64,000 bases of DNA, from assembly GCA_004431415.1 (NCBI GenBank), contig QPMI01000638.1, forward strand, positions 124,001-188,000, read 5' to 3'. The DNA comes from Cyanophora paradoxa CCMP329. Its lineage: Eukaryota > Plantae > Glaucophyta. The position numbers and the translations under genes were made by a program. Positions 1 to 64,000 of the stretch are shown in pieces. Every line of letters starts with the position of its first letter. Within the stretch, counting starts at the first letter, position 1. Under the pieces are notes generated by a model, which worked only from the letters and a program-made list of their open reading frames with translations, had not been told where the DNA came from and made no database searches.

Positions 1-526
1 AAATTTTATTGAAACCAAACCTGGGCCACTTTTTTCATGATCAGCCTCAGACATGTACAGCTGCAGGTACCGGTTACCGTACGAAACGAATCATGATCAG
101 TGATGCCATGATGGTGCCACGGTGCGCATGCCACGGTGCACATTGGTCGATGTGAAAGCCGACTCTGGTCATCTCGCAATCGCCGAGTCGATTCGCACGG
201 CGCGAGCGAATATATATCAATCCAACAAAAATCGAAAAGCTAAACGGTGCAACGACTCGATAGGTATTCAATGATTGTACGAGTGCACGTCCGACGGTCG
301 GCAGTGAATTCGAAGTCGACTCTGCTGATCATGATTTCGATTTGCAAGCAAACAAAAATCGCAAGCAAACAAAAATCGAAAAACTAAACGACTCGGCGAA
401 ATAAACGAAGAATTGCGGGCAAGGTCCAGGCGCAATTATGAAGGGGGGGGGAATCAAATAAGAGAATGCTGGGCCGCGGGGCGAGGGGGACGGCGGGTGC
501 TAGAGGAGCCCGGGCGCGGGGCGGGG

Positions 527-2054
527 TCAGGAGGAGGCGTCGCGGTCGGACTCGGAGCCGGCGGAGCTGCGGGAGGCTGGGGAGCCGCGCAGCGAGTTCA
601 CGCTCTCCGCGTACGCCGCCCCCCGCAGCAGGCTCTCCATCGTCCGCTGCGCCTGCCCCGCCCGCCCCTCCGCCTCCCGCGCCTGCCCCCGCCCCCCGTC
701 GGCCTCGACGGGCGGCGCCAGCAGCGGGGCCGGGCGGGGGGGGCGGGCGGTGGCGGACCCTGCGCTCGGCGGCGGCGAGGGCCTCGCGCAGGGAGGCCGT
801 CTCTTTTGCATGGCCCTCCCGCACCTTGCCCGGCCGCGGCCCGCGTCAGGCGCCCCCCGGGCCCAGCGCAGCCGAGGGCGGCTGTGTACCTCGAGCAGCA
901 GGCGGTCGATGTCGTCGCTCGTCAGCTCCGGCACCTTCTTGGGCGGCCCGCTCTGCGCACGCTTCGCACGCGCCGGCGGGGTGGGGCGGGCGGGGAGGGC
1001 TGGCGGGCCCTGACGCGGAGCACGCGGAGCTCGGCTTCGAGCGCGGCGACCTGCCCGTGCGGAGCGTTCGGGTTGCGAGCGGCGGGCGCCCGCCTCCGAG
1101 GCTCGGGGGCGGCGAGCCGGCCAACGGACCCGCTGCTGCAAGTCCTTCTCCGCGGACATGAACGCCTTCGCCCTCGCATCGATCGTCTCCGCCGCCCGCC
1201 GCTCCGACTCCGAGACGAGCGTCGTGAGGAGGCGCACCTGTCGAGAGCTGTTGATGGCACGTCGACGCGCGCAAGCGGGCCTGTTGATTGGCGCACCTCC
1301 TGCGTCAGCTGGCCGTTTATAGCAATGATGTATTTCTCTGTACGGAACAGGTTTCATCGCGACGCGAGCGGCTGAGACAGCGCGCTGATGCGAACCTCTT
1401 TCCTTGCATGCGCGCTCCTGGTTCATCGCTTCCTCAGACTTCGCCTCCAGCTGTTTCACCCTCAGGCGCAGCTGCGAGTTGACCTGCTGTTCCCGGCGTA
1501 TCACCTTGCGGGGGGCGGGGCGCGTTAATGACAGTGGGCTGGTTCGAAAGCGCTGCGGCGCGGCTGCGGCCGCATGGTGCGCGGCTCTCACCTCCAGCGT
1601 CCCCGAAAGCTGCATCGTAAGCGCCTTGTTGATCTGGCGGCTTGTCTCAGGAATGCGCTTCGCAGCCGCAGTGGGTCAGCCGCACCTCCACCGCCTCCCG
1701 CCCAATCAGCTGCGGATCCGGGGCGGCCGCGCGCCCACCCGAGCTTGTGCGCGGCATCTGTGGCGCGATCGCCTCATCAGCTGAGCGCTGTTGCGGCGCT
1801 CGGCGTCGCTAGCCAGGGAGCACTGGCTCGGAGGAACGCGCGGCGCGGCGCGGGGCGCGGAACTTGGTTTTCGAGCGCGGCGTCGCAGCGCATGCGCAGC
1901 GCAACAAAGACAATCAAAAATGGAAGGCCCGCACCGCGTCCGGAATGGAGGAATGTGCGATGCCGACGCGCCCGATTCCGCCGGAGAGCAGCGCAGGGGG
2001 AGAGAGCGGGGGCGAGCTCATGCACACCTCATGGAGATCTTCTTCGTGCTCCAT
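527..2054 (-). CDS. Multi-exon hypothetical coiled-coil protein
   Basis: Coding-like exons (MEHEEDLHEV..., VIRREQQVNSQLRLRVKQLEAKSEEAMNQE, VRLLTTLVSESERRAAETIDARAKAFMSAEKDLQQR, VAALEAELRVLR, ...SESDRDASS*) separated by GC-rich ~50-nt introns. Heptad-like E/Q/R/L composition; no family recognised. Confidence 0.6.
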
Positions 2055-2205
2055 GTCGCTGCAGCTGGCGTCCGTCGATTCTGCAAGGTTTCTCTACCCC
2101 TCTCCACCGGCCTCCCCCCCTTGTCGGAGGCGTTTATTGCGCGGCCGCATGGCGCGCCTTAGCTGCCGCTAGCGTCAAGTCGGCGCTGAAATCGGCGCTT
2201 CAACT

Positions 2206-5200
2206 ATGACGGGACCGGCGCAAGCCGGCCCGGTTGTCCTTCCAGGCGTCGCAAACGCCGCCGGCGCCGTTCTCCCCTCCCCGCACCTCTCCTCGCCCGC
2301 CGGAATCCCCGCGGTTCTCCTCAACGATGCTGTTCACTCCGCTTCCCCGATCGCACGGAGCCCGGCGATGTTGCAGCCAAATCCGGGCGGTAGCAACCCC
2401 GGCTCGCGCACAGCCTCGGTGTCAGCGCCAAGCGGCGGGGTGCACGGGAGCAGGACGGCGAGCATCCTAAGCTCCGCCTTTTCACCAACGCACGGGTCGG
2501 GCTCCGACCCCTCAAGTCGAGTCAACAGCGTCTTGGACGTGGTGAGCACTTTGCGCGCCGTTTGAAGACGCCATGGCTGAAGCTAGGCTCGCAGAGCGCA
2601 TCGCGTCATGCAAGCGTGAGCACGGCGCCCGTCCGCCCGGGGGGCCCTGAGCCGTACAAGAAGAGCTTCCTCGGCTCCATCGATCTCGCGTGGGCGACGC
2701 GTCTTGAGCTGATCCTCGCCACGGCTTTCTTTCTCTCGGCGGTCATCCCGAGCGCGGTCATCATCGGCCTCCAGTCTGTCCACGCGGCCTCCGCATCGCG
2801 CGCGGGCGCCGAGAGTACGCTCGCGATGCTCGCGCAACACGCACTTTCGGCCGCGCAATCTGCTCTAGAGCTCAGCCTGCGGTGCGCGCCGCCGCGCCCT
2901 CCCCGTCTCGAACGCCGCCGAGGCGCGCGCAGGGAGGTGGAGACGGCGGCCCGGGCGCTCGCGGCGGGCGCGGGGGCGGAGGAGCTGTTGGGCGGCAGCG
3001 CGTCGCTCCTGGCGTGGAGCCTCCTGGACGCGTCCACCGGGAGCAGTCTGGCGGGGTCCAGCGCCCTCGCCGCCGCCCTCCCCCGCCCCCTCACGGGCCC
3101 CCTCCAGCCCCGCTCCCGCCTGCTCGGTCCCCTCGCCCCGCCCCGCCCGCGCCCGAGGCTCGCGTCGACCGCCGCGCAGCGGCCGGCCCCGTCGTCGGAG
3201 GCCTCCCCTCCCTCCTCGTCGCCCACCCGGTGGCCTCTGCCCCGGCTCCCTGCTCGGTCCGCCGCGCGCCGCCCGCGCGCCGCGGCGGGCCCGACGGGGG
3301 CGCAGTGGCGCAGCTGAACGTGACGGCGGCGTGGGAGGGGGCGCTGCGGCGGGGGCGCTCCCGGCGGCCCTCGCCGCCGCCGGCTGGCGCTCGGTGGCCG
3401 GCGCGCCGACGGCGGCGACCGGCCTCGCCCTCTTCGCGCCCTCCCCCGACCTCTTCCACGCGTGCGCCCCGCCCCGCCGCCCCGCGTGCAGGCCCCGACG
3501 CAGGGCCCGCAGCGCGCCGGGCGGCGCGGGCGAGGGGCGGACCTGCCGGCCGCTCGCGCCGCCGCGTGCGCGACGGGGGCGCTGCTGGGGCGGCGAGCCG
3601 CGGCGACGTGACGGCGGCGTGCGCGGCCGCCGCCGGCCCCTCCCCGCTCGCCGGCTACGCGGTCCTCGCCTGGGCGGTGCGCGCCGCCCCGCCGCCCCCG
3701 GTCCTCGCCGCCCCGCGACGCCGCGCAGGGGAGCGGCGAGGTGGCTTCGGCGGTGCGGGAGGCGGAGCGGCTCGCGTGGATCCCCGCGCTCGTCCGCGCG
3801 CCCCGCGCCCCGCGCCGGCGGGGCCCTGAGGCGGGGGCAGGTGGGGTCGGTGCTGGCGGCGGCGCTGGGGGCGGGGCTGGCGGGGTGGATCGCGCGGCCG
3901 GTGAAGAAGGCGGTGGAGGCGGTGCTGGAGATGCTCGCCACGCAGCTCCGGGACCAGGGCTGGAGCGGGCCCCCGGACGCCAAGGGCCGCCCCGCGGGGC
4001 CCCTCGCCCCCCGCCCCAGCCCGACCCGCACTTCGCCGCGGGGCGATCCGGGGCGGGGCCGGGGCGCCCCCGACGGACTCGGAGGGGACGTCTCGCTGCC
4101 GGACTCGGCCGCCGCCGCCGCCGGCGGGCACAGCGCCACCGACGCCACCTCCGGCCCGCCCCGCCCCGCCCCGCCCGCCCCGCCCCTCACCGCCCGCAGG
4201 CGAAGAGTCCGCCGCGCCGTCGGCCCCGCGGAGGCCCCGTCTTCCGCAGCCGCCCGCTGGGCCCGCGGTGCGCGCCCCGGCCGCCCTGCGCGCCGCCCCC
4301 GGCGAGCCGGGCGGCAGCTCTCGTACCGGTCGCGGGCGCGGCGGAGCCTGCTGGGCTCCCTCGGCGTGAAGTTCGTGGCGGAGGGGGCGGGCCTGGGCGC
4401 CCCGAGGCGAGCCCGCCGCCGCTGGAGACCGAGTTCTCGGACGCCGAGGCCGCCGCCCCGCCGGCCCCGGCCCCGCCCTCGCCCCGCGCCCCGCGACCGC
4501 GAGGACGCCGCGGCGGCGCCCCAGGAGGCGTCTCCCGCCCTCGAGGCCGGCCCCGCCTCGCCCCCGAGCTCTCCGCGCTGCCCCCGCTGCCGAGCCTCGC
4601 GGAGGGCGCCGGCGCCAACGCGGCGCAATCGCGGCGCCACTCCTCCCTCTCCACCCTCGTCTCCGTCTGGGAGCGCGGTGCGGCCCGCCCCGCCCCCGGC
4701 GATCTCCGCGGCCGACGCGGCGGCAGACGCGCACGCCGACGCGCGCGCCCCGCCGCGCTCCCGCGCCCTGCAAGCCGCCCAGGACGCCGTCGCTTTCCGT
4801 CCGCCCGCCCGCCCGCCCCGCCCCGCCGGCTTCTCGCGACGCCCGGCCCGCGCGCAGACGCGGCGGCGAGCAGCGCGCGGCGGCGGCTCTCGTGGTTCAA
4901 GCGGCCGCCGGGGCGGGCGGCGCGGCGGGGGCGGGCACGCGTCGGGTCGACCCGGGCGACGCGGCCCCGCCGGCCCCGACCCCGGAGGCGGAGGCGCGCC
5001 CCCCCGCCGCCGCCCGCGCCATGCGGCCTTCGTGACGGGGCGCGCAGGAGGCGCCGGGGATCTTCGGGGGCTTCTCGTGGTACAGCTTCCGGGAGGCGCA
5101 CAGCCTGCACGAGGCCCTCGGGCTCCTCCGCTCCGCCATCCAGCGCGCCACCAGGTGCGCCGCCCCGGCCGGCCCCGGGGCGCCTCGGGGCCGGCGCGAC

Positions 5201-8200
5201 GGGGCGCAGCGTCGACCGCATCAACGAGCGCCTCGAGCTCAAGGTCGCCGACCGCACCCGCGCCCTCCAGAAGGCCCGCAGCCCGCCCCCCGTTGGACGC
5301 CGCTGCGCTGCGTCTTTGCCGGCGCTCACCGCCTTTTTCTGCCCGCCAGGCCGTCGAGCGAGCGCGCAAGGTTCGCCCTCCCGCGCTCGAGCGCTCGGCG
5401 AGGGGCGGCTGCTGACGCGCGGCGCGCCCGGCGGGGCGCGGGCGCAGGAGGCGGCGGAGAAGGAGCGGATCCGGGCGACGCTGGAGAAGATGCGCCTGCA
5501 CGAGGCCGCCTCGATGGCCCGCTCCCAGTTCATCGCCTCGTGCGCCCCCGCTGGCCCCCGCCCGCTTCTGCAGCCGCCCCGCGGGCGCGAGCCGGGCGCA
5601 GGCTGAACCACGAGCTGCGGACGCCGCTGAACGCGATCTGCGGGCTGACGCGCATGCTGCTCGACACGGCGCTGGACGAGACGCAGCGGGACTGGCTCGA
5701 GACCGTCCGCAGCGCCAGCGAGACCCTCCTCGGCCTCATCGCCGACGTCCTCGACTACTCCAAGGCGCCCCGCCCTCCCCGGTCATTTTAGGGGCGCGCC
5801 TGACGGGACCGGCAGCTGGAGTGCCAGAAGCTGCGGCTGGAGGAGCAGCCGTTCGCCATCGAGGACGCGCGCTGCCCCGGCCGGCCCCGCGCGGCGCGCC
5901 TGACGCCGGGCAGGTGGTGGAGGAGTCGTGCGAGCTCGTCGCCTTCAAGGCCGTCGAGAAGGGCCTCCAGGCGAGGGCCCCCCAAGCGGCGGGCCCCGCC
6001 TTCGGGCGCTGACGGGGCGCGCAGCTGTGCCACTGCGTGACGTGGGGGGCGGGGGCGCCGCGGGCGCTGCTGCTCGGGGACTCGTCGCGCGTGCGGCAGA
6101 TCCTCATGAACCTCCTCAACAACGCCACCAAGTGAGCGCGCCACTGAGCGGCGCCGGCGCGCGGGGCGGCCCCGGCGCCGACGCCGGCGGGGTGCGGCGC
6201 GCAGGTTCAGCGACCAGGGCTCCATCGACGTCCGCTGCAGCATATCCATGGAGGCGCCCCGGCCCCCTCGCCCCGCCCCTCGCGCGGCCCGGGCGGCCCC
6301 TGACGCGCCGCAGAACCCGACCTCGGGCCTGCTCCGCGTGACCTGCTCGGTGCGGCGCGGCGGCGGCGGGGGGGCGTGGCGGGGCGCTGCGGGGCGAGAC
6401 GGGCGGGGCGGCGCCGCAGGTGACTGACCAAGGGATCGGCATCGACAAGGCGGCCATCGACACGCTCTTCCAGCCCTTCAATCAGGGCTCAGGTCCCCCC
6501 CGCGCCCCTTCCACGCCCTGCCCCCGGCCCCGCCCCGCCCTGACGCCCCAGCGCCCTCCCAGAGTCGATCTTCCGCAAGTACGGGGGTGCGCGGGGCCGG
6601 GGCGCCGTGGGGGCCTGCGGGGGGCCCGAGGGCGGGGGCCGCTCATGGGGCGGGGGCGGTCAGGGACGGGGCTGGGCCTCTCGATCTGCAAGGAGCTCTG
6701 CAGGCTCATGGGCGACGGCTCCATCAGCGTCTCCAGGTGCCCCCGTCCCGCCCCTTCCCCTCCCGGGCCAGGGTCGGGGCCGAGCGGGGCGCAGCGAGGT
6801 CGGGCACGGCTCGACTTTCACGTTCGTGGTGTTCCTGCGGACGGCGGGGGCGGGGGAGGGGGCGGCGGGGCTGGCGGGGCCTCACGTGCACGAGGCGGAG
6901 GGGGAGGAGGGGGCGCTGCTGCGGGCGGCGAGCCTCGAGCGGCCCTCCGTCGCCGGCGTCTCCCTCCTCGAGTGGAGCCCCCTCCTGCGCGGCGAGTCCG
7001 CCCCCGCCCCCGCCCCCGCGCCCCCTCACCGCCCCGCCCCGCAGGCCGCTCGCTGCTCTTCTACACGAAGAACGAGGTGGGCGGGGGCGGGGCGGCGGGG
7101 TGCGCGGGGGCGGGGCGAGCGGGGCGGCAGACGCTGGCGACGTTCGTGGCGGCGAACGCGTCGGCGTGGGGCGTGGCGGTCGTCCGCTGCGCGCACAAGA
7201 CGGACGTCGCCGCCGCCCTTCAGGGCCGCGGCACCTACGCCTGGGTCATGGTCGACATGCACAGGCCCGCGCCGCCCCGCCCCGTTCGCCCGGCGGCGCC
7301 GCTGAGGGCGGGGCAGCGCGGGGAGGCGATGAAGGCGGCGCGGGGCGGCGGGGCCGGCGCGTGGCGGGCCCCGCAGGAGGTCCGCGAGCGCCGCGCCAGC
7401 ACCTGGGACGAGGCCGTGCGCCGCCCGCCCCGCCCCGCCGCCCCTGCCCGACGCCCCCGCGCAGCAACTCCGCGCCCACGCGCTCGCCGCGGCCGATCCG
7501 GCGGCCGTCCTCGAGGGCGAGAGGAGCGAGGGGAGGAGCGGGAGGAGGCGGAGGCGGGGCGGGGCGGGCCGCGGGGTCGGAGGTGGGGAGCCGGGGCCCG
7601 GGGCGGCGGGGCGCCGCGGCTCGGTGGCCCTCGCCGCGCAGCTCGAGGAGCTCATGCGCTCCCCCGACGGGCCCCCTCCAGCCCGTCCGCCCCGCCCCGC
7701 CCCGCCCCGGTCGCCCCGCCGGCCCCTGACGCTGCGCCCCGACGCCAGGCGCTCGCTGCCGTCATCCTGCTCACCAGCGGGCGGCGGGCGCACGAGTGGG
7801 AGCGGGAGGCCTCCGTGGTGGGGCCGGCCGCGCGCCCCTCGTGCGCCTCGCAACGCCCCTTCGGCGGCGGCAGCTACACGCCGCCCTCGTCGACTCGCTG
7901 CGCCTCAAGGCCCGCCCCCGCCCCCGCCCGCCCGCCCGCCCCGCTCCCCGCCGAGGGCGGCGCAGGAGGCGCGCGGGGAGGGGGCGGGAGCGAGCCGGCC
8001 TCGCCGAGGGCGGAGAGCGCGCGCGGCGACGCCGACTCGGAGCTGCCGGCCGCCTCCTGGCGGGAGGCCCGCGCGAGCTCGCGCGCCCCCTCCGCCCGCC
8101 CTCCGCCTCGCCAGCGCCGCCCCTGCCCTCCCCGAGCCCGCCCCGGTCCGCGCCGCACCCCGGGCGCTCGCCGGCGAGCCGACGGGGGCGCAGGGCGGCG

Positions 8201-10265
8201 GGGAGGGCGCCTCGTCGGGCGGCTGCTGCAGCGGGGCCCGTCGGGGTCGCCGGCGGGGGCGGGCCGGCCTCGGCGGGGAGCTTCGACGTGACGCTGGGGA
8301 GGCGGCACCCGCTCTCGATCCTGGTGGCGGAGGACAACCCCTCAACACCAAGGTCCTCGTGCGCCCGCCCCGCCCGCCCCGCCCCGCCCCGCCTCACCCC
8401 GCCCCGCCCCCGCCGCCACCTCCCCTCACGCCCCGCCCCGTCGTTCGGCCAGCTCAACTTCCTGGTGCCCGCCCCTCCGGCCCCTCCGGCCCCGCGCCCC
8501 GCCGGCCGCCCTCACGCGGGGCGGGGCGGGGCAGCGGAAGCTGGGGTACACGGACGTGGCGCTGGGGACGGACGGGACGCAGGCGATCGAGCTGCTGCGG
8601 GCGCGCTGGCGCCCCGTCATCCTCATGGACGTGCGCCCGCCCCCCCGCCCGCCCCGCCGGGCCCCCGGCCCCTCACCCCGCCCGCGCCCACAGATCCAGA
8701 TGAGCCCGATGGGAGGCGTCGAGGCGCGCCCCCGCCCCTGTGCGCCCCTGCCCCGCGCTGACGCCCCCGCCCGCCTCCGCAGGCCACGGATCGCATCCTC
8801 GCGGTGCGCCCCTGCGCCCGCACGCACGCCCCGCTCTCGCTGACCCTCACACCCCACCCTTCCAGGAATGGGCGCACCAGGTGCGGGGCACGAGCGCGCG
8901 TGGCGCGCGAGGGCCGGGCCGACGCGCGGGGGGTGCGCAGCCGCCGGCGATCTTCGCGGTGACGGCGAACGCGATGCCGGCCGACCTGGACCTGTACAAG
9001 CGCAAGGGTCCGCCGGCGCGCGCCCCACAGGGCCGGCGCGCGGGGGCCGAGGGGGCGGGGCGGGGGGGCAGGCTTCTCGGGGTGCATCGCGAAGCCGATC
9101 CTGGTGGGGGACCTCGTGCGGGCCCTCCAGAGCGTTCCGCCCCTCGAGGCGCCCCCGGACTCCCCGCGCCCCGCCCTGGGCCCCGAGCGCCCCTCCCTCG
9201 CCCCCTCCCCGGCCCTGCCCCAGCGCTCCCTCTCCGCCCCGTCTCGGGCGCCAGCATCGGCTCCGGTGCCGCGCTGCCCGCCCCGGCCGGCACCCGCCGG
9301 GCCCTGACTCCGCCGCAGGCCCCGTCGCGGCGTCGCCGCGGCCTGCGGTGCACCTGGCGCCGCACGCGGGCACGCGGCTGCCGCCGCTCGGCGCCTCGGC
9401 GCCGCACTCGGCGCAGCACTCGGACGCGGAGGGCCCCCCGCTCCCCGCCTTCGCCTCCCTCGCCCACACGCGCGCCCCGCCCCGTCCCACCCTCGCCCCG
9501 CCCGCCCTGCCGCCGCCCTGACGGGACGCGCAGGCCGCCGGGGACGCCGCCGCACGAGCCGGCGGGCGGCATCGCGAGCTCGGGCAGCATCGGGGCGCCC
9601 CGCCGCGCCGCCGCCTTCACGAACGCCTCCGGCAGCGCCGCCGGCGGGCCGGTGCCGGGGGCGGGGGCGGGGAGCGGGCCGGCGGTGCGCAGCGGGACGG
9701 GGATCTTCGACGGCTCGCTGGCGCAGCGGAAGCCGCTGAAGATCCTCGTGTGCGACGACAACCGCGTGAACATCAAGGTGCGGCGGCGCGCCCCGCCGGC
9801 CCCCCGGCCCCCGGGCCGACGCGGGCGGAGGTGGCATTGGCGTACCTCAAGAACTTCGGCTACCTCCAAATCTCCGTGGCGACGAGCGGGAAGCAGGCCG
9901 TCGAGTGCGTCCGCAGGGACCGCCCCGACGTCGTCCTCATGGTCCCCCCCGCCCCGCCCCGCCCCGCCCCGTCGCGCGGGCGGGGCGAGCGGGGCGCAGG
10001 ACATCTGCATGGAGACGAGCACGGCGGGGGTGGACGCGGCGGAGCAGATCAAGGCGGAGCTGCGCGAGCGCTCCCCCGTCATCATCGGCGTCACCGGCGA
10101 CACCGACGCCTCCAGCGCCCTCGAGTACCTGCGCCGCGGCCTCTCCTCCGGTGCCCCGCCCCCCTCCGGCGCCGCGCCCGTCGTCCGACCGCCCCCGCGC
10201 ACGGCGCAGTCATACACAAGCCCCTCGTCGCCGAGGAGCTCCACCGGCTACTCTCCGCCATCTAG
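2206..10265 (+). CDS. Membrane-bound hybrid sensor histidine kinase (2 TM, HisKA, HATPase_c, degenerate REC, 2 REC)
   Basis: TM1 LELILATAFFLSAVIPSAVIIGL; TM2 VGSVLAAALGAGLAGWIARP. H-box LNHELRTPLNAICG (5603-5644), N-box RVRQILMNLLNNATK, G1 VTDQGIGI, F-box LFQPFNQ, G2 GTGLGLSICKELCRLMG. REC1 LSILVAEDN...ILMD/IQM...FAVTANA...IAKP; REC2 LKILVCDDNRVN...VVLM/DICM...IGVTG...IHKP. Many short introns. A 1-nt frameshift in a C-run at ~8340 is probably a sequencing error. Confidence 0.93.
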
Positions 10266-10892
10266 ATCCGCACCTCCTGCGTGCTTGGCGGGGCTCCTGC
10301 CGCCTAGTTTTTTGCCGCCTAGTTTTTTTTTTGCGCTCGGCGAGTCTTTTTGCGAGCGCGTGACTCCCTGGCCTTCAAGTTCAGCCTTCAAGGCTTGCCT
10401 TCAGGGCACGGGCCGCACGGCGGCCGCTTCACGCCATCGCCTCTGAGTCTAGCTCTGGCAGCGAGCAGTATTGCCTAGCTCGCATCGATTTCGCCGCAAT
10501 TTGCCCGGGTCCTCGCCGCCCGATCATCGGATTGCGAGGCCGCCCGAGTCACGCGCAGCGCATGACTCCGATGCAGATGCGTCTTCAGCATGCTTCTTCT
10601 TCTTCTTTTGTGTCTGATGATTGTACAACAAAGCCTTGAAGGAAACCGCGAGGCTTGGGAAAAAGCTGGGAATGCCCCCGAAAGCACATGGGAGTGCGAG
10701 GGGTTGTCGAGGGCGGGCAAGCGCCGTTGAAGGGGACGGATAAACTTGAAACGAGATCGGCTGGAGTGGTAAACGACGGTTGGACGTCGCACGGGATGCG
10801 CCGGGGGGCGGGCGGGAAACGGGGGGCTAGATGGGGCAGGGATGACGGAGGGGGGCGCCGGGGGCCGGGGGCGGGGGGCCTCGTGGCGGGGG

Positions 10893-13800
10893 CTACTCGA
10901 GGAGGAAGACGCCGGGCTCGACGCCGGCCGACACGCTCTCCTCGATCACCCGCAGCATCTCCCCCAGCGACCTGCGCGGGCCCCCCGTCGGCCCCCGCCC
11001 GGGGCGCGCCTCGCGGGGGCCGGCGAACCGGGCGCGGATGATCATGCTGTCGGCGCCCGACGTCTCCCAGGCCCGCCGCTGGCCCTCCACGGGCTCGTTG
11101 GCGCGCCCCGGCCCCTGCGCCGCCATCAGCCGGGCGCGCGGGGCGGGGCGGGGCGGGGCGGGCAGGGCGGGGTGGGCGGGCCGAGTAGGAGGAGGGCCCG
11201 GCGGACTTGATGGCACGGCGGATAGCCAGCTGCGCACGCTCGGGGCTCGTGAACCAGACCTGCCGGCGGGGCCCCGGTGAGGTGGGCGGAGGGCGGGGCG
11301 GGGGCCGGGGGCCGGGCCTGGCGCTGGGTCTCGGGCTGGACGAGGGCGTTGTCGCCGGTGCCGGCGCGGACGACCTGGAAGACGGGGAAGGACTCGAAGC
11401 TGCAGAAGGCCAGGTACTCCGCCTCCGAGAGCTCCCCCGCCAGCGCCCCGGGGCCCGCCGCCAGCGCCCGCGCCGCCCCGCCGCCGCCTCCGTCGGGTGC
11501 AGCTTCACCTTCACCTGCCCCTGCCTCGGCGCCGGCCCCGCGGGGGCGGGGCCGGGCGCGGCGGGCGGGACCTGGCGGCGGCGCGTGTAGAAGTCGTAGG
11601 CGGCGTCGAGGGGCACCGAGCAGACGTGCCAGTCCGCCACCCGCAGGCCCTGCGCCCCGTCAGCTGCCGCCCCGCCCCCGCGCGGCGCGGGGCGGCGCCG
11701 GCGGGCCCGCTCGTTGAAGAAGGCGTCGACGTCGCGGCGGGCGAGGAAGAAGCGCGACGTCGGCTCCGGCGGCGGCGCCCGCCCCGCGTCGCCGGCAGCG
11801 ACTCGGCCGCCCAGCTGCCGCCCACGTCACGTCGGCCGGCCCCGCGGCGCGCCCGGCGGGGCAGGCACCCGAACTCGGGGCCTCGTACACGGTGCGGTCC
11901 TTGGCGCTCTCCACGTAGTACACCGTGATCCCTGCCGCAGCGTCAGGCGCCGCTGCCGCGCCGCGGGGCGGGGCGCGGGGCGCACCGGAGAGGACGGGCC
12001 CTGCGGCCGCCTGCACGAGCTCTCGCCTCCGCTCCCGCAGGCGCTTGTTGACGCGCTCCTCCGCCGCCCGCCGCTGCCGCCCGTCACGCCGGCACCGGCG
12101 GCGGCGCGGCGGGCGCGGCGGGGCGGCACCTGCTCGAGCCAGGTGCCGAAGACGCGGGGCCCGTCGGCGCCGACGTTGGCGATCTCGGCGCGGGGCAGGC
12201 GGTAGGCCCGCATGAAGCCGGAGAACTGCTGCAGGAGGGCGCCCTTCACCGGCGGCAGCCCAAAGTACGACCTGCCCCGCCGCGTGAGCGCCCCGGGCGC
12301 CAGCCAGCGGCGACGCGCGCACCGCGGGTCGACGGGCAGGGGCCCGCAGGCGGCCGGCGGCGTCTCCGACGAGGCTTCACCCTCCGCGGGGGTGGGGGAG
12401 GAGGGGGCGGGGCGGGAGGAGCCCCAGAGCCGGCGGATGCCCTCGAGGTGGGCGGCGCCGACGACGGCGACCTGCGGGGGTAAGGGGGCGCGGGGCGCGG
12501 GGGGCGGGCGGGGGCGGACGACGGTGGAGTGGCGGCGGAGGTCGGGGCAGTCGCGGAGGGCCCAGGCCATGACCTCGTCCCGCTCCGCGATCACCACCCG
12601 CGCCACCACCTTCCAGCGGTACTCCTCGATGCGGCCGTAGCAGTACGCGAGGTTCGCCACAACGTTCTCCATCGAGGGCGCCGAGATCACCGACTGCGCC
12701 GCGCCCCCCGCTCGCCCGAGCGGCGCGGCGCGGCAGGCCGGGGGGCGGGCGCGCCTTGGCGGCGGTGAGGGTGTAGAAGAGGAGGAAGGTCGGCACGGAG
12801 CCGCTCCGCAGGAGCCCCGCCACGAGGAAGCCCGAGAGCGTGAGCGCCTGCCGCCCCGCTCGGCCCCCGGCGCCCCGCCCGCGCGCCTCGCAGCGCACCA
12901 GGAACTTGCGCGCGGTGTGCTCCAGCCGGCGCAGGCGGTCGGCTTCGCGGCCCTCCTCCCCCGCCAGCTCCTTCCGCAGCTGCGTGATCTGCCCCCGGCC
13001 TTCAGCGCCGGCCCGGCGTCGGGCGGCGGCCGGGACGCGCCTCGTAGGGCCGGTCGATGAGGACGACCTGCGCCCCGACGCGCGCGGCGGCCTCTCCGAC
13101 CTGCTGCAGCGTGAGCGGCGCCCTCCGCGCGGCCCTGGAGGACCCACCGCCAGCGCCTCGACGCCCTCCTGGAAGCCGTTCCGCTCGTGTTGGCGCCAGA
13201 ACTCGATTTGTTGGATCACCATTTGGTCCGCGCTCTGCGCCCCCGTCTGCCCGCGGCGGGCGCGCGTGCAGGCGCGGAAGCGCACGTCGATGAGGTACCA
13301 GCCGAGGGCGAGCCGCTCGCGTTGCTTCTTGCGCACGAGCTGCGCTGGGTCAGGGCGGAGAGGCGGGGGTTACGTCGGGCGGGCCTCCTTCGCGAGGGAG
13401 CGCCAGTTCTTCGCCGCGTCTGCCGACTCCTCTAGGGCCGCCCACCGAGTAGGGCATAGCTCTGTCGCCACTGCCTCCGGCCGCACCTCCATTATCAGCT
13501 GCGGCGGATCAGCGCGGCGCCTTCCGCCACCTCGGCTTAAGCGAGTCGCACCCGCCGGGCTTCCTCGGCCGACTCGTGGGATATGTGCATCGATCCGAGC
13601 AGGAACACGCGTCGATCGCCTTCCTGCACGTGTTCTGTCAGTACGCTGAGCGACGAGCGCAGATGCGTATGCACGTACTGTGAGAAGGAGCAGGCGGCCG
13701 GCGCGCACGGCCTGGTCAAGGGGTTCCGAAAGGCCCGTCGGCCATGTCACGTCGGTTTCTCGGATCTCAGCTGCAGGCAGCTCGGCGCTCACAGGCGTCG

Positions 13801-14347
13801 CTTCCTTTGGAGTGCTGGGCGCCGCAGGGGATTCCGGGGCCGGCTCTTGTTCGGGCAAGTCGGCTGCGCCGCTTATGCTGCCCCCGCTGCTGCTCTGGGA
13901 TATTGCTGTTGATGTCGACTGTGCGCGAGCAGGGCACACGTGCAGATCACGGTCAGGCCGGTGAAGCCGGCCAGTCAACGCGCGATCTGCGCAGGCGGAA
14001 CTCAGCCAGGGCGCGGCCGCGCGGGCGCCGCACTGCGCACCTGCCAAGGAACCGCCAAAGAACGACCGTATCCTTCTCCATGAAGAAGCAGCAGCGTGAG
14101 CCCCGGGAGCCCCGGGCACTCGACGACCGGCCGACTGCGGGCGCCGCGCAGCCCAGGGACGGCTCGAGGACACATGATCAATGGTCAACAGCGGGATGGC
14201 AAAGCTCAGTGCGTGCCCGGGAGCCGCTTCCAAGCTCCCGCGGGTGGGCGGTCGGGCCGGGGTCGTTGGACGATGCCCGCTAGGGCCGGCTGCACCGTCG
14301 TGCTCCGGCTGGTGAGCGGCGGCCACGATCCGGGCCCGGCGGGCCAT
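10893..14347 (-). CDS. TraB/PrgY/GumN (Tiki)-domain protein fused to C-terminal Tic22-like domain
   Basis: TraB motifs: RVFLLGSMHISHES, VRPEAVATELCPTRW, VVLIDRP, VVIAERDEVMAWAL, VAVVGAAHLEGIRRLW. Downstream exons in the same gene match Tic22 repeats: LSGITVYYV, FFLARRDVDAFF, VCSVPLDAAY, VKLHP, FPVFQ, VWFTSPERAQ, SLGEMLRVIEE...GVFL. Start codon uncertain. Confidence 0.8.
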
Positions 14348-14574
14348 CGTGCACGGGTACGTGGATATTAGGTCCAGGGGGCTATAGCTTGTTCGTACAC
14401 GCCGTGGGCACGCGCGCGCAGCTGCATGCGCAGGCCCAGGACTTTTGCAATATGAATTGAACAGCGCTAGCTATAGCCAGCCGGCGCCCCATGGCCATGC
14501 ATGGCGCACAGCGGCATGCGCATGGCCAGTACTATATATAGATATATATACGTGTACGTGCTATGAAATTAGCT

Positions 14575-14665
14575 ATAGGCCTAGCGCTAGCTACATGCAT
14601 AGCTGCCATATATATCGTGCATATCATAGTGAACATACAAAGCACAAAACTGCCATTTCACGGGG
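14575..14665. repeat. Dispersed repeat (inverted copy at ~48925-49030)
   Basis: GCATATCATAGTGAACATACAAAGCACAAAACTGCCATTT and the upstream CTAGCTACATGCATAGCT match the reverse complement of 48936-49020. Confidence 0.85.
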
Positions 14666-14851
14666 GAAACGTGAAGCATTACTACAAGCCCCCGAACAGT
14701 CTCCCCCACCCCGTCCGACCATACCCCGGGCCCGTTACTGGATATATTTGACGATATACCATGATATTTGTTTCACTTTCTTGATGGCAAGACTTTCTTA
14801 CAGACTTGGGACGCCACATGAGCCCGCAAGTGCGAGGAGTTCGCTAGAATT

Positions 14852-15410
14852 TCATACTCCTGCACTTGCTTCAATGTGTGCCGCGAGATTACCCTGTGCG
14901 CGCGTGGAACAGACCTTTACTCTGGAGGAGACTGCCTCCGAGTACGCCGTATCGTGAAGCGTTGCGGACTTCAGAGTAGCGTTGTCATCAAGAAGTCGCG
15001 ACACATCGTCGAGCAGGCCACAAACGCGCCGGCGGTCGGCTGTGGCGCGCACTCAGATGTTCACGCGCACGCGAACGGCGATGAAAAACGAACCGAGCGC
15101 GACGTATTCACTGGCCAACGCTCCCTGCCTGCGAGAGCACGTAATTTGCAGGAGCCGGCGCAGCACACTCACGGCGCCGGCGCACGCTTGCTGCAGCACC
15201 AAGTCGACCACACATTCCAGCTCGGCCAGCGCCCCTTCGATCTGCTGCATCGCTTCCATCGAGCCGCACTGCTTCTCTGCGCCGCAGCGATGTTGCTCTA
15301 TAGTTGTCTGGCTCTGGAACGTCTGGTCTGGGAGGACGATGGCTTAGCGAGCCACTGGCAGGGGGACCAGCCGCTTCAGGCTCGAGGCGTTTGTATGCGT
15401 TTCGAGGCGC
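14852..15410 (-). pseudogene. Degenerate coding fragment
   Basis: Two abutting same-frame ORFs (15053-15259, 14852-15052) split by one TGA, with another stop upstream. Protein-like composition; no family recognised. Confidence 0.3.
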
Positions 15411-15423
15411 TTTGAGGCGCCGC

Positions 15424-15547
15424 TTTCGTCCAACTTCGCCTAAGGGAGGGGTGCTCGAATTCGATCTTCGTCCAACTCTCGTCCAATTGATACTTTCGTC
15501 CAACTTTCGTCCAACTTCGCCGAAGGGAGGGGTGCTCGAATTCGATC
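15424..15547. repeat. Short direct repeats (2 x ~40 bp plus TTTCGTCCAACT units)
   Basis: CGTCCAACTTCGCC(T/G)AAGGGAGGGGTGCTCGAATTCGATC occurs twice. CTTTCGTCCAACTTTCGTCCAA recurs inverted at 33307-33328. Confidence 0.8.
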
Positions 15548-15574
15548 CAGCCCTGAAAGCCGTGCGAAAGCCGG

Positions 15575-16735
15575 ATGAGCTGCATAGACAGTGCGCACAC
15601 GGTGTACGCGCAGAGAATGCTGGTCGCGTCGGGGGACCCGCATGGGGCTCACACGCCCTCGGCTCTGGCCTCGCACGCCTTCCGCCTCGCAGCTAGCTGC
15701 AGCGCTGGGAAGCCTTCCCTGCTTGACGTGGCAGACGAGCTTCCAGGAACGAGCCCGGATCCAGCTCAGGCCCACGCGTCTCAGAGCTCTAGCAAGGACG
15801 GGCGCTCGCGTAGAAGAGACAAGGCCGGGAAGGAGAAGGAGAACTCAAAAATGTGTCTCAACTGCCAGTCGCGGACGTACGACAGGTGCGGGGCGTTGGA
15901 AGCGTTGTCCGCTGTCAAATCACAACTGTCATGATCTTGCAGTGCGCTTACGAAGGAGCGGCTCTGCTCGAGTTGCCTGAAGATTTTGCCCCGAAAATTT
16001 TGTACATATTGCGAGCTCGACTTTCACCAAATTCATAGTGAGGCGTCACCTGTGTGCGGCCCGTGCAAGGACCTTCTACAACAGCATGGCACTCCAAAGG
16101 AATGCCATACCTGTGGTGTGAAGGCTGCTTTCGATGCACCGAACTGCCGTTCGTGTTCCACATACCAGAAGCGGTGAGATTTGTCTGGTCTCTTCCTCAA
16201 TACGCGATTGACTTTTCTTGCTAAAGCTATGGAGCACCTGTGCCCTGTGAGTCGTGCCACAAGCTCTGTGCATTCCAGAAGGGCATCGAGTCAAGAAAGA
16301 AGGTTTGACCGGCTCCAGTGTTTTCATGTTTATCTCCGACTGTGTGTGCAGGTCGGGGGGAAGCAGGTGAGCAAGACAACCACTGAAGGTCCCAGTAGCA
16401 TCAGGCTGATCGCGGCTACCAGCTGTGCCTGCTCTGTACTCGAAAATGCAAACTCCTCCAGAAGGTATATCCGCTTTCGCCTTATGCAAAGATCGCTTGA
16501 TGAGTATTGGTAGGGCGACTCTGGATCAGGTACAGGGGAAGGAGAACAAAAGAAGCGCAAGGTAGACAGGGCTGTGAATTCCCTCGAGTACCTGTGGAAA
16601 GGAAGGGCCGAGGCTGCAGAAGAAGAATGCAGACAGCTGCGAGCTCAGCTAGACGCGCTCAAGGCGGAGCGAGACCAGCTGGAGGAGCGCCTCCATGCTG
16701 CCCTCGCGATCGCACGAGATACCTCAATCAGATAG
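15575..16735 (+). CDS. FAM76 family Cys-rich protein with C-terminal coiled coil
   Basis: Spliced translation MCLNCQSRTYDSALTKERLCSSCLKILPRKFCTYCELDFHQ...CGPCKDLLQQHGTPKECHTCGVKAAFDAPNCRSCSTYQKR/YGAPVPCESCHKLCAFQKGIESRKK/VGGKQ/LCLLCTRK matches FAM76A/B CxxC spacing and the YGxP/AF motifs. Ends AEAAEEECRQLRAQL...DTSIR*. Start at 15575 or 15617. Confidence 0.85.
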
Positions 16736-17023
16736 TGGACTTGCACACTTGTAGCCCGGACTTGCGTTTTTAGTATGTGTCCGAATGCTGAAACCCTTCT
16801 ATAATTAGAAAATGCAAGGAGAGGCGAGCGAGGCGGGGCGTTCCTAGCCTGGAACGTGTCCTTAGCCCGGACTTGCCTTATAAGTACGTGTCCAAATGCG
16901 CATGCTCACCTCTAACCCCTATTCCCATAGAGGGACGTTACTGCATTTGGACGACACATTAGATGTGCACAGATGTACTGAGGTGCACTAGACCTAGCGG
17001 CGCTTTTCTCCGCGGCTGGTTGT
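16578..17023. repeat. 446-bp direct duplication, copy 1
   Basis: Identical to 19708-20153 (offset 3130) except one mismatch seen (16877 C vs 20007 G). Confidence 0.95.
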
Positions 17024-19707
17024 GGCTCCTAGCGGAGCAGGAGTGGCCTTGGGTCTTGGGGCTTCAAGGCGTGAGGGTGGCAGCTCTTTGTTTTTAAACG
17101 GGGGCCGGCGCCCGCAACCGCATGCGGTTACGGGGGAGGGGGGAGGAGAAACAGGGGGTCCACTAGGCAAGGGTACACACTCAAGTGAGAGGGTACAGAA
17201 TTGTGCCGCAAGGGTACAGATATCGATGCGGGGCCCAATCGGCCGCAATTGTACCGAGTACAGGCCCCGAGGGGCGCATTGGTCGTCTCAGCTGAATGAA
17301 AACGACTTTCGGCGCTTTTTGCCAAATTGGAGGTGGTTAATAATTATCTATGAATCATTTGAATGTAATTCGCAGTAATAAGGCTCTGTCTAAATTGTTT
17401 ATTTTGATAATCTTTCAACTAACGCATCAAATACTTTTAAATCCCACATCGTGGCACACTGCGACCCTGTCTCATACAAATTTGCTGGCCGGCAACGTGG
17501 CGCTCCATTAATTTGGAAACTATTTCTTAGCGAAGAATTTGGGGTACCCCCCTGGGAGCACGCCGGGAGCGTAGAGTAGGGCGCGCGGGATAGCGGCGAC
17601 CGGTGGGCCCCCGCAGAGACTCCGCAGCGTGTCCGAAAACCTCCCCAAGCCGCCACGCCTCCCAGGGAGCAAGCGTATCGGTTCTCGCATTCCGCGCGCC
17701 AGCAGTCGCTGCCGGCCTTCAGCCCTAGTCGCAGGTAGCTCAGTGTGCGATCGAACAGCCGTCCAGCCGGCCCCGCTCGCCCGATCGGGAGCGCGGCCCG
17801 ATCGGGAGCGCGGCCCTCGCGTACGCGAACTGGGCAAGGGTCGCCAACCGCGGCCACCAGGACGCTATCCCCTCGCTCTTAACTGCTCTTCATAGGCACC
17901 GATGCTCTGCGCTCCGTCGATCACGGGCTCGGGCTCACGCTTTCCACTCGGCAGCTTCGTGCACGCGGGCGCGCGCAGGCGTACGCGAGGGCGATCATCG
18001 ACACCGGGCTTCGATACCGCCAGGGAGCCGCCTGCGCTGCCCCCGCGCGCTGCCCCACCGCCCCGTGGCACAGCCGCCCTGTCCGCACTAGCTATAGCAC
18101 TTCAGCCAGATCTAGCGACCGCGGCGCCGGCCGCCGCTTAGAGACTGGAGACGTCGCTTAGGCCCTCAGCGCGCAGCCGAGTACGCCCTCATAGCTGCAC
18201 GACTGCATCGATATCGTTACTTTTAAGCCATGAATACCGCTCGCCGTCCCATGTCTGCGCATGCGACGACGTGGCCTGCCCCGACGGCGCTCGGCCTGCC
18301 CTCGCGGGGCGCTGTGCAAATGCCGTCCCGGGCGGCCCGTCGAGCGGCCAGGAAGAGACATGGCGCCTTTTAGTTTTGCTGCACTGGCAGCGTGCCTGCG
18401 CCACCGTTTCTCGCTTTTCCGCCGGCGCCGGGCCGCCATGGCGCGCGCGCGCCTCACTCTCCGCGCCCCAGGCCTCAGGTTCTTGCTCCATTGATCCACC
18501 CCGCCCCCGCCCCGCCCCGCCCCCGGCCCCTGTCGCCCGGCCCTCCCTGCCAGGCGGCGACCCGGGCTCTGGTCCACCTCCTCTCGGCCCTGCGAATGCG
18601 GCGACCCCCCCCCCTCCCCGGCATGTCCGTGGCCACGGCCGCGGCCCCCGCCCTCCTGACCCTCCCGATCCCCGCGCCCGCGGTGTGCGGCAGCGCGACC
18701 CGTGGCCGCGCCGGCGGCGGCCACGGGGTGGGCCTCCCACCTTGACGACGGCGAACACTAGCAGAGACGGCCCCTGCGGCCGGGCGTCCTCATTTCCTTT
18801 TTGTATTCGGGCCTTCCCCTCCCTTCCTCCGTTCCGTTCCGTTCCTCAGCTAGCTATAGCGCCGCTAGCAGTACCTATTATGTAGAGCCCCATCGAAGTT
18901 TTAGATGAGCACGTCGACTACAAACTCATGTACATAGCCGTAGGGACCAGCCAGTGCTTATTTTCGGTCGATGTCCCACCTCGCCTCAACGACCACTAGT
19001 CTTTCCAGACGCCGCTCTAGCATTCCGGAGACGAGCACCTGGCGCCCGTTAGGGGGCGTCAGCTCTACGTATACTCGCCGCGTGGCGGACTAGGCTCGCG
19101 GGGCGGCCCCTGGCTGCCCTGACGCACCAGCCCTCTAGAGGGCGTCCCCATGCCCCGACGGGTCCGGTCCGGCACGCTCTTGTATATGCATACCTCGTAG
19201 ATCTCCGACATCGCCTCAGTTCATGATCATGATCATCCGTGCAATCGGTTTTCCACATCGGCTTCTAGCACTACCACTTGTACATATACCTCTTCATAGT
19301 GGCCCCGCGCCCCCGCTGTCCGGGGCGGGCGCCAGTAGAGTAGCACGCCTCGGTCACGTAGATAGAGGTGTGCTTGAATAACGCAAACGACCCCGGCGGG
19401 GTCCCCTCCTGGAAACTATTTCTTAGCGAATGGGGTGCGGTCTCTTGAAATTAATAATTTTCAAATTTCGACTTGGAAGGCCAATGTGATTTGCGCTTTC
19501 TATTTTTTTCCGGGAAAATGCTTTTCTGTGCTTTTCGACGTGCTGTTACTGCCCATTAGAGGCCTCTCATAGGAAAACGGGCCGCACCAACGTGCTCCCC
19601 AGGGTCAAAAATGGGGTAGTAGGTGTCTTCAAATATACGAATTTCGCTTTCTAAAATTTGTGACAAGATACCAACAGACCTAAGGGCCTCTCCTTTCCCC
19701 AAGGCCG
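17024..19707. mobile_element. Unclassified 2.7-kb insert between the duplicated segments
   Basis: Lies between the two 446-bp copies. AT-rich stretches near both ends, an internal 21-bp direct repeat (17514-17534, 19410-19430), and a right end shared with 33180-33298. No intact transposase or RT recognised. Confidence 0.55.
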
Positions 19708-20153
19708 ATTCCCTCGAGTACCTGTGGAAAGGAAGGGCCGAGGCTGCAGAAGAAGAATGCAGACAGCTGCGAGCTCAGCTAGACGCGCTCAAGGCGGAGC
19801 GAGACCAGCTGGAGGAGCGCCTCCATGCTGCCCTCGCGATCGCACGAGATACCTCAATCAGATAGTGGACTTGCACACTTGTAGCCCGGACTTGCGTTTT
19901 TAGTATGTGTCCGAATGCTGAAACCCTTCTATAATTAGAAAATGCAAGGAGAGGCGAGCGAGGCGGGGCGTTCCTAGCCTGGAACGTGTCCTTAGCCCGG
20001 ACTTGCGTTATAAGTACGTGTCCAAATGCGCATGCTCACCTCTAACCCCTATTCCCATAGAGGGACGTTACTGCATTTGGACGACACATTAGATGTGCAC
20101 AGATGTACTGAGGTGCACTAGACCTAGCGGCGCTTTTCTCCGCGGCTGGTTGT
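19708..20153. repeat. 446-bp direct duplication, copy 2
   Basis: See copy 1. Contains the duplicated FAM76-like 3' end and the true stop of the EF-hand gene. Confidence 0.95.
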
Positions 20154-22011
20154 CCTCATGCCACCGCCTGATGTCTATCATCTCTTGATAGCGCCTTTGG
20201 TGATTTCGCAAAAGCGAAACTCGCTTGGCGATTTTTTCCTTATTCTTGAGGGTCTCGGCTTCGTACGCTTGCAAAACTTCTGCTTCTCCTCGACGGGTTC
20301 TGCCACGTTCAGACATCTGCAGCAGGTCGCAGGTCTGAGGGCTCGCTGTGGCCAGCCCAAGCCAAACCCACTCGAATATGTAAGTCTCTTACCGGAGCTG
20401 GAGTGGACTGTGCAAGTGGGGATAAAGACCAAGGTGATGTATCGTCCACAAGAAGACGAGGCGTCTTTCCGAATCCTGTGGCCAGATCAGCAGCAATGAT
20501 GCAATCGAATTCAAACGAACTCGTAGAGACAGTGAAGCCCGAGTTCCACGTTTCGTCAAAAACAGTAGACTGGGATTGCTGGGACGACTGCCGCAAGGCG
20601 AGAAGCGCCTCTGCCTCAACCCTTCCAGCACGGTAATCAGGAGGCAGGTGATGCCGCAGTGCCGGAACGACCTGCCGTACTGTTCATTATATGATTTGTG
20701 CGGGAGCCGGACTGACATGCTCACTATTCGATTTGTGCAGGAGCCATCCGCCTGGCGGATGATGTTGATGAAGTCCTCATATTCTACAATGCCTCTGCCG
20801 GCACTCGCCTCTTCAACTAGTTTTTCAGCCTCCGAAGACGAGATCTGCGCCACGTCTTCCACTGCCTTTTGAAGTACTTGGGCATCGACGACACGCGTCT
20901 TTCGGAAGACGTTTCGAAACCAGGGATGTGCGAGGAGAACTGCTTCTCGGGCCTTTTCCCGCTGCGCATCATAGTTACAGGGAGGGACAGGCAGGAGTGA
21001 CAGGCAGTAGTACAGAAGAAACACCTGATGAGAGAGAGCTGCCTCCGAAGCTCGAGGATCGACTTTGGGACCTGCGGTCCATCTGCGACGTTCAGGGACG
21101 GAGTGGGTCTGGCCCTCAGGGGCCTAGGTCTGGAATCAAATCGAAGTCTCACTTGATTTCATAGTCTGCTTGGGAGAGGGCGCGTTCTGGAATCCTTCGC
21201 TTGGCCAAGTGGTCTCGGTCGAACGATTCGCGGTACGCTGCTAGTCTCAATGCGCTGTCATCCAACAGGAATCCACCGCTGCCCATCCATCCAAATGTTC
21301 GTTGAAAATGCTCGTAGTCAATCTGCAACATTTCAATGCTCAAGCTTGCAGACAGGATTTACGCATTTGCTCACCCCCTCTTTGGACTCGCACAACCTCT
21401 CTAATTCTCGAGTTGCTTCGTCGCTCAGTCGAAGGTACGCCTTGTTTCTTAACACCATTTTTATTTCATCGCCAGTTACTCTCCCATTCCGGTCCAAATC
21501 GAATTCGAGAAACAGCTGCTTTTCAGTGAGAGCGTTCAATCATTCTGGGGCTGATTTCGGGCACCTCGTGGGCGTGATTTCTTGTCTTCCTTTGCAGCAT
21601 GAGATCGCCTAGAAGTCGAATGACTCGCCGGGCCTCGGCCTGCCGGTCGATGTGCTCTCGTCCCTCTGACGCTGGGGACGCGGGGGTATCTGGGGGCGGC
21701 GGGGCATCTGAGGGCGCGTCTGCTGGTGCTGCAGGGTCTTCGAGCCGCGCGTGGCGCGATCTGGCGCGCTCGGCGGGCGGCGCGGTCGCGGGCGGCCGCG
21801 GCTGGCGGTCCGTCGCAGCGCCGCCGATCCTGTGCGCTTGAGGCCCGAGGTGCGCCCGCTCTGTCGCGGCGCGAGCTCGGTACATCTCGGCGGTAGTGTT
21901 CCGAGGAATAGCCAATCGAGGGATTGTCAGGGGCAACCCGGGCTGCTGCGTGCTGGCCCGCGCTTCGGAGCTGTAGCTACCCGCGGTCGCCGGCGGCCTC
22001 TGGCGGCGCAT
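20089..22011 (-). CDS. EF-hand domain-containing protein
   Basis: Canonical EF loop LFLEFDLDRNGRVTGDEIKMVL, partner IDYEHFQRTF and a later degenerate GIVEYEDFINII. Multi-exon with a Pro/Ala-rich N-terminus. Confidence 0.75.
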
Positions 22012-22276
22012 TCTCGCTATCCAAGCCGGTCGAAAATATGTAGCCAACCACGTCCGCTGCGGTACCAGTGTCCAGGCTATCCAGGCGCCAGAGCGTTCTA
22101 TTTACGGAGCGCGCTTTAGAGCCTCGCCATGCGATGTGCAAGGATGAAAGTGAACTGGTTCGCTGCGTACGCGCGATCCCGTGGCGTTAAGACAGGCGAG
22201 CAGCCTCGGAGCAGGTTGGGGGGGGGGTATGTTTTTGTTTTCGGCTAAGACAAGTGATGAACGCTAGCGGATAGAC

Positions 22277-23805
22277 ATGTGGTCCTCCCTGGCGGCCGCG
22301 CTCGATGCAGGCAAGGCGGCGACACAGGCGGCGACGAGCAAACTAGCTTCCGCCATCGACGTCGGCAAAGGGATCGTCAAGGAGGCGACCGCAGACGCGC
22401 TGAACGCGGCGAAGCAGCACTTGCCGCACGACCTAAGCGCAAAGGGCGTCAAGGACGTTCTCCTCGCGCCAGTGCTCCTCGCCGAGAGCGCTGCGTCAAG
22501 CTCCGCGAAGAAGTTGGATGGAGCCTCTGAAGAAGTTGTTGCGGGGCCGTCCTCGCAGGCAGCTCCGCAAGACGCAGCTGCGGCGGATCCTCAGGCGGGC
22601 GGCGACGTTGATGCTGGGGACCCGGATGCGAGAGTTTTCAAGGTGCTACGCGCCCTGGATAGCGGGATGGAGCGGGGCGAGCAACTCCTCAACTCGGCGA
22701 GCCGGGCAATTTCAAAACTCTCCGCGGCATTGCCGGCGGAGGATCTACAGCACTTTTCCGCGTCAGCCACCGCCGCTGCACAGCAAAAGGCTGCTGTGTT
22801 GGCGCACAACGTTAACCTAATAACGTCCGGAGCGGCGGGCCTGGTTGGCGGCGCTCTTGCGTCGCTCGCCGGTAGTGTGGCCGCTGCTACAGCCCAGTCC
22901 CGGCCTCGGCCGGAGCAGCCAGAGGCGGAGCCTGTTGATGTGCAACTGCAGCCAAGCTCAGCAGCTGCAACAGGGGAGGCGGCTGCTTCAGGCGCAGACT
23001 CGACGAGAGAGGATATGGACTTCGAGCAGACTTTGCAGGCGGAGGTTCAATCTTTCGCGGCTTCACTGCCTGCAAGCACTGGGGGTGATCCGTGGGTGTC
23101 TTTGGTGAGTTTGAGAGACACCTAATTGGTATCGACGCACCTAATGTTTTGCAGCCTGAGCAAATGCCAGATGAACTTCCGGAGAACGCAAAAAAGCTGC
23201 AAAGTGCACACAAGTCAGCAATAGACTCGATCTGTGCCGACCCTGCCGAGGGAACCCCCCTCCAAAAATTTGCAGTCAAACAGCAGGTGCAGTGGTTTTG
23301 TTTTATGTTTTCTGGAAACGCGTTATTTTCTGTTTCGCCAATAGTTGACACAGCTGCAGTTCTTGAAAGCAGCTCGGGAAATCGTAAAAGCGCTTGGTGA
23401 TTTTTGTAATGGGCGGAATCTGTTTGCCGATCCTCACTAGAAAGAGCAGGTTCTGCTATCCAAGCAGCTGTTCAAGACGGTTCAAGTTGGACGGTTCAGG
23501 CTGCGACTGTGAAGCTCGCATATGAGAGCGCGGCAGCCCACAGCGCTATCATGCAGCAGAAATATATGAAATTTGTTCAAGATGCAGCCCAGCAGAAGCG
23601 TGAGGATGGCAGTGCAAGCACCTCCGAGATTGACGATATGGTATGGTTTTCTCCCGCAAAGCCGCATTCTGTACTAATTTTGCAGCAGATGTACTCCATA
23701 ACGACTGATATTTACCTGGACGCATCCACTTTACAGAGCGCCTTGAAAGAAATCGTCTCGCAGACCTGCAATCGGATGCCAAGAAGTGCGGCTCCTAGCT
23801 CATAG
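22277..23805 (+). CDS. Hypothetical protein (possibly FAM114/DUF719-like)
   Basis: 282-aa first exon MWSSLAAALDAGKAA... followed by short exons ending ...ITTDIYLDASTLQSALKEIV...*. The family suggestion is weak and from memory. Confidence 0.55.
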
Positions 23806-24303
23806 TGCTGCTACAGCTAAAGTGGCTCCATGGTACAACAGTCCCAGATCAAGAGCTCAGCAACTGCGAAAGTTTTCAAGGTGCTACGCGCCCTGGATAG
23901 CGGGATGGAGCGCCTGGAGCGCGGAACGGTAAGGGAGGAGGGGAGGGGGGTGGCCGCAAGCCTTCAACACTCTCCGCCTACCAACGTTAACAATACGATG
24001 CCTCTGCCATGTAGGGGTTGAGCGTTCCGCCCCTAGCTTCGGGTCGTGGGGGGAATATTAATGGCCGGACCCCCCAGCCCTCAATAACGGACCACGTGTA
24101 GATTACAGCTGCAGATGCAACTAGCCGCGCTAGCATACATCCAGCCCATCTCACCTCAAAGCAAAGCTGAAGTCACGTGCACGTTTTCTTACTCTGTGGC
24201 CTGGAGACATAACTAGCCCTAAGAAAGCACATCGAGCTCTTCTACCTCGAATCCGATCGTGCGAAGCCTTGAAGGGATGCAAGGAAACTGGATAGTGTGT
24301 AGT

Positions 24304-26184
24304 GCAAATCAAGTCCAACCTCCGAGGCTCCCGGCCCAAATTAAAGTCGACGCCCAGCCCCACGGGCCATGGCCCAAACGTTAACTAGGCCGGGCTGAGG
24401 CTGGCGATATACCCACAGCCCGGCGGACACTATGGCCCCCACGAGGCTGAGGCTGGCAGAGTCTAAGCTCGACCTCGATAGCGCTAGCTGGGGTTGCAAT
24501 TGGGGCGGGGGCTTTGATTTGGATCTGATCATGAGCCTCGGAGCTTTTGATCACGACTTTTATTTGGATCTGAGGCTGGCAGACTTAAGACTTCGATTTG
24601 GATTTGGGCCCTCTAAATTTTTGATTGCGACTTTGATTTGGATCTGCCAGGCTGAGGCTGGCAGACTCTCAGAGTCTGGCTCGGCGCTCTGGCACTCTAT
24701 TAGCTTGGCTCAGCGCCGGCTACCCGGGTACGTATACCTGGCCCAGTGGCGCACTGCGGCAGGCTTGGTCTTAGCCTAGTAGGCTTGGTCTGGAGCTGAT
24801 CGTAATCGTAATTCTAGATCTTGAGCTTCGCTTCCATGTCTAGCTGATCGTAATCGTAATTCAATGATTCTCGGCTTCTTAATGCTCCCTCTTCAAGGCT
24901 TGGCCGTAATCGTAAGAACGTAATCGTGGCCCAGTGGTCCGACGGTCGTATACGTAATCGTAATTCAATGATTCTTGGCCCAGTGGCTCGTAAGAACTTC
25001 GGAAGCCTCTTGGCTCCATATGGTCGACGTCTGTGTCTGGCTGATCGTAATCGTAATTCTTGGCTTCTTAGCTTAGCTTGGTCTGATCGTAATCGTAATT
25101 TCTTGTTTTGGGTTCGCTGTCGTAGTCGTGGATTCGCTAGCTCTCTTTTGGCTGAGCCGGTGGTCATGCTGCAGCGGCTGCCACGCCTGCGATGTCGTGT
25201 GCCGCCAACCCGTCTTATGTGGCCGTCTGCAGCCCCCTGATTGCACGCGTACGCACGTGAGGGCTGATCGTAATTCAAAAGTTCTGATCGTAATCGGTAT
25301 CGTGATTCTTGGCTCCTTAGCTTTAAGCCTCATCGTAATTGATGCAGGCTTCAAATTGCAACAAATCTTCAGGGCTTCATACTGCTCTTCAAATTATTTG
25401 AAAGCCGGCCTAGATTTACAGATACAACGTGTTTACGCTGAAACTTCACGTCTAGCGCATACTGCTTTTCAAATTCTGTAGGCCGACCTTCACGCTCTTT
25501 AGCTCCGCCGCGGCCGAATCTATTGATGCCTGCTGATCGTCCTGCATTTTGATCGTTAGCTGTCGTTTGAAGAGAAGCGAGAGAGCGGACCGCCATCCGG
25601 ATCATCGCGTCGATCTCCGCGTCTTTGCGCAGCGCTGACGGGGAGTCCTTCTGCAGTGACGCCGAGATCTGAGCAAGGCGGGCCTGGGCATCTGCTGAGC
25701 TTCTCGAGCTCTGCTGTATTCCGCGGCTAGGCTTGGCCCCCGCTGCTAGCGCTGGCTGCCGCGCGTTGGCCCCTTTCATACGTACGCGCTGACCTGGGAA
25801 CGATATACAGCTGGTGTCGCTGGGCCGAGGGGAGCTGAGCGTGGTTGGATCGGCTAGCGAGTCGTAGATAGCGATAGCGGCCCGGCGCCGGCGGCTAGCG
25901 GACCAAGTAGTAGCGGTGCTCCTGCGGGTACTGGAATCAACTTTTTTGAAAACTTTGAAAACTGATTCAATTTGCAACCATGATATGCGTATACGTACGT
26001 GCCGGACAAAGAATGAAAGTTTAATTATATATATATACCCTCGTCAGAATTCGAACGAAATCGTGATCATATGATCATGATCAAAGGCGACATGTACAGC
26101 CCTCCGGTTGCTCCACTGTATCACCCCTAAGGGCCCGGTGCATGCCGTGTTCCAGCACATAGCTTGTAGCTACCGTGCACGTCT
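24304..26184. mobile_element. Degenerate repeat-rich insert
   Basis: Clusters of GATTTGGA, CTGAGGCTGGC and CGTAATCGTAAT motifs. Flanked by related copies of an exon unit (24236-24303 and 26186-26246). Confidence 0.4.
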
Positions 26185-26191
26185 AGCTCTT

Positions 26192-28509
26192 CTACCTCGA
26201 ATCCGATCGTGCGAAGATATGCAAGGGAACCGGATGGTGTGTAGCGCCTAAAGGCTCTTGTAGTGGATCTCTGAAAAGCCCTGAGAAAACACATCTAAAT
26301 CTTCTACCTCGAATCTGAACGTGTGAAAGGATGCAAGGGAACCGGATGGTGTGTAGCGCCTGAAGGCTCTTGTAGTGGATCTCTGAATGCCCCTTCGGAA
26401 GCGCTGCGTGCGAGCAGACGGCTCTCTTGCTCTCCATCATTTGGTTCGAAGGCTTCGCCTTGTTTTCTTCGCCTGAAATTGCGATGTGGCTTTGGATTAG
26501 GAGGGGGGCGGGGCTTCAGATCCTGCAAGCCAGCAGCAGCAGCAGCAGCAGAACCCTCCGTAGCAGGGGAGCGAACAAATGGCAGGGGTCTCATGCCTTG
26601 TGCCCCAGAAGAACTAGCGAGGTGTAAGTGAGATCTCTGTGGAGACAGCAAGAAAGAGCTCACCGGGCAACTGAAGGCTTGCGTGGTTGGGCTGTAGATG
26701 GCTGCAGCTGCGACGGTTCCTCTAGCGGTGGACAATCTTGCTCACTGGATCTCCCGCTGCCGCGATCTGCATGCTGCACCGAGAGCGAGGGCTGTGCATC
26801 ATCGATGACAGGTTCGTCGCGGTGTAGTGTTGGTTCAGAGGGTTGAATGTCCTCCTTGTGCTTCTCGCTCACATTCTTGTGAGCAAAAGCTCGTCCAGGA
26901 GGCGTTCCAGCCCCTAGGTCTTCTCCATTCGAAGCCAATGATCTGCCTTTGCTACCCTGTCGGGGGTTGAGCAAAGAATGCCATCCACCAGAAGGGTGTT
27001 GCACCGATTGCACTTGAAATGCATTCAAGGGGTCTATGTCTCCAGCAAAGGCTGCATGAATGTCCATTGCTGCGCATGGTCATTCCATCACAAAAACGTT
27101 TGGCCAGTGCTGTCATGAGCATCTAACCTGCTTCATGAATGGCGTGACGAAGTTCAGTGGACAAGAGGTTCTCGTCACTGCTGACTGTGAATTCCAGAGC
27201 TGGATCTACATCAGAAACAGAACACATTGTAGCAACCATCACAAAGAACGCCATATTGCACCTGCGGATGCTTCCCCTCTGCAGTTCCCAACAAATTCAT
27301 CAGTTCAGGACGGAGGTCTGTGATCTACTTCAACTTACCTAGCTTCGGCAGCCATGTTTACTCCGGGGGCAAATGCACCCTGATCAATAAAATTAGCAAA
27401 TAGAATCAGCCCACCTGTCCAAGAGATGATCGGCACCGAGTTTGTACGGAGAAATACCAGAAGGCACAGATGAACAGGTGTCTGCAGATAGAGCAAGGAA
27501 ATAGCAACGGGGGCGAGTGGTGACTTGGAGAAACTCGGTGTAGGCCGGAGCACATGAAGTGGATGCGTTAGCTTTACGTCCCGAGTATCATGTTGATCCA
27601 CCAGGTGGCATGAGATAGCATTCCAGAGAGCAGATCTACGGAGTCCCGGCGTGCTGCCACCCTGAATCGTGGTGTCAATGCCTTGAACATTTCAGGGAAA
27701 GCACATCTCGTACTGGTTGCACAGGGTTAGCATGCTCCAGTGCCACGCTTCCATCTCGGGGATTCACAAGGGCGACGCGAAAAACACCTTCACAGCAGAA
27801 CAGGCGTGTCATCCAGTTCCTTTCGGCGCCGAAATCGCCAAGCAGGGGGCTGAGACAAAGGCACATCATTTACTGCCGCCATTTGAAGGAGACAGTACCT
27901 ACCGGACGTAGCCATCCTCAAAGCTACGAAGGGCAGGGATTGTCTCCTCTGCACATGGATCGTTTTCGGCGGAAGCGGATAGCTCGTTCTACCTCAGCGT
28001 CAATCGGGCAGTTCAAATTTCAGCACTGCAAAGAGCTCGCCTTCACGGAATACAGCTGCATGCGTTGATCGACCTCCGCGCGCTCCAACGCCGCATGCTC
28101 AGAGAGCATGGCTCCGAAAAGTCGCTCCAGCAAGCTCACGACCTGCACGGCCTTCTGATGGAGGCCACTCGATATCAGGTGCCAGCAGACGCAACCTCGA
28201 CTCCGGGTCACGAACCAGACGCGCTGCCGCGTAGTGCTCGTGAGCTGCATGGAAAATGGCGGCCCCGACATATGCGCCCTCTGCAAGCGCTACGCCATGC
28301 CCGTGCAGCTTGACGAAGCTGGCGCAGCTGCGAGCGAGAGTGAGTACGTTCAGGAAAAGGGGGCGGGGCGCGTGCCCGTTCGAGAAGCGCTGCAGCGTCA
28401 CAAGCAGGTTGCAGAGGACAGAGACGCGCATGCGAAGAGCGCCCCCCCTCCGGCTGCGGCAGGCCAGCAAGCACTTGCCCATCTTGCTGAAGACCACGCA
28501 CTCTTCCAT
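26192..28509 (-). CDS. Multi-exon hypothetical protein, possible N-terminal longin-like fold; tandemly repeated 3' exons
   Basis: Starts MEECVVFSKMGKCLL...; many GT-AG introns. The 3' exon unit FRDPLQEPxGATHHPVPLHxFxRSDSR|gtagaag is present twice (26190-26400) and again partially at 24240-24303. 3' end uncertain. Confidence 0.5.
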
Positions 28510-28642
28510 GTGTTCAACTCCCGGCTTATCCCTTTGTGCGGCTGCATGCAATGTACCGAGCTCGAGAACCGCAGGATCACGTGTAGCTAATAGCTAGCCA
28601 AAGTCAGCACAATGTTGGAGGTCGGGGGTACAAAGACAAACC

Positions 28643-29470
28643 ATGAAGCGGAGAAAGGGCGAGAAGGACGCAGCGGTGTCGAAGAACGACCGACCAGATG
28701 ACGCGGAAGAAGACAAGAAGCAAGCGGGGCCGAAGGCGAAACCGGGCCTGTTCTCGCCCGGCAGCGTCCTGGTCCCCATCTTCATCCTCTTAGCGCTGGT
28801 ATGCCTCTCGCCAAAGACCTGCACGTCCAATGCGCTATGTGCGCTTGATCGACTCGCGCTCGCGCAGGGAGCGCTGTCGCTGTATGCATACAAGTACACG
28901 GAGGATCACCCGGGTTCGCGTCGTCTAATTTGTCGCAATTAGGCGAGCGCGAGCTCACGCCGTGCAGAGTTCTTTGTACGCGCTCCGAGCGAGCACAACG
29001 GCACCTACAAGTTCACGGCGGAGGAGCTTAGGTACTGCGCGCCCGCGGCCTCGAGACGCGCGCTCATTGTTGCAGATACTACAATGGTGAGCAGAACAAG
29101 CGCGCACCTCTTTACGTATCCATACGCGGCAACGTGTTCGATGTGTCGCGCGGCTGGAAGCACTACGCGCCCGGAAGGCCCTACCACTACTTCAGTGCGA
29201 ATGTGCTTCTGGGGCACTCCTTTACGTGCCCCTGACCATCCTTCCGACCAGCGGGGAGAGATGCATCGCGTGCTTTCGTGACTGGTTGCACGGAGGGTGA
29301 GTGCCTGACGGAGAACCTGGACGGTTTGTCTGCCGAGGAGCTGAAGGCCATCGACGATTGGGTGGAGGTACCTCCAATTTCAAAAGCAGTCTATTGCGGC
29401 ACACTGACCAGGCCCGCAGTTCTACCACAAAACGTACAAGAAAGTTGGAATTCTGGTCAGCAGGAACTAG
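28643..29470 (+). CDS. MAPR/neudesin-type cytochrome b5-like heme/steroid-binding protein
   Basis: N-terminal TM VLVPIFILLAL; FTAEELR/YYNG; GNVFDVSRGWKHYAPGRPYHYF; GRDASRAFVTG; LDGLSAEELKAIDDWVE/FYHKTYKKVG. Confidence 0.9.
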
Positions 29471-29490
29471 AATTCTGGTCAGCAGGAACT

Positions 29491-29825
29491 CGCGCTTTCC
29501 CCGAGTGCGTGCCTTCGATTTCGATTTCAGGGCGCTTCAATTCCGATCTGACCCCCCCTCCGCGCGTGCGCCGCCCCCCCCGCGCGCAGGCTACCGACGG
29601 GTCCCGGCCCCGCCGGCCCTGCAGGAACTCCCACCGCCCAAGAACGACGATGCGATGCTGCACACGACACGCGCGCGGCTTAGGCTGTGCGGGGGTGGAG
29701 CGTTACTCCCCTTACGGGCCTCGGGGGGGAACGGCCGGGCCGGCAACGGCGAGGGCCGCACCTTCCTACGCGTAGCCCAGACAGGCGTAGTACACAGCTA
29801 GCTAGCTCTGTCTACGCTGAACGCA
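29491..29825 (+). repeat. ~330-bp dispersed repeat R3, copy A
   Basis: Near-identical to 33794-34120 and 34500-34833. Contains an intron-like segment (gtgcg...ctgacc...cgcag). Confidence 0.9.
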
Positions 29826-30058
29826 GTCCGATATCGTCCCGATATGTCGTGCTGGCGCCACGGCCGCGGTGCCCAAGTGCACATGTAGCCCAACGCAATG
29901 CTGCATGCGCATGGGCTGCATGGGCCGGGGGGGCTGCATGGGCCCGCGCCGCGGCGGCAACGTGTACGTACTGTCCGTACTACGTATATACAGCGTACAC
30001 ATGCACCCACAGGGCGGGCACCCGTAGCTATATATATTCTAGATCTAGCGCTAGCTAG

Positions 30059-30249
30059 AGTGTCCGTGGGGAGGCACATTACTCTCCTTACTAAGTTAGG
30101 GGGCCACACTGTGACACAGGGCGCGGTCGGCCAGTTCCCTGGTGGGCTGGGCCCGCGCGCGGCGCCGGCTGCAGAGGCCGCAATGTACATTTCCGGGTTC
30201 CCACACTTGTAGCCCGGAATTGCGTTTTTAGTCAGTGTCCAAATGCTCA
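30059..30249 (+). repeat. Dispersed intergenic repeat R1 (reference-like copy)
   Basis: TGTCCG.GGGGAGG..CATTACTC...GGGGGCCAC...GGTCGGCCAGTT...GGTGGGCTGGGCCCG...CCCACACTTGTAGCCCGGA...GTGTCCAAATGC. Related copies at 58935-59150, 49821-49964 (inverted), 48180-48303, 55264-55510, 16745-16900 and 19875-20030. Confidence 0.85.
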
Positions 30250-30352
30250 AATGAAGCTTGCACCGGACAAAGCTAAATAAAAACAAGGAGTCCAAGCCAC
30301 GTAGCCATATCTGAAATGCATAGGTATTTCGTGTAAAGGATATGATTACGAT

Positions 30353-31654
30353 TTACAGGAATGGGTATATCAGAAACTCTGTGTAGAACAATTTCCAGAT
30401 GAACTGGTAGTACTGTACAAGGCTCGTTTTGGTCTCCTCAACGGACTGTATCCGTTTGAGGAGGATGGCAATGATGGCAGCGTGCACTCCAATCATCAAC
30501 CACCAGCGCTTGAAAGAGCTCCGGAACATGATCGGCAGAGCGATGGCAGCAACGTAGTTCACCATCAATATTGCAGCAGATATATTGACCATTGTCTTGG
30601 CTCCGAGCTTGGAAGCAAAGGTCTTCACACTGAACATGCGGTCACCTTCAATGTCGGGCAAGTCCTGAGACTGGAGTCAATGCCTTTATCGCGCATAGTC
30701 ACCTGAGAAGGCACCTTCGTAATGGCAATAACAAGAGCAAACAACGACATGAAGAAGGTGAGGAAGACAACGGCAGGATTCCAGGAGAACGGGACACCCA
30801 GTGCTTCTGTTGTCGCGTAGTACACCCCAAAGTTGAGCAAAAAGCCTCGCACTGTTGCAATGCTGAGAGCCGCAAATATGGGGTTCTGCCTCCAGCGGAA
30901 CGGAGGGACAGAATAGAGAGTGCCCAGCAGGGTGCCAAAAGCAAACAGCTTGAACGTCAGGCCAGGGAAGTTGAGGTATGTAAGTCCCAGGCCCATGGTT
31001 CCACATGCGAGAACGAGAAACCACGCCATGTTTTTCCCCATCTCTCCTGAGGCCATGGGCAAGAATGGCTTGTTGACCTGCAAAACAGAAAGCAGATGAG
31101 CTATTCAATTGCAAGCTTAGGAACGGTGCTCGATCTGTGCAAACCTTATCGATATCAACGTCGAAGATCTGATTGATGCCGACAATAAAAGCGTTGCCAC
31201 AGAGAAGGCACACGAGCCCAATGATGGCCTTGGGCACAAGACGGAGATCAATGCGGGAGCGGTTCTCCCACAACGCACGGCCCGTGCCCGCGATCACAGC
31301 GAGAATCGTTCCGCGGATCGTGTGTGGCCTCGTGAACTTGTAGAAAGCTTTCAGGAACTTCGTGATGCGATCTGGTACGGGGGCCGGGGAAGACTGCATC
31401 GCTTCCACCAACACACCGGTGCCAGTGCCGGCGATCTCCTGTTTTCGGACTTGAAATCTCCGCGCGAAGCTCTCTCCGCGCTGCCATGGCGCGACGAACT
31501 CGCTGCACAACAGTCGGGGCCGCCGCGCAGATGGGATCCACGTTGCGTCTGCGGGAGAGGCGCAATTACAAAGCAAGCTTGTTTAGATTGGGTGCATTCG
31601 AACCGCTGGCCGGGGCGGGAGGCCGGCGGCGGCGTGCCGAGAGTATGGGTGCAT
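30353..31654 (-). CDS. HST: Homogentisate solanesyltransferase (UbiA prenyltransferase family; plastoquinone synthesis)
   Basis: FYKFTRPHTIRGT, LLCGNAFIVGINQIFDVDIDK/VNKPFLPMASGE, YSVPPFR, IATVRGFLLNFGVYYAT, IAITK/DLPDIEGD, YYQFIWKLFYTEFLIYPFL*. First exon and start uncertain. Confidence 0.93.
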
Positions 31655-31969
31655 GCCTGGCGCGCACGGTGAGGAGCGCGCGAGGGGGGCCACAGACTCT
31701 CGTGCGTCGTAGCTAGGACGTTATCCCGATCACGGTGCTGACCGCAGCATCCGCGCGCGCACGTCGGCACGCGCGCACCTTGTTCGGGCTTGCTCGAACG
31801 CGCCGTCGGCCCCGCAGCATCCGAGCTGCTCGCTGCCGATACGGGGCGGCGCTAGAAGCGCCACAGCGAACGCTGGTTCGCGCATCTTTAGTCGCCTGTA
31901 CCCCCTTGCACAGCTTTTGAGTGAAAAGCGGCTAGTCTGAGCCGCCTAGCAAAGGGAAGTTTGCTCAAA

Positions 31970-33090
31970 ATGGTGTCTACTACGAACAAGGTCGTTCGCT
32001 CGACGCTGGGCTTCGCAAATGTCATCTACCTGTGAGTCTCCGTGCAGCGTGCCCGTTGGGCCGCGGCGCTTCCTTCCTAGCTGACGCATTCGCAGAATCG
32101 GAGCTATCATTCTCATCGCCGTGGGCAGCTGGGCAAAATCGAAGGGCTCCGGGAATCTGGTGGGAGCAGTCGGGAAGTGCGTTCCCGCGCTCCACCGCGT
32201 AGCTTTCAGAAGAATAATCGTTTTCCGCTCATGCAGCACGAACCTGCCCGTCGGCATGATCGGTGTGAGCTTGCGTCGCTCCGCGGCGCGACGCGGGTTG
32301 ACGCCCCGCCGCAGTGATGGGCGTCTTTCTTTTCTGCCTTGGAGTCCTTGGCATTGTGAGTGCGAAGACGACGAACAAGATTCTCCTGGCCATCTACGCA
32401 TTCTTCACCTTCCTGAGTGCGCCGCGCTGGGCTTTGCCGCACTGGTAGCGTTAAGCGCCCCGCAGTTATGATCATTGTCTTTGCGATCACTATCGGTACG
32501 TACCCTTTGCGATCACTATCGGTACGTATATGGGTGTGACCTTTCGAATCGAGTGCGGCCGCAGCGCTGTTCGTCGTCGCTGCAAGTTTTAGTGACCCCA
32601 CAAACTTGTACAATGAATACAAGGCCGTCGTGAAGAGTCAGCCGATTGTAGCCTGCGACTTCTTCAGGGGCCTTTGTTCGCTCTGCCCTCCCGCTTGTCT
32701 TGCCTGCAGCCTGACCGGACCTCCAGCCTGCTCCGGGTTTCTGAACCCATGCAACGCATCGGGTGTTGTCATCCCTGAGGAGTGCCCGGCCTCGTGCACA
32801 AACTATTGGCCGGCATCTCAAGGGTGCTACTCTCTTATCAAGGGCGAGGTGCGCATGAATGCGCCCTTAGCCTACTGGATGCGCATGAATAAAAAACACA
32901 GGTTTCTTCTTCCTTTAACGCCCTCGCCGCCATCTCCCTCATCATTGATCTCGTTCTGGTCCGTGCCATTTTCTTCGGATCTTGTCTGTTTTGTCACCTT
33001 TTTTTTCAGCTGGTCGGATTCCTCTTCTCTCTCTTCACGTGCTGCACTCCTGCAGAGAAGGACTACCTCGCCTCGCGTGATGGGCTTTAG
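31970..33090 (+). CDS. Tetraspanin-like 4-TM protein
   Basis: TM1 LGFANVIYL/.GAIILIAVGSW; TM2 VMGVFLFCLGVLGIVSAKTTNKILLAIYAFF; TM3; Cys-rich large loop ending QGCYSLIKGE; TM4 FNALAAISLIIDLVL/LVGFLFSLFTCC...*. Confidence 0.8.
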
Positions 33091-33179
33091 ATGCTTCTGG
33101 ATCCAGGGTCTGTATCCAGTCTGTACAGAACAGAGGATGCACTTCACGTGCCCTCAACAGTTGGTGTACACGCCGCCAT

Positions 33180-33298
33180 CGTGCTCCCTAGGGTCGAAAA
33201 TGGGTACCTAGGTCTAGAAATTTTGTCTATAAAATCAATTTGAAGTTCGCCACAAGATACGCACAGACCTAAGGGCCTCTCCTTTCCCCAAGGCCGAC
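33180..33298. repeat. ~120-bp segment homologous to right end of the 17.0-19.7 kb insert
   Basis: CGTGCTCCC.AGGGTC.AAAATGGG...ACAAGATAC..ACAGACCTAAGGGCCTCTCCTTTCCCCAAGGCCGA is shared with 19591-19708. Confidence 0.85.
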
Positions 33299-33793
33299 TA
33301 TGCTATTGGACGAAAGTTGGACGAAAGTCGCGTGCGTTGGTCTTCATGCGTATACGTACCCCTGCACGCACAACAGACCAGCGCTAGCCACGCCGATATC
33401 AATCCCAGCCACATACGTCTAGGCCGAGGTACTGTACTGCACCGTCAATGTTTCAGAGTCACTTGCGCACACTGACGCGCGCACCAGCTTTCACAACGCA
33501 GGCGCAGATGAACACTCCCTCGGTGCGGCCGTGCGACATGCGCGCGTACGCTACGGTCACCGTCCGCGTGCAAAGGGTCCGCGCCGTCCCAGCGCGCCGC
33601 CCGCGTTGGAATGCCCTCGGGTCAACCCCGTGCGTTCAGGCACTCGCACTGGGAGGCCCGCCAATCTACCCTCGCGGAGCGTGGATTGGAACCCCTGGGT
33701 GCCCGCCCCGCCTCCGATCTCGCGTGCGCTGTCTGACCCCCCTCTGCGCGCTTCTGCCGCCCCGCAGAATCGACCAGGGAGGGATCGCGCTTT

Positions 33794-34120
33794 CGCGCTT
33801 TCCCCGAGTGCGCGCCTTCAATTTCGATTTCCGATCAATTCCGATCTGACCCCCCTCCGCGCGTGCGCCGCCTCGGCCCCGCAGGCTACCGACGGGTCCC
33901 GGCCCCGCCGGGCCTGCAGGAACTCCCACCGCCCAAGAACGACGACGCGATGCTGCGCACGACACGCGCGCGGCCTAGGCCGTGCGGGGGTGGAGCGTTA
34001 CTCCCCTTACGGGCCTCGGGGGGGAACGGCCGGGCCGGCAACGGCGAGGGCCGCACCCTCCTATGCGTAGCCCAGACAGGCGTAGTACACAGCTAGCTAG
34101 CTCTGTCTACGCTGAACGCA
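33794..34120 (+). repeat. R3 copy B (with additional upstream exon/intron-like sequence from ~33640)
   Basis: Sequence identity with copy A. Confidence 0.9.
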
Positions 34121-34499
34121 GAACAGAACCGTACTCCAGAGCCTGTGCTGTTGCCGAGCATGCCTGGCGGGGAGCCTACAAGAGATGCGTTATCGCAGAT
34201 CTCTAGATCAAAGGCCCCTGATATCGATCACGAGGCGTCGTAATTATAATCGTAATCGCAGATGAAAGCCTTTGAAGGCGTCGTAATTATAATCGTAATC
34301 GCAGATCATGATCAAAGCCTTTGAAGGCGTCGTAATTATAATCGTAATCGCAAGCTTAAGATCAATTGCAAAGGCGTCGATCGTAATCGTAATCGCATGC
34401 ATGCGCATATGCGCATGGCCATGGCCAGCTGGTCTGGTCTGGTCTGGCCATCTGGTTCATACCCCCGGCCCCCCCCCCCCCCCTTCAATTTCCCCCCCC

Positions 34500-34833
34500 C
34501 TTTCCCCGAGTGCGCGCCTTCAATTTCGATTTCCGATCAATTCCGATCTGACCCCCCTCCGCGCGTGCGCCGCCTCGGCCCCGCAGGCTACCGACGGGTC
34601 CCGGCCCCGTCGGGCCTGCAGGAACTCCCACCGCCCAAGAACGACGATGCGATGCTGCGCACGACACGCGCGCGGCCTAGGCCGTGCGGGGGTACGGTGG
34701 CCATGGAGCGTTACTCCCCTTACGGGCCTCGGGGGGGAACGGCCGGGCCGGCAACGGCGAGGGCCGCACCTTCCTACGCGTAGCCCAGACAGGCGTAGTA
34801 CACAGCTAGCTAGCTCTGTCTACGCTGAACGCA
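34500..34833 (+). repeat. R3 copy C
   Basis: Sequence identity with copies A and B. Carries extra palindromic insertions at 34692-34706. Confidence 0.9.
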
Positions 34834-35311
34834 AGAGATGCGCTGCATGCGAATGGACTTCGAATTCGACATCCGCTACCCCTGTACCCAGCTACAGCCC
34901 CGATCGACAGGGCGCCGGCTTGCGCGAGCAAGCAGCTTGTGCCTAGGGCGCCAGGCTTAAGGCTTTGATTTGAATTTGGACCCTTTCTTGATCGCGACTT
35001 TGGTTTGGAGCTGAGGCTGGCCATGGCCGAGTCTATGCGGCTTTTTGATCTGGATCTGAGTCTAGTCCGAACAGCTACTGGCCATGGTCTAGTCCAGACT
35101 CAGACGAAACTTGTCGTACCCCACGCACGAGAGGTTGCGCGAGCGAGCCGCTTGCAATTGCGTTCAAGGCGCACTTTTTGGAGCTCATATAATTAAGCTT
35201 AGCTCGTCAAGGTGGCAAAGCTAGTGCTCAAGACAAGGCTGTCTACAGCTAGGACTTGACGCTCTAGCTGGCGGCTTTGTGGTGTCCTGGTGGTTGTTTT
35301 ACGTTGTGGTC

Positions 35312-36206
35312 ATGCCGGACATAGTCGTTCCTGGGCAGCGACTCGGCGACGCGAGCGATGCAAGCGCAGGGCAGGTGCCCATCCACTTGCCGCCTGCGCC
35401 CCCGGCGTACGCGTAAGCGCGAGCAGGGCACGTATGTACTCCACGGAAAGATCTACGCGGCCCGCGTCGGAACGCTCAAGAAGAACACAGAAGCGGTTAG
35501 CTGAGCAAGCCTGCGCAAGGGGGCGCCTGTCGAGGAACTCGCGCAGCAGCCGAGCCTCGAGGTCGTGCGCGAGAAGGACGGGTCGGTTGTTCCAGAGATC
35601 GGGTCGGTTGTCACCGCGAAGGTCGGCTCCTCTCTTTTTTTGCGTCGAAATTGGACCTGATGTGCTCACAGTCGCGCAGGTCACGAAAGTGAACCCTCGG
35701 CTAGCTAGTCTCCAGATCCTGTGCGTTGGAGACCGCGTCGTCCGTCAGTCCTTCGACGCGAGCATCCGGTCACAGGATGTCCGTTCGACGCAAATCGATT
35801 CCGTAGAGTGTGTCTCCAAACTAGAGAGATCCGGGCTGAAATCTCCAGGCCTACATTGACATGTGCGCAGGATGTACAAGTCTTTCAGACCTGGAGGTGC
35901 TTTTGGCCTAGATAAATGTTAATACGATCGTCTCTGAGTCCAACCTCAGATGTAGTGAGGGCAGAGGTGATCTCGCTTGGGGACGCACGGTCGTACTTCC
36001 TCTCGACAGCGGGCTCTCCGGAATTCGGCGTTATCTTTGCGAAATCACTGGCAGGAGAAACCCTTGCGCCAGTCTCTGCAACCGAGGTGATGCCGAATTT
36101 TCAAGATATCATACGGAAACGCAAATTTGAGTCGAAAATGCAGATGCTCGACCCGATTAATCAGACTGTCGAGTACAGGAAAGTCGCAAAGATACAAGGA
36201 ACATGA
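35312..36206 (+). CDS. CSL4: Exosome complex component CSL4/EXOSC1
   Basis: MPDIVVPGQRLG...GTYVLHGKIYA; VVPEIGSVVTAK/VTKVNPRLA; IRSQDVRSTQID; MYKSFRPG/DVVRAEVISLGDARSYFLSTA...GVIFAKS; EYRKVAK. Confidence 0.93.
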
Positions 36207-37037
36207 TGAGAGGAATTTGCGATTACGATCGGTTTCTGCTTAGTGCAGATTTACGGGAAGTGCGATTCCGATTTAGCGCAGCTCATGAGTGTGGTAATTT
36301 GTTTTGAGAGGTTGGACTTCGATTTGGGGTTGGATCGGGGCGGACTTTGATTTGATTTGGGGCTTAGAGCCTCCGAAAGTCGTTATTTGAAATGGGAATG
36401 TTTTAGATCTCAGGGGCCCGGGTTAAAACGTTCAACGGTTGTCTGACGGTCATGATGTCCCTGCTTCATTGACTTGCAATTGGGATTGATCATGAGAAAG
36501 GAGCTCCGGATCCGGGGATCCCGCTTAATATATTAATGGGATCTGTCCGCGTGCTGCAGCTGGCTTCTAGATCTTGATTAGCTCATAATTATATAATCAC
36601 GTGCACCTCTTCGAATTCCCCGCGGCCAGGAGCGCTGATATCGATGCCATGATATTGACTCGGCGACGTGCTCCCGGCCCGGAGCCCCCCGGGAGCGAGC
36701 TCGAGAGTTCGCCTCCGATCCCCCTCTACATCTCTCGTTGCTCTAAAACCAGGGAGGAATCGTCGATCAACTGTGACTGCTAGATCGGGTACGCATGATC
36801 AGTCGGGGACGGGTACGGGTGAGTGGGCTGAGGGGGTAGAGGTGAGTTTAAGCATCGAGCTCGAGTTGGTGAGGCTAGCGCACGCGCGCACGCGCCAGGT
36901 TAGCATGCGCGAGCGCAAATGATTTGTTAGCTACACTGTTAGGACGGCCAGCCCGCCTCGCGTCGCCTCCTAGATCGCCGCAGAGCCGCAGCGCGTCGGA
37001 CGAGCCGCGCTGAAGCGCACTCGCAGTTCGCGCTAAG

Positions 37038-39985
37038 ATGCCAAACGTTGCATTGAATCGGGACAAGCTGTTCGCCGCTCTGAATCAGACATTCAGTGCG
37101 TTCGCTTCTACCGGCGCGTCGCGCGCATTCACCGTTCTGCGTGGCAGCTGATGCGGAGTTCGACGAGCTTTGCTTTCAATTCGGCATTGAGCTCGATGAG
37201 GTGGTGCGCGCGCGCCGTCGCTCTGCCCCTCCTTTTCGGGAGCAGCGCCGTAATTCATCTGTGCAGACGACCGAGAAGGCCGTCGCCAAGCGGGAGAAAG
37301 GCGACGCGGCCGTCGAGGAGCCCGGGAACGACGACGTAATCTACAAGATCGACGTACCGGCTAATAGGTACTCGAGCATTCCGCGCCGCATTGCCTTTCA
37401 CCGACCAGCGCTCTCAGATATGACATCTTGTGCCTGGAGGGGCTCAGCCGCGCTCTGAACGTCTTTCGCCGCAAGGCCGAACCGCCGAAGTTTGCCGTGA
37501 AGCCGGCCGTGCCGGGGACTCGCATGCATGTGAAGGCAGAGGTGAGCTTCCCCTTGTGATGCTTCCAGATGGGTCTCAGCGTCGCGCTGCAGACGGGGCG
37601 CATCCGGCCGTTCGTTGTGTGTGCAGTTCTGCGGAATATCAAGTTTGACGAGACGTCGTACAACAGCTTCATCGAACTCCAGGAGAAGCTGCATCAGAAT
37701 ATTTGCAGGTGTGTGCATATGTTGAGCGCGGCCTAATATGCACAAAGACAAACCACTCGTTCAGAAAGCGCACCCTTGTCGCGATTGGCACTCATGACCT
37801 GGACACTCTTGAAGGCCCGTTCACGTATGAAGCACTTCCTCCTCCTGAGGTGAATGGCCCGGCCCAGCTGTAACTATCTTTGCAACCTTGCGAGACAGAT
37901 TCGTTTCAAGCCATTGAACAAGGAGACAGAGGTTGACGGCAATGGTGTGATGGAGCTTTACAAGGTGCTTGGTGTTAGGAGGCGGTGCCAGTCGTCCGTG
38001 TTGTTCACCCCCGACATAGAACGATGCCAAGATGAAGCAGTATTTGCCGATCATATCGCATTCGCCCGTCTTTCCGGTGCTGTCGGCTCGGAGCTCCTCC
38101 CATGCTAGGACTCATCCTGAGAGCCGCACAGGTGATTTTCGACGCGAAACGGCGAGTGCTCTCGCTCCCCCCGATCATCAATGGCGATCACTCCAAAATC
38201 TCTCTTGACGTATGCTTCCACGAGCCTGTCTAATTCGAGTGCCGTTCTCACTGTGCAGCAGACGAAGAACGTGTTCATTGAGTGCACCGCGACCGACCTG
38301 ACTAAAGCGCACGTTGTTCTGAATGTGATCATCGCTGCTTTCTCCCAGTATTGTGCTGTCCCGTTTGAGTGCGCCCAAGCCTGTTTGCGCATAGTCAAAC
38401 CCGCGTCTGAAGCTAGATCACGATTCTTGTAGTTGCCAGGATACCCCTTGATCTATCACCGATTTTAATTCGCACACAGAGTGGAGGCGGTGGACATCAC
38501 GTACTCGGACGGCAGGACAGCTCGGACCCCGGACCTGTCCTCTCGCACCCTGGACTGTGATGTGTCCTACATTACTGATGTAAGGACAGGGCCTTCTCGT
38601 TGACACAGCGTTTTGCGCTCGCTGACTTGCCGTCCAGGGAATTGGGGTTACTCTGCCTGCACAACAAATTGCCGACTGCCTGTACCGCATGCAGGTTCGC
38701 GCGATGACGGCCGGCTTGCTGGTTGTTCTCATTTGTGTTTTTCTCAGCTCCCAACGGAGGTGCTTGACGGTGGCCATAAACTCCGCGTGACAGTGCCCCC
38801 CGTTCGTGCTGACGTGCTGCATGCTTGCGATGTTTTGGTTCGCTCTGTTGCTAGCGTATACGTCTATCCTTCTGGTCTTGATTTCTCTCTCAGGAAGACG
38901 TGGCGATTGCTTACGGCTACGACAACATCCCTGAATCGTTGCCGGAAGTCAGTTTCTGCTTCTTTTCCTGTCCTTGCCAATGTTCTCACCCTGGTGCAGA
39001 CGGTAACAATAGGGAGGCAGCAGCCCCTTGGGCAACTCACAGACCTGTTAAGATATGAGATGGCTATGTGCGGCTACACAGAGGTTCTCACCTTCGGGCT
39101 GGTTCGTCCTGGCAGCGCTTCCTCGACTTTCGAAAACTGCAGCTCATTTATTTCTCCCCTCCAGTGCTCGCACGATGACAATTGGAACAGTATCAAGCGT
39201 GTTGACGATGGTCAAACTGCCGTCGTGCTCTCCAACCCCAAGACGGCTGATTTCCAGGTCCTTTTTGTGTTCTTTGTTCACAACACTGGGGGAGATCATG
39301 GCTGACTGTGTTGTTGTGTTCCAGGAGTGTCGCACGAACCTTCTGCAAGGTTTGCTGAAGACTCTCCAGTGCAACCGAGGTGCTGCTCTCCCCATCTCGA
39401 TATTTGAGATCTCTGACATAGTTCGGGTTCGAGACTTGTTTTGTTTATCTCTCCGATATTTGTTTGAGGCCGATAACAACCTCTGCAGCTCGATCAAAGC
39501 AACTCGGTTGGCGCCCACAACAGACGCCAACTTTCGGCAATCTACACCAATACGAACTACTCGGGTTTCGAGGCACTTCCAGCTCTTTCCCAGTTTCCCA
39601 GCGGAAGCACCCTGTAATGTGGTTGATGTGCAGGTCATTCATGGTCTTCTTGACCGTCTCATGCTTGTGCTCAACGTACCTCGGGCATCTGGACCAAACG
39701 CTTTGGATGGCTATTCCATTGCACCCTCCAAAGGTAATGCTTTGTGTGGCGATCTGACAGTGTGTGGCGATCTGACATCCTGCAGACGGGGCATATTTCC
39801 CTGGCCGGCGAGCGAGTGTGATGTACAAGGGGAAGTGCATTGGTGTGCTTGGTGTTATTCACCCAGATGTCGTCAAGGTGGGAAACTCTCCAACTCTGTT
39901 CCGGCTGGAATAACCATTTGGGCAGGCGTTTGAACTGACATTCCCCGCCTCTGCCATTGAGCTTGACATTGAGCCCTTCCTTTAA
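37038..39985 (+). CDS. FARSB: Phenylalanine-tRNA ligase beta subunit (cytosolic)
   Basis: [115 protein letters not shown]. About 20 short introns. Confidence 0.96.
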
Positions 39986-40283
39986 CGTTTTGAACACATA
40001 TCAAGTTTTAGCCTATCTTTGCATTTTGACGCGACATGCGATATCAGCTAGCGGCTAGCTAGTAGATCACGTAAACAACTGCGAAATTGAAGTTGGAATC
40101 GAGAGCAAGATGAACTAACTTGACCCAGCACTCGAACCCAGCCGTGAAACCAGCCGCGAGAGCGCAAAGTTGTAACACTCGAACCGTGAACCCAGCCGCG
40201 AAATCGTGCTGATGCGTGCGTACTACGGTAATAATATAATGAGGGCCGCATGCGCATCATGGCATCGTGCACTTGGCCACCTG

Positions 40284-40502
40284 GTAGAGCAACAGAAGAC
40301 TTTTACATATAATTAGATTTCTATTTCGACCCCTCGGTTTCGATTTCAAGTTTCAAGTTTCGATCTCGACGTCGAGTTGCCAAGTTGCCTATCCGGATCA
40401 GATCGCGAGCGAGCCCATGGATTGCTCAGCGAACACTGCTAGTCCGAACAGCTACTGTACTAGTCCAGATCTAGATAACGTGTGAGCCATGTCTGAAATG
40501 CA
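40284..40502 (+). repeat. Dispersed repeat R2
   Basis: TAGAGCAACAGAA...TTTCGACCCCTCGGTTTCG...GAGTTGCCTAT...GAGCCCATGGATTGCTCAGCGAACACTGCTAGTCCGAACAGCTACTG...TAGTCCAGAT. Other copies at 56270-56478 and 61503-61825; partial copy at 35062-35098. Confidence 0.88.
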
Positions 40503-40704
40503 CTCGCGATCCACTGGTCATGGCCCAGTGGTGAAGACCCAAGAGCTCAAACCAAATTCGTCGACGTCGACCAAACCAAAAGCAAGTCCGACGTTGACCT
40601 GGTGCCACGGTGGTCACCAAATTAAAGTCTCGCTTTCGACTTAAGCTTGACTTAAGCTTTCGACTAAAGGTCACCCACTGGGCCAGGGTTTTGACTTAAG
40701 CTTG

Positions 40705-40880
40705 AGGGTTCATAGACTTCAAGCCTTGAAGCTAAGTGACCGTGGGGTTTGACCGTTGGACGTCGACTCAGGTCAAAATCGGATTTTGTCTTAGGGTTCA
40801 TAGACTTCAAGCCTTGAAGCTAAGTGACCGTGGGGTTTGACCGTTGGACGTCGACTCAGGTCAAAATCGGATTTTGTCTT
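40705..40880. repeat. 88-bp perfect tandem duplication
   Basis: 40705-40792 = 40793-40880. Confidence 0.92.
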
Positions 40881-41444
40881 TGACTCAGTGACTTGAAAGA
40901 TTGAATTCAATGATTTCGACTCGGTGATTCAACGATTTGAGATTAGAACTGCCCGGGCCCACCGGCCCGGCCGGGACGGTCTAGATCTGCAGCTGGGCCC
41001 CCGGGACTTCATTTGAGGTTGGACCTGAGGGATTAACATTTCAAATTCGATTTCGATTTCCGATCATGATCAACTTGGCGCCGGCAAGTTCCGAGCCTCG
41101 GAGTTCCAGGGTTCCGAAGTTCCGAAGTTCCAAGAAGAAGAAGAAGAGTATGTATAAGAAGTTCCAGGGCGATAATCAGACTCGGATGACAGGCCGCGGC
41201 TAGACAGACGCCCGCCGCCGTGCCGGGCTACTAGGCTAGCATTGGTTTCCGAAGTTCGCCGAGTCGGTCCGACGGTCGGAACTGTTGAACCGTTCAACAG
41301 CTGAGCCTCATGGTCAGACGCAGGGAACCACATTACGATTACGATTAGGGGGCTAGGCGGGGCTGACATAGATTCACATGAACACTTCTAGTCAAACAGC
41401 AGGTTGGGTGTCACGTTAAAATGTACTGTTGTAATGCTCTTTTA

Positions 41445-44400
41445 CGGCGAAGGGCCGACAGCGCCAGGACTTGCCGAGGCAGGCGGGACTCCAGATATAC
41501 CGACACTGATATCTGATTCTAAAGATGTTGGAGAAGGCTGTTTGATGTCAGAATCAGCAGGAATCACGGGATGTTGAATTGTTGGAGTTGTGTTGACAGG
41601 AGCAGGGATTGCTGGGTCCTGCCGGACTCCTGATGGCCCAACACCTGAAGCGAGCTGGAGAGCCTTGACTGCATTGGCTGCAGAGCCTGCTGCAGAGCCC
41701 TGAAGTAATGCTTTGATTTCCGCAAGTGCGCCTGTTGATGTAAGATTTGCCTGCTAAACAGTCAGAATAGAACAAAAATGAAAAAAAATCACAACTTTAA
41801 CACCGATTCAGGGTTTGTCGCAAGTGCCAAAATGCGGCCAAGAACGGAAGGATCAACTATCGCAGCTGCATCCTGCGACCTACAGTCGAAGCATACGTCA
41901 TTTTACGAAGCGAGCCCCGTCAACGGAGCTCCAGCGCTGCTCACCGCGCTTTCCCAGCTCTTGCTGCCATGGGGGGCTGCGGGACGCCCTCCTTGCCGGC
42001 CGGCCGCCGTCCTCGCTCCACCGACGTTGGACGTGCCTGCTGCCCTGCCGGCCTTGCCATTCCTTCTCCGCCCACCGCCGGCCCCCTGCACACGGCCCCT
42101 CAGCGCGAGCCCCGGTCACCGGAGCCCCCGCGCTGCTCACCGCGCCCCAGCTCTCGCTGCCGTGGGGGAGGGCGGGGCGCCCTCCTTGCTCGCCGGCCGC
42201 CGTCCTCGCTCCGCCGTCGTTGGACGGGCCTGCTGCCCTGCCGGTCTCGCCATTCCCTCTCCGCCCACCGCCGGCCCCCTGCACACGGCCCCCTCAGTGC
42301 GAGCCGCGGTCACCGAACCCCCAGCGCTGCTCACCGCGCTTTCCCAGCACTCGCTGCCGTGGGGGAGGGCGGGGCGCCCTCCTTGCTAGCCGGCCGCCGT
42401 CCTCGCTCCGCCGACGTTGGGCGCGGCTGCTGCCCTGCCGGCCCCGCCATTCCCTCTCCGCCCACCGCCGGCCCCCTGCACACGGCCCCTCAGCGCGAGC
42501 CACGGTCACCGGAGCCCCCCGCGCTGCTCACCGCGCTTTCCCAGCTCTCGCTGCCGTGGGGGGCTGCGGGGCGCCCTCCTTGCCGGCCGGCCGCCGTCCT
42601 CGCTCCGCCGACGTTGGACGCGCCTGCTGCCCTGCCGGCCCCGCCATTCCCTCTCCGCCCACCGCAAGGCCCCTGGACACGGCCCCTCAGCGCGAGCCCC
42701 GGTCACCGGAGCCCCGGCGCTGCTCACCGCGCTTTCCCAGCTCTCGCTGCCGTGGGGGAGGGCGGGGCGCCCTCCTTGCCGGCCGGCCGCCGTCCTCGCT
42801 CCGCCGACGTTGGCCGTGCCTGCTGCCCTGCCGGCCCCGCCATTCCCTCTCCGCCTACCGCAATGCCCCTGGACAAGGACCCTCAGCGCAACTTCCAGTC
42901 ACCGGAGCACCCGCGCTGCTCACCGCGCTTTCCCAGCTCTCGCTGCTGTGGGGGAGGGCGGGGCGCCCTCCTTGCCAGCCGGCCGCCGTCCTCGCTCCGC
43001 CGTCGTTGGACGCGCCTGCTGCCCTGCCGGCCCCGCCATTCCCTCTCCGCCCACCGCCGGCCCCCTGCACACGGCCCCCTCAGCGCGAGCCCCGGTCACC
43101 GGAGCCCCTGCGCTGCTCACCGCGCTTTCCCAGCTCTCGCTGCCGCGGGGGAGGGCGGGGCGCCCTCCTTGCTAGCCGGCCGCCGTCCTCGCTCCGCCGA
43201 CGTTGGACGCGCCTGCTGCCCTGCCGGCCCCGCCATTCCCTCTCCGCCCACCGCCGGCCCCCTGCACACGGCCCCTCAGCGCGAGCCGCGGTCACCGAAC
43301 CCCCAGCGCTGCTCACCGCGCTTTCCCAGCTCTCGCTGCCGTGGGGGAGGGCGGGGCGCCCTCCTTGCTAGCCGGCCGCCGTCCTCGCTCTGCCGACGTT
43401 GGCCGTGCCTGCTGCCCTGCCGGCCCCGCCATTCCCTCTCCGCCCACCGCAAGGCCCCTGGACACGGCCCCTCAGCGAGAGCCCCGGTCACCGGGGCCCC
43501 GGCGCTGCTCACCGCGCTTTCCCAGCTCTTGCTGCCGTGGGGGAGGGCGGGGCGCCCTCCTTGCTAGCCGGCCGCCGTCCTCGCTCCGCCGACGTTGGGC
43601 GCGGCTGCTGCCCTGCCGGCCCCGCCATTCCCTCTCCGCCCACCGCCGGCCCCCTGCACACGGCCCCCTCAGCGCGAGCCCCGGTCACCGGAGCCCCGGC
43701 GCTGCCCACCGCGCTTTCCCAGCTCTCGCTGCTGTGGGGGAGGGCGGGGCGCCCTCCTTGCCGGCTGGCCGCCGTCCTCGCTCCGCCGACGTTGGACGTG
43801 CCTGCGGTCCGTTTTGCTTCGTTGGTCCGGCAGATATAGGCCTCTTGTCGTGTAACCTGAATAATATTTTAGTCTCCAATAGCAGTCTGTCCGATCAATT
43901 GAGGCTCCGACCTCATTTGCACGGGTTCCCCGCTGTTTACTGGAAATTTGGCAATTTGGCTGACGCTGACTTGAGCTGCTGTGGTTGATGCGGCTGGGGC
44001 TGGGGCGGTCGTGGTGGGCGGCGCGGCGTCCGGGGGAGCGGCGGACTCCAGTGCCACTGCCGTTGCTGCAGCGGGCGTGGCTGCAGCAGTCGCAGCAGCT
44101 ACTGGTGCAGCCATGGAAAGCGGCGCGGGTTGTGGAGGCGCTGCTGGGTTAGATGCCAGCGCCGGCGCTGCAGCAGTCGCAGCTGCTGCTGGTGCAGCAG
44201 TGGAAAGCGGCGCCGGTTGTGGAGGCGCTGCTGGGTCGGATGCCATAGCTGGTGATGCAGCAGTCGCAGCTGCTACTGGTGCAGCCAGGGGGGGCGGCGC
44301 GGGCTGCGGGGGCGCTGCTGGCTCAAACGCCACAGACGGCGCTGCAGCAGTCGCAGCTGCTGCTGGTGTAGCCAGGGGGGACGGCGTCGGTTGTGGAGGC

Positions 44401-44774
44401 GCTGCTGGGTCGGATGCCATAGCTGGCGCTGCAGCCCCAGCTGCTGCTGGTGTAGCCACGTGGAGCGGCGCGGGTTGTGGAGGCGCTGCTGGGTTAGATG
44501 CCAGCGCCGGCGCTGCAGCAGTCGCAGCTGCTGCTGGTGCAGCCGTGGAAAGCGGTTGTGGAGGCGCTGCTGACTCAGACGCCACAGACGGCGCTGCAGT
44601 TGTTGCGGCCGCTACCGGTGCAGCCATGGAAAGCGGTTGTGGAGGCGCTGCTGACTCAGACGCCACATGTACAGACGGCGCTGCAGCAGTTGCAGCCGCT
44701 GCCGGTGTAGCCAGGGCATGCGCGGCTAATGTCGCTGCTGGCAGCTGCGGCTCTGTCAAGTGCGGCTCCGTCAT
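41445..44774 (-). CDS. Hypothetical Ala/Pro-rich repeat protein with a minisatellite-filled intron
   Basis: Exon of ~300 aa made of ~30-aa repeats (AAPAAAATAAAPALASNPAAPPQPAPLS). Then short exon VTRQEAYICRTNEAKRTA, exon SQDAAAIVDPSVLGRILALATNPES and terminal exon QANLTSTGALAEIK...GAVGPSP*. Confidence 0.5.
41910..43805. repeat. GC-rich tandem array, ~196-197-bp unit x ~9.6
   Basis: The unit GCGCTGCTCACCGCGCTTTCCCAGCTCTCGCTGCCGTGGGGGAGGGCGGGGCGCC... recurs about every 196 bp. Confidence 0.95.
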
Positions 44775-45095
44775 ACTGCGCGCATGCACTCCCCGGCCGC
44801 AGGCTACGTATTTTCGAATTCCGGGGTAGCCGATCTTGGTAGGCTGCAGCGCATTGATAACACAGGCATGCTAGCTGCGGACATCGCAGGAGCTTGAGCT
44901 GGGTCTGTGCTACCTACGGGGGCGACAAGCCTGCGGGCAACGCAGGCAGGGCCCGCTGTAGGGGGGTACGCGGTCCCCCTATGCTGCCCAAACTACGACG
45001 CGGCCTGCGCCGCAGCTTGGGGGGCGGGGCTGGCCCGCCGCGGGCCGGAGCCGGCCAGCAGAAGGGGCTTGAGGCGGAGCCCCGCGTCCACGCCC

Positions 45096-45180
45096 GAGAG
45101 GAACCGCAGCAGGATGTTCCTGCGCATGCGATTACAGACGGAGAGGAACCGCAGCAGGATGTTCCTGCGCATGCGATTAC
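45096..45180. repeat. 45-bp tandem duplication
   Basis: GAGAGGAACCGCAGCAGGATGTTCCTGCGCATGCGATTAC occurs twice. Confidence 0.85.
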
Positions 45181-45297
45181 TGAATGATAATTCAATGATT
45201 AACTCGACACACAAGCACGTATAAGTACAGCTGCATGCGCAGACGATTTAATTCGAAATGCACTGCAGACAGACTTGCATGTGCAGCGGGGCCCGCT

Positions 45298-45750
45298 ACG
45301 CGTCACCGCCGTCGCGGGGGCCCGCCACGAGGAGGTCGTAGTGGGGGGGCCGGATGACGCTGCCGGGGTGGAAGCGGAGGTTGATCACGACGCCGGAGGG
45401 GCCGGGCGCCCCCGAGGGGACGGCGGGCCCGGGTCCTACAGGCTCAGGCCCCGGGGCGGACGGCGCGTCGCCGGTAACGAGGTCCGGGGATGCATCGGCG
45501 AGGCCCGGCCCGGATCCGGAGAGGGCTGGAAGGGCGCCACGCCCCCTCGGCCCGGCGGCCTGCGGAGGGAGCGATCAGGGCGGCGCGGGCGCGGCCACGG
45601 GACGTGCGTGGGGGACGCGCCTTCTTCCCCCCCGCCTTCTTCCCCTTCTTCTTCTCCACTCGGCGCTCCGTCGCGGGGCGAGCTCGGTACATCTCGGCGG
45701 TAGTGTTCCGAGGAATAGCCAATCGAGGGATTGTCAGGGGCAACCCGGGC
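45298..45750 (-). pseudogene. Chimeric gene fragment carrying an 87-bp copy of the EF-hand gene's first exon
   Basis: 45664-45750 matches 21857-21943 at 85/87, then diverges into Lys-rich and Pro-rich sequence. No ATG evident. Confidence 0.45.
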
Positions 45751-45854
45751 AGTAGGCTGCAGCTGTCTGCAGACGGCGGCGGCTAGATCTGGTCTGCTAC
45801 ATCTTAGATCGGCGCCAGTCTTCGCGCAACAAGATCGCCGTGCATCGCCGCCAC

Positions 45855-48081
45855 ATGGGAGCGCTGCCCGACATGGGCGCTCGGCTCATCGATAGTGCCG
45901 GTCGCATGGTTCCGTACGCCATGCATGCGCTGGTCGCGCGTTGAGGTTGACGCTGAGCATGCAGAGAGTGGCCGCTCGGGACTGGCAGTGGAGTTGCGCC
46001 CCCGACATCCGTCTTGCTAGCCGTGATCGGCAGCGAGCGAAGCGGAAAGAGCACGTTGCTCAACGAACTCCTCGGCACGAGTTTCCCGGTTCACAGACAG
46101 ACGATTGGCGTACAAGCCGGGGAGGTCGACGCCGTCTGCGTGTCTGCTACCGACACAGCCGTCGAAGATCGCGCATTCGTCGCCCTTGACTGCGGCGCTT
46201 CGAAATCTGAGGTCTGATCTCTGCGCCGCCGAGTTCTCAGATCGCTCAATGCTATGCCAGGATCTGCTGCACAAAGTCGGAATGTTCGCGTTGGCTGTGT
46301 CTGACATAGTCGTTGTGAACATGTGGTTCCACGACATCGGCCGGTTCCGTGCATCGAACCACGCCTTGCTCTGTGCTCTCTTTCAGGCTACCAGTCAGAT
46401 TGAAGACCACCCGTGAGATTTCAATCGATGCTTTGTATGATAATGCAAGAACCCACAAAGACTTTCGCAGCACTCGATCGAAGACAGTGATGATTCTTGC
46501 TATCAGAGATGCGGAAATGGAGACGCCCTCGGGAACTCTGCAAGCTCAGGTGATGGCTGATCTTCAAAAACTGTGGGCTAGTGTTCCGAAGGTACATGCT
46601 TAAGCCTGAGCAAAGCAAGTCGCCATTGACCTGCGGTTACAGAGCTCGGCTAATACTACTATTACACTGGAAGATATCTTCGATATCTCCATCGTTATGT
46701 TCCCACATTTCACGTATGCACGCGATGGCTTTTTGGAACAGGTCCGCCGTCTAAAAACCAGGTGCATCTGAGAACTTCTTTGTTCGATGACGGGCTTCCG
46801 ATCCCGTCACCGCAGACTTGAAGATGTGTTGTCGAATGCAGCAATCGGACTACCCACGAGGGAACTGCAGCACTATTGTTCCCGCATGTGGGTACGACGT
46901 GCTGCAGTCTGCCTCCCGTGATGCACCGATTGTTATATGGCAGGAAAGCATTGCAGAAAAGAGAGCAATCAACGTTCTTTCCGAGCAAGAGCTTCTCGCG
47001 GCCTACTTGTGCAATCAGTCCAAGTCAAAAATCCTCCAAGATATCCATGCCCAGCTGCATGAGGCTGTCGGCAAGGAGCGGCATGGATTTTTGCCAGATT
47101 TCGCAGTGAAGGCATGCCAGCTAGTAGAAGAAGGGCTTGGTGAGTCTCGTTGTTGTCTAATCTGCCTGTCCCTCTGTGAAGTACTGCAGATGTGTTCGCA
47201 AAGGAGACTTCATGGTCCAGGAAACACTGGATTGGGTGGGGGCTGCAGCGGAAGGGACTTGTGGAGGGTATGCTGGTGGAGGTCAGTCGAGCATCTGAGC
47301 TGCAAATCCCTCGGATCAAGTAACATTGCTAACAATTTCCCGTGGATTTCAAGACAAACTTCTGATACACACGCAGGACGTTTGTGATTGCTAGTTTCAA
47401 GGACGCCTTGTCTCTCCTTTCCTCCCTTGAGAACCTCGATGAGTGGGCATCAAACTCGATTGAGTCACACGTGCAGCAAGCAAGGGAGCTGATGAGGGGT
47501 GGGCTGGTTTCTTCTTGTAGTCCGTTTTGTGCAGTGACATTTATTGCAGGACTGCAGTTCCAGCCAGACCAGATATCTGATTTGCTTCAGGCCGAGAGCG
47601 TCCATGCTTTTCTTGCCTCTGCTAGCCGGCAGGAGATGGAAGTGCGATCCCTTCACGCCGAGCTGAGTGAAATGCTGATCGAAAGAAAAAATGAGCTTGG
47701 CTTTATCATAGTACGGGCTCTTCGCAAACATTTCCGCTTTCCCGTGTCCATGCTAACCCTCGACTTAGGTTCGGAGCCGCCAAGCGCCTCTTTGTCACGC
47801 CCAACCCTCGGAACGCGAGCCACCGCCTCCCAAGTTCAGCCGTGCTCTCTTTGTTCCTATTCTGTTTTTTTGCGTCGCTGGGGTCCTTTTCGACAATGGC
47901 GAATTCCGCTTCGACCTCTCCAAATGGAACCCATTTGCTCGCCCTGCAGCACACGCTTCAGAGAGCTCACAGTAGCAAACCTCGATCTGGACCAGACGGT
48001 TTTGCCTCAGCCCTACCATCCAACATCAACAAATGCAGGCTAGAGAAATGGAACCCATTCGCTCGCCCTGAAGCACTCTAA
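45855..48081 (+). CDS. RHD3/Sey1 (atlastin-type) GTPase-like protein, divergent
   Basis: LAVIGSERSGKSTLLNELLGTSFPV, FALAVSDIVVVNMWFHDIGRFRASNHALL, AIRD, DLQKLWASVPK, LEDIFDI...PHF, SEQELLAAYLC, C-terminal hydrophobic segment. Confidence 0.88.
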
Positions 48082-48636
48082 CAAACCAAATGTCAGAGTG
48101 CATTTCAGATATGACTCACACGTTATCTGCTAGACCAGTAGCTGTTCGTACTAGCAGTGCAATCCATGGGCTCTCTCTGCTAGACAATACTTAGGGGGCC
48201 ACGCAGCGAGCTCGGTGGGCTGGGCCTGCGGTTGCAGCGGCCGCATGCAGTCACTGAGTGTACATGTATGTCCCACACTAGTACTTGCAATTGTAGCCCG
48301 GACGTACACGGCGTCGTCTGGCGTCGGCATTTCAAGTATACGTACCATACCGTACGTTTACAAAATTAAATGCTAGCTATATAGAGCTAAAAGTCGTCCA
48401 CACAGAATACTGTTTTCATGATCAGAATTCTGATCGTCCTTGGGGTGCCGCCGGACGGCGTGCTGCATGAGCTGCCGGAACCTGCGCAAAATAAGCATCA
48501 AGACCGCGTGGCAGAGGGGGTCGAAACGCAAGACCAGCGTACTCGTAGTGGCGGCAGTCGAGAGCCTGACGCGCCACCCACGGGAGCATCGCCCGCCCCT
48601 TGCGGGCGACCTGCAGGGGAAAGTGAGCGGAATTCT

Positions 48637-48912
48637 CAACTCTGATTCCGATCGTAATCGCAACTCTGATTCCGATCGTAATCGCAACTCTGATTCCGAT
48701 CGTAATCGCAACTCTGATTCCGATCGTAATCGCAACTCTGATTCCGATCGTAATCGCAACTCTGATTCCGATCGTAATCGCAACTCTGATTCCGATCGTA
48801 ATCGCAACTCTGATTCCGATCGTAATCGCAACTCTGATTCCGATCGTAATCGCAACTCTGATTCCGATCGTAATCGCAACTCTGATTCCGATCGTAATCG
48901 CAACTCTGATTC
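48637..48912. repeat. Perfect 24-bp tandem array x 11.5 (CAACTCTGATTCCGATCGTAATCG)
   Basis: Directly visible; units identical, no spacers. Confidence 0.97.
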
Positions 48913-49173
48913 GGGACCACCGCTCCCCCTGCAAGTAAATGGCAGTTTTGTGCTTTGTATGTTCACTATGATATGCACAATATATTTGGCAGCTATAGCT
49001 ATAGCTATGCATGTAGCTAGCACTAGCGCTCAAGCCGTAGCTAGCCGAGCCACGTTCAATGTGGGTGGGCACTGGGCTCAACGCAACGACTGCAGCTGCT
49101 CTGTTTTTTTAAATACTACTACACGACAGAAGGGATAACGAGCTTGCCGAAAAAGCACGCCGGCAGAACACGA

Positions 49174-49563
49174 TCAATCGAGCACGAGACTCTTCCGTCG
49201 AAGGTCTGCCTTGGCACGCTGGACGTCCTGCAAGGCAGGTCATGAACGATTGATCGAATCTGCTGAAAATGGCCCGAGCGCGAACCCTCTTCAGCTCTTC
49301 GGCCTCTTCCGGGTACTCGCGGAAAGAAATGAGCCCCCAGGCAATGCTGGCCAGCGAGTACGCTCCAAACGATACCAGGGCGTACAGCGGCATCTGCGCG
49401 AAAGGCGCCCGTCAGTCACGCCGTTAGCAAACCCAAGCAGTATTCGCACCATGCGAGCTACGCCTCGAGAGCGCTCGTCGAGCGCGGCAGCATCGCTGAG
49501 AAGAGCCATCCACGCGGCGAGCGCGACCGCTACGACCGCCGTCGCTTTGACAACTTTCCTCAT
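49174..49563 (-). CDS. DPM3: Dolichol-phosphate mannosyltransferase subunit 3
   Basis: Three exons: MRKVVK...AAWMALL / MPLYALVSFGAYSLASIAWGLISFREYPEEAEELKR / DVQRAKADLRRKSLVLD*. Confidence 0.9.
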
Positions 49564-50233
49564 CCTCAGCTGGGCTCCTCAGGGACCAAGCGACCCGCGA
49601 GCTTAGCCGTGCCACAGGCCGATCGACGATGCTGATAACGTGACCTCTAGCTGATTACTAGTTGATGTCTAAATTGCAATCAATGCTCCCTTCGCGCTTC
49701 GCACATGCGAGCGAGCCAGCGCGCGCGGCCGATCAAATTCACGGTTTATTCACCGCCGAAGGGGGTACGGGTGCAAACGCCAGGAGCGCCACAGCTGGAT
49801 CATCGGATCGCGCGAGCATGCGCATTTGGACACGTACTAAAAACGAAAGTCCGTGCTACAAGTGAGGGAATGTACTGCGCCCAGCCCACCAGCGAACGTA
49901 CTGGCCGACAGGGCCCTGTACATGTGTGGCCCCTGAATGAGAGTAATGCACCTCCCCGCGGACATTTGATACGATTCTTAAACATTCTTATTGAATATTA
50001 CATGTATCAAAAGGACTAGGCTCGATAGAGCGTCACGTTCCACATTGACTCAGAATAGGATGCGTTCGGGCAGTCCGACGATGCGGACAACGACAAAATT
50101 CCCAAGAATTCGGGCAGTACGACGATGCGGGCAGTCCCTCGAAGCCCCCAACAAATTCCCAAGTCTATATGCATTCCTTGCCGTGAAATCCTTGAAATGG
50201 ACTCGAGGGGACTCCGCAAACAAAAAGCAACAA

Positions 50234-53200
50234 TTACAGCTTGTCCAGGAAGCGGTCAAGCGGGGGAATGCCCTCCTGGAGACCCTTCCGCTTGCGAGTG
50301 CCGAGGATGATCTGCTCGACCTTGCCACCGGCCTCGAAAGGATCGCCACCAAGAATCGCCCAGTGGTCGAACACCATCTGCGGGAACGCCTGGCCGGAAG
50401 TGGCCGCACGGAGGTCCGAGGTGAAACCTGCCAAGCGCATTACATCGGATAGCAGTGCGTGTGCTTAAAGGTACACACCGAAGGACTCGTTGACGGGCAA
50501 GTACGCCTTGACGTTGTAAAGCGGGGTGCCTGGCCGCTGCTCCTCGGCGATAATGACACCACGCTTCCTGTTCAGCACGGAGTAGATGCCACCGATGGCG
50601 TTCTCGGGCGTCTGGATCTCGCACTGCGGATGCCGAGTGAGTGGCGCGCGCAAACCCGTAACGGGCAAAAGATTACCAGGTACACGGGCTCCATAAGCCG
50701 GGGCGCGGCAGTCAGCTCCGCGGCGTAGTAGACACGGCGGGCAGTGGGGATGATCTGGCCACCGCCGCGGTGGATAGCGTCGGCGTGCAGCACGACATCC
50801 ATAACGTTGAAGCGAATGGCGCGCATGTTCTCCTCGCACAAGGCGCCCTCCTTGGTCGCCCACTGGAAGGCGGCGACGCAGGAATCCTTGATCTCGTTAA
50901 GGTACTGGACGGCCTGCAAACGTGGCGTCGGCAAGACGCCCCCTCACTGCGCGGGAGGAAACCGACTGACCTTGGTAGTGTCGACAAGAACGTTGGGGCC
51001 GTTGGTGTCAGGGCCGAAAGTCCAGATCTTGCGGGCCTCGGTAACATCCCAGCCGAACTCATCGGCCATGATCTTCGAGCGGATCTTCGGGTCGTCGCGG
51101 GGGTTGACCTTGCCGCTCTCGATGGCCTCAGCAAGGCCCTCGGCGAAAGGCTCGGCCTCGCAGTAAATGCGGTTGTGCTTGTTCGGAGACTTCGACAGGC
51201 ACGTCTGGTTGGACTTCGTCGAGACGGTCTCACGGTACGACACGACGGGGTCGTTGATCTGTCCACCGCGTGAGCCGGAGGAGATTCAACCACAGCAAAC
51301 GAACGCCCACGGACCTTCAGGTCGATGCCCGCGAACTCCTCCTGCAGATCCTTGAGGCAAATCTCAAGGTGGAGCTCACCAACACCAGCGACGATGTGCT
51401 CGCCGGACTCCTCAGTGTAGCACTGCACGCAGGGGTCCGACTTCGACAGGCGCTTAAGGCCCTCAACAAGCTTGGGCAGATCGCTGGGAAAACAAAAGAA
51501 TGAGAAGCCCGAAAGGACGCACGAACCGCAACACACGCACCCGGGGTTCTTCGGCTCGACGGCGACACGCACGACGGGGGACACAGAGAACTTCATGACC
51601 TTGATGTTGTGCGCGACTTCGGAGTCGGAGATAGTGCCGGACTTCACGAGGAACTGGTCCATGCCTGCTCGATGATCAAAAACCACGACTTCGCAGGCGT
51701 TGCGATTGGGCGGACCGACAAGGCCGCAAGTGTTGCCGCAAGGAATGTCCTCAACAGCCTCGACGTAACGCCCCATCATGATAACGGTGCGCTGGATGTT
51801 CTTCACGAAGAGGTCATCCTGTTGATAGGGTGAGACGCACTACAACCATTTTGCTTGAGCTGCACAAACCTTCTTGCCGGGAACGTAGTTGGGGCCCATG
51901 ATGCGGGCCTTCATGCCGGTGCGAATGGTTCCCGAGAAGACACGGCCGAAGGCGTAGAAGCGACCACGGTCGGAGGTCGGCACCATCTTCGAGACGTACA
52001 TCATCAGGGGGCCCTTCGGGTCGCAGTTGCGCATGCCAACCGCGCACTGAAATCGCGAGTGAGATTCTGTCAAAAAAGAAGGGGAAAGGAAGCATGTTAC
52101 CTCGTCGTCAAGGGGACCCTCGTAAAGAGTGTCCACACGGTACTTCTGGGCAATGACGGGCGACGGAAGGTGGAGCACAATCATATCCAGGAGCGACTCG
52201 GCGACCGGGAGGAACTTGGTCATGACCGCCTTCATCAGGGCACGGCCTATCCATCTCGATGAGTCGAGATAGACACGAAAGCAGGAAAAAGCACGAACCA
52301 GTCAGGTCCTTCTCCTCCGTGGCGAGCTTGATGTTCAGGGCCTTGAACATCTTCTCCATCTTCTCCTTGTCGACGTTCTGGACAGCCTGCAGCAGCTGGG
52401 CAAGCGGCTCCCAGATGAACTGGACGAAAGCGCGCTTGAGGGGCTTGCCCTGCCGACCGCGCGAATGAGATTAGCAACGCTTCACGCTTCGGATCCAGGA
52501 CGAAGCGCACGGCGGACGACTGGTTATTAGAAGTCCACTTCTTGCCCTCGGCATCAAAGTAGGAGTCACCCCAGAGGCGCTCGCACATCTTCTTCTCGTC
52601 GACGCCGAACTTCGCCGCGTACATCTTGGCGAAGCGGTCGAGGGTGAAGCCCCACTGGTGGTAGCCCGAGCCGAAGCAGACGGTGCCCTGTCACACGCAA
52701 CCTTCAACGACCTGGTAGGGCCCTCGGGAGGTCAAGCCAGTGCACCTTCTCCGGGTTGATCTGAATGTCGCCGATCGCGGCATCCATGTATGTTGCGATA
52801 ATGACGTTGACGTTCTCGATGGTCTTCTTGAAGTTCTGCAAGGAAGACCGACCCATGAGCGGCACGATCGCGCAAGCGATCGTGTCGCAAGTCGAACCTG
52901 GAACGCCTCCTCGCCGTCCTGCTGAAGCTCGAGGAACGCACGGTCCACCTTGTTGACCATGAGCACCGGCTTCACACGCTCACCGAGCGCCTGGCGGAGC
53001 ACAGTCTCGGTCTGGACGCACACGCCCTCGACGCAGTCGACGACGACGAGAGCGCCGTCCGTCACACGCAGAGCGGCCGTCACTTCAGAGCTGAAGTCGA
53101 CGTGCCCGGGGGAGTCGATGAGGTTGATCAGGAAAGAGTTGCGCTGGCCCTCCTTCAGGTGGGTGCGCTCGCGGTCGACCTCGTAGTAAAGCGACACGCC

Positions 53201-53752
53201 GGTGGACTTGATGGTAATACCGCGCTCCTGCTCATCAGCGCGCGAGTCCGTGAAGCGCATGTCGCCGGCCTTGGCCGACGCGATAATGCCGGCCTTGCAC
53301 ACGAGCGAGTCCTGCGAGCCGCAGAGTCACGGCGACGCGCTAGCGCTGACAAGCGCTGCTCGGACTTGCCGTGAGGGTCGACTTGCCGTGGTCGACGCTG
53401 CGAGCCCGCGCGTCAGGAGGATCGCGGTCATCGGGATCATGGGGGCGGCGAGGCGACGCACTGCGCGATCACCGACATGCATCGGATGTTGTCGCGGAAA
53501 TCCATGATCTCACGGATCTCTGCGGGGGCGTCAGAATGGGGACGCCGGGGACGGCGCGAGGAACTCACGATCGACTGCGAGGACGAACGCCGAGGGGGAG
53601 GAAGACATTCGCCAGTATCAGTCCATGCATAGGCTTCGCAAGCGCGGGCGAAGCGGGCGGGAGGGCACCTGAGAAGTTCACCTGCGAATCGCGCGGGGGC
53701 GGTCAGCGTGGATCCGGCGAGGGGCGCGCGCGTGCCCAGCGAGACGCACCAT
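50234..53752 (-). CDS. EEF2: Eukaryotic translation elongation factor 2
   Basis: MVNFSVDQIR...[49 protein letters not shown], diphthamide loop [24 protein letters not shown]...RFLDKL*. Confidence 0.98.
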
Positions 53753-53904
53753 CTTGACGGATCCTCCTTCTCACACGCTCACAAGGGAAGCCCGAAGATG
53801 GGCTGGGGGGCCAACTAGGGCCGATCGAGTGGTCCGGTTGTTAGAACCGGAGAACAGGGGGTCGGGCACTGACGATCGCAGATCGCAGTACCCCGGGCCG
53901 GGGA

Positions 53905-54912
53905 TCAGCTGAGTCAGCTGGCAGCCGCGGCTGCAGCAGCTCCTAAGGCAGCCGGTCGTAGTTCCTCTCCCGAGTTCTGGGAGGCGAGGAAGGCGGAGTG
54001 GGAGGCGGAGTGGGAGGCGGGGCGGGAGGAGCGGAAGCGAGCAGCCAAGGCCGCAGCCGAGGCCGCAGCCGAGCTCGCAGCCGAGGCCGCAGCCGAGGCC
54101 GCAGCCGAGGCCGCAGCCGAGGCCGCAGCCGAGGCCGCAGCCGAGACCGCAGCCGAGGCCGCAGCCAAGGCCGCAGCCAAGGCCGCCGAGGCCGCAGCCA
54201 GGGCCGCAGCCAAGGCCGCCGCCGAGTTCACGGAGTCCAAGGCCAGAGCCAAGGCCAGAGCTGAGGCCGCAGCCAGGGCCGCAGCCGAGACCCCAGCCGA
54301 GGCCGCAGCCAAGGCCGCAGCAAAAGACTTCATGCGGGAGATGTGCCGTGGGAGACCCGTCCCCCCCGGAAGTGATCTTGCGCTCAGCCGTAGACACATG
54401 TTGTCGTAGACGGGAAAAAAATGAACATCGTCCATCGACTACATCAAGCTCGGGCGCGCGACGCCCCGCCACCGCAAGGAAGCGCTCGCCGCGCTCCTTC
54501 CGCGGGGGGATCGCCTCTTGCCTGCGCCCGGCCTCCCCGCTCGCACGCCCCCGCCGGCGCCCGACCGCAAGGCGCCGGACGAGCTCGTTGTTCGCCATGT
54601 TCTGTTTCGACTCTGATTCGACTTGCACAGGTCAACAATTGGATTGTGGCGGAGGACGCACGCGAGGCAAAGCGGGAGCTCGAGGAGCGTGCAGCGGGAG
54701 GCGAAGCAGCAGGAGCGGGAGGCGAAGGAGCGGGAGCGGGAGGCGACGCAGCAGGAGCGGGAAGCCAAGAAGCGGAAGCGGGAGGCGGAGCGGGAGGCGA
54801 AGGAACAGGAGCGGGAGGCGAAGCAGCAGGGGCGGGAGGCGAAGCAGCAGCGGGAGGCGGGAGGCGGGAGGCGAACCCAGAGCTTGATGAGATTTTTGAC
54901 CTTCCTTCATAA
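53905..54912 (+). pseudogene. Low-complexity helical-repeat ORF remnant (AAEA / EREAK repeats)
   Basis: 12-bp GAGGCCGCAGCC array and ~21-bp GAGCGGGAGGCGAAG units. An internal TAG (~54406) and an apparent frameshift (~54690) break the frame. Confidence 0.35.
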
Positions 54913-56269
54913 TCGATCTCGCCCTCGATACTCTGTTGCCAAACTTGCTGGGCTGGCGACTTCAGCTACCGCTTATTCTAGCCTAGTAGCTCAGCAACTC
55001 ACGCGCTCAGGCGGCTATAGCTAAAGCTTGGGTCATCGGGTCGGACTTCGATTTGGAGGGGCCCAACTTTGATTTAATTTGGACTTGCTGAGGTTTTAAC
55101 GGCGACTTTGAATTCTTGCGACTTCAATATTTTGGGCCATGGGGTCGCCGAGTCGGACTAGTTCGCGAGGGGCGGAGGCTAACTCCATGTCGGGCCCCTG
55201 CCAGGCCGCCACTGCAGCCGAAGCGGCCACTAGACACGATGCTGCACCCGCCATGCGGGCACCTGCATGTCTCAACTTGGCAAGGAGGCGCATCACTCCC
55301 CTTAAGCTTAGGCCTTGGGCCAGCCCGTGGCCAGTTTGCAATTGCAATGTTACTTGCTGGTTGGCTGGCCCCACGCGTATACGTACGTGCACGCGTACGG
55401 GCGGCAAGCGCTATATATAGCTAGCGCTGCTGCAGTGTATACTTAAGCTTAAGCTTACATCCCACACTTGTATACGTATACGTACGTAAACGTTAACATG
55501 TATACTCTTGCTTGATTGCAATTGCAGAAGCTCTAACCAACATGTACAGCAGCTTCGTACCCCAGCGGCCACTAGCCATGGCCATGGGCCATGCCCCAAA
55601 TTGTGGCATGGGCACCTGTTTACGTATATTACGTACACGTATACAAAGCTATATATAGCTATATAGATAGCTAGCTGTACGGTAGTGTCTGCCAGGCTGC
55701 CGCAATGTGCATCATGGCATTACTCTCTTAAGGCCGTGGGGCTAGGGGGCCACCGGGCCACGCAGGCCTAGGGCCCAGCCCGGGGCCAGCACTGGCCAGC
55801 TTGCAATTGCTGCCAGGCTGATTGGCTGGCCGGCGCCTGTGGCTGCTCAGCGGCTCTTGCCGCAGGGTACATCCCTCACTTTTAAGCCGGGGCTTGCGTT
55901 TCAAGAACACTCTAAATGCTGGTGTAAATGAATGCGAACTTCGGAACACTGCAGCAGTTCAAAGTGGGGCCCCAAAATCAAGCTCGTGGCAGCCTGGCAG
56001 AGAAAGACCTTTGGACCAATCACGAGTTCCCCAAGGCTACCCCGACGTCGACTTGGCGAATAATAAGCTGAGCATCCCATTCAATGATTCCAGCTTGCCT
56101 TGTGCCACCCTGCCACACCCTATCTCCCTCTCACACGTGCACGCCTGTGGGAGCGGGGGAGGCTGTATTCCCGTTTCTCTTTCTTAGTGGCCCGGCCCTT
56201 CATGGCGGCGAACGGCCGCAGCCCAGGGGAGCCCTCGCCGAGTCGGGCAAGGCCCGCTCGTGGCCCTTC

Positions 56270-56478
56270 GTGGCGGCGAACGGGCGAGCCTTCAGCTCCC
56301 GCAGTGCAGGCAAGGCCCGCTCGCTTGGCCTGGTAAAGCAATAGAAGACTTCGATTTCGACCCCTCGCTTTCAACTTCCGAGTTGCCTATGAGAGCCCAT
56401 GGATTGCTCAGCGAACACTGCTAGTCCGAACAGCTACTGGTCTAGTCCAGATATCGCGTGTGTCGTATCTGAAATGCA
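56270..56478 (+). repeat. R2 copy
   Basis: Matches 40284-40502 and 61503-61825. Confidence 0.85.
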
Positions 56479-56620
56479 ATCCGCCACAGTGCTAGCTATC
56501 CATGATCAAAAAACATTGAACCCTACACCACCCCAGAAACCAAACAAATTCGCTTTTCAAGCTTGATTAAATATAAGTATTCTCTCACAGGGCGACTCTC
56601 ACAGTACTGTAATTCAACTC

Positions 56621-58259
56621 TCATCGCCTGTATCGATCGCGAGAACGGGAGCGTGAGCGTGATCGCGCTCGACGATCCCTGTAGCGATCTGCGAAAAAAT
56701 AGCAAGACACAATAAGCAGCAACATAACGTGTTTATGTACGTAGAACACATACCTCTCCTATCCCGGTCATAGTCTCTTGATGGCGACCTCGACCGGCGC
56801 CTGTAACGATCATCATAGCGCGGACTGCGATCTCGGTCCCTTCGGGGCGACCTGCGGTCTCTGTGGCAAGTCAAGACCACGTTCCGCATGTGCCCGCGCA
56901 AGTTCAGATGCAACGTACCGATCCATTCCACGTTGAGGCAGCCGCGTGCCCATGTACACGCCCGGGGTTGGGGAGTGAGCTTTTTTGGTGACCTGTGACG
57001 TCAACGTTAGATGTGCAGTTTCAGGCGGGCAGCAAATTGGGCTAGATTTACCGAAAAGTCGACACGAATCGGCCTCCCATCAACTTCCTGCACATCAGGT
57101 TGGCTAAATTGACACTTGTTGCGCGGGAACAAGAGCACCTTGCCGTGGAGTTTTTCCTTTGCCTTAGCGGCATCCTCAACTGATTTGAAATACACGAAGC
57201 AAAACCCCTTCATCTTGTTCGTCTGCAGAAGCCGACATCATCTATCAGAGTCGGAAAACATAGGAACTAGGTCTGGCTATTTAAGAGTCGAGTTTGCTAG
57301 CCCAGAAAGCATCTAAAATAGCAGAATATCGTCCCGCGGCACAGCAAAGCGCGATGCATCGTGCCGACGCCCTGCTGTTTAAAGCGAGACAAAAATCTCG
57401 CATCGCATGTAAACTACATGTGGGCATCGAAGCGGCCCAGTGTAGGGGTAGCGATGCGTTTGACGCAGTGTTTTGCCTTACTAGACGCAGGGGGCATTCA
57501 TTAAAGGCGAGGGGATTTCTCGATCGAACCTGGCGGTCATATATAAAGTGAATCGAATCGAACCCGTCGCAGGCCTCGCACATTCCGCGGACCAGCCCTT
57601 CATCTGTGGAAGGGGGAAGACCAAACATCCCGAGGCATCGGTCTGGTTGCGGGGCCTCCCGCTGCGCAGGGATGCCCCCGCTTTGTTACCATTCGCGAAC
57701 AAAACGCGGGCGAAAGGGAAATTTCGACGGGGAAGTGCGATTATGCGTTTCCGCTCCGTGCAAAGAGGCAAGGGCACAAGCCGCCCGTGACTCGTTCGAA
57801 GAGCGTTCAATATGGCATCCGTGTAATGCAGTGGAGGCAGAGAATGCCCCCGCCGATTCGAAAGATACGGATGCGCTGGCGCATCCCAGAGAAAGCACAA
57901 AAGCTCTCACCGCGAATCGACTAGGAGCGGCTGGCCGAAGAGGCGAGCGCCTGCAAATCGATGAGCTCGGGGAAGTAGAACGGTTTTGGACGTCGCTGCA
58001 AGCACACCGAGGGGATTTCGAACGACTTCGGCTCCGACGAATCCTCTTCGGGGACGGAGAGCGATCACGATCCCGCTCCCGCTTTCGGGTGGGCGACGCG
58101 TCGTGCCTGCGCGAACGTCGGCGCGGAAGGAGAATAACGCGAGGTGATCGAACCTGGACGACGCAGTCGCGTGCACGGGAGAGCGATCTCGGGACTGCGA
58201 TGAATGACAATGAGATTCGAGATTTAGGTGGCGAGACACCCATCGCGCACGTCGCTCAT
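56621..58259 (-). CDS. TRA2: Transformer-2-like SR splicing factor (RS-RRM-RS)
   Basis: RS domain; RRM CLGMFGL...IYDRQ/TNKMKGFCFVYF...EVDGRPIRVDFS; Tra2 linker VTKKAHSPTPGVYMG; second RS domain. Confidence 0.92.
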
Positions 58260-58526
58260 CGACAACCACGGCTCGGAAATGCTCAGGCTATCCGCAAGGG
58301 CAAAGCTGGATTGTGGTCTGGAACTTTTCTCGCCCTGCTGTCCCCTCGCAAGGCTGGATTGGGGTTTCAAGCTTTTCTCAATTATGTATTGTACCCCGCA
58401 AAATTTTGTAATGTACCCCTCTTCGTTGCCTGTACGTACCCCTGGACTCAAATGGGAAGTCCGACCCCAAGACTCGAGCCCGCGACGGCCCGGGCCGGCG
58501 CGGCGGAGCTTATAATTCAATGATTA

Positions 58527-58870
58527 GGTCGGACGTCCTTGACTACGATTACCGTAGTACGATTAGCTAGGGGGTTGGGCGCCGGCGACCGAGCTCGAGC
58601 TTAGGTCGGATTTCGACGTCCAACACGTATGGTCCTTGTAGTGCAATTGATTATGATTACGATTCAATGATTAGGTATAGGGGGCTGGCCATGGGCGAAC
58701 GTCCTTGATTACGAGTACGATAAGCTTTAAGGGGGTTGGGTGACGGAGCTTAGGTCAGACGTCTTTGATTACGATTACGATTAGGGGGTTGGGCGACTGA
58801 GCTTCGCAGAGTCGGTCGGACGTCCTTGATTACGTATACGATTACGATTAGCTAGCGCTATATAGGGGGT
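58527..58870. repeat. Degenerate tandem repeat (GACGTCCTTGATTACGATTACGATTAGGGGGTTGGG, ~4-5 units)
   Basis: Recurrent motif; related sequence at 41333-41352. Confidence 0.75.
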
Positions 58871-58934
58871 TACGAGACGCGATGCCACACCCGCAGTGCA
58901 CGCGGGTATACGTACATATAGTTTTAGCTAGCTA

Positions 58935-59150
58935 GAGTGTCCACGGCCGCGGGGAGGTGCATCACTCCCCTTTAGCTGAGCTATAGAGGGCCACGCGCGC
59001 AGGGCCCCGCACCGGCGCCAGCCTGGCAGGCCTGGTCGGCCAGTTGAAATTCGCTGGTGGGCTGGGCCCGCGGCCACAGCGGCCGCAGTGTACATTCCCA
59101 CACGTGCACTTGTAGCCCGGACTTGTGGTTTGAATTCGTGTCCAAATGCT
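58935..59150 (+). repeat. R1 copy
   Basis: Collinear with 30059-30249. Confidence 0.85.
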
Positions 59151-59753
59151 GTATGTACCCAGAACCCAAATCGAAGTCCGACCCCAAAGCTCGAGCCCAA
59201 TTCATGCAAGTCCAAATCACCCCATGATCAGCTGCAGGAGTGATCTGTCTCGAGCCCAAGCTGAAGTCCAAATCAAATTCCCAAAGATGCAGCTGGCCGC
59301 TAACGTACACAACGGCCGCTCTCTGCGATTTCGATCTGCCATAAGACTTCGATCTGGATCTCGGAGGTATTGATATCGATCTGACCCGGCGACTGCCCAC
59401 AGTTCCGCGACCCTCACAGATCGCGACGGCCACAGTTCCAGCGCCACCCCTTTCACTGAGTCAGACGCAGTGTAATGCAGCTCCACCTTTTGCGCCCCGT
59501 GCGGGAACGGGAACGTTTCAACTGAACGGAGTTTGCGTCACGCCCCGCCATTGTTAACTTCTTCCGCCAATGAAATTAGCCCAGCGCAAACTGAGCTCGA
59601 ACTTGGCTCGTACACAGTGGCGTACACACCGGCCACAACGTCACAGTAACGGTCAGCAGGCCGGCTTGCTAGTCAGCTTCCTCGGCTAGGCCGACTAGCT
59701 AGCTTCCCGCCATCGCGCACGCCCGAGCGCGAGCATTCCTGCACGCCGCGTGC

Positions 59754-61117
59754 ATGAAGCAGTCAAAGCGAAGAACCAGCCTCTGGATGACGGCTTCGAC
59801 GAGGCCGACGTCGGCACGCTGGCACGCAAGCGACCCGACAGCAGCAGCTCGTGGCCGCAAGGGCAACATGAAGCGTGTCAACAAGATCACTCAGCAGGCG
59901 CGCAAGCGAAGAGCCCAAGCTCCTGACCTCGACATCTCAAGGCGAGCACCCCGCGGCAACGGTCCGCTGCCTGGACACCAGCGGCCGCGCCTACCACGTT
60001 CGCCTTGGCGACTTCGTCATCTGTTCAGTTAGCTCAGACACCCAGCTGTGTCCAGAACTCAGCGTCGTTCGCCCGAAGCCCTTCCATTTCCCGCGCCCAG
60101 GTGAAACGATTTTGGCGCGAGTCGAGGCGAGTTCCCAACACAGACGAAGGCGAAGCGCGGCGACTTCAACTACTCCGTCAACGGCGTCATCCTTCGGCGC
60201 TTCGTGCGCCCGGAGGACTCCGATGTGAAGGACTGCGGGCTCGGCAGCGTGATCATCAAGGCAGACGGGAGCAGGCAGCCGTGGCCATCGCAAACCACCT
60301 CATCTACTACTCGAACGTGACGGTCCGCCCGCCGCGCCCGCGCCCCGTTCCAGCGTCCGATGCCCGTGCGCGCAGGTTCACGCACCCGCGAAGGTGGTGG
60401 CCGCGGACGAGTACAAAGCCCTCAACCACGCCGATCCCCACATCTACGTCTGTAAGCAAATCATGACGTTCCCGGGCGACGGCTCCTTCCAGTTCGACGT
60501 CGCCCTCGCCTTCAACGCGAGCTCAAGCGAGTGGCGAAGAAGAAGATGGCGTGCTTCCTCCGCCGCTGTCGAGGCCGGAGGAGCGCGTGGAGGCGATTGG
60601 CTACCTTCAGGACGCCGCCGCGAACGCCCTCAAGCGCCGGAAGACCGGGACGCAGCTTGTCAACGTCAAGATCCCGGTGGCCGGGCCGGCAATGTTGGTC
60701 TGCGGCTCTTATGACTCGTTCGAAGTTCTTTTTCCTATCCTCTAACGGTGCGCATCGCAGGAGAACATCGTGGCGCAGGTCGCGCACGTCGCCACGCCAT
60801 CGACCCGAAGACGGGCCAGCCGATCCCGGTTGACAAGCTGCCGGCGGCGAATCGCTTCGTTATCGAGCTTCCGGACCGCGAGACCGCTGCTGGTGGAAGC
60901 CGCTTCCTTTTTCCCGCTCGCTGTTCTTTTTCCGACCTCTTTGCAGCTGTTCTCGGTCCTCCGGCGTGGCGCAAGCGTCCAAGCGCGTCCAAAGCTGCGT
61001 CGCCAAAGTCGTCTGGATTCACGTCCTCGCCGAGGTCGTCCTGGCTGCCGCAGGTGCTGCCGCCAATCTGGCCGTGCGCGGCCTGCCATCGCTGGCGCCG
61101 CCCAGCCACGCTCTAAT
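59754..61117 (+). CDS. BAH-like domain protein (frameshifted; possibly pseudogene)
   Basis: VRLGDFVIC...VKRFWRE...ILRRFVRPEDS...LIYYSN...KVVAADEY...IYVCKQ follows BAH motif order, but needs about two frame changes. Confidence 0.5.
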
Positions 61118-61502
61118 GGAACCGAACGCTGAGCCGACCTTGGCAGACAGCACAGAGAGCGGCATCTCGATCGCGAACGCTAAGCTATAAGCGCTTTTGC
61201 TTTTCCGCGCAAGTCCGTGGCTGGCCGCAATCTAGCTGCAGCTGGCCGTGCTTGGAAGGGGGGAGATGGCTTGGGGGGATATAGAATTTGGTCTAGCCAG
61301 CTCGAACTCGAACTCAGCCGGCTGATAGCCGCCGTGACACGGCCGTGTTCAAAATTCAATTCCATCCATTGTTAAAGCTCGCGAACTAGCGGGATGTCCA
61401 AAAGTCGCGCCGTTTTCGGCCGTCGAGGTCCGTCCGGGGCCGTCTGCGACATGCGAAACAGCTCCTTACGGAAGCTGTATTCCTTTCCTTTAGCGGCCCT
61501 CA

Positions 61503-61825
61503 GTGGCGGCTAACGGGCAAGCCCTCCGGCAAGGCCCGCATGCCTAGTCCAGTAGAGCAACAGAAAGGCTTAGATTTCGATTTCGACCCCTCGGTTTCGA
61601 CTTCGATCTTGACGTCGAGTTGCCTATTCGAGAGAGCCCGTGATCGCTGTGTGTGCATGTGTGTGTGTTCGATTTCGACCCCTCGGTTTGGACTTCGATC
61701 TTGACGTCGAGTTGCCTATCCGATGATCTGAGAGAGCCCGTGGATCGCACAGCGAACACTGCTAGTCCGAACATGTACAGCTACTGGTCTAGTCCAGATA
61801 TCGTGTGTGTCGTATCTTAAATGCA
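61503..61825 (+). repeat. R2 copy with internal partial duplication
   Basis: TTCGATTTCGACCCCTCGGTTT...GAGTTGCCTAT...GAGAGCCCGTG occurs twice, followed by the R2 tail. Confidence 0.85.
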
Positions 61826-61835
61826 CACCGTGTCT

Positions 61836-63605
61836 TTATACACAGAGCAGCTGATCGAGAATGACATGAAGCGGAACTCCAGGGAAGGACACAGATTTGC
61901 CTCCATGAGTCTGCACATTCACCGGCGTCTTCTCTGACTGAAATTCCTTGGGTAGCTGCAAGAGAAATGGCAGGTCCGGTACTGTTGTTTCACAATCACT
62001 CCTTGCAGACAGATCTCCTGTTATGGAAGATCACATAAAGGGCGCGAACGGCACAGCACATTGATCAAAAAACAATCACCACTTTGTGGACTGCCAGGCA
62101 GAATTGCATCGATGTGCGCAATCAGATCTTTATATGCCCCCAGAAGCGCCCCAGCAGACACATTCGCAAGTGATCCAGTCTCCTCTAAGCTTCGACTGGG
62201 GTTCTGCATTTGATGTGCAATGTGCCTGATTGTAACAGTGAGTGTACAGCAATCCCAAGAAAAAAACGCGCTCACACTACTGCCACGGATGTGACCATGG
62301 CACGATGAGAGCCACACAACTTCTTGGTGAAAACTTGTTCGGCTATATGAAGTGCAAGATTCTGGGTGTCCCTGTCCATTTGCAGCAGGTCACATGTTCG
62401 CTGCACAAGCGAAGCAAGGCTTGATGACGACGTTGAAGGAACCGACTGGCTCCACAGTGTCAATGTTCTAAAGCACGGTGAGTCATGGTGTCACATCAAT
62501 GCAGATTGGAAGTACCGGATGTGCTGAGCAATTTCTCGTTGAGCGATCCCAGACGCAAGCTGGATCTCTTGCATTCTGTTAGGTACTGTGCACACAATGC
62601 AGGCGGCTGCCAATGCCGGGATGTTCTTGTTGGCAAGAGACTTGTGTTTGGCAAAAGCACAGAACCTGCAGCCCGATATTGGGACGTCCTCTCTGCAAGG
62701 CGAGCCCAGAAAAGTTTTGCACTTACTGTTTGAAGGCTTCCTCAGCGACATTGGAGTCCAAGCCAACTTCGTCTCGAATGTCTTGGATCTGGACATACCC
62801 GTGAAGTATGCTGCAAAGATCAAACTAACCGAATGCTCAGTTTAAACATGGCTTCAGCACAGAGGAGTGTGACATACTTCAGTGGACTTCATCTCGTTAT
62901 GCCTTGCAGGCTGCTTGGAATGCAGCTGGCCGAAAGGCCGCATGGATTGCTCTTGCTTGATTGCAGGAGCTCCAAGCGAACCAAAAGCATCATCTTCGGA
63001 AAAAAACAGTCCAAGAAGACGCTCTAAATCGGCCAGCTCTCCTGGGACAGTTCTAAGGCGAGTTCGTCTGGTCAGAAATTAATTCGTCAATGTCAAAGAA
63101 TGCTTTCTGACCTCGACGTGGAGACAAATGCACTGTCATTGTGAACACGCATTTGAGAGAATGCAGTGATGAACCCTTTTGAGAAGAATGGGTCATCCGG
63201 TATCTGTCAAAAAAATTTCGGAGTCGTCACAAGCGCCAAATCGAGCAGCACGTGCAGCTCACCTCCCCCTCGTCAAATTGAAAGAGATCTGAGAGATCGG
63301 TCGTGACGAGGCAGAGAGGTGAGTCGTGTTGCGACGTGACTTGCGTTGTCCTCAGATCGATGTAACGTTCCTCAAGGACCTGTTGACATTGCGCACACGA
63401 GATCGTGCTGGCGCCGCGGCTGGAAAACCCGGAAGTCAGATGGGTGCCGTGTGTACTCGCAGCAAGATCAGATCGTAGGAAGTTAAAGAGCTTCGAAGAA
63501 GACGCGTATGTATACGAGCGCCCTCGTGGTCCAGTAAGACTCGAAGCGCGCTCACCTGAGGGATTCTGAAGAGCAAGCCGGACAAACGCGAGTGGATCCT
63601 TTCAT
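61836..63605 (-). CDS. Plant-type TFIIB-related protein (pBRP1-like)
   Basis: Zn ribbon MKGSTRVCPACSSESL...TISCAQCQQVLEER; HDSPLCLVT, DDPFFSKGFITAFS and GELADLERLL recall pBRP1 motifs. Cyclin repeats ALAAACI...EIQLASGIAQREIAQHIR and LVQRTCDLLQM...AYKDL. Confidence 0.85.
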
Positions 63606-63680
63606 GTCACGGTGGCGGTCGCGTGTCGCGAGCTCCCGGGCGGGTCGCGGTCTCGCGCGCGGCGGCGGTGGCCCGCGCTG

Positions 63681-63819
63681 CGCGGGTGGCGCCGGCGCTT
63701 CCGGCTAGCTTTGATTGCGAATGTAAGCAAGGTATCCTAGAATGGTCTCCGCGGGTGGCGCCGGCGCTTCCGGCTAGCTTTGATTGCGAATGTGAGCAAG
63801 GTATACTAGAATGGTCTCC
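63681..63819. repeat. 69-bp tandem duplication upstream of pBRP1-like gene
   Basis: CGCGGGTGGCGCCGGCGCTTCCGGCTAGCTTTGATTGCGAATGT... occurs twice, with 2 mismatches. Confidence 0.9.
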
Positions 63820-64000
63820 GATTCGGAGCGCCCGTCTTAGCTCCCGTCACGGTTGGTGTCGTGCAGCGGAAAACGGGGCGTGCGAGCTTCGCAGATGCCG
63901 CTTAGATCCCGCGGGAAAGCGTCCGGAATGGGTACAGGTACGCGACGTCTTAGCTTGATCTGCGCGGTTAACGTTAGGGCGTCCTTGATCTTCTGCGATT

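Follow-up and report, generated by a model that had tools for sequence, protein, structure and literature searches.

In a 64,000-nt stretch of Cyanophora paradoxa DNA (the window) we describe a locus at which, on the reading that we consider best and hold with about even confidence, a single nuclear gene running on the minus strand from ATG 14347 to TAG 10893 encodes a TraB-family protein that also carries a very divergent Tic22-like part. The predicted protein would begin with a low-complexity N-terminus, followed by a TraB/PrgY/GumN domain, an S/P-rich linker, a helical connector of ~75 residues and a two-repeat Tic22-like domain. As judged by profile comparison, the last 244 residues resemble Tic22 in a collinear and statistically non-random way, which suggests a very divergent Tic22-like domain whose likeness to the family lies above noise and below usual acceptance. 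We consider the TraB-Tic22 fusion a plausible new domain architecture.

The gene model and its TraB domain

The locus belongs to contig tig00021464 and to the public C. paradoxa Augustus model g21730 on the minus strand (eukprot tig00021464_g21730.t1, here P0001), a style of tig and g naming that agrees with Price et al. 2019 (PMC6704402). P0001 has 786 aa and 23 exons, is exactly reproduced by 23 exons of the window, and served, as the database's own product, as the spliced protein in all tests; its introns comprise 16 of GT-AG and 6 of GC-AG type. The only Pfam label on the public fused model is TraB, exact-product look-ups for P0001 and for P0001:515-786 found neither on record, and g21730 goes unmentioned in the accessible part of the supplements of Price et al. 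(PMC6704402). All of the motifs quoted in a previous sequence-only reading of this DNA were found at their coordinates on the minus strand, and the open frame 11827-12690 on which that reading relied exists as a 287-aa ORF inside a 462-codon stop-free stretch (11830-13215).

Manual curation of Augustus models is advised by the genome's authors (PMC6704402), and the first four exons of P0001 are probably a wrong merge at its 5' end. They are parted from the remaining model by an 815-nt 'intron' (14801..13987) that crosses a TA-rich region of 45-55% GC, the other 21 introns being 45-77 nt long; their GC3 is only 0.63-0.82, and a Pfam search with them returned nothing credible. Most likely the gene is g21730 minus these four exons. 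ATG 14347 is the sole in-frame ATG upstream of exon 5, and the first coding exon that would start there codes for a low-complexity, S/P/A-rich N-terminal region without a Pfam match. The features are collected in Table 1.

Table 1. Features of the predicted gene, in window coordinates
Feature	Position	Strand	Remarks
Exons 1-4 of P0001 (aa 1-95)	14802..15250	-	probably not part of the TraB-Tic22-like gene
Likely first coding exon	13679..14347	-	ATG 14347, frame continuous into model exon 5 (13986-13679)
TraB/PrgY/GumN-family domain, P0001 aa 198-462	12424..13623	-	nine exons, PF01963
TraB exons	13623-13552, 13498-13385, 13339-13286, 13234-13148, 13100-13041, 12988-12899, 12847-12755, 12693-12520, 12471-12424	-	
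Exon with hydrophobic stretch, ALTLSGFLVAGLLRSGSVPTFLLFYTLTAAK	12755..12847	-	borderline Kyte-Doolittle, within TraB fold
S/P/E-rich linker, GSSRPAPSSPTPAEGEASSETPPAACGPLPVDPR, 3' part of exon 14	12323..12423	-	in the TraB exon's frame
Intron 14 in linker, GTGCGCGC...CGGGGCAG	12272..12322	-	51 nt, GT-AG
Helical connector, exons 15 (12271-12130) and 16 (12073-11986), aa 496-572	11986..12271	-	coding-type bias
Tic22-like repeat 1, exons 17-19 (11931-11891, 11814-11707, 11649-11509)	11509..11931	-	own Tic22 HMM, hhalign
Tic22-like repeat 2, exons 20-23 (11431-11318, 11259-11182, 11114-11029, 10971-10896)	10896..11431	-	hhalign
Stop codon TAG	10893..10895	-	GC drops to 55-59% over 300-500 bp downstream

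By its profile scores the TraB half is a member of family PF01963 that lies outside subfamily TIGR00261. PF01963 matches P0001 at E 5.7e-12 with 46.5 bits against a gathering score of 26.8 (Pfam), and aa 190-500 alone with 49.9 bits; TIGR00261 matches at E 4.9e-18 with 65.2 bits, does not reach its curated cut-off of 178.35 (NCBIfam), and has a best stretch that spans profile positions 4-120 only. The TraB/Tiki-family assignment of the sequence-only reading is borne out by the score above the gathering threshold and by an intact family motif set: GSMH (aa 207), TELC (233), LIDR (320), AERD (423) and GAAH (450). The candidate residues that it had named in GSMH, ELC, ERD and GAAH can be read directly in P0001, and those of the whole set are putatively assigned catalytic or metal-binding roles after the Tiki/TraB literature. 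Searched exon by exon, Pfam gave a weak TraB match for one exon (E 0.069) and no Tic22 match in any exon, the single exons being only 13-59 aa long and too short for such a search. Comparison of the TraB half with PDB sequences returned only weak, irrelevant phosphoglycerate mutase matches. The proposal that a hydrophobic stretch might anchor the protein in a membrane found no support: this stretch (LSGFLVAG... at aa 360) has a borderline, Arg-interrupted 19-residue Kyte-Doolittle maximum of 1.52 (aa 356-374) and lies within the TraB fold, flanked by the LIDR and ERD motifs.

The predicted join between the two halves

The TraB frame does run through the S/P/E linker into SYFGLPP (aa 496) without a stop, as had been claimed, and it stays stop-free until 11829. 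Because the GC content is 79%, however, a missing stop codon is weak evidence of one gene: at local composition a codon is a stop with P 0.0097, so that 287 codons in a row stay open with P ~0.06, and every frame here holds stop-free stretches of 100 to >400 codons. It is also possible, though we think it rather unlikely, that the predictor merged two adjacent or overlapping genes, a TraB gene and a Tic22-like gene of ~272 aa starting from Met515 (ATG 12213). A length of ~272 aa is typical of stand-alone Tic22. ATG 12213, the sole ATG after the TraB motifs and before the Tic22-like part, precedes the first Tic22-like motif by 55 codons, a distance similar to that in cyanobacterial Tic22; from 12212 to 11127 the minus strand has zero ATG in all frames. 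HMM gene predictors have trouble where genes are densely packed end to end and rich in short introns (PMC6704402), and the 5' end of P0001 itself already looks like a false merge. No coding signature is seen in the linker (GC1 0.74, GC2 0.82, GC3 0.94, indistinguishable from intron-like sequence), and its region's two other frames hold TGA stops at 12379 and 12248, at either of which an assembly indel or an alternative linker donor could stop a TraB-only product. The search for the same architecture in other proteins that the sequence-only reading had proposed, made with phmmer against 1.84 billion representatives, found none, which also speaks for two genes.

If there were two genes, they would have overlapping ORFs on one strand, since the TraB frame is open until 11829. 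GC is 78-83% throughout 10900-13100, with no dip at the junction, while real gene ends fall to 45-59%; this agrees with the earlier statement that there is no intergenic gap, and a 3' end together with a promoter would not fit in. Coding-type codon bias runs on upstream of ATG 12213, where exon 15 has GC3 18/19 against GC2 8/19 (P 0.001), as it does downstream (28/28 against 15/28), and, read in the frame carried on from TraB, exons 15 and 16 are both strongly biased by codon position. Intron 14 has a length that is a multiple of three, is stop-free and has a GC of 0.86 with no codon-position bias; its boundaries are canonical GT-AG, the gene's usual type, and its donor hexamer, GTGCGC, is the gene's commonest. 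As for an indel, the Cyanophora assembly was Quiver-polished and Illumina-corrected (PMC6704402). In a single-sequence AF2 model the connector (aa 496-572) folds into helices and is the most confident part, with pLDDT 55-73. The TraB and C-terminal parts belong to one predicted gene, and the DNA features favour a real join. Of the earlier claim of a single-gene fusion, the shared frame is what these features favour, but the Tic22 identity of the C-terminal half is suggested as a remote homology only.

A non-functional locus or 3' half, whether as a duplicate in decay or as a GC-rich open frame wrongly predicted to be a gene, strikes us as highly improbable. Long open frames do occur in all frames of this GC-rich block and the C-terminal half is a sequence orphan, but all 3' exons in their modelled frames have GC3 of 0.88-1.00 against GC2 of 0.36-0.66, and the introns of the 3' half, described earlier as ordinary, keep intact GT/GC-AG boundaries throughout. 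The TraB motif set is likewise intact, and the joined exons are collinear with Tic22, whereas unrelated frames are not.

Tic22 likeness of the C-terminal half

We compared the C-terminal half with a Tic22 profile of our own, made from 45 verified sequences (31 cyanobacterial and 14 green-lineage) that were confirmed as Pfam Tic22 at E 1e-35 to 1e-55, with 121-187 bits for genuine ORFs. The green-lineage sequences came from a metagenome DNA-pattern scan; ~15 scan loci, several of them carrying human-gut metagenome labels, had matched by chance (a 31-34 aa ORF) and were excluded from the profile. The 120 matches listed by a word search that started from the aligned cyanobacterial Tic22 sequences were all cyanobacterial-type, with no eukaryotic Tic22 among them.

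Against the 45 sequences hhalign aligned the C-terminal half over 151 collinear columns and both repeats (P 2.1e-4, probability 45.7%), with five to six motifs in Tic22 order within those columns. The score of 34.5 compares with a null maximum of 19.3, negative controls gave P 0.87 and 0.39, and the P of 0.018 obtained with cyanobacterial Tic22 only was improved by adding the green-lineage sequences. The combined Tic22 HMM gave 8.3 bits, a score matched by 3 of 60,000 shuffles (empirical P ~5e-5) and by 0 of 76 decoys from the same window; single-source profiles reached P of only ~5e-3.

Repeat 1 contains (LSG)ITVYYV, SRFFLARRDVDAFF and HVCSVPLDAAYDFY, with LSGITVYYV at aa 570, FFLARRDVDAF at 607 and VCSVPLDAAY at 630, which hhalign placed on VPVFTI, vFIsq.DA..F and V.pVSL..VY; the combined HMM scores it at 8.1 bits (i-Evalue 1.4e-4, profile positions 45-122). 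VKLHP directly follows the end of exon 19 in the same frame; it was read in an unspliced genomic frame (window:11452-11826:-), and the Tic22 alignment stopped short of it. In repeat 2, with FESFPVFQ, QVWFTSPERAQLAI, MIIRARSLGEMLRVIEE and VFLLE (FPVFQ at aa 683, VWFTSPE at 707, SLGEMLRVIEE at 762), hhalign set FESFPVFQVVRAG on F.GVPlF.A.gG and QVWFTSPERAQ on iP.FF.kedLq; on its own this repeat is weak (P 0.045; HMM 0.8 bits).

Could the C-terminal half instead be an alpha/beta extension, peculiar to this lineage, of a TraB protein encoded by one gene, its Tic22 likeness convergent or due to chance? We regard this as unlikely, though several results point that way. The Pfam check proposed in the sequence-only reading found no Tic22 match (PF04278, gathering 23 bits) in P0001:500-786 at E<=1 or in six sub-slices of the C-terminal half even at E<=10, and NCBIfam gave no Tic22 match for it either. 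No relatives turned up: phmmer with the C-terminal half against the 1.84 billion proteins retrieved only itself, a word search with it found nothing, one with the junction ORF found only self, and PDB sequences offered nothing relevant, their matches being PPR-repeat artefacts. The hhalign probability is only 46%, the single-source profiles stop at P ~5e-3, and BLASTP of repeat 1 against repeat 2 did not detect any internal repeat. The Tic22 hypothesis, moreover, took shape only once the motifs were known. When the 64-kb window was scanned in six frames with our Tic22 HMM, no exon stood out (the gene's best reached 0.9 bits, rank 7 of 1416) and no canonical Tic22 turned up elsewhere in it. For the fold expected of Tic22, a mixed alpha/beta 'butterfly' of two repeats, AF2 without an alignment gave an unusable model of the C-terminal half (pLDDT 41.8); given the Tic22 alignment it reached 64.9, circular by construction, with repeat 1 at 84-94 and repeat 2 poorly modelled even so at 37-64, and the top Foldseek matches to this guided model (8xks_I, 4ev1, 8xqw_Q and 4e6z; TM 0.28-0.35) are circular in the same way.

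A chance or convergent likeness sits poorly, however, with motifs that keep Tic22 order over 151 columns, with a score that climbs with profile diversity, and with values far beyond composition-matched nulls and controls. There is also a precedent in At5g62650, a 529-aa protein with a fast-evolving Tic22-like region in a longer chain (PMC3652856). What survives of the claimed Tic22 repeats is the motifs and a remote likeness, above noise by hhalign and HMMER with clean controls, and not recognized by Pfam.

Set beside Tic22 (PF04278), represented by cyanobacterial proteins (Anabaena, PDB 4EV1), plant Tic22-III/IV and Chlamydomonas Tic22 (Orf2971-FtsHi import motor), the Cyanophora domain would share the two-repeat order L.gVPVF.i, vFis..DA..F, V.pVSL..VY, F.GVPlFq, iP.FF.kedL, I.V..LE.vi and a similar size of ~220-245 aa. 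It differs in being only ~17-21% identical to family members, under the Pfam threshold, in replacing the invariant Pro of VPVF in repeat 1 (ITVYY), and in lying C-terminal on a TraB protein, not stand-alone and without its own signal or transit peptide. For targeting, an N-proximal Phe is the rule; the candidate N-termini MARRARIV... and MQQIEGAL... lack it, and canonical Cyanophora Tic22 (MASFAA...) has one. Two canonical Tic22 genes lie elsewhere in Cyanophora (PMC3652856 Table S1).

Relatives and possible role

With eukaryotic TraB proteins (Arabidopsis TRB1/TRB2/TRB3, human TRABD and vertebrate Tiki) the Cyanophora protein shares the GxxH...E...R...ERD...GxxH set. We know of no proof of protease activity for TraB proteins other than Tiki. 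Eukaryotic family members are organelle-surface proteins of obscure enzymatic role (PMC9513094), TRB1/2 and TRABD residing in organelle outer membranes (PMC9513094; PMC12329661); TRB1/2 have a C-terminal transmembrane anchor and TRB3 is anchorless and cytosolic (PMC9513094). Unlike TRB1/2, the Cyanophora protein has ~320 residues after its TraB domain with no clear transmembrane segment. Both domains would therefore lie on the same side of any membrane.

Tic22 is among the few import components derived from the cyanobacterial ancestor, and in Chlamydomonas it belongs to the intermembrane-space module of an ATP-driven import motor and touches the POTRA domains of Toc75 (bioRxiv 10.1101/2024.09.02.610899). 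If the Tic22-like module of the fusion acts as in Tic22, it may hold unfolded or hydrophobic client segments, or alternatively dock onto a partner in the envelope, for instance the POTRA domains of Toc75. Either way the TraB domain, a putative hydrolase of the Tiki type or a scaffold on the organelle surface, would receive clients or a location from it. We tentatively suggest, as a possibility on the doubtful side, that the glaucophyte fusion couples a Tiki/TraB-type hydrolase to a Tic22-derived client-binding or POTRA-docking module at the envelope of a peptidoglycan-walled plastid; the chaperone-coupled processing module of the plastid envelope put forward in the sequence-only reading is speculation. 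The same reading called the architecture undescribed, which holds for the literature, where we found no paper combining TraB and Tic22, but not for databases, in which the fused model is public.

If the fusion is real, this early-branching alga would possess a kind of protease-chaperone or tether-chaperone unit not seen before, working in plastid protein import or in quality control. Such a natural fusion would also hint, in the 'Rosetta-stone' manner, that the targets or neighbours of TraB proteins are proteins in transit into organelles, and it would offer a concrete handle on both families. If the join proves to be an artefact, the g21730 gene model needs correction, and Cyanophora would have a third, highly divergent Tic22-like gene overlooked by standard annotation. 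A true fusion would also add a third Tic22 lineage, one that evolves fast and bears comparison with At5g62650 of plants, in which ~335 of 529 residues are homologous to Tic22 at ~21-23% identity (PMC3652856). The At5g62650-class of land plants likewise carries non-canonical, fast-evolving Tic22-related regions within longer proteins (PMC3652856), with no reported TraB domain, unlike the Cyanophora protein. By eye only, 'VFRFYFNKDDAAEYV...CSLDAAYKYY' of a Physcomitrella member of this class resembles 'SRFFLARRDVDAFF...CSVPLDAAYDFY' of Cyanophora.

A public gene model spanning both halves

Used as a word-search query, the open frame that spans the junction returned a single protein, P0001 (786 aa, eukprot tig00021464_g21730.t1), and 23 minus-strand exons of the window, from 15250 to 10896, reproduce its sequence exactly. 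Proteins of the Cyanophora paradoxa PacBio assembly of 2019 (PMC6704402) are named in this style, which makes the window glaucophyte nuclear DNA. The precomputed Pfam label of P0001 is TraB only. Wherever a spliced query was used, it was this database entry, exons being otherwise searched singly.

The model has 22 introns, 16 GT-AG and 6 GC-AG, and 21 of the 22 are 45-77 nt long with 58-93% GC, lengths that agree with the genome authors' account of many short introns (PMC6704402). The remaining intron, of 815 nt, joins exons 1-4 to the rest across an AT-richer stretch, and these four exons are very probably foreign exons falsely merged at the 5' end. GC3 climbs along the gene (10896-13986, minus strand): the 5' exons have about 0.65-0.8 and the 3' exons 0.9-1.0, with GC2 steady at 0.3-0.65 and introns of the 3' half at 0.8-0.93 GC. 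GC-AG introns usually make up roughly 1% of eukaryotic introns; their excess at this locus is either a genuine trait of a very GC-rich genome or a product of imprecise model exon ends.

Positions of features in and around the predicted fusion gene (window coordinates)
Feature	Position	Strand	Remarks
P0001 exons 1-4	15250-14802	-	low GC3
(TA)n-rich stretch within the 815-nt intron	about 14400-14900		45-55% GC
ATG, likely true start	14347	-	sole ATG in frame with first large exon
GC-AG introns (6 of 22)	within 10896-13384	-	donors GCCCGC, GCGCGT, GCGCGC, GCCCGG
Open frame across the junction	11827-12690	-
S/P/E-rich linker	12323-12423	-
Intron 14	12322..12272	-	51 nt, GT-AG
TGA stops in the other two linker frames	12379, 12248	-
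ATG of Met515	12213	-	candidate separate start
End of stop-free TraB frame	11829	-
TAG stop of gene	10893-10895	-
Convergent neighbour	8740-10446	+	about 450-650 bp from the predicted fusion gene's stop
Exon-sized frame in neighbour	9750-10262	+	Response_reg PF00072, weak, E 0.0095
Second high-GC block	42001-46000		GC 0.68-0.75

A TraB domain and a divergent Tic22-like half

The TraB half (P0001 aa 198-462) matches PF01963 at E 5.7e-12 and 46.5 bits, against a Pfam cut-off of 26.8, and TIGR00261 at E 4.9e-18, yet under that model's subfamily cut-off; its motif set is complete (GSMH, TELC, LIDR, AERD, GAAH). The TraB assignment of the sequence-only reading is thus borne out, every motif string it quoted was found at its position, and its open frame is real. 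A hydrophobic stretch that it had put forward as a possible membrane anchor peaks at only 1.52 in a Kyte-Doolittle scan over 19 residues; this stretch has an Arg in it and falls within the TraB domain, and we do not count it as a demonstrated anchor. The same scan of P0001 found no clearly hydrophobic segment between the two halves, which would place both on one side of any membrane.

By sequence, the C-terminal half (roughly aa 496-786) is an orphan. Pfam gave no match on aa 500-786 (E<=1) and no Tic22 match on six further C-terminal slices (E<=10), NCBIfam gave none on aa 496-786 (E<=10), a word search found nothing, phmmer against 1.84 billion representatives returned only the query itself, and PDB sequences held no relevant match. 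BLASTP of repeat 1 against repeat 2 detected no internal repeat, and a single-sequence AF2 model reached a pLDDT of 41.8. The Tic22 domain originally claimed for this half therefore goes unrecognized by standard tests; what remains in its favor is a weak positive with a purpose-built profile. Two canonical Tic22 genes lie elsewhere in Cyanophora (PMC3652856 Table S1).

Sequences for that profile came from two DNA patterns. VPVFTI-x4-G-x-P-L, scanned over the genome collection, gave 120 loci, nearly all cyanobacterial, with 105 full ORFs, four of which were checked and matched Pfam Tic22 at E 1e-35 to 1e-55; F-x-GVPVFQ-[SA]-x-x-L, scanned over metagenomes, supplied green-lineage Tic22, and chance-match contigs labelled gut metagenome were kept out. 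Among the proteins that a word search with the cyanobacterial Tic22 alignment listed, many Tic22 clusters (database proteins P0003, P0018, P0022 and others; PF04278 E about 1e-105) go under 'nickel transport protein' in JGI naming and one goes under 'acylphosphatase', which looks like misannotation handed on from record to record. HMMER was run at maximum sensitivity with P0001 aa 543-786 as query, against 60,000 shuffles and 76 decoys, the latter being stop-free translations of the same window, and hence of the window's composition.

Scores of the C-terminal half with Tic22 HMMs and their nulls
HMM	Score (bits)	Shuffles at or above	Decoys at or above
Cyanobacterial-only	0.9	337/60,000	1/76
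Eukaryotic-only	2.6	292/60,000	0/76
Combined	8.3	3/60,000	0/76

Alignment with hhalign gave P 0.018 with 31 cyanobacterial Tic22 and P 2.1e-4 with 45 Tic22 (probability 45.7%, score 34.5, 151 columns), where the top score among 76 decoys and 163 shuffles was 19.3 and two controls, the TraB half (P 0.87) and another window frame (P 0.39), stayed at noise level. The alignment is collinear over both Tic22-like repeats, pairing LSGITVYYV with L..VPVFTI, SRFFLARRDVDAFF with vFIsq.DA..F, HVCSVPLDAAYDFY with V.pVSL..VY, FESFPVFQVVRAG with F.GVPlF.A.gG, and QVWFTSPERAQ with iP.FF.kedLq. Each repeat on its own is weak, and a six-frame scan of the window with the Tic22 HMM made no single exon prominent; the signal is confined to the spliced, collinear arrangement, and that splicing was predicted without reference to Tic22. 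AF2 seeded with the Tic22 alignment reached a pLDDT of 64.9 (84-94 in repeat 1, 37-64 in repeat 2), and the best Foldseek matches of this model were the Tic22 structures 8xks_I, 4ev1, 8xqw_Q and 4e6z (E 4e-4 to 1e-2, TM 0.28-0.35), which we count as compatibility only, because the seeding is circular by design. Two of these matches, 8xks_I and 8xqw_Q, come from the import motor of Chlamydomonas (Orf2971/Ycf2-FtsHi). Overall, the C-terminal half quite probably has a genuine, very divergent Tic22 ancestry. We call it Tic22-like rather than a family member because it stays under the curated Tic22 threshold. There is a precedent in the plant protein At5g62650 (529 aa), where a fast-evolving Tic22-related region sits in a longer protein (PMC3652856).

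One gene or two

The frame does run through the junction without a stop, as first noticed, but this is uninformative alone, because at about 79% GC stops are rare: the gene body has a stop probability of 0.0097 per codon, at which 287 codons stay open with P about 0.06, and stop-free stretches of 100-460 codons occur in every frame at the locus. Across window 2000-14000, a block of 74-82% GC, all six frames carry stop-free stretches of 100-570 codons, and long antisense ORFs overlie the predicted fusion gene. Such overlapping open frames are expected from composition alone; Price et al. described thousands of bidirectional overlapping ORFs in the Cyanophora paradoxa genome (PMC6704402).

Other evidence is more specific to the junction. 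GC stays at 78-83% throughout 10900-13100 with no dip at 12100-12450, in keeping with the claimed lack of an intergenic gap, and both gene ends stand at 45-59%. Intron 14 is canonical, with the donor type commonest in this gene, and the inter-domain exons 15 and 16, a predicted helical connector, are clearly coding-biased in the frame that continues TraB, itself free of stops far beyond the linker. On the minus strand 14400-10890 holds 14 ATGs in all and none from 12212 to 11127, so the Tic22-like part is translatable solely from the ATG of Met515 or upstream; the 19 codons before that ATG are already coding-biased (GC3 18/19 vs GC2 8/19, P 0.001). A separate gene starting at Met515 would nevertheless yield a product of 272 aa, which is the length of a stand-alone Tic22, and the phmmer search found no orthologue of the C-terminal half to speak for the join. 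The linker lacks a coding signature, and since TGA stops interrupt its other two frames, one indel in the assembly, or the use of an alternative donor, could give a TraB-only product. The genome authors themselves call for manual curation of their models (PMC6704402), and this same model very probably merges exons 1-4 wrongly. On balance we find it rather likely that the predicted join of TraB and Tic22-like halves is a single gene.

If real, the join is a new domain architecture from two known families. A literature search found no paper naming both 'Tic22' and 'TraB', so the claim of novelty holds for papers, although the fused Augustus model is already public; overall, the sequence-only reading is confirmed as an observation and partly supported as an interpretation. 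The Tiki branch of the TraB family is a metalloprotease. TraB proteins are organelle-surface proteins (PMC9513094, PMC12329661), and Tic22 is an intermembrane-space/periplasmic chaperone contacting Toc75 POTRA domains; in Chlamydomonas it is a POTRA-binding subunit of the import motor's intermembrane-space module (bioRxiv 10.1101/2024.09.02.610899). By analogy with these family roles, to which the locus adds the architecture alone, we speculate that the Tic22-like module may supply the TraB domain with clients or with a docking site. Canonical Cyanophora Tic22 has a Phe-containing presequence, which neither candidate N-terminus here resembles.

Surrounding sequence

Strings such as 'KILVCDDNRVNIKV' and 'PDVVLMV' in the convergent neighbour suggest that it encodes a receiver domain, whether of a hybrid kinase or of a response regulator. 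In the second high-GC block, GC skew is first -0.20 and then +0.13 and AT skew is -0.33, an unusually strong strand asymmetry.
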